64,000 nucleotides of DNA from an uncultured Clostridia bacterium. GTDB lineage: Bacteria; Bacillota; Clostridia; TANB77; CAG-508. The notes beneath the pieces are model-generated. The model was not told the origin of the DNA. It saw nothing but the letters and a program-made list of their open reading frames with translations, and did no database searches. Position 1 is the stretch's first letter. Every line of letters begins with the position of its first letter. The DNA is taken from NCBI GenBank assembly GCA_904381285.1, contig CAJFII010000007.1, forward strand, positions 10,958 to 74,957, in the 5' to 3' direction. Below, one piece after another: positions 1 through 64,000 of the stretch. Position numbers and translations under genes: made by a program.

Positions 1-339
1 GCCTATAATTGCTACATTTTCATAGTCTTTTACTTCAAATGTTCCATATCCTAATGGTCCAATAATATCTAATTCTTCTCCCACTTCTCTTTTTGCTAAA
101 ATTTCAGTTCCTTTTCCCTTAACTTGAAAAATGAACTCTACAATTCCTGTTTCTTTTTCAATATTATAAATACTTATTGGTCTTCTTAGTAATGGTTCTA
201 TATTATCTAAAACTCTTATTTCTATAAATTGACCTGGTTTTGCATCTTTTGCAATTTGATTTGCTTCTATACTGTATTTATAGATGTCTTCTTTTAATTG
301 TTCTTTTTTTACTATTTTAGCTTTAATATTAACTTTCAT
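1..339 (-). CDS. pyrK: Dihydroorotate dehydrogenase electron-transfer subunit PyrK, N-terminal part (gene runs off the window start)
   Basis: Reverse-strand translation gives MKVNIKAKIVKKEQLKEDIYKYSIEANQIAKDAKPGQFIEIRVLD..., a PyrK-like FAD-binding N-terminus. The ATG is at 337-339 with AAAGGAG 8 nt upstream. The gene is absent from the ORF table because it is truncated. Confidence 0.7.
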   Translation of the reverse strand, partial: MKVNIKAKIVKKEQLKEDIYKYSIEANQIAKDAKPGQFIEIRVLDNIEPLLRRPISIYNIEKETGIVEFIFQVKGKGTEILAKREVGEELDIIGPLGYGTFEVKDYENVAIIG

Positions 340-365
340 TAGGCTTTTTCTCCTTTATTTTAATT

Positions 366-1310
366 TTATTTTTGGATTGCTCCATTTAGTTCATCTCTCA
401 TTCTTATTGCTTCTTTCCTTGTTGCTTGTGCAAATTCTTCTTCCTTAAATGTATCTTTCCATTTATCAGATTTATATGCACACATTAAGCTTCTTGATGC
501 ATTTACAATTCCTCCTAAACCGTTTTGGTCAAATCCTAATGCTATATCTTCTGCTTTTCCTCCTTGTGCTCCATATCCTGGTATCAAGAAATATGTATGT
601 GGCGCTTCATTTCTTAATTCTTGTAATTGCTTTGGATATGTTGCTCCTACAACAGCTGATATACTACTGTATCCATATTTTCCTCTTAATTCTTCTCCCC
701 ATTCTTCAACAAGACTTGCTACTTTTCTATATACTTCTTCCCCAGATTCTAATTTTAAATCTTGTAATTCACCAGAAGAAGGATTAGATGTTTTTACTAA
801 GACAAATGCACCTTTATTATATTTTTTACAATCTTCAATAAATGGCTTTATACTATCTATTCCCATGTATGGATTTAAAGTTACAAAATCCACATCAAAT
901 ATGCTTTCTTCTAATTCTCCTATTTTTGTTTTTCCTAAAAAAGCATTTGAATATGCTTGTGCTGTTGAGCCTATATCTCCTCTTTTTATATCTGCCATTA
1001 CTATCATTTCTTTTTGTTTTGCATATTTACATGTTTCTTCAAATACTTTTATTCCCTCAAGTCCAAACATTTCATAAAAGGCTATATTTACCTTAACTGC
1101 TGGAATTATATCATATATAGCATCTATCAAGGCTTTATTAAATTCTAATATTGCATCACATGCACCTTTTATATTTTTAGGGTATTTTTCCTTTATACAA
1201 TTAGGTAATTTTTCATATCCTGGATCTAGGCCTAAAACTGTAGGATTATTCATTTCTTTTATTTTTTCAATTAATTTATCTATTGCATTCATTTTTCTTC
1301 TACCTTTCAT
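366..1310 (-). CDS. pyrF: Orotidine 5'-phosphate decarboxylase (long form)
   Basis: KLIEKIKEMNNPTVLGLDP... is typical of family-2 PyrF and the length is about 310 aa. The start is either the ATG at 1310 (GGTGGAAG RBS) or the ATG at 1292 (MNAIDKL). It lies in the pyr gene cluster. Confidence 0.8.
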   Translation of the reverse strand: MKGRRKMNAIDKLIEKIKEMNNPTVLGLDPGYEKLPNCIKEKYPKNIKGACDAILEFNKALIDAIYDIIPAVKVNIAFYEMFGLEGIKVFEETCKYAKQKEMIVMADIKRGDIGSTAQAYSNAFLGKTKIGELEESIFDVDFVTLNPYMGIDSIKPFIEDCKKYNKGAFVLVKTSNPSSGELQDLKLESGEEVYRKVASLVEEWGEELRGKYGYSSISAVVGATYPKQLQELRNEAPHTYFLIPGYGAQGGKAEDIALGFDQNGLGGIVNASRSLMCAYKSDKWKDTFKEEEFAQATRKEAIRMRDELNGAIQK

Positions 1311-2574
1311 ATACTATTCTTCCACCAACTATTGTATATGCAACTTGTCCTTTTAGTTTTTTACCAATAAATGGTGTATTTTTTGATTTTGATACTATAC
1401 TTTCTTTTTCATATACATATTCTATTTCTGGATCAAATACTGTTATGTCTGCATCAAATCCTTCTTTTAATTGACCTTTATTTTTTAGTCCTAATAAATT
1501 TGCTGGGTTATATGACATAAGTCTTACCATATCTAAATATGATATATGTTTCTTATCAACTAAATTTGTAATTGTTGCTGCTAGAGCTGTTTCGAACCCT
1601 ATTATTCCATTTGGTGCAGCAGCAAGTCCTTTTTGTTTCTCCTCTTCTGAATGTGGTGCATGATCTGTTATTATAGCATCTATTGTTCCATCTTTAAGGG
1701 CTTCTATAATTGCTTCTTGGTCTTTTGCTTCTCTTAATGGTGGATTCATTTTAGCATTTGCTCCTGATTTTAAAACTTCTTCTACTGTAAAGCTATAATA
1801 ATGTGGACATGTTTCACAAGTTATTTTTACTCCACGTTTTTTAGCATCTCTTATCATATTGGCTGATGTTTTGGTACTTATATGGCAAATATGTGCTCTT
1901 ACATTATTTGTTTCAGATATTACAATTTCTCTTGCAGCCATTATTTCCTCAGCTTCTGGAAGTACTCCTTCAACACCTAATTGTTCTGCTATTTTTCCTG
2001 CATTTATAGCTCCTGCTGATACAGATTTTTCTTCACAATGTGAAGCTACAAATGTACCAAGCCTATCCGCTTCTATAATTGCCTCTCTCATTATTCTAGA
2101 GTTTACTACTGGCATTCCATCATCTGAAAATGCTATTGCTCCTGCTTGTTTTAACTCCTCAAAATTTACTAGTTCTTCACCTTTTTCTCCTTTTGTTACA
2201 CTAGCATATGGAAGTACATTACATAGATTAACTCTATTTGCTTCTTCAATTATTTTAGACAAAACAATAGTGCTATCAGGAGTTGGTTTTGTATTTGGCA
2301 TAGGACAAATTGTAGTAAAACCTCCCTTAACAGCACTTTGTGATCCTGTTTCTATTGTTTCTTTATATTCAAACCCTGGTTCTCTTAAATGGCAGTGCAT
2401 ATCTATCATACCTGGCATAATAGACAATCCTGTACAGTCAATTACTTGGTCTGCACTTTCATTTATTTCTTTTGCTAATTTCTTTATTTTATTGTCTTCA
2501 ATTAAAACGTCCATTTTTTCATTTAATCTTGCTGCATAATCAATTACTCTTCCGTTTTTTAGTAAAATTGTCAT
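1300..2574 (-). CDS. pyrC: Dihydroorotase
   Basis: DMHCHLREPG and ITDHAPH metal-binding motifs. The ORF track extends it to 2964, but the true start is MTILLKNGRV at 2572-2574, preceded by a GGAGG RBS, giving 425 aa. Confidence 0.85.
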   Translation of the reverse strand: MTILLKNGRVIDYAARLNEKMDVLIEDNKIKKLAKEINESADQVIDCTGLSIMPGMIDMHCHLREPGFEYKETIETGSQSAVKGGFTTICPMPNTKPTPDSTIVLSKIIEEANRVNLCNVLPYASVTKGEKGEELVNFEELKQAGAIAFSDDGMPVVNSRIMREAIIEADRLGTFVASHCEEKSVSAGAINAGKIAEQLGVEGVLPEAEEIMAAREIVISETNNVRAHICHISTKTSANMIRDAKKRGVKITCETCPHYYSFTVEEVLKSGANAKMNPPLREAKDQEAIIEALKDGTIDAIITDHAPHSEEEKQKGLAAAPNGIIGFETALAATITNLVDKKHISYLDMVRLMSYNPANLLGLKNKGQLKEGFDADITVFDPEIEYVYEKESIVSKSKNTPFIGKKLKGQVAYTIVGGRIVYER

Positions 2575-2965
2575 ATAAATACCTCCTATATATTTTTTCT
2601 TCCATATTTTATCATTTAATCTAAGGTTTTTCAATATTTTTCTATATAAATAACTATAAGTTTTTATTCTATAAATATATTTACCTGCATATTTTTTAGT
2701 AAGCTTTTTTATGGAGGTTTTTATATGAAGATATATTATAAATTTACGCGGGAAAATTATTGCTATTCTTTTAATTGCATTTTTTGTTTTATCTAATAGT
2801 GTTATTGCAACAGATAGATTATATGTTTGGTCTGGTGATGAAGATTCATCCTTAATTAACGCAAATGTTAGTGAAAATTCTACTAATTCAAATGTATTAA
2901 ATTTAGAGTCTGGAAGTGCTGTTTTAATTGAACAAAATAGTGGTAAAGTTTTATATGAACACAAT

Positions 2966-3964
2966 ATGCATGAAAAGTTGCGTCCAGCAAGTGTTACAAA
3001 AATTATGACAATTCTATTAATTATGGAAGCTATTGATAGTGGTAGGTTATCCTATGATGACCAAATACCTTGTAGTGAAAATGCAAGTTCAATGGGCGGT
3101 TCGCAGATTTGGTTAGATGTTAGAGAAACTTTGAGTGTTCGTGAAATGCTTAAAGCTATTTGCGTTGTATCTGCTAATGACTGTACTGTTGCTATGGCTG
3201 AATATTTAGCTGGTTCTGAAGAAGCTTTTGTTGCACAAATGAACAATAAGGCAAAAGAACTTGGTATGAATGATACCACTTTTAAAAATTGTCATGGTAT
3301 TGATACTGATGGTCATGTTACATCTAGTTATGATATTGCTCTTATGTCTCGTGAGCTTTTAACAAAACATCCAAAAATTACTGAATTTACAACTATCTGG
3401 ATGGATACTTTACGTGATGGTAAATCTGAACTTGTAAATACTAATAAACTTATACGAAACTATAAAGGGGCTACTGGCTTAAAAACTGGTTCTACATCAC
3501 TTGCTTTATATAATTTATCTGCTAGTGCCACTCGTGATGGTTTATCTTTAATTGCTGTTATAATGAAAGCTCCGACTACTAAAATTCGTTTTTCTGAAGC
3601 AACACAATTATTAGATTATGGTTTTAGTAATTATTCATATAAAGAATTTGGCAAGACTGGCGATACCGTAAAATCTCTAGTAGTTAATAAAGGTGTAAAC
3701 AGTAGTGTTGATGCTGTTTTAGAAAATTCTTGTGGTGCTTTAGTGAAAAAAGGGGAAGATAAGAATTTAACCCAAAACATAACTTTAGATGATACTATTT
3801 CCGCTCCAGTAACTAAAGGTCAAAAACTTGGTGAAGTTAGTTATTCTATTAATGGTGAAGTTGTTGGTAAGTCAAATATTATTGCTTCAGATGATGTAAA
3901 AAAGATTAGTTTATGGAATATGACTACATATTTATATGAAACTTGGTATAAGCTTGTTAGATAA
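2966..3964 (+). CDS. D-alanyl-D-alanine carboxypeptidase (serine-type, PBP5/DacF-like); the N-terminal signal peptide is encoded upstream but lacks an in-frame start
   Basis: SxxK (ASVTKIMT), SxN (SANDC) and KTG (KTGST) motifs are present. The open frame continues upstream of 2966 and encodes ...LRGKIIAILLIAFFVLSNSVIATDRLYVWSGDED... (a signal peptide), but without ATG, GTG or TTG. An ATG at 2725 (MKIYYKFTR) is in the +1-shifted frame. Confidence 0.8.
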   Translation: MHEKLRPASVTKIMTILLIMEAIDSGRLSYDDQIPCSENASSMGGSQIWLDVRETLSVREMLKAICVVSANDCTVAMAEYLAGSEEAFVAQMNNKAKELGMNDTTFKNCHGIDTDGHVTSSYDIALMSRELLTKHPKITEFTTIWMDTLRDGKSELVNTNKLIRNYKGATGLKTGSTSLALYNLSASATRDGLSLIAVIMKAPTTKIRFSEATQLLDYGFSNYSYKEFGKTGDTVKSLVVNKGVNSSVDAVLENSCGALVKKGEDKNLTQNITLDDTISAPVTKGQKLGEVSYSINGEVVGKSNIIASDDVKKISLWNMTTYLYETWYKLVR

Positions 3965-3980
3965 TTTAACTATTCACATT

Positions 3981-4026
3981 TAATCCACAAAAGTTATTCA
4001 CATTAGTGGATAACTTTTGTGGATTA
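3981..4026 (+). terminator. Rho-independent terminator after the carboxypeptidase gene
   Basis: 15-bp perfect inverted repeat ATCCACAAAAGTTAT / ATAACTTTTGTGGAT followed by a T-rich tail. Confidence 0.6.
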
Positions 4027-4142
4027 TTCTTTTTTATCATATTTCATTGACATTATTCGATTTTTATTTTATTATTGTTTAGGAAAATGAAATTTTCTAT
4101 TTAAAATACTAACAATCATTGTTAGAATGGAGGATATAATAT

Positions 4143-5006
4143 ATGAGTAATTTAAAATCATATTTATTTGAAACAAATGCTATTAAAGTATGTAAAGGTG
4201 ATAAACCTTTCTGGTATACCTCTGGTAAAATTGGTCCATATTTTATTAACACACATTTTGTTTATGGTAGTGAAAAAGATGCCGCTTCTTTATTAAGCTT
4301 TATTGATGATAACAAACATGATAAACTTGGAATGCCACAAAAATTATTTTCACTAGTAAAACAACAATATGAAAACAATAAAATTTATAATGATGTAATT
4401 AATGAAATGGTTGCATTTATTAAAGAAAATATTAATGTAGATGAAATTGATTATATTTCTGGTGGAGAAAGAAGAGATTGGTTTTTCTCTTATATTATTG
4501 CCAATATTTTAGAAAAACCACATATCACTATTTTCAAGGATTTAGATACTATAGTTAGTAATTATAATTTTGAAAACTCTAGCCTAGTAAAATCTATTAA
4601 TGGTAAGAAAGTTCTACATATTACAGATTTAATTACTATTGCATCTAGTTTTATTCGTGCTTGGATTCCAGCAATTCAAAATCTAGGTGGAGAATTAGTA
4701 TGGAGTCTTTGTGTAGTAGATAGAATGCAAGGTGGTTCAGACAGATTATCTGATTTAGGAATCAAATCTTATTCATTAACACAAATAGATGAGTCTTTAT
4801 TTGTAACAGCTTTTGAAAAAGGAATTATTGATAAAGATCAATTAGATATGGTTCATAATTTTATTAAAGATCCTGATGGAAGTATGAGAAATTTCTTAAT
4901 TACACATCCTGATTTCTTAGAAAATGCTTTAAATTCAGATGAAAAAACTGCTGGACGTGCTAAACTTTGTATTGATGGAGATTTATATAATTTAAAAGAA
5001 AATTAG
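4143..5006 (+). CDS. Type I phosphoribosyltransferase-fold protein, OPRTase (PyrE)-like, with a C-terminal extension
   Basis: PFWYTSGKIGPYFINT resembles the OPRTase N-terminal motif, and VLHITDLITIASSF resembles the PRPP-binding loop. At 287 aa it is longer than canonical PyrE. It sits adjacent to pyr genes. Confidence 0.45.
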   Translation: MSNLKSYLFETNAIKVCKGDKPFWYTSGKIGPYFINTHFVYGSEKDAASLLSFIDDNKHDKLGMPQKLFSLVKQQYENNKIYNDVINEMVAFIKENINVDEIDYISGGERRDWFFSYIIANILEKPHITIFKDLDTIVSNYNFENSSLVKSINGKKVLHITDLITIASSFIRAWIPAIQNLGGELVWSLCVVDRMQGGSDRLSDLGIKSYSLTQIDESLFVTAFEKGIIDKDQLDMVHNFIKDPDGSMRNFLITHPDFLENALNSDEKTAGRAKLCIDGDLYNLKEN

Positions 5007-5025
5007 ACATTACTTTAAACTAAAA

Positions 5026-5049
5026 CGACTAGGTAAACCTAGTCTTTTT
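5026..5049 (+). terminator. Hairpin plus T-run between convergent genes
   Basis: GACTAGG-TAAA-CCTAGTC stem followed by TTTTTT. Confidence 0.5.
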
Positions 5050-5055
5050 TAGTAT

Positions 5056-6186
5056 TTATTTTTTACCTAACTCTATCTTTACTGGACTTATAATCCCTTT
5101 TCTTTGTACTAATAATGTAATCTCATCTCCCGGACTTTTTGTATAAATATATTTTCTTAGTTCACTCATTTTATTTAGAGTTATTCCATCTATTTTGGTT
5201 ATTATATCTCCTGTTCTTATTCCAACTTTTTCTGCAGGACTATTTTTTATTACTTCCACAACATAAATTCCATTTTCAAATTCTATCCTTGAATCTAAAT
5301 ATGGTATTACATTTTTATCATATGAAAATATTCCTATACTTGCCTCTGTAAAATTTCCTGTCTCTTTATAACTTTGTATTATTGGTTTTATAATATTTAT
5401 TGGTATTGCAAATCCTATAGATTCTGCTGACTCTATTTTTATTGAATTTATTCCTATTACCTCTCCATTTGGATTTATTAGTGGTCCTCCACTATTTCCT
5501 GGATTTATTGTTGCATCTGTTTGTATTAAATCTTCCATATACGAAGTTTTATCTTCTTCTTCTATTTTTATTGTTCTATCTACAGCACTAATGATTCCTG
5601 ATGTTACTGTCCTTTGAAATTCAAAACCTATTGGATTTCCTATAGCATAGACCTTCTCTCCTGGGCGTATTTTATCCGAATCTCCTAGATTTGCATATTC
5701 TAATCCTTTTACATTAATTTTTATTATTGATAAGTCTAAATCTGTATCAGACCATACTACATTTGCTTGGTATTCTTTTCCGTTTTCTAATGTTACATAG
5801 CAACTACTGTATTTTGAGCCTGATACATGTTCATTTGTTACAATATATCCATCTTCTGAAACAATGATTCCTGTTCCTAATCCTAGTTTTATACTTCCAT
5901 CTGTTAAAAATATTGAATTACCATTATCCTGTAATTTTGAAATTCCTACAACTGAATTTGACACTTCTTCTACTACATCTGCTATTTGTTTACTTTCCTC
6001 ATTTGCTTGGGCTACTGTTTGAGATGTTTTTGTTGCACTATATTGTGTTTGGCTGTCATTATTATTAATATCTATATTTATGTATAAGTTAAATAGATAA
6101 AATCCCATTAGTGTTATAAAAAAAAGTATGCTCATTGTAACTACAACTGTTTTTAAATTATCATTTACTCTTTTTTTCTTTTTCAC
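5056..6186 (-). CDS. htrA: HtrA/DegP-family serine protease with N-terminal membrane anchor and C-terminal PDZ domain
   Basis: Trypsin-like catalytic motif TDATINPGNSGGPLIN, a His/Asp region, an N-terminal TM segment and a C-terminal PDZ-like region. Confidence 0.85.
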   Translation of the reverse strand: MKKKKRVNDNLKTVVVTMSILFFITLMGFYLFNLYINIDINNNDSQTQYSATKTSQTVAQANEESKQIADVVEEVSNSVVGISKLQDNGNSIFLTDGSIKLGLGTGIIVSEDGYIVTNEHVSGSKYSSCYVTLENGKEYQANVVWSDTDLDLSIIKINVKGLEYANLGDSDKIRPGEKVYAIGNPIGFEFQRTVTSGIISAVDRTIKIEEEDKTSYMEDLIQTDATINPGNSGGPLINPNGEVIGINSIKIESAESIGFAIPINIIKPIIQSYKETGNFTEASIGIFSYDKNVIPYLDSRIEFENGIYVVEVIKNSPAEKVGIRTGDIITKIDGITLNKMSELRKYIYTKSPGDEITLLVQRKGIISPVKIELGKK

Positions 6187-6255
6187 ATTATTCCTCCCCT
6201 GAATTTTAGATTTACTTATACATTATATTTTTTCCTTTTTTTAGCATCTTAAACA

Positions 6256-6292
6256 AAAAACATGATATTATTTTCATAACATCATGTTTTTA
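6256..6292 (-). terminator. Rho-independent terminator downstream of the HisRS-family gene
   Basis: AAAACATGAT / ATCATGTTTT inverted repeat with a T-run on the minus strand. Confidence 0.5.
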
Positions 6293-6303
6293 TTAATATA
6301 TAT

Positions 6304-7638
6304 TTATTTTTTTAAAATTCTTATAGCCTCTTCTATACTAACTTCTACTTGTTCACCTGTAGACATATTTTTTAGTGAAACTGTATTGTTTTTTACTTCG
6401 TTTTCTCCTATTATTGCTACAAATGGTATTTTTAGTTTATCTGCATATTTGAATTTTGCTTGTATTTTTTTATTGTTCATATATACTTGAGTATTTATTC
6501 CAGCTGTTCTAAATGCATTTGCTACTGGTAAACATTCTTGTATATCGTCTGACATTGAAATAACTAGCACATCTGATATCGAATTTTTATCTACTTTTAT
6601 TGCTTGTAATTCAATTAATTGGTCAAACAATCTTGTTAATCCTATAGAAATTCCTACTCCTGGCAATGGTTTATCTGTATAATATTCTGCTAAATTATCA
6701 TATCTTCCTCCAGAACATACACTTCCTATTTGCCTATAATCATTTAGAAATGTTTCATATACTGTTCCTGTATAATAATCTAATCCTCTTGCAATAGTTA
6801 AATCTACTGCAAAATTTGATTCTGGAACTTCAAATAATCTAATATATTTTACTACTTTTTCTAACTCATCTACACCTTCTTGGAATAGTTCATCTTCTAT
6901 TCCTAATGATTTTAAAGTACTAATTTTTTCATCATTTGAACCAGTTATAGAAATAAATTCTATAATCTTAGATATTTTATCATCACTTACTCCAATATCT
7001 AAAAGCATTTGTTTTACATTTTCTCGCCCTATTTTTTCTAGTTTATCTATTATTCTCATTATTTCTACTGATGTCTCTTCTAAATTAAGGCTTTTATATA
7101 AACCATTTAATATTTTTCTATTATTAATTCTAATAGTAAAATTGTCAAATCCTAATTCTTTGAATGTAGTATAGATAATACTTGGAATTTCGGCATCATT
7201 TATAATATCTAGTTTTCCATCTCCAATAATATCTATATCAGCTTGGTAGAATTCTCTAAATCTTCCTTTTTGAGCTCTTTCACCACGGTATACTTTTCCA
7301 ATTTGATATCTTCTAAACGGAAATTGTAAATCATTATAGTTTTTAGTAACATATTTAGCAAGTGGAACAGTTAAATCAAATCTCATTGATAAATCTGTAT
7401 CTCCTTTGTTAAATCTGTATATTTGTTTTTCTGTTTCTCCTCCTGCTTTTGCTAGTAACACTTCCGACAATTCCAAAATTGGTGTATCTAGTGGCAAAAA
7501 TCCGAATCTTTCATATGATAATCTTATTTTTTCTTTCATTTGATTAAATATTATTTGTTCATTTGGTTGTAATTCCATAAATCCAGGTAATGTTTTTGGT
7601 ATAACTTTATTTTTTTTACTCATAATGCTTGCCCCCAT
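6304..7638 (-). CDS. hisS: Histidine--tRNA ligase family protein (class II aaRS core plus HisRS-type anticodon-binding domain)
   Basis: Motif 2 FRRYQIGKVYRGE...RFREFYQADIDI, motif 3 GGRYDNL, a GLDYYTG motif, and a C-terminal KIPFVAIIGENE anticodon-binding domain. The start is only 61 nt downstream of the preceding gene. Confidence 0.7.
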   Translation of the reverse strand: MGASIMSKKNKVIPKTLPGFMELQPNEQIIFNQMKEKIRLSYERFGFLPLDTPILELSEVLLAKAGGETEKQIYRFNKGDTDLSMRFDLTVPLAKYVTKNYNDLQFPFRRYQIGKVYRGERAQKGRFREFYQADIDIIGDGKLDIINDAEIPSIIYTTFKELGFDNFTIRINNRKILNGLYKSLNLEETSVEIMRIIDKLEKIGRENVKQMLLDIGVSDDKISKIIEFISITGSNDEKISTLKSLGIEDELFQEGVDELEKVVKYIRLFEVPESNFAVDLTIARGLDYYTGTVYETFLNDYRQIGSVCSGGRYDNLAEYYTDKPLPGVGISIGLTRLFDQLIELQAIKVDKNSISDVLVISMSDDIQECLPVANAFRTAGINTQVYMNNKKIQAKFKYADKLKIPFVAIIGENEVKNNTVSLKNMSTGEQVEVSIEEAIRILKK

Positions 7639-7699
7639 TATTTTAATATATTTAAGATTTTACCACGGATTTACTTATTTTTCAATATAATCGCGAATT

Positions 7700-8716
7700 T
7701 TATATTCCTAACTCATATGCTTGTGTCTCTTCACTTCCATCTCCCCCGCCTATTACTTTGACGTTAGAATCTAGAGAAATACAAGGACGAAGCCCATGTC
7801 CAATCGAACGGCCATAAGTGCGGCCATCCGAAAGCACATAGCACAAATAGTTGCTGCGCAAGTCACCGCTGGCATACACAGCACGCACATAGAAATAGCA
7901 ATCAGACGAACGCGAACTCACATCACGGGATGCTAGCCAGTAAGTCTCCCCTGTTGTCCACATATCTCCACCTACTGCTTGCATTGCAGTTCGGTCTGTT
8001 TCATAATTTGTATCTGTATCTTTCATGTTGTTTACTCCTTCTATTGTCGATGATGGAGTGAATTGAAAATCATTAAATGGTCCTACCTCTTCTGTATTCT
8101 TTGCAGTAAATGTTCCATCTGCCCCTACTGTTGGCACACTTCCTACACATCTTCCATCTATCGCATATGGACTACTTTCTGCATAATAATATGCTGCTTC
8201 ATTTAATGTTTCTATTGCACTATTATAATTATCTCTTCCAGTTGCCCAACTACCTCCTCCTAATGTTACTTCTTCTACATTTTTGTCCGATATTATTTGC
8301 AATCCATATGTGTCGTCATTATATAATACTCTAAAGGTTAATACTCCTTTTTCTGTTCCTGTATCATATTTTACATAATCTCCTGGCTCTGCTATATCTT
8401 TTAATAGTCCTTTTACTACTGGTGTGTCTGTTCCACTTCCTCCGTTATTTCCTGTTCCTGCTATTATATTATTTATTTCATTTTCAAAATTAGCTAGTCC
8501 AGCTAGTTCTTGCTCTTGCGCTTGTGTGTAGTTTCTTCCTGCTTGCTCTGCTGTTCTAAATACTCCATTTTCTCCTAATGTTAGGTTTATTGTTACTCCT
8601 GCTAATATTAGTAACACAATAATTGTTATTACTAAAGCTATTAGCGTAATACCCTTACTGTTATTAATTAAATTCATGTTTTTTGTAGTTTTTGGATTTT
8701 TGCTTTTCTTACTCAT
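7700..8716 (-). CDS. Surface protein with N-terminal pilin-like/signal-anchor hydrophobic segment and a Cys-containing C-terminal domain. Paralog of the gene at 63727.
   Basis: MSKKSKNPKTTKNMNLINNSKGITLIALVITIIVLLILAGVTINLTLGENG... The AGGAGG RBS is 9 nt upstream of the ATG at 8714-8716, whereas the ORF track starts earlier at 8764. The first ~100 codons are ~90% nt-identical to 63727-64000. The 3' third (about 7740-8060) is about 45% GC against about 25% around it. The C-terminal ...TYWLASRDVSS...YFYVRAVYASG is faintly reminiscent of DUF1566/Lcl-C. Confidence 0.6.
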   Translation of the reverse strand: MSKKSKNPKTTKNMNLINNSKGITLIALVITIIVLLILAGVTINLTLGENGVFRTAEQAGRNYTQAQEQELAGLANFENEINNIIAGTGNNGGSGTDTPVVKGLLKDIAEPGDYVKYDTGTEKGVLTFRVLYNDDTYGLQIISDKNVEEVTLGGGSWATGRDNYNSAIETLNEAAYYYAESSPYAIDGRCVGSVPTVGADGTFTAKNTEEVGPFNDFQFTPSSTIEGVNNMKDTDTNYETDRTAMQAVGGDMWTTGETYWLASRDVSSRSSDCYFYVRAVYASGDLRSNYLCYVLSDGRTYGRSIGHGLRPCISLDSNVKVIGGGDGSEETQAYELGI

Positions 8717-9339
8717 TCTTTCGTGTTCCTCCTTTTTCTTTCTCATTTTTAATATTTTGTACATATTAGCAATTATTTATTCAAGCTATCTTTATTTAGG
8801 CATTTTCAAAAACTAAAACTTGCAAATTTTCTAAAAAAGCGTCTTGAAAGGAATTTGCTTTAGAGGTTCTTAAATAATTTTATGGAAAGCGTTCATTTTT
8901 AATGGAAGGGTGCCATAAAATTATTTTAGAAGCTCTTAGCAAATTAGCTTGAACAAGCTTTTTTGAAAATTAAAAGTTTGTTTTTGTAAAATGCTTTTAG
9001 CCTTATGTCTTTATTTTATAATTACAAATATTACTTGTCAAGCTACTTATATATCTTTTTTTCTTATTTTTCGAGTACTTCTACAGTTTTTGCTAATCAT
9101 TTGTTGCCATAAACTTTCCTGCTTTTTATTTTTACATTTTTCTTTGTATTTTTCTCTTTTTGTCGAAATTTAATATTTTATATTGTTTTTTGTACCAATT
9201 GTTGCTAAAATATTACATAGATATATAATTTTAGTTACATTTTACAAAATAGTTTTCTTTTTTTATTTTTAATTATATAATTTATGGGAATTATAAGAGA
9301 TTTTGTCTCTTATGGGATGTTTAATTTAAGGGTGATATT

Positions 9340-12300
9340 ATGAATAGAAAATTTTATGATTTAACTAATCCACAAAAATCTATTTTGCTTACAGAAGAGT
9401 TTTACAAAGGGACTAATATTAATAACATTTGTGGAACTGCTATTATTAAAAATGAGTTAAATTTTGAATTATTAAAAAAAGCTATTAGTCTTTTTATTAA
9501 GAACAATGATAGCTTTAGTTTAAAATTGACTCTAGATAATAACGAAGTTAAGCAGTATATTGGTGATATTGATACTGATAATATTACTATCGTGGATATT
9601 GAATCAAAAGATGATTTACCTAAACTTGAAAATGATATAATGAGTAAAGTTTTTGATGTTTATGATTCTAACTTATTTTCTTTTACTATTTTTAGATTTA
9701 AAGATAATACAGGCGGCTTTATTGCTAATGTTCATCATTTAATTGGTGACTCTTGGACATTAGGTATTATTGCCAATGAAATTGTTAGAATATATTCTTG
9801 TATTATTAACGGAGTTGATGTTGATAAAAACAACGAAAATTCTTATATAAATTATATTAATTCTGAAAAAGAATACTTAAATAGTGATAAATTTAAAAAG
9901 GATAAAGAGTATTGGAATAATGTTTTTAATACTATTCCTGAACAGGCTTCTATTCCTAGTTCAAAATTAAAAATTTCAAATGATGATTTTTCATGTATTG
10001 CAAATCGTAGTATTTTTAATATAGATAAATCTACAATAGATGAAATTACTGAATTTTGCAAATCTATAAATATTTCTGTTTTTAATTTCTTTATGGCTGT
10101 TTATTCTATTTATATTAGTAGAGTAAGTGGCTTATCTGATTTTGTAATTGGCACACCTATTTTAAATCGAACCAATTTCAAAGAAAAACATACAACTGGT
10201 ATGTTTATTAATACTTCCCCACTTAGAGTTTCAATTGATGATGATATAGATTTTAATACTTTTGCCTCTAATATTGCAAAAGATTCTTTAAGCATGCTTA
10301 GACATCAAAAATATTATTATCAAAATATTTTAGAGGATTTAAGAAATCGTGAACCTAATTTACCAAACTTATATAGTATTCTTATTTCATACCAAATAAC
10401 AAAGGCTAGTACTGAAAAAGGATTATCTTATACTACTCGTTGGAACTTTAATGGTACTTGTTCTGATGATATTGATATTCATTTATTTGATTTAAATGAC
10501 TCTGGAAGTATTAATATTGCTTATGATTATAAAGTTTCAAAATATGAAGATACTGATATTGCTAGTCTTCACAATCGTATTTTACATATTATTGAACAAA
10601 TTTTAAGTACTCCTAGTATAAACATTAAAGATATTGAAATTGTTACTAATAAAGAAAAAAATGATATTTTAAATAAGTTTAATAACACAAATAAAGATTT
10701 TCATTTTAAAAATAATATTATTGAAGTTATAAAAGATATCGCCTCAAGCAATCCAGATAAGGTTGCTATTGAAGCTGAAAATGATTGGATTAGTTATAAA
10801 GATTTAATTGACAGAGTAAATAAACTTTCTAATTATCTAATTACACAAACTGATTTAAACCAAAACTCTAATGTTGGTATTTTTACATATAGAAATATCG
10901 ATACTATTGTTGGTATTTTAGCAATTATTAATATTAATTGTACTTATGTTCCAATTGATCCTGAATATCCTGTAGACAGAATTAATTATATGATTGAGCA
11001 ATCAAAAATTACTACAATTCTTTCTACTGATTCTTCATGCAAGAATTTGGTTGAGTTTGATTTTCTAAAATTCATACCTATTAATTATAATTTATATAAA
11101 GATTGCAAAATTACAAATAATTTGTCATTTGATTATAATTTTGATAATAATTTATATATTATATTTACTTCAGGCTCTACTGGAAAACCAAAAGGTGTTA
11201 CTATCACTCATAAAAACATGATGAATTTAATTTTTCACGAAAAATATTGTACCGATATTTTTTCTAATAAAGGAAATCATAAAGTTTTACAATTTGCAAC
11301 TATGAGTTTTGATGTTAGTTACCAAGAAATTTTTTCTAGTTTACTAACTAGCTCTACTCTAGTTTTAATTAGTGATGAAAAAAGAAAAAATATTAAAAAG
11401 CTATCTGATTATATTGCTATAAAAAATATAGATACTTTATTTATTCCACCTGCATATTTACGTTTATTAACAGAAGATATTTCTACTCTAGAGAAGTTCT
11501 CTTCTTGTGTAAAAAATATAATTACAGCTGGTGAAGCATTATTAATTACAAGTGGTATAAATAAATTACTTTCTTGTGGAATTAAAATACATAATCATTA
11601 TGGTCCTGCTGAAACGCATGTTGCTACAACCTATACTTTAAATGAACCTCAAGAAACGGTAAATGTACCAATTGGTTATCCAATATCTAATACTTCTATT
11701 TACATTTTAGATGAGGCAAATCATTTATGTCCTTCAAATGTTAAAGGGCAAATTGCAATAGCAGGTGCCTGTGTTGGAAATGGATATGTAAATAGAGATG
11801 ATTTAACAAAACAAAGATTTATTAGTGATCCTTTTGTTCCTGGTAATAAGCTATATCTTACTGGTGATTTAGGATTTTGGGATAATTCTGGTTGTATTCA
11901 TTATATTGGAAGGTCAGATTTCCAAGTAAAAATTAATGGTTTTAGAATTGAATTACAAGAAATTGATAAAGTTTTATCTACCTTTGATACTATTACAAAT
12001 TGTATTTCAGTAGTACAAATAATAAATAATAAAAAATATATTATTACATATTATTGCGGAACAAAAAAATTCTCTGAAAATGAATTAAAAAATCATTTAA
12101 ATGAATTTTTACCTAAATTCATGATACCTTATAGATTAATTTATTTAGATAAATTGCCTTTAAATAACAATGGAAAAATCGACAGAAAGAAATTACCAAA
12201 TGTAGATTTGAACTTTTCAGATGAATTTGTCGCTCCTACTACAGAAACAGAAATAAAATTAGCTAAGATTTGGGACGAAATTTTTAATGTAGAAAAAATA

Positions 12301-15300
12301 AGTAATACTTCTGACTTTTTCAATATTGGAGGAGATTCTTTACTTGCAATTAAATTGTGTTCTAGAATTTTATCTAATTTTGATATAGATATAACTGTAG
12401 CAGACGTATTTAAATATCCAGTTTTACAAGATTTAGCTAAGTTTTTGGATTCTCATAAGAAATCCACTGCCAAAAATCTTATTTCAAAATGTGCTCATAT
12501 GGATTCTTATCCTTTATCTAGTGCACAAAAAAGGATTTATTATGCTACAAAATTAATTGATGATAATAATATTACATATAATATTCCTGGTGCATTACTA
12601 TTTAATGCAATTTTAGAAAAAGAGAAAATTATAGATGCTTTTAATAAGTTAATAAACATTCACGCTTCATTTAGAACTTGTTTTAGAATTATCAATAATG
12701 AACCTCGCCAAGTAGTTCTAGATAAAGTTAATTTTGATATAGAAACTTATTATGATACCGAAAAAAATATGCAATCAATTGTTGATAATTTTCCAAAACC
12801 TTTTGATTTAGCAAATGCTCCTTTGCTTCGTGTATGTATTTATTATTTAGATAACCAAAAAACTTTACTACTAATTGACTCTCATCATATTATATTAGAT
12901 GGACATTCATTAAATATTTTAATAAAAGACTTTTGTTCTTTATATTTGAATAATTCTATTGATGTACCATCTATTGAATATATCGATTATTCTGTATGGG
13001 AAGAGAATTATTTAAATACACCTGAAATAAAGTCAGCTGAAAATTATTGGCTTAATAAGTTTAAAGATTCAGAAATACCATCTATTAATTTGCCGTTTGA
13101 TTATAATGCTACAGCTAATCGTTCTTATAATGGTGATCAAATTAATATCTGTCTACCTGAAAACTTATTTGCCAGCTTAGATATGGTAGCAAAAAATAAC
13201 AATGTTTCTAATTACATGTTGTTCTTGACAATGTTTTATATTTTGTTATATAAATATACTTCTCAAAATAAAATTATTGTTGGAACACCTGTCGAAAATA
13301 GAGCTTCTGAAGAATTGAACAATATTCTAGGTATGTTTGTTAATAATATTGTTTTAGATTCAATAATTGACTCTAATAAAACTTTTACAGAATTTTTATT
13401 AGATGTTAAAGATATGGTTTTAAATGCCCTTAAATATCAATCTTATCCATATAATTTACTTGTTAAAAACCTATCTACTAACAATAATTTATTTGATGTA
13501 TTTTTTGTTTACCAAAATACTTATCAAGAAAAGGTAACTTTGGGTAATATTCCTTTAGAAATAGTAGAATCTAATTCACATACAGCTAAGTTTACTCTAT
13601 CTTTAGAAATTATTCCTAATTCTAATACTATTAAATTGAATTATTGCTCAGACTTATTCAAAAAAAGCACTATGGAACATATTCTATCAAACTATGTTAA
13701 TATACTAAAACTTGTTTCAAATGGCTTTAATGATAAAATATGTAATATGAATATTTTATCATCAAAAGAGACAAATCAATTACTTTACGATTTTAACAAT
13801 ACAAAATTAGAATACTCAAAAGAAAAAACTATTGCTCAACTATTTGAAGAGCAAGTAGAAAAAACGCCTAATTCATATGCTGTTATTTTTAAGGATAAAA
13901 AATTAACATATGATGAATTAAACAAAAAAGCCAACCAATTGGCATGGTATTTAAAAAATCAAGGTGTTAAAGAGCATGATATTATAGGAATTTCTATGAA
14001 TCGTTCTTCTGAAATTCTATTATGTATGATTGCCATTTTAAAATTGGGTGCTGCTTATTTACCTATTGATCCTACTTATCCAGAACATAGGGTTGAATAC
14101 ATAATTAATGATAGTAAAGTACGCATTATTTTAACTAAAAATAATTTAATTAATGTTTTCTCTAAAATGGCTAATGTTATTGCTGTAGATTTAGAGGACA
14201 GCCCAATTTATAATAGTGATTTAACATACAATCTTGGTAATTTAGGATCTGCAGATAATTTAGCATATTTAATTTACACATCCGGCTCAACTGGCAATCC
14301 AAAAGGCGTAATGTTAACAAATAGAAATGTTAATAATTTTATTACTGGCACATGTAACAAAATTGATTTCAAAAAATATTCAACTATTGTTTCTGTTACT
14401 ACAATGTGTTTTGATATATTTGTGTTAGAATCTTTGTTACCTTTAGAAAATGGATTAACTGTTATTATTGCAGATGAAGATGAACAAAATATACCTACTT
14501 TATTAAATAAACTATGTTTAGAAAACAATGTAGAAATGCTTCAAACAACACCTTCTAGAATGTCTTTACTAATGAGTGATGATACTTCTTTAGAATACTT
14601 AAAACAATTAAAATGTGTTATGATTGGTGGAGAACCTTTCCCAAGTAATTTATTAACTAATTTGCAAAAGTATTCTAATCTTAAAATTTATAATATGTAT
14701 GGTCCTACAGAGACAACAGTTTGGTCTACAATAAAAGATCTAACTAATACCTCTAATATTACAATTGGAACTCCAATTGCAAACACCACATGTTATATTT
14801 TAGATAAAGATTTAAACATGGTTCCAATTGGTGTCCCTGGAGAACTTTATATTGGTGGAGATGGCGTTTCAAATGGTTATCTAAATCGTGAAAACTTAAC
14901 AAAAGAAAAATTTATAAACAATCCTTTTATAAAAAATGATATAATATATAATACTGGTGATTTAGCTTCATGGAATTATAATGGAGAAATTAATTGTCTG
15001 GGTCGTTCCGATTTTCAAGTTAAAATAAGAGGATTACGTATAGAGCTCGGTGAAATAGAAAAACAAATGCTAGAATACCCTGGTATTATAAAGTCAGTTG
15101 TAAATGTTAAGAAGGATAATTTAGATAGACAAATGCTTTGTGGATATTTTGTTGCAAATACTAGAGTTTCTATATCAGATTTAAGAGATCATTTAAGTAA
15201 ATACTTACCTAACTACATGGTACCTAGCTATTTAATGCAATTAGATGATTTCAATTATACTCCTAATGGAAAGATTGATAAAAAAGCATTACCTACTCCT

Positions 15301-16776
15301 AAAATAGAAGTAAGTAAAACTATCATTGCTCCTGAAACATCTTTGGAGAAATTGATTGCATCTTTATTTGAAGAACTTCTTGGAGTTTCACCTATTAGTA
15401 TTAATGATAACTTTTTTGAAATTGGTGGAGATTCCATTTTAGCATTGAAACTTCAAATGAAACTATTAAATAATAATATAAATATTTCTTATTCTGACAT
15501 TTATAAATACAATACAGTAAAAGAATTAGCTTTGAAAATAGAAACCATTCAAAATACTTATAATGCTGTACTAGATGACGAATATGATTTTACAAATATA
15601 AATTCTGTATTATCTAATAATATTTCAGATAATTTAGATAATATAAATTTTCACGATATTGGTAATGTATTATTAACTGGTAGTACAGGATTTTTAGGAG
15701 CTCACATATTATCTTATTTATTGGATAATACAGATAGTATTGTATATTGTCTTATACGAAAAGATCCTAGTACTTCTGTTAAAGATAAATTACTTAAGAA
15801 ATTATCATATTATTTCGGCGAAAAATATCATGATTTAATCGGTAACAGAATTATAGTAATAAATTCTGACATTACTAAACCTGATTTGGGTCTTACAGAT
15901 AATAAATTACAAGATTTATTTAGTAATATATCTTGCGTTATAAATAGTGCAGCTACTGTAAAACATTATGGATATTATAGTAATTTCGAAGAAATTAATG
16001 TAAATGCTGTAAAATATTTGGTAAAATATTGTGAACAATTTAATAAAAAATTAGTACAAATTTCAACTATTAGTGTTTCTGGTAATACCCTAACAGATTT
16101 AGCTATTAATCATCAAACTTTCAAATCTGATGTTTATTTTGATGAGACTTCTCTTTACATAGGTCAAGATTTAAGTAATCTTTATGTTAAGAGTAAATAT
16201 GAAGCTGAAAAATATATTTTACAAGAAATTTATGATAATAATTTAGATGCAATTATTTTAAGAATTGGTAATATAACAAACAGAGCTTCTGATGGTGTTT
16301 TTCAATATAATTCTAATGAAAACGCTTTTATGCATAGAATACAGGCTTTACTTGAACTAAAAATGATTCCAGATTATATATTAGATAATTATGTTGAATT
16401 TAGCCCTGTTGATTTAGTTGCTACTGCTGTTGTTAAGAGCATCCAATATGTAAACAAATCAATAAGTGTATTGCATATATATAATTATAATCATGTTTTA
16501 ATTCGTGATTTGATAAATTTATTTGATACTAAAATTGATATTGTTTCTTCTGATACTTTTAAAAATGTTTTACAAAAAAAGCTAAAGGAAAACAACAAGT
16601 TAATTTATATAACTAATGATTTAGATAAGGACTTTAAACTTGTTTATTATTCTAATATTAAGATTAGAAATAATTTATCAAAAGACTTCTTTAATAAAAT
16701 TAATTTTACTTGGAACATAATTGACAAAAAATATATCTCTCAAATGTTGGAGGAATTAACTAAGGAGGAAAAATAA
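9340..16776 (+). CDS. Two-module nonribosomal peptide synthetase, domain order C-A-T-C-A-T-R (terminal NAD(P)H-dependent thioester reductase)
   Basis: C1 HHLIGDSWT (aa ~132). A1 FTSGSTGKPKG (aa ~609), NHYGPAETHV, GRSDFQVKINGFRIEL. T1 GGDSL (aa ~997). C2 HHIILDGHSL (aa ~1182). A2 YTSGSTGNPKG (aa ~1647), NMYGPTETTV, GRSDFQVKIRGLRIELGEIE. T2 GGDSIL (aa ~2029). R domain VLLTGSTGFLGAH Rossmann motif (aa ~2112) plus YVKSK (YxxxK). Confidence 0.92.
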   Translation: MNRKFYDLTNPQKSILLTEEFYKGTNINNICGTAIIKNELNFELLKKAISLFIKNNDSFSLKLTLDNNEVKQYIGDIDTDNITIVDIESKDDLPKLENDIMSKVFDVYDSNLFSFTIFRFKDNTGGFIANVHHLIGDSWTLGIIANEIVRIYSCIINGVDVDKNNENSYINYINSEKEYLNSDKFKKDKEYWNNVFNTIPEQASIPSSKLKISNDDFSCIANRSIFNIDKSTIDEITEFCKSINISVFNFFMAVYSIYISRVSGLSDFVIGTPILNRTNFKEKHTTGMFINTSPLRVSIDDDIDFNTFASNIAKDSLSMLRHQKYYYQNILEDLRNREPNLPNLYSILISYQITKASTEKGLSYTTRWNFNGTCSDDIDIHLFDLNDSGSINIAYDYKVSKYEDTDIASLHNRILHIIEQILSTPSINIKDIEIVTNKEKNDILNKFNNTNKDFHFKNNIIEVIKDIASSNPDKVAIEAENDWISYKDLIDRVNKLSNYLITQTDLNQNSNVGIFTYRNIDTIVGILAIININCTYVPIDPEYPVDRINYMIEQSKITTILSTDSSCKNLVEFDFLKFIPINYNLYKDCKITNNLSFDYNFDNNLYIIFTSGSTGKPKGVTITHKNMMNLIFHEKYCTDIFSNKGNHKVLQFATMSFDVSYQEIFSSLLTSSTLVLISDEKRKNIKKLSDYIAIKNIDTLFIPPAYLRLLTEDISTLEKFSSCVKNIITAGEALLITSGINKLLSCGIKIHNHYGPAETHVATTYTLNEPQETVNVPIGYPISNTSIYILDEANHLCPSNVKGQIAIAGACVGNGYVNRDDLTKQRFISDPFVPGNKLYLTGDLGFWDNSGCIHYIGRSDFQVKINGFRIELQEIDKVLSTFDTITNCISVVQIINNKKYIITYYCGTKKFSENELKNHLNEFLPKFMIPYRLIYLDKLPLNNNGKIDRKKLPNVDLNFSDEFVAPTTETEIKLAKIWDEIFNVEKISNTSDFFNIGGDSLLAIKLCSRILSNFDIDITVADVFKYPVLQDLAKFLDSHKKSTAKNLISKCAHMDSYPLSSAQKRIYYATKLIDDNNITYNIPGALLFNAILEKEKIIDAFNKLINIHASFRTCFRIINNEPRQVVLDKVNFDIETYYDTEKNMQSIVDNFPKPFDLANAPLLRVCIYYLDNQKTLLLIDSHHIILDGHSLNILIKDFCSLYLNNSIDVPSIEYIDYSVWEENYLNTPEIKSAENYWLNKFKDSEIPSINLPFDYNATANRSYNGDQINICLPENLFASLDMVAKNNNVSNYMLFLTMFYILLYKYTSQNKIIVGTPVENRASEELNNILGMFVNNIVLDSIIDSNKTFTEFLLDVKDMVLNALKYQSYPYNLLVKNLSTNNNLFDVFFVYQNTYQEKVTLGNIPLEIVESNSHTAKFTLSLEIIPNSNTIKLNYCSDLFKKSTMEHILSNYVNILKLVSNGFNDKICNMNILSSKETNQLLYDFNNTKLEYSKEKTIAQLFEEQVEKTPNSYAVIFKDKKLTYDELNKKANQLAWYLKNQGVKEHDIIGISMNRSSEILLCMIAILKLGAAYLPIDPTYPEHRVEYIINDSKVRIILTKNNLINVFSKMANVIAVDLEDSPIYNSDLTYNLGNLGSADNLAYLIYTSGSTGNPKGVMLTNRNVNNFITGTCNKIDFKKYSTIVSVTTMCFDIFVLESLLPLENGLTVIIADEDEQNIPTLLNKLCLENNVEMLQTTPSRMSLLMSDDTSLEYLKQLKCVMIGGEPFPSNLLTNLQKYSNLKIYNMYGPTETTVWSTIKDLTNTSNITIGTPIANTTCYILDKDLNMVPIGVPGELYIGGDGVSNGYLNRENLTKEKFINNPFIKNDIIYNTGDLASWNYNGEINCLGRSDFQVKIRGLRIELGEIEKQMLEYPGIIKSVVNVKKDNLDRQMLCGYFVANTRVSISDLRDHLSKYLPNYMVPSYLMQLDDFNYTPNGKIDKKALPTPKIEVSKTIIAPETSLEKLIASLFEELLGVSPISINDNFFEIGGDSILALKLQMKLLNNNINISYSDIYKYNTVKELALKIETIQNTYNAVLDDEYDFTNINSVLSNNISDNLDNINFHDIGNVLLTGSTGFLGAHILSYLLDNTDSIVYCLIRKDPSTSVKDKLLKKLSYYFGEKYHDLIGNRIIVINSDITKPDLGLTDNKLQDLFSNISCVINSAATVKHYGYYSNFEEINVNAVKYLVKYCEQFNKKLVQISTISVSGNTLTDLAINHQTFKSDVYFDETSLYIGQDLSNLYVKSKYEAEKYILQEIYDNNLDAIILRIGNITNRASDGVFQYNSNENAFMHRIQALLELKMIPDYILDNYVEFSPVDLVATAVVKSIQYVNKSISVLHIYNYNHVLIRDLINLFDTKIDIVSSDTFKNVLQKKLKENNKLIYITNDLDKDFKLVYYSNIKIRNNLSKDFFNKINFTWNIIDKKYISQMLEELTKEEK

Positions 16777-18564
16777 ATGGATTTATTATTATTAAGTTTA
16801 TCATGCCTTTTTGTTTTGATTATTTATTTATTTATTAATAAATTTCAAAATAAATCTCAATTAACATCTATATTTTCTTTAAATCTTGTATTACTACTTG
16901 TTTGGGATTCTGCCTTAATTTTACAACTATTATTTAAAGATGTTAATCCTATTTACTTTGATTATGTAGCATATATCGCAATATGTTTTATTCCAATTAC
17001 AATGCTATTAATGGGGCTTATTTTTGCTAATACTAAAATTAAATTTAAAAAACATTATTTATTATTATTTATAGTTCCTACAATTTCATTGTTCTTATTG
17101 TGGACAAATGATTTGCACCATTTGTTTTATGTAAGCTATTCTGTTTCTATAAGTGATGCTGTTTTTGGACCATATTTTATAGTTCATTCAATATATACAT
17201 ATGGCTTACTTTTTATTGCTTTATTTTATTTGCTAATATATTCAATTAGAAATTCAGGATTTTTTTCAAAACAATCTTTGCTTATATTAGCAGGAACACT
17301 GATTCCTATTTTAATAAATCTTCTTGGATATTTAGGTTTTCTAAATAATTCAATTTATACCACACCAATATCTTTTTCTATTGGTATGATTTGTTATGCT
17401 CTTGCTATTTTTAAATTTAAGTTTTTAAGTGTTACACCTATTGCATTACAGAGAATTGTAGATAGAATGTCAGATAGTTATATTGTTTTAAATGAAAATA
17501 ATGTTATTACGGATTTTAATAGTACTTTTTTAACTACTTTTAACGTAAAATCAAATGATGTTAGAAATCGTAATATTGTAGATTTAATTAGTAGATTTGG
17601 CGAAAAAAATATTAATATAGATAATTTATTAATAATTTTAAGTAAAGTAAAAAATTCTAATACTACTTTTAATTATGAAAAACATTTTGAAAGTATAAAT
17701 AAATATTTTAATATTGAAATTAACAGTATTCAATCAAATGATAAATATATTGGTACACTTATATTACTTAAAGATATCACTCAACATGTTGAAGATATGA
17801 ATACTATTAAAGAAAATCAGGACTTGTTAGTTGAAAAGGAACGACTTGCTTCACTTGGTCAACTTGTTGGTGGTATTGCTCATAACTTAAAAACTCCAAT
17901 TATGTCGATTGCAGGTGCTGCTGAAGGATTAACAGATTTAGTAAAAGAATATGATTCTTCTATTGACGACCCTGAAGTAACACACCAAGATCATCATGAA
18001 ATTGCACATGATATGGATGTTTGGATTGAAAAAATTAAGACTCATGCTTCTTATATGTCTGATGTTATTACAGCAGTAAAAGGACAAGCAGTTAATTTAA
18101 ATGAAGATGAACAAGATACTTTTACGATTGATGAACTTATGAAGAGAGTAAATATTTTAATGAAACACGAACTAAAAAATGCTTTAATAGATTTAAATAT
18201 TAATACAAATTCTAATAATTTAATAACTTTACATGGAAATGTTAATGGATTAGTACAAGTTATTAATAATTTAATTTCTAATGCTATTCAAGCATATAAT
18301 GGCGTGCCAAATAAATCTATTGATTTAACTGTTACCAAAAAAGATTCAGAAATTATTATTTCTGTACAGGATTATGGTTGTGGTATTCCTAAAGAAGTTC
18401 AAGATAAATTGTTTAAAGAAATGATTACAACCAAAGGAAAGAATGGTACTGGACTTGGATTATTTATGTCATATTCAACTATACGTGGACATTTTGATGG
18501 TAATATTACTTTTGAGTCAAAAGAAGGATTTGGTACTAGATTTGATATAATTCTTCCTTTATAA
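16777..18564 (+). CDS. Sensor histidine kinase with N-terminal multi-pass (about 6-7 TM) membrane sensor domain, PAS-like linker, HisKA and HATPase_c
   Basis: Hydrophobic N-terminal 230 aa, an H-box GGIAHNLKTP, and G-boxes GCGIP / GTGLGLF. The ATG directly abuts the NRPS stop (TAAATG) with AAGGAGGA inside the NRPS 3' end, indicating translational coupling. Confidence 0.85.
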   Translation: MDLLLLSLSCLFVLIIYLFINKFQNKSQLTSIFSLNLVLLLVWDSALILQLLFKDVNPIYFDYVAYIAICFIPITMLLMGLIFANTKIKFKKHYLLLFIVPTISLFLLWTNDLHHLFYVSYSVSISDAVFGPYFIVHSIYTYGLLFIALFYLLIYSIRNSGFFSKQSLLILAGTLIPILINLLGYLGFLNNSIYTTPISFSIGMICYALAIFKFKFLSVTPIALQRIVDRMSDSYIVLNENNVITDFNSTFLTTFNVKSNDVRNRNIVDLISRFGEKNINIDNLLIILSKVKNSNTTFNYEKHFESINKYFNIEINSIQSNDKYIGTLILLKDITQHVEDMNTIKENQDLLVEKERLASLGQLVGGIAHNLKTPIMSIAGAAEGLTDLVKEYDSSIDDPEVTHQDHHEIAHDMDVWIEKIKTHASYMSDVITAVKGQAVNLNEDEQDTFTIDELMKRVNILMKHELKNALIDLNINTNSNNLITLHGNVNGLVQVINNLISNAIQAYNGVPNKSIDLTVTKKDSEIIISVQDYGCGIPKEVQDKLFKEMITTKGKNGTGLGLFMSYSTIRGHFDGNITFESKEGFGTRFDIILPL

Positions 18565-18604
18565 AATAGATTTAGCTTAATATTGTTAACATCTTAGTTA
18601 CAAA

Positions 18605-18645
18605 AAAGCACAGAACTTAAATTTTTAGTTTTGTGCTTTTTTATT
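18605..18645 (+). terminator. Rho-independent terminator after the histidine kinase
   Basis: AAGCACAGAAC...GTTTTGTGCTTTTTT hairpin with a T-run. Confidence 0.5.
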
Positions 18646-18805
18646 GGTAAAAATTACCTAAAACTTAAAAATTACTGTATAAATTCTGTCGTTTTTTGTT
18701 CTTTTGTGTCATTTTTTCTGTGCAAATATTAATTTTTTTTATTTTTGTCTTGCTTTTATTAAATATTATTAATATAATATTGCTTGAAAGTAAGAGGTGA
18801 ACTTT

Positions 18806-19861
18806 ATGAGAAAAGGTAATATTGAGCATCCATCTAATGGTTATAAAATTATTGTAGTTGATGATGAAATTGGAATAATTGATTCTCTTTCTATTTTCTT
18901 AAAACGATCTGGATATGAATTTACTGGTGTTACTGATCCTATTAAAGCTATTGAAATGGTTAAAAATGAACATTTTGATTTAATGATTTTAGATTTTATT
19001 ATGACACCAATTCATGGAGATCAAGTTGTTGAAGAAATTAGAAAATTTAACAAAGAATTATATATTTTATTATTAACTGGACATAAAGATTTGGCTCCTC
19101 CTTTAGATACAATTAGGAGATTAGATATACAAGGATATTGTGAAAAGAGCGATAAATTTGACCAATTACTTTTATTAATTGAATCTGGAATTAAAGCTAT
19201 TTCTCAAATGAATTTAATTAAAAAAATTAATATTGAGTTAAAAGATACTTATGAGAAATTGGAACGTTCATATATGGAAAGTATCCAAACTATACGATAT
19301 ACTGTTGAAGCAAAAGATGCTTATACTCGAGGCCATTCAGATCGTGTTTCAGAATATAGTGTATTAATTGGTAAGCACATGGGACTATCTGAAGAAGATT
19401 TGAGAACTTTACGTATAGGTGGATTGTTCCACGACGTTGGTAAAATTGGTGTGCCTGACAGTATTTTACTAAAACCTGGTAAATTAACAGATGATGAATA
19501 TTCTGAAATAAAAAATCATCCAACTATTGGTGCCCACATTTTATCTACAGCAACTATTTTTAGAGATTTAATTCCTATTGTAAAGCATCATCATGAAAGA
19601 TATGATGGAAATGGATATCCTAGCAGATTAAAAGGAGAAGAAATACCATTTTTAGCTAGAATAACTGCTGTAGCAGATACTTTTGATGCCATGACATCAA
19701 AAAGAACTTATAGAGATTCTTTACCATTAGATGTTGTAAAAGCAGAAATTGAAAAGTGTAAAGGAACGCAATTTGATCCTGAAATTGCAGATGTATTTTT
19801 AGACATATTAAATAATCATTATGATGATATAGTTGAAATTCAAAATAGGTATATTTCGTAA
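18806..19861 (+). CDS. Response regulator with REC domain and HD-GYP (c-di-GMP phosphodiesterase) output domain
   Basis: REC: IIVVDDE...D...LMILD...K. HD-GYP: HSDRV...GGLFHDVGK...HHERYDGNGYP. The preferred start is the ATG at 18806 (AAGAGGTGA RBS) rather than the GTG at 18797. Confidence 0.85.
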   Translation: MRKGNIEHPSNGYKIIVVDDEIGIIDSLSIFLKRSGYEFTGVTDPIKAIEMVKNEHFDLMILDFIMTPIHGDQVVEEIRKFNKELYILLLTGHKDLAPPLDTIRRLDIQGYCEKSDKFDQLLLLIESGIKAISQMNLIKKINIELKDTYEKLERSYMESIQTIRYTVEAKDAYTRGHSDRVSEYSVLIGKHMGLSEEDLRTLRIGGLFHDVGKIGVPDSILLKPGKLTDDEYSEIKNHPTIGAHILSTATIFRDLIPIVKHHHERYDGNGYPSRLKGEEIPFLARITAVADTFDAMTSKRTYRDSLPLDVVKAEIEKCKGTQFDPEIADVFLDILNNHYDDIVEIQNRYIS

Positions 19862-19878
19862 ATTTATATTATATATTA

Positions 19879-19925
19879 TAGATAGAAACTTACAAAATTA
19901 CAAAAGTTTCTATCTATATTTTTTA
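19879..19925 (+). terminator. Rho-independent terminator after the response regulator
   Basis: ATAGATAGAAACT / AGTTTCTATCTAT inverted repeat followed by a T-run. Confidence 0.6.
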
Positions 19926-19996
19926 TTTCTTATATTGACATATTACATAAAATAATGTAATATAAAGTCGAAATAATAAAAAAAGGAGGATGTTTT

Positions 19997-20788
19997 ATGG
20001 TATCATCAGAAATTAGACAAAAAGCCCGTGAAAGCCTTACAGGTAAATGGGGTAAAGCTGCACTTATGACTTTAGCATTTGCTATAATTGTTTTTGTTAT
20101 TGCTTTTATATGTAATATTGTACCAATTATAGGTCCAATTGCAAATTTTGTGATATCTTTACCTTTGTCTTATGGTTTTCTTGTTTCTTTTATGAAATTA
20201 AAAAGAGATGAAGAAGTTGGATATACTGATTTTATAACTAATGGATTTTCTGTTTTTGGCAAAGTATGGGGTGTTTTCGGTAATATTATTTTAAAAATGA
20301 TTTTACCAATTTGCTTAGTAGTAATATTTATAATTTTAATCTTTATAAGTCTAGGTGGAAGTATTGCCGGACTATTAACTTACAATTATAGTAGTCTACA
20401 TGCAAGTTCTTACGCTGTCGGTGCCACTGCAGGTTTTGGTGTATTAGGATTAATTGGTTTTATTGGATATATAGCTTCTTTAATTTATTTAGTTGTTAAA
20501 GGATTTTTATATGCTTTATCTTATTACATTTTAAATGACAATCCAAATATGAGTGGTAAAGAAATTGTTGCAGAAAGCGAAAGATTAATGAAAGGTAACA
20601 GAGCTAGATATTTCTGGTTAAGTCTTTCTTTCATTGGTTGGCTAATTCTTAGTGCATTTACATTATATATTGGACTACTATGGCTAGTACCTTATATAAT
20701 GATTTCAATGATTATCTTTTATGAAAATCTATCTAACAAAACTGAAGTAATAATTGATAATGATACAGCAGTAAAAACTGAAGAATAA
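19997..20788 (+). CDS. DUF975-family integral membrane protein
   Basis: N-terminal IRQKARESLTGKWGKAALMTLAF signature and multiple TM helices. Confidence 0.55.
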   Translation: MVSSEIRQKARESLTGKWGKAALMTLAFAIIVFVIAFICNIVPIIGPIANFVISLPLSYGFLVSFMKLKRDEEVGYTDFITNGFSVFGKVWGVFGNIILKMILPICLVVIFIILIFISLGGSIAGLLTYNYSSLHASSYAVGATAGFGVLGLIGFIGYIASLIYLVVKGFLYALSYYILNDNPNMSGKEIVAESERLMKGNRARYFWLSLSFIGWLILSAFTLYIGLLWLVPYIMISMIIFYENLSNKTEVIIDNDTAVKTEE

Positions 20789-20834
20789 TATTATATAATA
20801 TTTTAGGTGTTACGTTAAAAGTAACACCTATTTT

Positions 20835-22985
20835 TTATACATCTTTCATACTTAATTTTACTTTTTGTCTTTCTAAGTCAATTCCTATTATTTTTACCTT
20901 TACTATATCTCCTACTGAAACAATGTCTAAAGGATTTTTTACAAAACTATTGCTCATTTCTGATATGTGAACAAGTCCATCATGTTTTATACCTATATCT
21001 ACAAATGCACCAAAATCAATTACATTCCTTACAGTACCTTGTAAAACCATTCCTTCTTTTAGGTCTTCTATTTTTAATACATCACTTCTTAAAATTGGTT
21101 TTGGCATATCTTGTCTAGGATCTCTTCCTGGTTTTGTTAATTCATTTATTATATCTTGTAATGTCATTTCTCCTATTTCTAATTTAATTGCCATTTCTTT
21201 TATATTAATATTTGCTAATTGTTCTCTTATTTTAGTTAGTTTGTCTTTGTTTTTTATATCTTCTGGTTTGTAGTTCAAACTTTGTAATAGTTTTTCTGCT
21301 TTTTCATAACTTTCTGGATGCACTCCAGTTATTTCTAATGGATTTTCTCCATCAAATATTCTTATAAAACCTGCACATTGTTCATATGCTACTTTTCCTA
21401 ACTTTGGCACCTTTAATAATTGCTTTCTAGATTTTATTTTTCCATTTTCTTCTCTATATTTTACAATATTTTTGCTTATTGTGCTATTTAGTCCTGCTAC
21501 ATATGATAGTAGTGAAGGTGTAGCTGTATTTACATCTACTCCAACTTTGTTTACCGCATCCTCTACAACACCATTTAAACTCTCTTCTAATCTTTTTTGG
21601 TTTACATCATGTTGATATTGTCCAACCCCTATTGCTTTTGGATCTATTTTTACTAACTCTGCAAGTGGATCTTGTAAACGTCTTGCAATTGATATTGCTC
21701 CTCTTATAGATACATTTATATCTGGATATTCTTCTGTTGCAAGTTTTGATGCTGAATATACACTTGCTCCCGCTTCTGATACAATCGCATAATGTACAGT
21801 ATGTGATGCTTCTTTTATTACATTTGAAACAAATTGTTCTGATTCTCTTGATGCTGTACCATTTCCTATTGCTATCATATCCACATTATGTTTTTCTATT
21901 AATTCTAATAATACCTTTTTTGCTCCTTCTATATCATTTTGTGGCTCTGTTGGGTATATAGTTGCTGTATCTAGTACTTTTCCAGTTTCATCTATTACAG
22001 CTATTTTGCACCCTGTTCTATATGCTGGGTCAAATCCAATTACTGTTAGTCCCTTTAATGGTGCACCAAGTAGCAATTGTTTTGCATTTTTACCAAATAC
22101 TTTTATTGCTTGTTCTTCTGCTTTTTGGGTTAAATCTGAACGAATTTCCCTATCTACTGATGGCTCTATTAACCTTTTCCAAGCATCATTAATTGCTGTT
22201 TCTAGATATTCTTTTACAGGACTATCTTTTTTTACTATTTTTTTGATTAATAAATTTAATATTTTATCATCTGGTTTTTCTATTTTTACTTTGATAAATT
22301 CTTCTTTTTCTCCTCTATTTATTGCAAGTATTCTATGGCTTGGAATTTTATTTATATTTTCACTAAATTTATAATATATTTCATAATTTGATTTTTCGTC
22401 TGGTTTTGATGCCTTTGTTGTGATTATGGCTTCACGATAACATATTTTTTTGATTTGTTTTCTATATTCTGCATCATCTGAAATATTTTCCGCTATTATA
22501 TCTAATGCTCCATTAATTGCTTCTTCATAAGTTTTTATTCCTTTTTCTTCATCTATAAATTTAGTTGCTATTTTTTCTATGTTAGTTTCTTTTTGTTCCA
22601 TTATTATATCTGCAAGCGGTTCTAAACCTTTTTCTTTAGCTATAGTTGCTCTTGTTCTTTTCTTTTGTTTATATGGTCTATATATATCTTCTACTTCTGC
22701 AAGTGTTAATGCATTTTCTAGATTTTGTACGATTTCATCTGTTAGCTTTCCTTGTGTCTCAATAGATTTTTTTACTTCTTGTTTTCTTTGTTCTAAATTT
22801 CTTAAATAATTTAATCTTTCTCCTAAATTTCTTAATGTTTCGTCTGAAAGTCCTCCTGTTACTTCTTTTCTATAACGTGCTATAAATGGAATTGTATTTC
22901 CATCATCTATTAATTTCACTGTGTTTTCCACTTGTGTATATTTTACATTTAATTCATTTGCAATTGTTTGTATTATATTGTTCAT
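20835..22985 (-). CDS. tex: Transcription accessory protein Tex (YqgF/HhH/S1 domains)
   Basis: 716 aa. N-terminus ...VKLIDDGNTIPFIARYRKEVTGGL and a C-terminal S1 domain GMVLQGTVRNVIDFGAFVDIG. Confidence 0.9.
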   Translation of the reverse strand: MNNIIQTIANELNVKYTQVENTVKLIDDGNTIPFIARYRKEVTGGLSDETLRNLGERLNYLRNLEQRKQEVKKSIETQGKLTDEIVQNLENALTLAEVEDIYRPYKQKKRTRATIAKEKGLEPLADIIMEQKETNIEKIATKFIDEEKGIKTYEEAINGALDIIAENISDDAEYRKQIKKICYREAIITTKASKPDEKSNYEIYYKFSENINKIPSHRILAINRGEKEEFIKVKIEKPDDKILNLLIKKIVKKDSPVKEYLETAINDAWKRLIEPSVDREIRSDLTQKAEEQAIKVFGKNAKQLLLGAPLKGLTVIGFDPAYRTGCKIAVIDETGKVLDTATIYPTEPQNDIEGAKKVLLELIEKHNVDMIAIGNGTASRESEQFVSNVIKEASHTVHYAIVSEAGASVYSASKLATEEYPDINVSIRGAISIARRLQDPLAELVKIDPKAIGVGQYQHDVNQKRLEESLNGVVEDAVNKVGVDVNTATPSLLSYVAGLNSTISKNIVKYREENGKIKSRKQLLKVPKLGKVAYEQCAGFIRIFDGENPLEITGVHPESYEKAEKLLQSLNYKPEDIKNKDKLTKIREQLANINIKEMAIKLEIGEMTLQDIINELTKPGRDPRQDMPKPILRSDVLKIEDLKEGMVLQGTVRNVIDFGAFVDIGIKHDGLVHISEMSNSFVKNPLDIVSVGDIVKVKIIGIDLERQKVKLSMKDV

Positions 22986-23050
22986 AATATTTTCCTTTCT
23001 TTTTATATTATAACAACAAACCCTACTAATATAGCAGAGTTTGTCCTATT

Positions 23051-24634
23051 TTATTCTATTTCTAAATATTCATTGTATGTAACTTCTCTATCTATTATTT
23101 TTCCATCTTCTTTTATATCAATTATTCTATTTGCTACTGTTTGTGTTAATTGATGGTCATGTGAAGTAAATAGAATGTTTCCCTTAAAGTTTTTCATTCC
23201 TTCATTTACAGATGTAATACTTTCCATATCTAAATGATTTGTTGGTTCATCAAATATTAGAAAATTTGCACCAGATAACATCATTTTAGATAACACACAT
23301 CTTACTTTTTCTCCACCTGATAATACATTTACTTTTTTTAATGCTTCTTCTCCTGAAAATAGCATTCTACCTAAGAAACCTCTAACAAATGTTTCATCTG
23401 GATCTTTTGAATATTGCCTTAACCAATCTACTAATGTCATATCTTTTGTAAATAAATAATTATTATCTTTTGGGAAATATGAATGAGTTATTGTTGTTCC
23501 CCATATTAATTCTCCAGCATCTGGTTCTATTTCTCCTGCAATTATTTGGAATAATACAGTTTTTGCGTTTTCATTGTCTGCTAAAAATGCAATTTTATCT
23601 CCTTGCTTTACAGTAAATGAAATATTATCTAATATTTTTTCTCCATCAATAGTTTTTGAAATATTTTTTACTTGTAATATTTCTTTTCCTGGTTCTCTAT
23701 CAGGTTTAAAATCTACGTATGGATATCTTCTATTAGATGGTTTTATTTCTTCTAATTCAATTTTTTCTAATGATTTTTTTCTTGATGTAGCTTGTTTTGA
23801 TTTTGAAGCATTTGCACTAAATCTTGCAATAAATTCTTGTAATTCTTTTATTTTTTCTTCTTTTTTCTTGTTTGATTCTTTAGCTTGTTTTAATGCAAGT
23901 TGGCTAGATTCATACCAAAAGTCATAATTTCCAGGGTATAGTGTTATTTTTCCAAAATCAACATCTAGAGTATGTGTACATACCTTATTTAAGAAATATC
24001 TATCATGAGATACTACTATTACTGTATTTTCAAAGTTTATCAAAAATTCTTGTAACCAATTTATACTTTTTAAGTCTAGGTCATTTGTAGGCTCGTCTAA
24101 TAATAATACATCCGGATTTCCAAATAAACTTTGTGCTAATAACACTTTTACTTTTTGTCTTGCTTCAAGTTCTTTCATATATTTATAGTGAAACTCACTA
24201 TCTATTCCAAGTTCGTTTAATAATACTGCTGCATCTGATTCTGCATTCCATCCATCAAGTTCTGCAAATCTTTCTTCTAATTTTGCAGCTTTCATTCCAT
24301 CTTCTTCATTAAAATCTGGTTTTGCATATATTGCTTCTTTTTCTTTCATTATTTTATATAGTTCTTGGTTTCCCATAATAACTGTGTCTATTACTTTTTC
24401 TTCTTCATATGCAAAGTGGTCTTGTTTTAGAACTGATATTCTTTCTCCTTTATCTAGAGTTACTTCTCCTTTTGATGGTTCTATTTCTCCTGATAATACT
24501 TTTAAAAATGTTGATTTTCCAGCTCCATTTGCTCCTATTATTCCATAGCAATTTCCTTTTCCAAAACGTATATTTACATCTTCAAATAATACTCTTTTTC
24601 CAAATCTAATGGTTACACCATTTGCTACTAACAT
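23051..24634 (-). CDS. ABC-F family ATPase (two tandem ABC domains, no TM domain)
   Basis: Two Walker A motifs (GANGAGKST, ...), two LSGGE signature motifs and Walker B LLLDEPTN / IFDEPTN. At 527 aa it is typical of ABC-F translation factors. Confidence 0.85.
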   Translation of the reverse strand: MLVANGVTIRFGKRVLFEDVNIRFGKGNCYGIIGANGAGKSTFLKVLSGEIEPSKGEVTLDKGERISVLKQDHFAYEEEKVIDTVIMGNQELYKIMKEKEAIYAKPDFNEEDGMKAAKLEERFAELDGWNAESDAAVLLNELGIDSEFHYKYMKELEARQKVKVLLAQSLFGNPDVLLLDEPTNDLDLKSINWLQEFLINFENTVIVVSHDRYFLNKVCTHTLDVDFGKITLYPGNYDFWYESSQLALKQAKESNKKKEEKIKELQEFIARFSANASKSKQATSRKKSLEKIELEEIKPSNRRYPYVDFKPDREPGKEILQVKNISKTIDGEKILDNISFTVKQGDKIAFLADNENAKTVLFQIIAGEIEPDAGELIWGTTITHSYFPKDNNYLFTKDMTLVDWLRQYSKDPDETFVRGFLGRMLFSGEEALKKVNVLSGGEKVRCVLSKMMLSGANFLIFDEPTNHLDMESITSVNEGMKNFKGNILFTSHDHQLTQTVANRIIDIKEDGKIIDREVTYNEYLEIE

Positions 24635-24902
24635 TTTTCTTCCTCCTCTTTACAACTTCAATTATTATACATGATTTTATAGTGTTTTGCAAATATATTA
24701 GAAAAAGATATTTGGTATTGAATAATTAGCTTTACATAAATTTAATATTTTTAGTGCAAATATATTTGCATTAATTTAGAATAGTACTTTATATAATATT
24801 CTTCAAATGTAAAAAAACTTTGCATTAATTCCAAATAAATTTGCTAGACATTTAAAATAAAAGCTTATACAATATTTATATATTATAAAAGGGGATGATA
24901 AT

Positions 24903-25574
24903 ATGGATTTAGGAAGTAAAATTTGTAAATTAAGAAAAGATTCAAAAATGTCACAAGAGCAATTATCTGAAAAATTGAATGTTACTAGACAAACTATTTC
25001 AAATTGGGAATTAGGACAAACTGTACCTGATATATTTCAAGCAAAAGAAATTTCAAAAATATTTAATATTAGCTTAGATGAGCTTATGGATAATGATATA
25101 AAGAATATTCTAGTAGAAAAAGTTACTAATACAGAAAAAATGGCTAATACTACAATTAGAATCTTTAAATTTTTATCATTTATTATAATATGTATCCTTT
25201 TAATAGTTATTTCTTTGAATTTATTTTTTGTAATAAAAAACAGAAAAGAAACTACGGAATTGCAAAAAGAACAACAAATTCAAGAGCAAGCATTCAAAGA
25301 ATACATGGCAGATTCAGTATCTAAACGATTTAATATTAAAATAGACAATCAAGAATATGAATACTGTATACAATACGGCCCGGATTTTAAACCAATTAGT
25401 GAGCAAATTTCTTTAAAAAGTACTCCTAGTGATGAACTAATAGATAAATTTAATTCTTACTATATATATTTAAAAGGAACTTATGATATATATACAGATG
25501 CTAGAAAAAGAATAACAGATTTAAAACAATATTTTATTGATAAAGGAGGCTTTTGGGAAGAAGTATATTATTAA
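24903..25574 (+). CDS. XRE-family HTH transcriptional regulator with central TM segment and C-terminal extracytoplasmic domain
   Basis: N-terminal HTH LRKDSKMSQEQLSEKLNVTRQTISNWE and a TM segment FLSFIIICILLIVISLNLFFVI. Confidence 0.6.
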   Translation: MDLGSKICKLRKDSKMSQEQLSEKLNVTRQTISNWELGQTVPDIFQAKEISKIFNISLDELMDNDIKNILVEKVTNTEKMANTTIRIFKFLSFIIICILLIVISLNLFFVIKNRKETTELQKEQQIQEQAFKEYMADSVSKRFNIKIDNQEYEYCIQYGPDFKPISEQISLKSTPSDELIDKFNSYYIYLKGTYDIYTDARKRITDLKQYFIDKGGFWEEVYY

Positions 25575-25640
25575 AATCAAATCAATAATATTTTTAGTAA
25601 AGCATGTCTGAATTCCAGTTGTGCTTTTTCTAACAAAATT

Positions 25641-26525
25641 TTAACTAAATAGTTTTTGATTTTTTCTGTTATCTAAATCTTCTACTTTTTTAATGCTATT
25701 ACTATCTTGCAAAATACTATATTGCTTTTTAGCTATTGCATTTAATCTTTCAAGTCTTACATTTTGTTCTATTCCTTGAGCTATCATTTCGCTATTTAAG
25801 TTCTCTAAATTACTTAAAATTATTAGCTGAAGAATATTAGCATAATCTCTCATATTACCATCTAAATCAGGATTTTTATCCTTCCATTCCTTTGCAGTCA
25901 TTCCAAATAATGCAACATTTAAAATATCTGCTTCATTTGCATACACATATAATTTCTGTTTTTCAGTTAGCGTTGGAATTATATTTTCTTTTATGCTATC
26001 AGTATGTATTTTATAATTTGTTTTTGCAAGTTCTCGTCTAACTGACCAATTAATTTTGTTTTGATAACTTTCATTTTGTTTTAGTCTTTCAAATTCTTTT
26101 ACTAAATATAATTTAAATTCCGCACTTATCCAACTTGCAAATTCAAAAGCTATATCTGGATGAGCATAAGTTCCACTATTATATCTACCTTGTTTTGATA
26201 TTATTCCAATTGCATTTGTTGAACCTATCCACTTTTTAGGAGTCATTACAAAAGAATGTGTACCAGCTTCATTTTTAAACCCATCGAATTCGGTGGAATT
26301 AAAATTTTGATTATATAACATCTCCCATGTTCCTACATATTCCAATGTATGTTTGCTTCTAAGCCAGTTTTGAATAATATAATCAAATCTTTCTTCATCT
26401 TTGAATTTAGCTAAATCTGTTAAAGAAATATAATCTACATTACCAACTCTCATAACTTTTATAGACGTATCTTTTACTACTATTTCTGTTTTTATGAGTT
26501 CTTTCTTCATAAATACCACTTCCAT
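25641..26525 (-). CDS. KilA-N domain protein (phage-derived DNA-binding family)
   Basis: N-terminal ...IKVMRVGNVDYISLTDLAKFKDEERFDYIIQNW matches the KilA-N/APSES pattern. The likely true start is MKKELIK at ~26510. Confidence 0.55.
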   Translation of the reverse strand: MEVVFMKKELIKTEIVVKDTSIKVMRVGNVDYISLTDLAKFKDEERFDYIIQNWLRSKHTLEYVGTWEMLYNQNFNSTEFDGFKNEAGTHSFVMTPKKWIGSTNAIGIISKQGRYNSGTYAHPDIAFEFASWISAEFKLYLVKEFERLKQNESYQNKINWSVRRELAKTNYKIHTDSIKENIIPTLTEKQKLYVYANEADILNVALFGMTAKEWKDKNPDLDGNMRDYANILQLIILSNLENLNSEMIAQGIEQNVRLERLNAIAKKQYSILQDSNSIKKVEDLDNRKNQKLFS

Positions 26526-26699
26526 TTTTTAATTCTGTATACATTTTAAAACATTTGTTTGTATTTGTCAATAAAAATTTATAAAATATTTTTTATCTAT
26601 AAATCTTACTTTTGACATTAGTTTTTTCATTAAATGCACAGAAAAAAAGCAATTAAATAAAAACAATTTTGTGTTTTTATTAACTGCTTTCCCATCTTT

Positions 26700-26900
26700 T
26701 TAGTTTTTGTCAAATAATAATTTAATTGCCCATAGTCCTGATATTCCAACTAGAATGTATATTATTCTTGACATTAATGTCATATGACCAAATATTGTTT
26801 CTACTAAATTAAAGTTAAATAATCCTATTAATCCCCATACAATTGCTCCTATTATTACTAACACTAGGGCTATTTTATCTATTATTTTCATTATAGTCAC
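26700..26900 (-). CDS. DUF378 small membrane protein
   Basis: 66 aa, two TM helices, KIALVLVIIGAIVWGLIGLF signature. It is flanked by hairpin terminators at 26640-26699 and 26985-27035. Confidence 0.6.
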   Translation of the reverse strand: MTIMKIIDKIALVLVIIGAIVWGLIGLFNFNLVETIFGHMTLMSRIIYILVGISGLWAIKLLFDKN

Positions 26901-27040
26901 TCCTAACTTTTTTATTTTTCTTTGTTAGTATTAGTAATTTAAATTTTTTTATTCATTTGTTTTTTGGTAATTTTTAACAAAAAAAGATAAATAGAATTTA
27001 CTAAAACTAGTATAACTATTTATCTTTTTATTATTTATCT

Positions 27041-27991
27041 TTAATTTAATAAATCCCTTCTTTTTAACATTAATACAGCTATTATAGTAACTAATATAGA
27101 TATTACCACTAGTATTGGAAAACCAAATGGATGATTTTGTAATGGTACTGGCACATTCATTCCCCACAAGCTTGCTATTAACGTTGGTATTGCAAGTATA
27201 ATTGTTATTGATGTTAAAAATTTCATAACTCCATTTAGATTATTTGATATTATTGATGCATATGCATCCATTGTTCCATTTAGGATGTCAGTATATATTT
27301 TGCTCATTTCTATTGCTTGTTTATTTTCTATAATTGCATCTTCTAGTATATCTTCATCTTCATCATATAATTTTAATATTTTTCCTCTAAGTGTTTTTTC
27401 CATTACTACTTCATTTGATTTTAATGAAGTAGTAAAATATACTAATCCTTTTTCTAAACTTAATAATTTTAATAGTTCTCTATTTTTCATTGAATTTTTA
27501 AGTATGGATTCTGCAATTTCTGTTTCTTTATTTATTTGTTTTAGGTATGTTAAATAATGTGCTGCATTTGTATACATTATTTGTAACAGAAATCTACTTT
27601 TCTTATATGTAGAAAATCCTTTTACTCTTTTCTTTTCAAAACTCTCTATAATGAAATTTTTCTTTAATGATACTGTTATAAAGTATTCATCTCTTACAAC
27701 TATCATACCAAGTGGCATAGTTGTATATATTTCAGTTTCTTTTTCTTTTTCTATAATAGGAACATCAACAACGAAAAGAATAGTTCCATCTTCATCTTCT
27801 TCGTCTATTCTGGCTTTTTCTTCATAGTCGAGTGAATATCTGATAAAATCCTCTTTTATTTTTACAGCCTTACATACTTTTTTTATTTCTTCATCTGTTG
27901 GATTTACCATATTTATCCAACTTCCATTTTCTATTTCTTTTAATGTTTTTAACTCATTTGTATTTATATCTGAGTTGTATATTTTTATCAT
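27041..27991 (-). CDS. corA: CorA-family magnesium/cobalt transporter
   Basis: C-terminal two TM helices with the GMN motif (LWGMNVPVP) and a large N-terminal cytoplasmic domain. Confidence 0.8.
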   Translation of the reverse strand: MIKIYNSDINTNELKTLKEIENGSWINMVNPTDEEIKKVCKAVKIKEDFIRYSLDYEEKARIDEEDEDGTILFVVDVPIIEKEKETEIYTTMPLGMIVVRDEYFITVSLKKNFIIESFEKKRVKGFSTYKKSRFLLQIMYTNAAHYLTYLKQINKETEIAESILKNSMKNRELLKLLSLEKGLVYFTTSLKSNEVVMEKTLRGKILKLYDEDEDILEDAIIENKQAIEMSKIYTDILNGTMDAYASIISNNLNGVMKFLTSITIILAIPTLIASLWGMNVPVPLQNHPFGFPILVVISILVTIIAVLMLKRRDLLN

Positions 27992-28129
27992 AATATCACC
28001 CCTTATATTTTTGCTCCATTTATTATTATATTCCTTTATTCTATTTTTTTCTACCCTTTTTTACATTTTTAAGTATTATTTAGACAAAAAACAACTTACA
28101 AACTTTTGCTATTTGTAAGTTGTTTTTAA

Positions 28130-28205
28130 TGGTGAGCCATAGAGGGATCGAACCTCCGACCGTCAGATTAAGAGTCTGCTGCTCTACCAGCTGAGCTAAT
28201 GGCCC
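28130..28205 (-). tRNA. tRNA-Lys (anticodon CTT)
   Basis: Manual cloverleaf: acceptor GGGCCAT/ATGGCTC, D-arm GCTCAGCTGGTAGAGC, anticodon loop CTCTTAA, T-arm GGAGGTTCGATCCCTCT, encoded CCA. A 13-bp hairpin terminator follows on the minus strand (28086-28127). Confidence 0.85.
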
Positions 28206-28267
28206 ATTTTTAACAGTATTATTATAATTCCAAAGTACTGCTTTTGTCAATACTTTGGAATTAAAGA

Positions 28268-29869
28268 TTATTTTTTTGTTCCTTTTTCTACAATTCTTTC
28301 TAGTGGATTGTATGAATCTTTTGATAATAATGTTTTTGATACTACTTGACCATTTAACTTTAAAATTTTGTATGCCTCACTTTTATATCCATTTACTCCT
28401 TTTTGTATTTCATTTTCTACTCCTTCTTCTAATTCATCATTCTCTATATATTTAGTTGTATATGGTATTACTTCTGTTATTTCGTCTTGTATTTCAACTT
28501 CATATTCAACTTCTTCTTCTATTCCGTATATACTAATTTCGCAAATTCCATTTTTCGAAATACATTCTATTTTTATTGGATATGTTCTGTTATTTTTGAA
28601 TTTTAAATCTATTGTTCCATATGATACTGTTGCATCTCTACTTGCGGGAACATATGAAGTTATAAAATAATGATTTCTTCTACTAACAATTTCTAAATTT
28701 GCTTCTAATGCTGCATTATATAATGTAGATGATACTTGACATATTCCTCCACCTATTCCATCTACTACTTTTCCATTCATATATACTGAAGCTTCTTTAT
28801 ATCCTGCCTTTATTGTTCTTGCTCCTACTACTTTATTATAAGAAAATGTTTCTCCTGGCATTAATGTAGTTCCATTTATTTTTTCAGATGATAGCTTTAT
28901 ATTAGTGCTTCTATTTACATTACTTTCATCATATCTAGTTATATAGTTAGATAATTTTTGCGGAAAAAAGTTTTCATAGTTTAAGTCTGTTGTTTTTATT
29001 TCTGGTTCAGTAATATTTAGTGGAATTACATACTCTTCTTTTTCTTCTTCTAGCATTTTTTTTGCTTCATCAATAGATATTTTAAAATCTACCCCATTTA
29101 CTTCTGTATGTAACTCAAACGGATCTTCTTCATAATAGGCATTTTGTGGTTCTTTATATATTTCTTCTCTTATTTTTTCAATATCTATTTTTTCTGGCTC
29201 TTTTTCTTCTATTGGTATTTCTATTATGCCAACCTCTTCACCTTTTACTTGTCTTTTTATTGCATCTATTATAGTATTTTTAAATTCCTCTTTTTTTACT
29301 TGAATTCCAGCTTTTCCATTCTGAATAATTAAATTATCTCCTTCTATATAATATGAACTCTCTACTACTATTCCTGGTATTTTTGCTGAAATATCATCAA
29401 TAATTTTGTTAAGTTCTTCTTCATTTATATTAATTTCTTTTTCTATTTTTTTATTAAATATTCTTGTTAATAAAACTTCATAATTACTAATTATTATATT
29501 AGTATTTCTTCCTACTTTATAAGCATCATTTACCGCTTCTGCAGTATTATATGATACTTCTAATTGTCCTAAACTAATTGTTGTTTCATATTCCCCTTGT
29601 TTTACTGTTAAATTTTTAGATACCTGCTTTTCTAAATCTTCTCTTATTTTTTGATATGCTTCATTTATGGTTAATCTTGATACATCTATTTGATTAATTT
29701 TTACTCCTGTAATTATTTTATCATTTACTGAATTAGTTATTGCAAATATTGTAGATAATATTAAAACTGCAAATATTATAGAAGTAGGTATAATTATTTT
29801 TTTTATATATTTTTTAAATATACTATTTTTATTAGATTGTTGTCTTTTCCTTCTATTATTACCTCTCAT
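28268..29869 (-). CDS. VanW-family protein with N-terminal membrane anchor
   Basis: VanW signature ...GGGICQVSSTLYNAALEANLEIV..., an N-terminal TM segment, and a PG_binding_4-like region. Confidence 0.8.
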   Translation of the reverse strand: MRGNNRRKRQQSNKNSIFKKYIKKIIIPTSIIFAVLILSTIFAITNSVNDKIITGVKINQIDVSRLTINEAYQKIREDLEKQVSKNLTVKQGEYETTISLGQLEVSYNTAEAVNDAYKVGRNTNIIISNYEVLLTRIFNKKIEKEININEEELNKIIDDISAKIPGIVVESSYYIEGDNLIIQNGKAGIQVKKEEFKNTIIDAIKRQVKGEEVGIIEIPIEEKEPEKIDIEKIREEIYKEPQNAYYEEDPFELHTEVNGVDFKISIDEAKKMLEEEKEEYVIPLNITEPEIKTTDLNYENFFPQKLSNYITRYDESNVNRSTNIKLSSEKINGTTLMPGETFSYNKVVGARTIKAGYKEASVYMNGKVVDGIGGGICQVSSTLYNAALEANLEIVSRRNHYFITSYVPASRDATVSYGTIDLKFKNNRTYPIKIECISKNGICEISIYGIEEEVEYEVEIQDEITEVIPYTTKYIENDELEEGVENEIQKGVNGYKSEAYKILKLNGQVVSKTLLSKDSYNPLERIVEKGTKK

Positions 29870-29951
29870 ATTTTCTCCTTTTTATTTAATTACACGTTAA
29901 TACTATCACAGTTTTTTTTACTTTACAATATTTATTTTATTCTATTTTTTA

Positions 29952-30155
29952 TTAATTATTATCCCCAAAAAATATTTCTGTTATAGATTTTCCTAACGTT
30001 TGTGCTATATTTTCCATTATTTTGGTGGATGGATTTTGTCTTGTTCCTTTTTCCAAATGACACAAATAGCCTGTTGAAATACCTGTCTTTTTAGCCAACT
30101 CTTCTAAATTCATTCCTTTTTCTTTTCTATATTCTCTTATTCTATTTTTATACAT
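29952..30155 (-). CDS. Small XRE-family HTH regulator (Cro-like)
   Basis: 67 aa, HTH LEELAKKTGISTGYLCHLEKG. It is divergent from the CI-like gene. Confidence 0.65.
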   Translation of the reverse strand: MYKNRIREYRKEKGMNLEELAKKTGISTGYLCHLEKGTRQNPSTKIMENIAQTLGKSITEIFFGDNN

Positions 30156-30327
30156 ATTTTTCTCCTTTCATTTACAATTTGTCAATATTATACCAATGCT
30201 AATTTGACAAGTCAATCTTTTTATGATATTTTTTTATAAAATTTAATATTTTTTTCATTTACTGGTAGACAAATTGTGTTTTTTTATATATAATAATGAA
30301 AAAATATGGAAAAAGAGGTAGAAATTT

Positions 30328-30897
30328 ATGATTGGTGATATGATTGCAAAAGCAAGAAAAGAAAAAAAGATGACTAAAACAGAGCTTTCAAGACTAACTG
30401 ACATTAATATCGGTCATTTAACACACATTGAAAAAGGAGAAAGAAATCCTAGCCATAAAGCATTAAAAAATATTTGCAAAGCTTTAGATATTCCTTATCA
30501 ACAATTAATGTATACTTATGATAAAGTTATTAACGAAGATCAAGAAAACTATAATGTTATAAGCCATATTTCTTATAATAAATTATTAGCTGTAGATTCT
30601 GTTAGTGGATTTATTGATTGTCCATCTAATGTCCCTAGTTCTGCTATTGCTTTAAGAGTAAATGATGATTCTATGGCTCCTACCTTTGCAGAGGGAACAT
30701 ACGTATTCATAGAGTTTAATACTCCTTTAAATAGCAAAGACTATGGTTTGTTTAGTTTAAATGGAGATATCATCATAAGAAAATTTTTTACAAGAAACGG
30801 AAAAATTATTTTAAAAGCTGATAACAAGAAAATGCCTGAAATTTCTGTAAAAAAGGATGATGAATTTTACATTATTGGAAAAATTTTATCAAAATAA
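30328..30897 (+). CDS. CI/LexA-like repressor: XRE HTH fused to S24 peptidase domain
   Basis: HTH LSRLTDINIGHLTHIEKGE and an S24 Ser-Lys dyad context (VNDDSMAPTF ... IIRKF). Confidence 0.7.
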   Translation: MIGDMIAKARKEKKMTKTELSRLTDINIGHLTHIEKGERNPSHKALKNICKALDIPYQQLMYTYDKVINEDQENYNVISHISYNKLLAVDSVSGFIDCPSNVPSSAIALRVNDDSMAPTFAEGTYVFIEFNTPLNSKDYGLFSLNGDIIIRKFFTRNGKIILKADNKKMPEISVKKDDEFYIIGKILSK

Positions 30898-30982
30898 TGA
30901 ATTTCTTGTAAAAAATACTTGAATATTTGTTTTTTTAATAATATAATATGGATACAAAAGATAAATAAGGAGAGATATAGTA

Positions 30983-31450
30983 ATGGAATTAACTAAAAAT
31001 ATATTCTTTAATACCGATAAATTAATAGAAAATTCAACTGTTAAAATTTCTTATTCAGGAAAATTATTTCAAGAAAATGCAGAAAGAGTGTTTATTCATT
31101 ATGGGTTTGGTTTACTTTGGGATAATTTAAATGAAATAGAAATGGAAAAAACAGAACTTGGTTTTCAAGCAGAAATTAAACTTGAATCTTTCGATACTTT
31201 CAATTTCTGTTTTAAAGATGAAAATAATTGTTGGGATAATAACAATGGAAATAATTATATTTTTCCAATCGAAAAGAATGTTATGTCTTTAGTTGCAACA
31301 GAACAAGATGAATTAAGTATGATTACGCCTAGAAGATTAAGAAAATCTTATATATGGAGTAAAAAAGTACGTCTTGCTATCTATAAAATTATTACTTATA
31401 TTCCAAAAATTATCTCTGGAAATTATAAAAGAAAAGTAACTGAACAATAA
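30983..31450 (+). CDS. Hypothetical protein with starch-binding-module-like motif (CBM25/26-like)
   Basis: Pattern YSGKLF..A..VF.HYGFG.LW......M........F.A.I.....F.F.D...WDNNNG.NY resembles CBM25/26 carbohydrate-binding modules. Tentative. Confidence 0.3.
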   Translation: MELTKNIFFNTDKLIENSTVKISYSGKLFQENAERVFIHYGFGLLWDNLNEIEMEKTELGFQAEIKLESFDTFNFCFKDENNCWDNNNGNNYIFPIEKNVMSLVATEQDELSMITPRRLRKSYIWSKKVRLAIYKIITYIPKIISGNYKRKVTEQ

Positions 31451-31480
31451 ATAAATTAAAGACGGATTTAATCCGTCTTT

Positions 31481-32206
31481 TTAAATTACCCAACCACCAT
31501 TTGGAGATATAATTTGACCTGTTGTATAGCTATCTTCTATTAACCATTTTGCACATTTTGCAACCTCTTGAGGTGTTCCAAATCTTCCTAGTGGTATTTG
31601 ATTATTTACTTCTTCTATTTCTTCTTTTGTTAAATTTTTATTCATATCAGTCATAATTGCACCAGGCGCTATTGAATTTACACGTATTTCAGATGGTGCA
31701 AGTTCTTTAGCTAATGCCTTAGTCAATCCATCCATTCCAGCTTTACTAACAGAATAAGCAACTTCACATGAGGCTCCTGTTATTCCCCAAATAGATGAAA
31801 TGTTTATAATAGTTCCTTTTTTATTATGAATCATATCTTTAACAACTTCTTGTGTCATATAAAATGCCGAATTAAGATTACAAGAAATTATTTCATTCCA
31901 ATCTGCATCTGTAATATCAGTAAATAATTGCCATTTATCAATTCCTGCATTATTAATTAAAATATCAATTTCACCAAATTTTTCTTTTGCATATGATACA
32001 AGTTTTTTTGCCTCTTCTCTTTTAGACACATCAGCTTTATATATTTCCACATTACATCCATCTTGCGTTAATTCTTGTCTTAAATCTTTAGCTGCCTGTT
32101 CAGACTTATTATAATTAATTACTACATTTATTCCATTTTTTGCAAGTTCTTCAACTATTGCTTTACCTATACCCTTTGCTCCACCTGTTACAATTGCTGT
32201 ACTCAT
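31481..32206 (-). CDS. Short-chain dehydrogenase/reductase, FabG-like 3-oxoacyl-ACP reductase
   Basis: TGGAKGIGKAI Rossmann motif, NNAG, and a YSVSKAG catalytic YxxxK. AGGAGG RBS. Confidence 0.8.
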   Translation of the reverse strand: MSTAIVTGGAKGIGKAIVEELAKNGINVVINYNKSEQAAKDLRQELTQDGCNVEIYKADVSKREEAKKLVSYAKEKFGEIDILINNAGIDKWQLFTDITDADWNEIISCNLNSAFYMTQEVVKDMIHNKKGTIINISSIWGITGASCEVAYSVSKAGMDGLTKALAKELAPSEIRVNSIAPGAIMTDMNKNLTKEEIEEVNNQIPLGRFGTPQEVAKCAKWLIEDSYTTGQIISPNGGWVI

Positions 32207-32281
32207 TTATTCCTCCTAATTTTATATAAAATAAAAAGCCAATAATTAAGAGCTTTCTCAAAACTATTGACCTTTTTCTTA

Positions 32282-32358
32282 TGGAGCCACTTCTCAGATT
32301 CGAACTGAGGACCCCCGCATTACAAGTGCGGTGCTCTGGCCAACTGAGCTAAAGTGGC
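32282..32358 (-). tRNA. tRNA-Thr (anticodon TGT)
   Basis: Manual fold: acceptor GCCACTT/AAGTGGC, anticodon loop CTTGTAA, T-arm GGGGGTCCTCAGTTCGAATCTGAG, CCA. Confidence 0.85.
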
Positions 32359-32360
32359 GT

Positions 32361-32435
32361 TGGTGACCCGTACGGGATTCGAACCCATGTCTCCGCCGTG
32401 AAAGGGCGGTGTATTAACCTCTTTACCAACGGGCC
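32361..32435 (-). tRNA. tRNA-Glu (anticodon TTC)
   Basis: Manual fold: GGCCCGTTGGTAAAGAGG..., anticodon loop CTTTCAC, T-arm GTTCGAATCC, CCA. Confidence 0.85.
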
Positions 32436-32474
32436 AAATATAAAAGAATGCTAAATTTTCATTTAGTATTCTTT

Positions 32475-32550
32475 TGGTGAGCCATCGCAGACTCGAACTG
32501 CGGACAACTTGATTAAAAGTCAAGTGCTCTACCACCTGAGCTAATGGCCC
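32475..32550 (-). tRNA. tRNA-Lys (anticodon TTT)
   Basis: Manual fold: GGGCCATTAGCTCAGGTGGTAGAGC, anticodon loop CTTTTAA, T-arm GTTCGAGTC, CCA. Confidence 0.85.
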
Positions 32551-32700
32551 AAAAATGTACCCGTAAAATAGGTACTCTAATATGTTACTACATTTTTCAT
32601 GTTCTGTCAATCTTTTTTTCATAATTTTTTCATGTTTTTGTAACTTTTTTATCACATTTTTATTTTGCATAGCTTTTTTGAATAATTTTAAAGAAGAAAA

Positions 32701-32895
32701 TTACGCATTTAGTTCATTTAAAATTTCTTCAACATCTATTCCATGTACCATACAAGCTTCTTCTATAGTTTCTTCTTGTGATGCTGGACAACCTAAGCAG
32801 TGCATTCCTGCATTTAATAATATTTCTGCTTTTTCTGGAGCAATTTCTAATAATTCTCCTATTTTTGTTGTTTTTTCTATTTTCATATATCTCAC
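32701..32895 (-). CDS. DUF1858-family small redox/disulfide protein
   Basis: 64 aa with a GMHCLGCP motif typical of DUF1858 hybrid-cluster-associated proteins. Confidence 0.6.
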   Translation of the reverse strand: MRYMKIEKTTKIGELLEIAPEKAEILLNAGMHCLGCPASQEETIEEACMVHGIDVEEILNELNA

Positions 32896-32995
32896 CTCTC
32901 TTTTAATTTCTCATATTTTATCATATTTATTCAAAAAAGTATAGACAAATTTATTTTTTTGTTGTATGATTGTGTCATTGTTAGGTGGTGATAAA

Positions 32996-33142
32996 ATGAA
33001 TGCTTTAATTAATCTCTTTTTTATCACTTTCATTATTAATATTTTTACTGTTTTTTATTCAATCTATACTTTTTTCGATATTAAAATTTTCCATAATTTA
33101 CAGGGAGCAAAATTAAATATCAAAAAACGTGACTTTAATTAG
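32996..33142 (+). CDS. Possible small hydrophobic protein (48 aa) translationally coupled to the VirD4-like gene
   Basis: GGTGGTGA RBS 5 nt before the ATG. It encodes MNALINLFFITFIINIFTVFYSIYTFFDIK..., and its stop overlaps the AGGAGG RBS of the next gene. It falls below the ORF-track size cutoff. Confidence 0.3.
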   Translation: MNALINLFFITFIINIFTVFYSIYTFFDIKIFHNLQGAKLNIKKRDFN

Positions 33143-33151
33143 GAGGTTTTT

Positions 33152-34876
33152 ATGACCATAAAAAAAGTTTTTCATAGGCTATTTTTTTGTTTTATTTTTT
33201 GGTTTATAGTCTGTTTAATTGGCTTTATATTGTTTAAACCTATTTATTTATCTAATTCTATAATTATTCCATATTCTCTACATCCTTATGATATATGTAT
33301 TACAAAACCGGATTTATGGAGAACAATCAAAATTTGTTTTATTATTTTTTATATAATTTCATCAATTATTTATTCAAATTTTTTATATTCTTTATTTTTC
33401 CGAAAATATTTAATTAATAAAGAAAAAATAGATAAAAAAAACAATAATCTTATTAAACCAATTTCTAATAGTAAAAATTTATTTTTATTTGTTGGAAAAA
33501 ATGAAAATGATAATTTAGTTTATATTCCAGAAAAAAGTTTATACCAAAATATTTTAATTACTGGCACTATTGGTAGTGGAAAAACAAGTTCATGCATGTA
33601 TCCTTTTACAAAACAATTAATTAGTTTTAATAAAAATGATATTAATTCTAAATTAGGTATGTTAATTTTAGATGTAAAAGGAAATTATTATCGCGAAGTT
33701 ATTAATTTTGCAAAAAACGCAAATCGTTTAGATGATTTATTTATTATTGAACTTGGTAAAAATGTTAAGTATAATCCTCTCGACAAGCCAAATTTAAAAC
33801 CCAGTGTACTTGCAAACAGATTAAAAACTATTCTTATGCTTTTTTCTCCAAACAATTCCGAATCATATTGGCTTGATAAAGTAGAACAAGTTCTGACAGA
33901 AGCAATTAAATTTTGTAGGTTATATAATGATGGATATGTTACTTTTTTAGAACTTCATAAATTAATTACAATTCCAAATTATTTCATTGATAAATTAGAC
34001 ATAATAAAAGATATTTTTATATCTGGAAAACTATCTAAAAAAGATTGTTATGATGCGATTTCTTCAGTTGAATTTTTCGAAAAAGAATTTAATTCTTTAG
34101 ATAACAGAACTTCTTCTATTATTAAATCAGAAATTACTCGTATTACAAATTGTTTTGTTTCAGATTATGATGTAATGAATACTTTTTGTCCTAAAAAAGA
34201 AGATATTACTTTTCCTGGCTTTAGAGATTTAGTAGATAATGGTAAAATTGTTGTCTTAAATATGAATATTGCAGAATATAGAAATTTATCTAAAATTATT
34301 GCCACTTATTTAAAGTTAGATTTTCAAACAGAAGTTATGAATAGACTTAATAGGTATAGTGATAATTCTTTCAGAAGTGTAGCCTTTATTTGTGACGAAT
34401 TTCATGAATATTGTTCTAGTTCAGATGCAGATTTCTTTGCCCAATCAAGAGAAGCGAAATGTATAAATATAGTTGCAACACAAAGTTATTCTTCCTTATT
34501 AAACTCTATTAATAATCAATATGCTGTAAAAGTAATTATACAAAATTTAATAAACAAATTTTGGTTTAGAACTGATGACATTAATACAATTGATGATATT
34601 CAAAAACAAATTGGTAAAGAAGATAAAATTAAAGTATCTAAGAGCATTTCTGAAAATGCTAAAGAAACTCATTATAGTTATTTCACAAAATCTTTAAATT
34701 CCAAAGATTCTAATTTGTCTGAGAGTATAAGTGAATATGTCCAAAATGATTATATTTACGATACTAATTTTTTCACTATGGAATTAGAAACATTTTCTTG
34801 CTTATCTTTTTTGTCTGATGGATATAAAATTTTAAAACCCATGAAATTAAAATTAATTCCCTATTTTTTAAAATAA
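33152..34876 (+). CDS. Type IV secretion coupling protein (VirD4/TraG/TraD-like) with N-terminal TM helices
   Basis: Two or three N-terminal TM helices. Walker A ITGTIGSGKTSS, followed by LILDVKGNY (T4CP DPKGE-like motif) and NPLD. FICDEFHEY is Walker-B-like, and ATQSYSSL is a C-terminal T4CP-type motif. Confidence 0.7.
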   Translation: MTIKKVFHRLFFCFIFWFIVCLIGFILFKPIYLSNSIIIPYSLHPYDICITKPDLWRTIKICFIIFYIISSIIYSNFLYSLFFRKYLINKEKIDKKNNNLIKPISNSKNLFLFVGKNENDNLVYIPEKSLYQNILITGTIGSGKTSSCMYPFTKQLISFNKNDINSKLGMLILDVKGNYYREVINFAKNANRLDDLFIIELGKNVKYNPLDKPNLKPSVLANRLKTILMLFSPNNSESYWLDKVEQVLTEAIKFCRLYNDGYVTFLELHKLITIPNYFIDKLDIIKDIFISGKLSKKDCYDAISSVEFFEKEFNSLDNRTSSIIKSEITRITNCFVSDYDVMNTFCPKKEDITFPGFRDLVDNGKIVVLNMNIAEYRNLSKIIATYLKLDFQTEVMNRLNRYSDNSFRSVAFICDEFHEYCSSSDADFFAQSREAKCINIVATQSYSSLLNSINNQYAVKVIIQNLINKFWFRTDDINTIDDIQKQIGKEDKIKVSKSISENAKETHYSYFTKSLNSKDSNLSESISEYVQNDYIYDTNFFTMELETFSCLSFLSDGYKILKPMKLKLIPYFLK

Positions 34877-34899
34877 TTTTATTTTAGGAGGTATTATAT

Positions 34900-35229
34900 A
34901 TGAAAAACAAAAAATTATTTTTTACACTATTTACTTTATTTTTATTTATTATTATTTTATTTTCATTTAATAATTATTCTTACTGTGCAGATCAAAAACT
35001 TGTAAACACTATAAACAAAGCATTTGAGCAAATACAAGATTGGTTATTAAAACTTGCCACTCCTGCCGCTGCAGTTGCTGTTGGTACTGGTGTTTTTATG
35101 AAAAAATTCAGTTTTGGAGATGAAGAAAGAATTAGAATTGGAAAAAAATTAATTAAAAGTTCTCTATTTTCTTATGCTTTTATTTTAGCTATTGATTTAA
35201 TTTTATCTGCTATTAAATCTCTAATTTGA
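34900..35229 (+). CDS. Small secreted/membrane protein, candidate VirB2/TrbC-like pilin
   Basis: 109 aa with an N-terminal signal/TM segment, then two hydrophobic helices (ATPAAAVAVGTGVF..., SLFSYAFILAIDLILSAI). Its position is directly after the T4CP. Confidence 0.35.
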   Translation: MKNKKLFFTLFTLFLFIIILFSFNNYSYCADQKLVNTINKAFEQIQDWLLKLATPAAAVAVGTGVFMKKFSFGDEERIRIGKKLIKSSLFSYAFILAIDLILSAIKSLI

Positions 35230-35244
35230 TAGGAGGTTAATTTA

Positions 35245-36123
35245 TTGGAAGAAGAAGTAAATATAACAGAAATAATAATCGATTCTATTAATACAATTTT
35301 TCAAACTATTTTCTCCTCTATTGATAATAATTTATATTCTATTATTGATGAAATTACTTTTATAAATACAGATATTTTGAACACATCTTATTTTAGAAGT
35401 ATTTTTGGAACTTCAACAACTAATGGAATTTTATTAATTGCTAATTCTCTTGTTCTAGGATTTTTTCTCTATTATTGTTTCAAATTATTGTTATCAAATC
35501 TTTTAATAACCCAGACAGAACGACCTGTTAGTTTTATTTTTAAATTATTAATTTTTTGTATCTGTATGAATTCTTCAATATTTATTTGTGAACAACTTAT
35601 ATTTATTACTAGTTCTATTTCTTCTGCAATACGAGAATTAGGAAATAATTTATTTGGCTCAACTATAAGTTTTTCTACTTTGGTAGACAAGCTTAATATG
35701 ATGATACAAATAGAAGAAAATAGTTTCACTATTTTTTCTATTGATGGCCTATTAAAGAGCATTATTTCAATTGGCTTTTTAAATTTAACTTTTTCGTATG
35801 CACTTAGATATATAATGATAAAAGTATTTGTTCTTATTTCTCCTTTTGCTTTCTTATCTCTTAGTGTTAATTCTACCTCTAGCTTTTTCAAAGCTTGGAT
35901 TAAATGCTTTTTATCCTTATTATTTATACAAATATTGGTTTCATTTGTATTATTAATAATTTTTTCAATAGATTTTAGCTCTAATAATATTTTTTCTAAA
36001 TTTTTAATTTGTGGCTCAATCTTTGCTTTATTAAAAGCTAATTCTTATGTTAAAGAATTTATGGGTGGAATTAGTACCGATATTTCTAATAGTTTTAATG
36101 GTATGAAATCTTTTATTAAATAA
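35245..36123 (+). CDS. Polytopic membrane protein, candidate VirB6/TrbL-like channel component
   Basis: 292 aa with about 5-6 TM helices. TTG start with a TAGGAGGT RBS. It lies within the T4SS-like gene string. Confidence 0.35.
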   Translation: MEEEVNITEIIIDSINTIFQTIFSSIDNNLYSIIDEITFINTDILNTSYFRSIFGTSTTNGILLIANSLVLGFFLYYCFKLLLSNLLITQTERPVSFIFKLLIFCICMNSSIFICEQLIFITSSISSAIRELGNNLFGSTISFSTLVDKLNMMIQIEENSFTIFSIDGLLKSIISIGFLNLTFSYALRYIMIKVFVLISPFAFLSLSVNSTSSFFKAWIKCFLSLLFIQILVSFVLLIIFSIDFSSNNIFSKFLICGSIFALLKANSYVKEFMGGISTDISNSFNGMKSFIK

Positions 36124-36138
36124 TATTGGAGGTAACAT

Positions 36139-36423
36139 ATGAAATTTATATTTCCTCAAAATTATAATTTTAATAGTAAATTATTTGGTTTTATTGATTA
36201 TTCAACTGCTATATTAAATATTGTTTGGTTTAGTTTTATTTTTTGCTTTATTAATTTGTTCTTTTCTAATTTAAATTTTAAAATTTTTTTATTTATTGTT
36301 TTATGCTTTCCTGTACTGCTTTTTAGCATAATTGGATTTAATCACGAAAATATTATATATGTTTTTTTATATGTTTCTAAATATATTCGTAACCCTAAAG
36401 TATACCTATATAAGAAGTATTAG
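36139..36423 (+). CDS. Small two-TM membrane protein, candidate VirB3/PrgI-like
   Basis: 94 aa with two TM helices. This is the position where a VirB3-like gene normally precedes virB4. Confidence 0.3.
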   Translation: MKFIFPQNYNFNSKLFGFIDYSTAILNIVWFSFIFCFINLFFSNLNFKIFLFIVLCFPVLLFSIIGFNHENIIYVFLYVSKYIRNPKVYLYKKY

Positions 36424-36584
36424 TAGTTGCGTATTTTATATTTATAGTAGTCTCTGTCTTGTAAGCATCATATTAATTTTTATTCTACTTTTTGTTGTAT
36501 TAATTCTGTTAAAATGATATAATTTGATATATTACTACATAAGATAAAAATTTATATATAATGTATACAAGGAGAGACCTATTT

Positions 36585-37550
36585 ATGAAATTAGAGCAAA
36601 ATGATTTATCTATGATTTTTTCCACAACAGAAATTTCAGACATCTTTTTTACAGAATATTTATCACAAGCATCAGGTGACTATATAAAAGTTTACTTATA
36701 TATAGTATTTTTATCTAAATATGGAAAAGACGTTAAATTAAATGATTTAGCGAAAAAACTTTCTTTACCACTAAAAATAATACAAGATGCACTTAAATAT
36801 TGGGAAGATGAAGAAGTTATTACTAAAAAAAATACTGGATATATAGTAAATAGTCTTCAAGAAATAGAACTTCATAAATTATATAAACCAAAACTTTCAA
36901 CTACTGCTGATGTAGAAAAGAACTCAAAAAATCAATATAGAGCAAAAGCAATTGATGCAATTAATACTTCATTCTTCCAAGGAGTAATGTCTCCATCTTG
37001 GTATAATGATATAGATTTATGGTTTAAAAAATACAATTTTGATGAACAAGTAATGCTTGCCTTATTCAGATATTGTTTTGAAAGATCTGCATTGCATAGA
37101 AATTATATTCAAACAGTTGCTGAGGCATGGTATAAAAATAATATAAAAACATTTTCAGATTTAGATTTATATTATCAAAAACAAGAAAAATTAAATATTA
37201 TAAAAAAATCAATTTCAAAAAAATTAGGATTAAATAGGGGATTAACTCAGTATGAAGAAGCATATATTGAAAAATGGGTTGTAGATTTTGGTTTTTCATT
37301 AGAAATTATAGAACTTGCTCTAAAACGAACCACTTCTAAATCTAACCCTAGTTTTGATTATATAGATAAAATTCTTTGTGATTGGAATGATAGAAATTTA
37401 AAAACTGTGGCAGATGTACAAAAATTTTTATCTGACATGAAAACTAAAAAGGCTAATATAAAAGATTTGGAGAAAAAAAGCTATAATAATTATGAACAAC
37501 GAAAATATGATAATTTTGATTCTCTTTATGCAAATGTTCAAAAAGCTTAA
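36585..37550 (+). CDS. DnaD-domain replication initiation/primosome protein
   Basis: N-terminal wHTH-like region plus C-terminal DnaD-like domain (...YIEKWVVDFGFSLEIIELALKRT...). The preferred start is the ATG at 36585 (AAGGAGAG RBS 8 nt upstream) rather than 36561. An extended -10 (TGATATAAT) lies at about 36510. Confidence 0.7.
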   Translation: MKLEQNDLSMIFSTTEISDIFFTEYLSQASGDYIKVYLYIVFLSKYGKDVKLNDLAKKLSLPLKIIQDALKYWEDEEVITKKNTGYIVNSLQEIELHKLYKPKLSTTADVEKNSKNQYRAKAIDAINTSFFQGVMSPSWYNDIDLWFKKYNFDEQVMLALFRYCFERSALHRNYIQTVAEAWYKNNIKTFSDLDLYYQKQEKLNIIKKSISKKLGLNRGLTQYEEAYIEKWVVDFGFSLEIIELALKRTTSKSNPSFDYIDKILCDWNDRNLKTVADVQKFLSDMKTKKANIKDLEKKSYNNYEQRKYDNFDSLYANVQKA

Positions 37551-37573
37551 AAAAATATTTAGGAGTTTTACTT

Positions 37574-38572
37574 ATGAATGATTCTACTCTAAAAAATTTA
37601 TTAAAAGAATATGATAAAAAAAGGCAATTAGCTTTTCTTGATTTAGATAAAAGAAAACAAGAATTATTTTCTTCTAACAAAAGATTAGAAGAAATAGATA
37701 ATGAAATAAATTCATATTCGATACAAATTGCAAAAACTATTTTATCTTCACCAAACAATACTACTTTTTTGGACAGTTTAAGAAATAAAATAGATACTTT
37801 AAAAAATGAAAAAAATACACTTATAAAAAGTTTAAATATAGATGATGATTTTTTTAAACCTCATTTTGAATGTAATCTATGTAATGATACAGGTTATGTT
37901 CAAGATGGATATAATTTTAATTTATGTTCTTGTATTAAACAAAAATTATTTGATATAGAATATAATAAATCTAATATTGGTAATTTAGAAAAAGATAATT
38001 TTGATAATTTTAATTTAAATTTATATTCTAACACTATTAATGAAGAATTGTATTCTTCAAATTTATCTCCTAGAGATAATATTAAAAACATAAAAAAAAT
38101 TGCTTTATCTTTTATAAATAATTTTGATAATAGCAATGAAAAAAATTTACTATTTACAGGTAATACTGGTCTTGGAAAAACCTTTTTATCTAATTGTATT
38201 GCAAATGAATTATTAAAAAAAGGAAAAACAGTTCTTTACCAAACAGCTTCTGTTATGTTAGATTCAATAATAGATTATAGGTTTAATAAAAATTCATCTA
38301 TAGATATGTATGAAAATATTTTAACTGTTGATTTATTAATAATTGACGATTTAGGAACAGAATGTATGAACAGTATGAAATTTAGTGAATTGTTTAATAT
38401 TATAAATACTAGATTATTAAATCAAAACAATCATATAACTAAAACAATTATTTCTACTAATTTAAATTTACAAGAATTAAGCCAAAAATATGATGAAAGA
38501 ATCTTTTCAAGATTTGTTGGTTATTATAATATTTGTAGATTTTTTGGAGAAGATATTCGTTTTAAAAAATGA
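37574..38572 (+). CDS. DnaI/DnaC-like helicase loader AAA+ ATPase with N-terminal zinc-finger region
   Basis: CNLCNDTGYV...CSC Cys cluster, Walker A LLFTGNTGLGKTFLSNCIA, Walker B LLIIDDLGTE, and sensor residues. Confidence 0.8.
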   Translation: MNDSTLKNLLKEYDKKRQLAFLDLDKRKQELFSSNKRLEEIDNEINSYSIQIAKTILSSPNNTTFLDSLRNKIDTLKNEKNTLIKSLNIDDDFFKPHFECNLCNDTGYVQDGYNFNLCSCIKQKLFDIEYNKSNIGNLEKDNFDNFNLNLYSNTINEELYSSNLSPRDNIKNIKKIALSFINNFDNSNEKNLLFTGNTGLGKTFLSNCIANELLKKGKTVLYQTASVMLDSIIDYRFNKNSSIDMYENILTVDLLIIDDLGTECMNSMKFSELFNIINTRLLNQNNHITKTIISTNLNLQELSQKYDERIFSRFVGYYNICRFFGEDIRFKK

Positions 38573-38574
38573 TA

Positions 38575-38665
38575 TTACCCACAATTTTTAATATATTGTG
38601 GGTAATATATTAACATTTTTATAGCTTTTGTGGAAAAAGATGTGTGGTAAATCACACATCTTTTT
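38575..38665. terminator. Two hairpin terminators between the convergent dnaI-like and gyrA genes
   Basis: ATATTACCCACAAT...ATTGTGGGTAATAT at 38575-38610, and AAAGATGTGTG...CACACATCTTTTT at 38625-38665. Confidence 0.6.
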
Positions 38666-38668
38666 TTA

Positions 38669-41110
38669 TTATTCATTAATATTTTCTTCATTTGATATTG
38701 TTTCAATACTTACAACTTTTGATCCGTCATTTGTTCTCATTAATGTAACACCTTGTGTAGATCTTCCAAGAACACTTACCTCTTTTACTGGTAACCTTAT
38801 TATTGTTCCTTTGTCTGTAATTAGCATAACATCCTCATCTTCTCCAGTAACTCTAATTCCTACTATTGTTCCTGTTTTTGGTGTTACTTTATATGTTATA
38901 ACTCCTTTTCCTCCTCTTGTTTGTACTCTATATTCGTCTAACTCTGTCCTTTTTCCAAATCCGTGTTCTGTTATAGCAAGTAAAGTGGCTTTCACACCAG
39001 TTATTATAGATTCCATACCAATTACATAGTCATCTTTATTTAATTTAATTCCAATAACACCTTGTGCTACTCTACCTATTGGTCGTACGTCTTTTTCGTC
39101 AAAAGTGATACTCATACCTTCTTTTGTAACTAATACAACATTGTCTTCTCCATCTGTAAGTCTTACACCAATTAACTCATCATCTTCTTTTAGAGTAATT
39201 CCTTGTAATCCTGTTTTTCTTGTTGTATTATACTCAGATAGCGCTGTCTTTTTAATTAATCCATTTCTTGTTGCCATTAATAAGAATTTTCCTTCAGCGA
39301 AGTTTTGTATTGGAATAACAGCTGATATTTTTTCTCCAGCATCTAAACTTAATAAATTTACTATTGCTGTTCCTTTTGCTGTTCTTCCAGCTTCTGGTAT
39401 CTCATATCCTCTTAATTTATACAATTTTCCTTTATTACTAAAGAATAAAATTGTATCATGTGTTGATGCTGTAAATATTTGTTTTACAAAATCTTCTTCT
39501 CTAGTTGCTATTCCTGTAATTCCTTTTCCACCTCTCTTTTGGCTTCTATATGTATCTATTGGCATTCTTTTTATGTATCCAAAATGTGTTAAAGCAATTA
39601 CTGCTTGCTCTTCTTTTATTAAATCTTCAACATCAAATTCTCCCTCTGCTGCAACGATTTTTGTTTTTCTTTCATCTCCAAATTTTTCTTTTATTTCTAA
39701 TAATTCTTCTTTTATAATATCGAAGACTAACTTTTCGCTTCCTAATATTTCTTTTAAATGAGCTATTAATTTCATTAATTCTTCATATTCTTCTTCTATT
39801 TTTTCTCTTTGTAATCCTGATAATGTTTTTAATCTCATATCTAGAATTGCTTGTGCTTGAATATCTGAAAGTCCAAATCTTTCCATTAATCTTTCTTTTG
39901 CATCATCATATGAAGAACGAATTATATTAATTACTTCATCTATATTATCCAAAGCAATTTTTAATCCTTCTAGTATATGTGCTCTAGCCTCAGCTTTATC
40001 TAGTTCAAATTTTGTTCTACGTAAAATAACTTCTTTTCTGTGGTCCAAATAGTAATCTATACATTGTCTTAATGTTAATATTTTGGGTTCTCCGTTTACA
40101 AGAGCTAGCATAATAATTCCAAAAGTATCTTGCATTTGTGTATTTTTATATAATTGATTCAAAACAACTTGTGCATTTGCATCTCTTTTTAATTCAATAA
40201 CAATTCTTACTTTATCTTTTCTATCTGATTCATCTCTTAGTTCTGATATTCCTTCAATTCTTTTATCTCTAACTAAATGTGAAATATTTTCGATTAATTT
40301 AGCTTTATTTACTTGATATGGTAATGATGAAACTATTATTCTTTGCTTATTACCACTCATTTCTTCTATTTCTGCTTCTGCTCTTACTATAATTTTTCCT
40401 TTACCTGTTGTATAGGCTTCTTTAATACCTTCTCTTCCTAGAATTATTCCTTCTGTTGGAAAATCAGGTCCTTTTATTACTTGCATTAAAGCTTCATCTG
40501 TTACATTATCTTCATCTATTACTTTGATTATACCATTTATAACTTCTGTTAAATTATGTGGTGGTATATTTGTTGCCATACCTACTGCAATTCCAGATGA
40601 ACCATTTACTAATAAAGTTGGTATTCTTGCTGGTAATACTGTTGGCTCTTGTAATCTATCATCATAGTTAGGCATAAAATCTACTGTGTTTTTTTCAATA
40701 TCCATTAACATATAATTTGATATTTTTGCCATCCTTGCTTCTGTATACCTCATTGCAGCAGCACCATCACCATCTATTGAACCGAAGTTACCATGTCCAT
40801 CAATTAGTGGGTATCTAAGCGAAAAATCTTGTGCCATTCTAACCATTGCATCATACACAGAAGAATCTCCATGAGGATGATATCTTCCCAAAACAGAACC
40901 TACTGTATTAGCACATTTTCTGTATGGTTTATCAGATGTAATTCCATCTTCATGCATTGCATATAGAATTCTTCTATGAACTGGTTTTAATCCATCTCTT
41001 ACATCTGGTAATGCACGAGATACTATAACACTCATAGCATAGTCAATATAAGATGTTTTCATCTCGTTTTCAATATTTCTTTCTATAATTTTCTCTCCTG
41101 GTCTATCCAT
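38669..41110 (-). CDS. gyrA: DNA gyrase subunit A
   Basis: 813 aa. Active-site region ...AAAMRYTE..., and a C-terminal GyrA-box (QKRGGKG) which distinguishes GyrA from ParC. A consensus sigma-A promoter (TTGCAT-17-TATAAT) lies at about 41143-41176. Confidence 0.95.
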   Translation of the reverse strand: MDRPGEKIIERNIENEMKTSYIDYAMSVIVSRALPDVRDGLKPVHRRILYAMHEDGITSDKPYRKCANTVGSVLGRYHPHGDSSVYDAMVRMAQDFSLRYPLIDGHGNFGSIDGDGAAAMRYTEARMAKISNYMLMDIEKNTVDFMPNYDDRLQEPTVLPARIPTLLVNGSSGIAVGMATNIPPHNLTEVINGIIKVIDEDNVTDEALMQVIKGPDFPTEGIILGREGIKEAYTTGKGKIIVRAEAEIEEMSGNKQRIIVSSLPYQVNKAKLIENISHLVRDKRIEGISELRDESDRKDKVRIVIELKRDANAQVVLNQLYKNTQMQDTFGIIMLALVNGEPKILTLRQCIDYYLDHRKEVILRRTKFELDKAEARAHILEGLKIALDNIDEVINIIRSSYDDAKERLMERFGLSDIQAQAILDMRLKTLSGLQREKIEEEYEELMKLIAHLKEILGSEKLVFDIIKEELLEIKEKFGDERKTKIVAAEGEFDVEDLIKEEQAVIALTHFGYIKRMPIDTYRSQKRGGKGITGIATREEDFVKQIFTASTHDTILFFSNKGKLYKLRGYEIPEAGRTAKGTAIVNLLSLDAGEKISAVIPIQNFAEGKFLLMATRNGLIKKTALSEYNTTRKTGLQGITLKEDDELIGVRLTDGEDNVVLVTKEGMSITFDEKDVRPIGRVAQGVIGIKLNKDDYVIGMESIITGVKATLLAITEHGFGKRTELDEYRVQTRGGKGVITYKVTPKTGTIVGIRVTGEDEDVMLITDKGTIIRLPVKEVSVLGRSTQGVTLMRTNDGSKVVSIETISNEENINE

Positions 41111-41266
41111 TAAAATCCCTCTTTTTCGTATATTTTTAACCTAGTGTAATTATACTTTAACATACCAAAAAATGCAAGAAATTTTGACAAAAAAATATAG
41201 AAAAAAGCTTAATATTTCAATATTTTTTTTAATATTTTAGTATAATAATTTTCATATATTTTTTAA

Positions 41267-64000: not shown

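Follow-up and report, generated by a model that had tools for sequence, protein, structure and literature searches.

In the human gut microbiome, NRPSs that end in a reductase are among the commonest biosynthetic genes. Most discussion of the compounds they make has treated them as protease inhibitors directed at the host or at other bacteria. In a very low-GC lineage (about 24-30%) of uncultured Clostridia, such a gene lies directly 5' to genes for a membrane sensor kinase and a REC-HD-GYP response regulator. This arrangement raises the question of whether the NRPS makes a molecule that the kinase reads. We analysed the locus within a window of 64,000 nucleotides, and compared it with 80 metagenome loci, mostly from the gut, that were retrieved through the kinase family. 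From these sequences, we consider it reasonably likely that the NRPS and the 7TM kinase are a signal synthase and its receptor, with the REC-HD-GYP protein as their constant output.

NRPS, sensor kinase and regulator genes

The NRPS gene (9340..16776, + strand, as are all features below) encodes 2478 amino acids, and its ORF and those of the kinase and the regulator are present where a first-pass annotation of this DNA had placed them. The C-A-T-C-A-T-R order proposed there for a single protein is supported by Pfam domains (two Condensation, E 1e-178; two AMP-binding, 5e-149; two PP-binding; and NAD_binding_4, 9e-46) and by core motifs that are invariant in an alignment of 20 family members. 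In this alignment, the N-terminal condensation domain C1 (about aa 3-440; 9346..10659) retains H132-H133-x3-D137 (HHxxxD at 9733-9750) and C2 (aa 1055-1482; 12502..13785) retains H1182-H1183-x3-D1187-G1188 (HHxxxDG at 12883-12903). The carrier serines are likewise invariant, both S1000 (12337-12339) in T1 (aa 974-1036; 12259..12447), together with G997 and D999, and S2032 (15433-15435) in T2 (about aa 2003-2068; 15346..15543). C1 might be of either the starter or the LCL subtype, between which its sequence does not discriminate.

Stachelhaus codes were read from alignments anchored on GrsA, which as a control gives DAWTIAAICK. The A1 domain (about aa 455-960; 10702..12219), which is the segment exchanged jointly with the kinase sensor in relatives, has the Pro-like code DVQFIAHVAK, and A2 (aa 1502-1978; 13843..15273) has the Gly-like code DILQMGMVWK. 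The terminal thioester reductase, R (aa 2109-2478; 15664..16773), also withstands inspection, in that its NAD(P)H motif (TGxxGxxG, G2114-x-T2116-G2117-x2-G2120; 15679-15699) and catalytic Y2282-x3-K2286 (16183-16197) are invariant. Its closest matches among solved structures are terminal reductases of NRPSs; they include a PCP-R didomain (6vtj, E 2e-52) and the R domain of AusA (4f6c, 3e-36). The product predicted for the window is a Pro-Gly aldehyde that may be acylated. The best NCBIfam match of the NRPS is AusA (NF047350), at 1392 bits against a cut-off of 2500 and over aa 944-2471 only. Given this score and the extra C1 (aa 1-440), we do not classify the protein as AusA, which is A-T-C-A-T-R.

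The sensor histidine kinase (16777..18564; 595 aa) combines a HisKA_7TM input domain (PF16927, 1e-37; 130.6 bits, cut-off 28.6) with PAS, HisKA and HATPase_c (75.9 bits) domains, and according to Pfam carries no REC or HPt domain. The 7TM sensor (aa 1-222; 16777..17442) is modelled by AlphaFold2 as seven helices at residues 2-23, 28-52, 58-85, 92-109, 132-160, 165-185 and 195-211. Application of the positive-inside rule to this model predicts that the loop between TM4 and TM5 (aa 110-131; 17104..17169) lies outside the cell. This loop begins with a conserved half (WTNDLHHLFYxxYS, 0.79 bits of entropy) and ends with a hypervariable one (aa 123-131; 2.13 bits). A cytoplasmic PAS domain (aa 223-345; 17443..17811) and a DHp-CA kinase core (aa 346-595; 17812..18561) follow, and Foldseek matches for the kinase are PAS-DHp-CA kinases. 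The predicted phospho-acceptor, His369 (17881-17883), resides within GGIAHNLKTPIMSI and is invariant in the kinase family alignment.

The junction between the two genes (16762..16779) is as tight as first described. The NRPS stop codon TAA (16774-16776) directly abuts the kinase ATG (16777-16779), and the kinase ribosome-binding site, AAGGAGG (16762-16768), lies within the NRPS coding sequence. The terminator proposed 3' of the kinase is also evident as a stem-loop with a U-tract (18602..18642) that folds at -26.2 kcal/mol (z = -5.1), and no shuffled sequence folds as well. A simple consensus scan overlooks this terminator because its loop is long. The separate promoter proposed for the regulator is putative: Sigma-70-like matches are no commoner in this AT-rich DNA than shuffling predicts (115 versus 105 expected).

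The regulator (18806..19861; 351 aa) matches Pfam Response_reg, HD_5 and HD, in agreement with its original description. Its likely start is the ATG at 18806, as in the public gene call; a GTG at 18797 is disfavoured. It contains the REC acceptor Asp63, an HD pair (H209-D210; 19430-19435) and an HHExxDGxGYP motif, HHHERYDGNGYP (19586-19621), and is therefore an HD-GYP response regulator of the RpfG-like type. Its score against the NCBIfam NosR family is 211, below the cut-off of 400. The best solved relatives are V-cGAP3 (5z7c, 2e-44), which is specific for 3'3'-cGAMP, and, close behind, the c-di-GMP enzyme PmGH (4mcw, 1e-43), and the substrate may be either of these cyclic dinucleotides. Neither the window nor any of seven related loci yielded a c-di-GMP riboswitch.

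The neighbourhood comprises genes for HtrA, the NRPS, the kinase, the regulator, DUF975, Tex and an ABC protein. The last is of the ABC-F type, without a membrane domain. As had been noted, genes for a thioesterase, MbtH or a transporter are not adjacent to the NRPS locus; nor is one for a PPTase.

Linkage of the three genes in related loci

The window is a scaffold from a metagenome, and its relatives are recorded as human gut metagenome or as Clostridia bacterium MAG, in keeping with gut-associated Clostridia as hosts. Wherever a contig extends far enough upstream (about 75 contigs), the gene immediately 5' of the kinase ortholog, on the same strand, encodes a full-length NRPS of 38-55% identity. 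A kinase without the NRPS, which would have spoken against a dedicated pair, occurs at none of the loci with at least 1 kb of upstream sequence; the 3.8-kb contig L114 is undecided. The distance from NRPS stop to kinase start is -13 to +20 nucleotides in 62 of 77 loci. The regulator, 65-85% identical across the clade, is found downstream in nearly all cases. Gene order is kept with NRPS homologs of 84% and 57% identity, and also with NRPSs of 2472 aa, 3020 aa and 3536 aa (the last with three modules), and again in a MAG.

The whole neighbourhood is syntenic across the clade, housekeeping genes included, as would be expected if the region had simply been inherited vertically and its genes had no functional coupling. 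We consider such an explanation very improbable. The NRPS and kinase genes keep their abutting, same-strand arrangement, but at some loci the regulator has been inverted or moved away by insertions, and the L170 locus retains all three genes in a different upstream context. Shared ancestry would also leave unexplained the co-variation of A-domain code and sensor.

Joint replacement of adenylation code and sensor

We defined species groups by identities of at least 95% in the kinase core, 96% in the regulator and 96% in Tex. Within a single species, the flanks are 97-99% identical, and the A-domain code and the 7TM sensor are replaced jointly while the kinase core and regulator stay constant. 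The DHp-CA core is 94-100% identical (mostly 99-100%) in groups whose sensors differ, and C1 is 97-100% identical even where A1 has been swapped. Sensor identity is at least 0.90 in all 59 pairs that share an A code (median 1.00), and below 0.90 in 25 of the 29 pairs that do not (median 0.81). Sensor identity correlates with the identity of whichever A domain is the more divergent (rho 0.66, p 6e-5), whereas PAS identity and core identity do not. These pairs are not independent; by our count, they reduce to about seven replacements of alleles, spread over five species groups.

Most replacements form one contiguous block. Such blocks stop sharply in the kinase at about aa 208-235, which is the boundary of sensor and PAS, or, between L115 and L085, at aa 346, the boundary of PAS and core. 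A contiguous block is also what hitch-hiking would produce, if the kinase sensed an unrelated cue and its 5' end merely shared a recombination-prone, fast-evolving stretch with the NRPS. The two might then diversify for separate reasons, for example the product against host or competitor proteases and the surface loop against phage. In partial Mantel tests controlled for kinase-core distance, sensor divergence is associated with R (0.76), C2 (0.75) and A1 (0.49), and this gradient follows physical proximity (R and C2, then A2, then A1). Since the sensor correlates best with the physically nearest NRPS domains, plain linkage contributes to the pattern.

We nevertheless regard hitch-hiking as an unlikely account of the whole. 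In three strain pairs, two separate blocks have been replaced. L142 and L151 are 99.1% identical across 18.5 kb apart from a block at NRPS aa 499-1083 (A1-T1, 53% nucleotide identity) and a second one that begins at NRPS aa 2468 and ends at kinase aa 183 (61%), and the 4.2 kb that separate them are 95-100% identical. The pairs L107 with L115 and L126 with L146 show the same pattern; across all three, 3.3-4.4 kb at roughly 92-100% identity lie between the blocks, and the flanks are 98.6-99.1% identical. Moreover, no pair with a changed A code has a sensor identity above 96%, block ends recur at domain boundaries of the kinase, and the linkage persists across NRPSs with different numbers of modules.

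A transfer between species has its breakpoint in the same part of the kinase. Two species are only 0.64, 0.75 and 0.74 identical in kinase core, regulator and Tex, yet where they carry the same A1 allele their NRPS domains are 0.87-0.99 identical, and their sensors 0.82-0.96. Their DNA from the NRPS through the sensor is 74-100% identical (mostly at least 93%, although A2 falls to 74-81%), compared with 30-80% in the flanks. Judged from these alignments, the NRPS and sensor have moved between the two species as one cassette whose breakpoint is inside the kinase gene. The alleles of the predicted outside loop also largely follow A1 alleles across species groups. In different species groups, DAQF recurs with ININEGVPG, DVCY with YLYLSDCxVGP, and three of four Thr A1 alleles with NINECxYG.

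The match is imperfect in two cases, both of which fit hitch-hiking better than a matched pair. The L138 haplotype combines a DVCY A1 code with a DAQF-type loop. In the L134 group, strains with the same NRPS differ in sensor (identity 0.90-0.98) and PAS (0.73-0.99), and the sensor differs by a mere 4-9% across an A1 swap. Chimeric contigs are a risk with metagenomes, although several of the haplotypes were assembled independently two to seven times. With these partial exceptions, a determinant of product synthesis and a putative receptor domain are replaced together around a constant core, as in pherotypes. Universal linkage and this co-replacement uphold the view, raised in the first-pass annotation, that the locus is minimal, with a single NRPS gene and a signalling arm of its own; the NRPS product, or a signal, would be linked to the kinase and the HD-GYP regulator.

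Proposed signalling mechanism

If the NRPS and kinase are a signal synthase and receptor, the NRPS would assemble a dipeptide on T2 (in the window, predicted to be Pro then Gly, possibly N-acylated by C1), and the R domain would release it reductively as an aldehyde or alcohol. The kinase would be made from the same mRNA, probably through translational coupling. The released molecule might bind the 7TM domain, notably the outward loop that follows WTNxxHHLFY, and binding would alter, in one direction or the other, autophosphorylation of His369 and onward transfer of the phosphoryl group to the regulator at Asp63. The HD-GYP domain would then hydrolyse c-di-GMP or 3'3'-cGAMP. Strains of one species with alternative matched alleles of A domain and sensor would form specificity groups, and the NRPS-plus-sensor cassette could cross species onto a resident kinase core. 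Sensing might take place between cells, of quorum or kin, or be autocrine.

Two further observations count against such a signal pair. The cassette has no exporter gene, and there is no obvious route from the HD-GYP output to transcription of the NRPS. The first of these would be natural if the 7TM domain bound the cell's own product within the membrane, in feedback, self-protection or export control, and tuned cyclic dinucleotides for that purpose with no intercellular signalling. Such self-monitoring accounts equally well for the co-variation and suits the co-translation of synthase and sensor, and the N-terminal C domain suggests a lipophilic acyl-peptide that resides in the membrane. We nevertheless think it rather unlikely, because many matched alleles within a species are the pattern of between-cell recognition in agr, com and Vfm (PMC9306890) and are not obviously needed for self-monitoring, and because the predicted topology places the variable determinant on the outer side.

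The signal-pair reading can be extended to the lineage as a whole. Its widespread reductase-terminated NRPSs would be autoinducer synthases, and their aldehydes pherotypes read by a co-evolving 7TM kinase that sets cyclic-dinucleotide levels by way of the HD-GYP regulator. Pherotypes would arise through matched swaps of A domain and sensor, with the cassette passing between species, in what would be a non-ribosomal analogue of agr in the gut of humans and animals. We see this extension as evenly poised between right and wrong. The alleles suggest that the widespread peptide aldehydes of the gut serve as strain-specific bacterial signals. In that event, strain-specific signalling or kin recognition with control of a second messenger would be a native function of these compounds, and the variability of A domains in this NRPS family would be explained. 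The matched-allele design is immediately testable, since nature provides pairs of strains in which only A1-T1 and the sensor differ. Receptors of orphan natural products might also be assigned through co-replacement within species, by the logic of the Dickeya Vfm study (PMC9306890).

Comparison with known systems

We know of no co-evolving kinase or HD-GYP arm for the gut dipeptide-aldehyde NRPSs, none is described in the literature that was searched, and the search returned no paper on an NRPS-kinase-regulator system of this kind. C-A-T-C-A-T-R NRPSs of gut Clostridia are reported to yield dipeptide aldehydes or pyrazinones (Guo et al. 2017, Cell 168:517; see the review PMC12327764), and R. 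bromii has the rup pathway for ruminopeptin (Schneider & Balskus 2018). Like these, the present locus has a single gene with a terminal reductase in the same domain order, a gut anaerobe as host and a predicted reductive release of a dipeptide aldehyde that may be N-acylated; architecture and habitat thus suggest membership in this family. None of the named matches to the locus is a characterised protein. Unlike the molecule proposed here, those products are read as inhibitors of host or bacterial proteases. AusA, which makes aureusimine/phevalin in Staphylococcus aureus, is also a two-module NRPS that frees a dipeptide aldehyde, and its R domain is a close solved relative, but AusA has no adjacent kinase or regulator.

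The output stage may be Rpf-like. In the Rpf/DSF system of Xanthomonas (RpfF, RpfC, RpfG), the gene for a small lipophilic signal also adjoins that of a multi-pass membrane kinase, whose partner is a REC-HD-GYP protein that hydrolyses a cyclic dinucleotide rather than binding DNA. The locus is not a member of that system, which is proteobacterial, because its synthase is an NRPS and not a crotonase and its kinase lacks the REC and HPt domains, whereas RpfC, a hybrid kinase, has a 5-TM input. To our knowledge, Rpf/DSF has no pherotype-like allelic diversification.

Such diversification is characteristic of agr (AgrBD-AgrC-AgrA) in staphylococci and comQXP in Bacillus. There, too, a hypervariable block spans the signal genes and the membrane sensor of the kinase, the kinase core and regulator are constant, and several alleles exist per species, some of them common to different species. 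Those systems use ribosomal peptide signals and DNA-binding regulators (LytTR, NarL-type), whereas here the signal would be non-ribosomal and its specificity would be set by A-domain swaps. Dickeya Vfm provides a parallel in this respect, because NRPS-type adenylation enzymes make its signal and a two-component system transduces it; polymorphism of A-domain (Stachelhaus) signatures within species predicted signal specificity groups that biosensors verified (PMC9306890). In Vfm, however, the co-varying membrane protein is the ABC permease VfmG and not the kinase VfmI. The Vfm cluster comprises 26 genes, its A domains stand alone and its output is transcriptional (PMC9306890). The present locus has just three genes and combines a modular NRPS ending in an R domain with a 7TM kinase and, as the output, an HD-GYP protein. 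By analogy with these three systems, the joint replacement of code and sensor is the signature of agr, com and Vfm specificity groups.

Domains and predicted product of the synthetase

Open reading frames (ORFs) for the three genes proposed in a first-pass annotation are present on the forward strand at 9340-16776 (nonribosomal peptide synthetase, NRPS), 16777-18564 (kinase) and 18806-19861 (regulator). The 2478-amino-acid NRPS carries the domain set read earlier from core motifs, with two copies each of the Condensation, AMP-binding and PP-binding domains and an NAD_binding_4 reductase at the C terminus (C1-A1-T1-C2-A2-T2-R). When the protein is aligned with 19 relatives (44-84% identical), HHxxxD in C1, HHxxxDG in C2 and both carrier serines are invariant in all 20 sequences, as are the catalytic residues of the R domain that the annotation had presupposed (GxTGxxG and Tyr2282-x3-Lys2286). 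The nearest solved structures to the R domain are the NRPS PCP-R didomain 6vtj (E 2e-52), which we take to be from an archaeal NRPS, and the AusA reductase (3e-36).

Stachelhaus codes of the adenylation (A) domains were read by anchoring on GrsA-PheA, for which the control gives DAWTIAAICK. The window codes are DVQFIAHVAK, followed by DILQMGMVWK; by published codes these are presumably Pro-like and Gly-like, respectively. Both LCL and starter C domains match C1 among PDB sequences, with similar E-values. The predicted product is a Pro-Gly aldehyde or alcohol, which would be N-acylated if C1 is a starter domain. Codes in relatives are diverse, including Gly-like, Val-like and Pro-like codes, the canonical Thr code and several without assignment.

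More than 1700 NRPS relatives are detected at E<=1e-50, many of them ~2470 amino acids long with identical architecture, along with three-module forms of ~3500 amino acids. A scan of a genome collection with the NRPS alignment, using universal core motifs as patterns, is dominated by generic NRPSs, and L005 is the sole family member found. Several related loci have an NRPS divided between two ORFs (L085, L087, L097, L100, L102, L115, L151/L152/L157, L155 and L164). Because the same division recurs in three independent assemblies (L151, L152 and L157), an assembly error may not be the cause, and the NRPS there may genuinely consist of two proteins or carry a fixed frameshift. A full-length relative also occurs in a Methanobrevibacter sp. 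metagenome-assembled genome (L061; 31% identity over amino acids 4-2473). Both this occurrence and the origin of 6vtj would fit exchange of such NRPSs between methanogens and gut Clostridia.

Linkage of the synthetase, kinase and regulator

As annotated, the NRPS and kinase genes abut: the stop codon TAA (16774-16776) meets the kinase ATG, and AAGGAGG lies 8 nucleotides upstream, within the NRPS coding sequence. The 595-amino-acid kinase has a HisKA_7TM-PAS-HisKA-HATPase_c arrangement. A strong terminator (18602-18642, z = -5.1) separates it from the REC-HD-GYP regulator, whose start is likely the ATG at 18806 and whose acceptor Asp, HD and HHExxDGxGYP motifs are all intact. Among solved structures, the regulator is nearest to a cGAMP-specific enzyme and, at a near-equal score, to a c-di-GMP enzyme, and its substrate may be either c-di-GMP or 3'3'-cGAMP. 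Thioesterase, MbtH and transporter genes are missing near the window locus, in agreement with the annotation, and no PPTase or GGDEF gene was seen there. Neither an exporter nor a feedback element was found, and an Rfam search of the window and of seven related loci detects no riboswitch or other known RNA 5' to the NRPS. Because the DNA is AT-rich, scanning it for consensus promoters is not informative.

Relatives of the kinase number in the hundreds (61-73% identical), and its conservation exceeds that of the NRPS. A metagenome scan with the kinase family yielded 80 loci, the majority of them from the gut. All loci with sufficient upstream sequence have a full-length NRPS (38-55% identical) that ends on the same strand just 5' to the kinase; eight contigs, L114 included, begin too near the kinase to judge. 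The regulator (65-85% identical) lies downstream of the kinase in these loci. A kinase-regulator pair lacking the NRPS, which would have spoken against a dedicated system, does not occur among loci with enough upstream sequence. The gene order is also kept in independently sampled NRPS relatives, including three-module and 3020-amino-acid variants, and in one locus whose upstream context differs. The regulator is a separate unit from the NRPS-kinase pair: some loci carry it in inverted orientation, and in others remnants of mobile elements have displaced it.

The distance from NRPS stop to kinase start is -13 to +20 nucleotides in 62 of 77 loci, and longer spacers frequently contain hairpins. 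Spacers of 230-314 nucleotides in one species group (L109:9675-9988 and L127:9753-9982) consist of tandem AT-rich repeats of ~30 nucleotides, and other species groups have hairpins within spacers of 39-72 nucleotides. Such elements could tune the kinase:NRPS expression ratio. L114, considered as a possible kinase without an NRPS, measures 3.8 kb and its sequence breaks off within the repeat-rich spacer; we did not count it as an exception. The sequence 5' to its kinase leader (L114:1-850) is unrelated to the NRPS of the near-identical L109 and includes a SAM-methyltransferase-like ORF of 144 amino acids; it reflects an insertion or else a chimeric join in the spacer.

Joint replacement of adenylation codes and sensor domains

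We compared domains within species-level groups, defined by kinase core (amino acids 346-595), regulator and Tex proteins that are at least 95%, 96% and 96% identical, respectively. The identity of the kinase's membrane sensor (amino acids 1-222) is at least 90% in all 59 pairs with the same A codes (median 100%), and below 90% in 25 of the 29 pairs with different codes (median 81%); these pairs are not independent and correspond to roughly seven replacements spread over five species groups. No such pattern is seen for the PAS domain, the kinase core or the regulator.

Plain physical linkage contributes to this co-variation. Partial-Mantel analysis of all haplotypes cannot separate linkage from function, because the sensor correlates significantly with all NRPS domains, most strongly with those closest to it. 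A single haplotype, L138, is mismatched. Within a single species group, slight differences in sensor and PAS domain arise without NRPS change, and an A1 swap there alters the sensor only slightly. Since the global test is non-discriminating, we place weight on within-species cases with two replaced blocks. L142 and L151 are 99.1% identical across 18.5 kb save for two blocks, one of 1.85 kb over A1-T1 (53% identity) and one of 0.59 kb over the first 183 kinase codons (61%), and the 4.2 kb between them are 95-100% identical. L107 and L115, and also L126 and L146, show the same pattern. These three strain pairs are decisive because the A1-T1 and sensor changes are physically separate.

In the remaining pairs a single block was replaced, comprising the whole NRPS or beginning at A1 or C2; its end invariably lies within the kinase, near amino acids 208-235 or at amino acid 346. 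Two contigs of the window's species are 79-93% identical over the NRPS and whole kinase and 94-99% identical everywhere downstream; an exact look-up of the window regulator for conspecific alleles returned only the window's own contig. Two distinct species have nearly alike NRPSs and sensors, although their kinase cores, regulators and Tex proteins are only 64%, 75% and 74% identical. As proteins, their NRPS domains are 87-99% identical where the A1 allele is shared and their sensors are 82-96% identical, and the NRPS-sensor stretch is mostly at least 93% identical in nucleotides, falling to 74-81% across A2. This disparity indicates that an NRPS-sensor cassette was transferred from one species to another and joined to the kinase core already resident there.

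Sensor structure and proposed mechanism

An AlphaFold2 model of the kinase has seven helices, with a mean pLDDT of 70 and values of 75-90 over most of the membrane domain. The 7TM fold has no match in a PDB sequence search, and Foldseek matches to the model are confined to the PAS-DHp-CA part. A loop at amino acids 110-131 is predicted to face outside by the positive-inside rule. Its first half, WTNxxHHLFYxxYS, is near-invariant and its second half is hypervariable (0.79 versus 2.13 bits). Identical loop alleles turn up repeatedly with identical A1 codes across different species groups.

These comparisons support reading the locus as a putative signal-synthase and receptor cassette with specificity groups, so that the dedicated signalling arm of the first-pass annotation gains support and is sharpened by linkage and by co-replacement of A codes and sensors. 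The co-translated kinase would have the NRPS product as its cognate ligand: the invariant loop half might bind the constant part of the product, and the variable half might read its side chains. The kinase would signal to the regulator, which would hydrolyse c-di-GMP or 3'3'-cGAMP, and matched A-domain and sensor alleles would define the specificity groups. The data would be explained equally well by cell-to-cell signalling and by self-monitoring of a product that resides in the membrane.

Genomic surroundings

The window belongs to a 195-kb metagenome scaffold of ~25% G+C, and the neighbours of the locus are housekeeping genes, with an HtrA-like protease and hisS upstream and DUF975, Tex and ABC-F genes downstream. 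Because the entire neighbourhood is syntenic among relatives, the locus is a core one, inherited vertically in a low-GC clade of gut Clostridia, rather than an island. Both gyrA and gyrB occur in the window and its GC skew reverses near 52 kb, which probably places the window near the chromosomal origin; the stretch at about 51000-53500, adjoining gyrB and the ORFs upstream of it, is probably the replication origin region.

The divergent gene for the HtrA/DegP-like serine protease with PDZ (5056-6186, reverse strand) is kept in most related loci (44-73% identical, mostly 53-67%). A protease beside the predicted maker of a protease-reactive peptide aldehyde is a curious pairing, and its position may be mere synteny. 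Between hisS and the NRPS, a 354-amino-acid ORF (7700-8764, reverse strand) matches no Pfam or NCBIfam family; the related locus L165, from a metagenome-assembled genome, lacks it, and hisS is directly 5' to the NRPS there. The 575-nucleotide gap at 8765-9339 contains a long imperfect palindrome (8828-8969), with 32-nucleotide arms that are 75% complementary and additional outer arms. It scores above threshold for no Rfam family, and may act as a regulatory hairpin or represent a small repeat element.

An HTH repressor-like gene and a KilA-N gene (24903-26525) lie between ABC-F and DUF378, and their absence from that position in L165 suggests a small mobile insertion. Three tRNA genes (32285-32550) are followed by TraG/VirD4 coupling protein-, DnaD/DnaB_2- and DnaC/IstB-like ORFs (33152-38572), probably an integrated element adjoining the tRNA cluster. 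Between gyrA and gyrB, an unusual insertion (41267-46000) has a G+C content of only 16-20% and includes ParA-like and TraG-P-loop ATPase ORFs.

Comparison with known systems

The synthetase is similar in architecture and habitat to the dipeptide-aldehyde NRPSs of gut Clostridia and to the rup pathway (PMC12327764). AusA is the best curated match, but the score falls short of the AusA family cut-off and the window NRPS has an extra C domain. No paper connecting the reductase-terminated NRPSs of the gut with a 7TM kinase or HD-GYP regulator was found in full-text literature of incomplete coverage. The parts of the cassette are not known to have been joined before, though signal-synthase and receptor cassettes with specificity groups are a known kind; it is widespread among gut bacteria and directly testable. 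Its output arm would work like that of RpfC/RpfG, and its allelic pattern like that of agr or comQXP. The closest precedent is Vfm of Dickeya, in which within-species polymorphism of A-domain signatures defines experimentally verified signal specificity groups; the co-varying protein of Vfm is an ABC permease, whereas here it is the kinase (PMC9306890).
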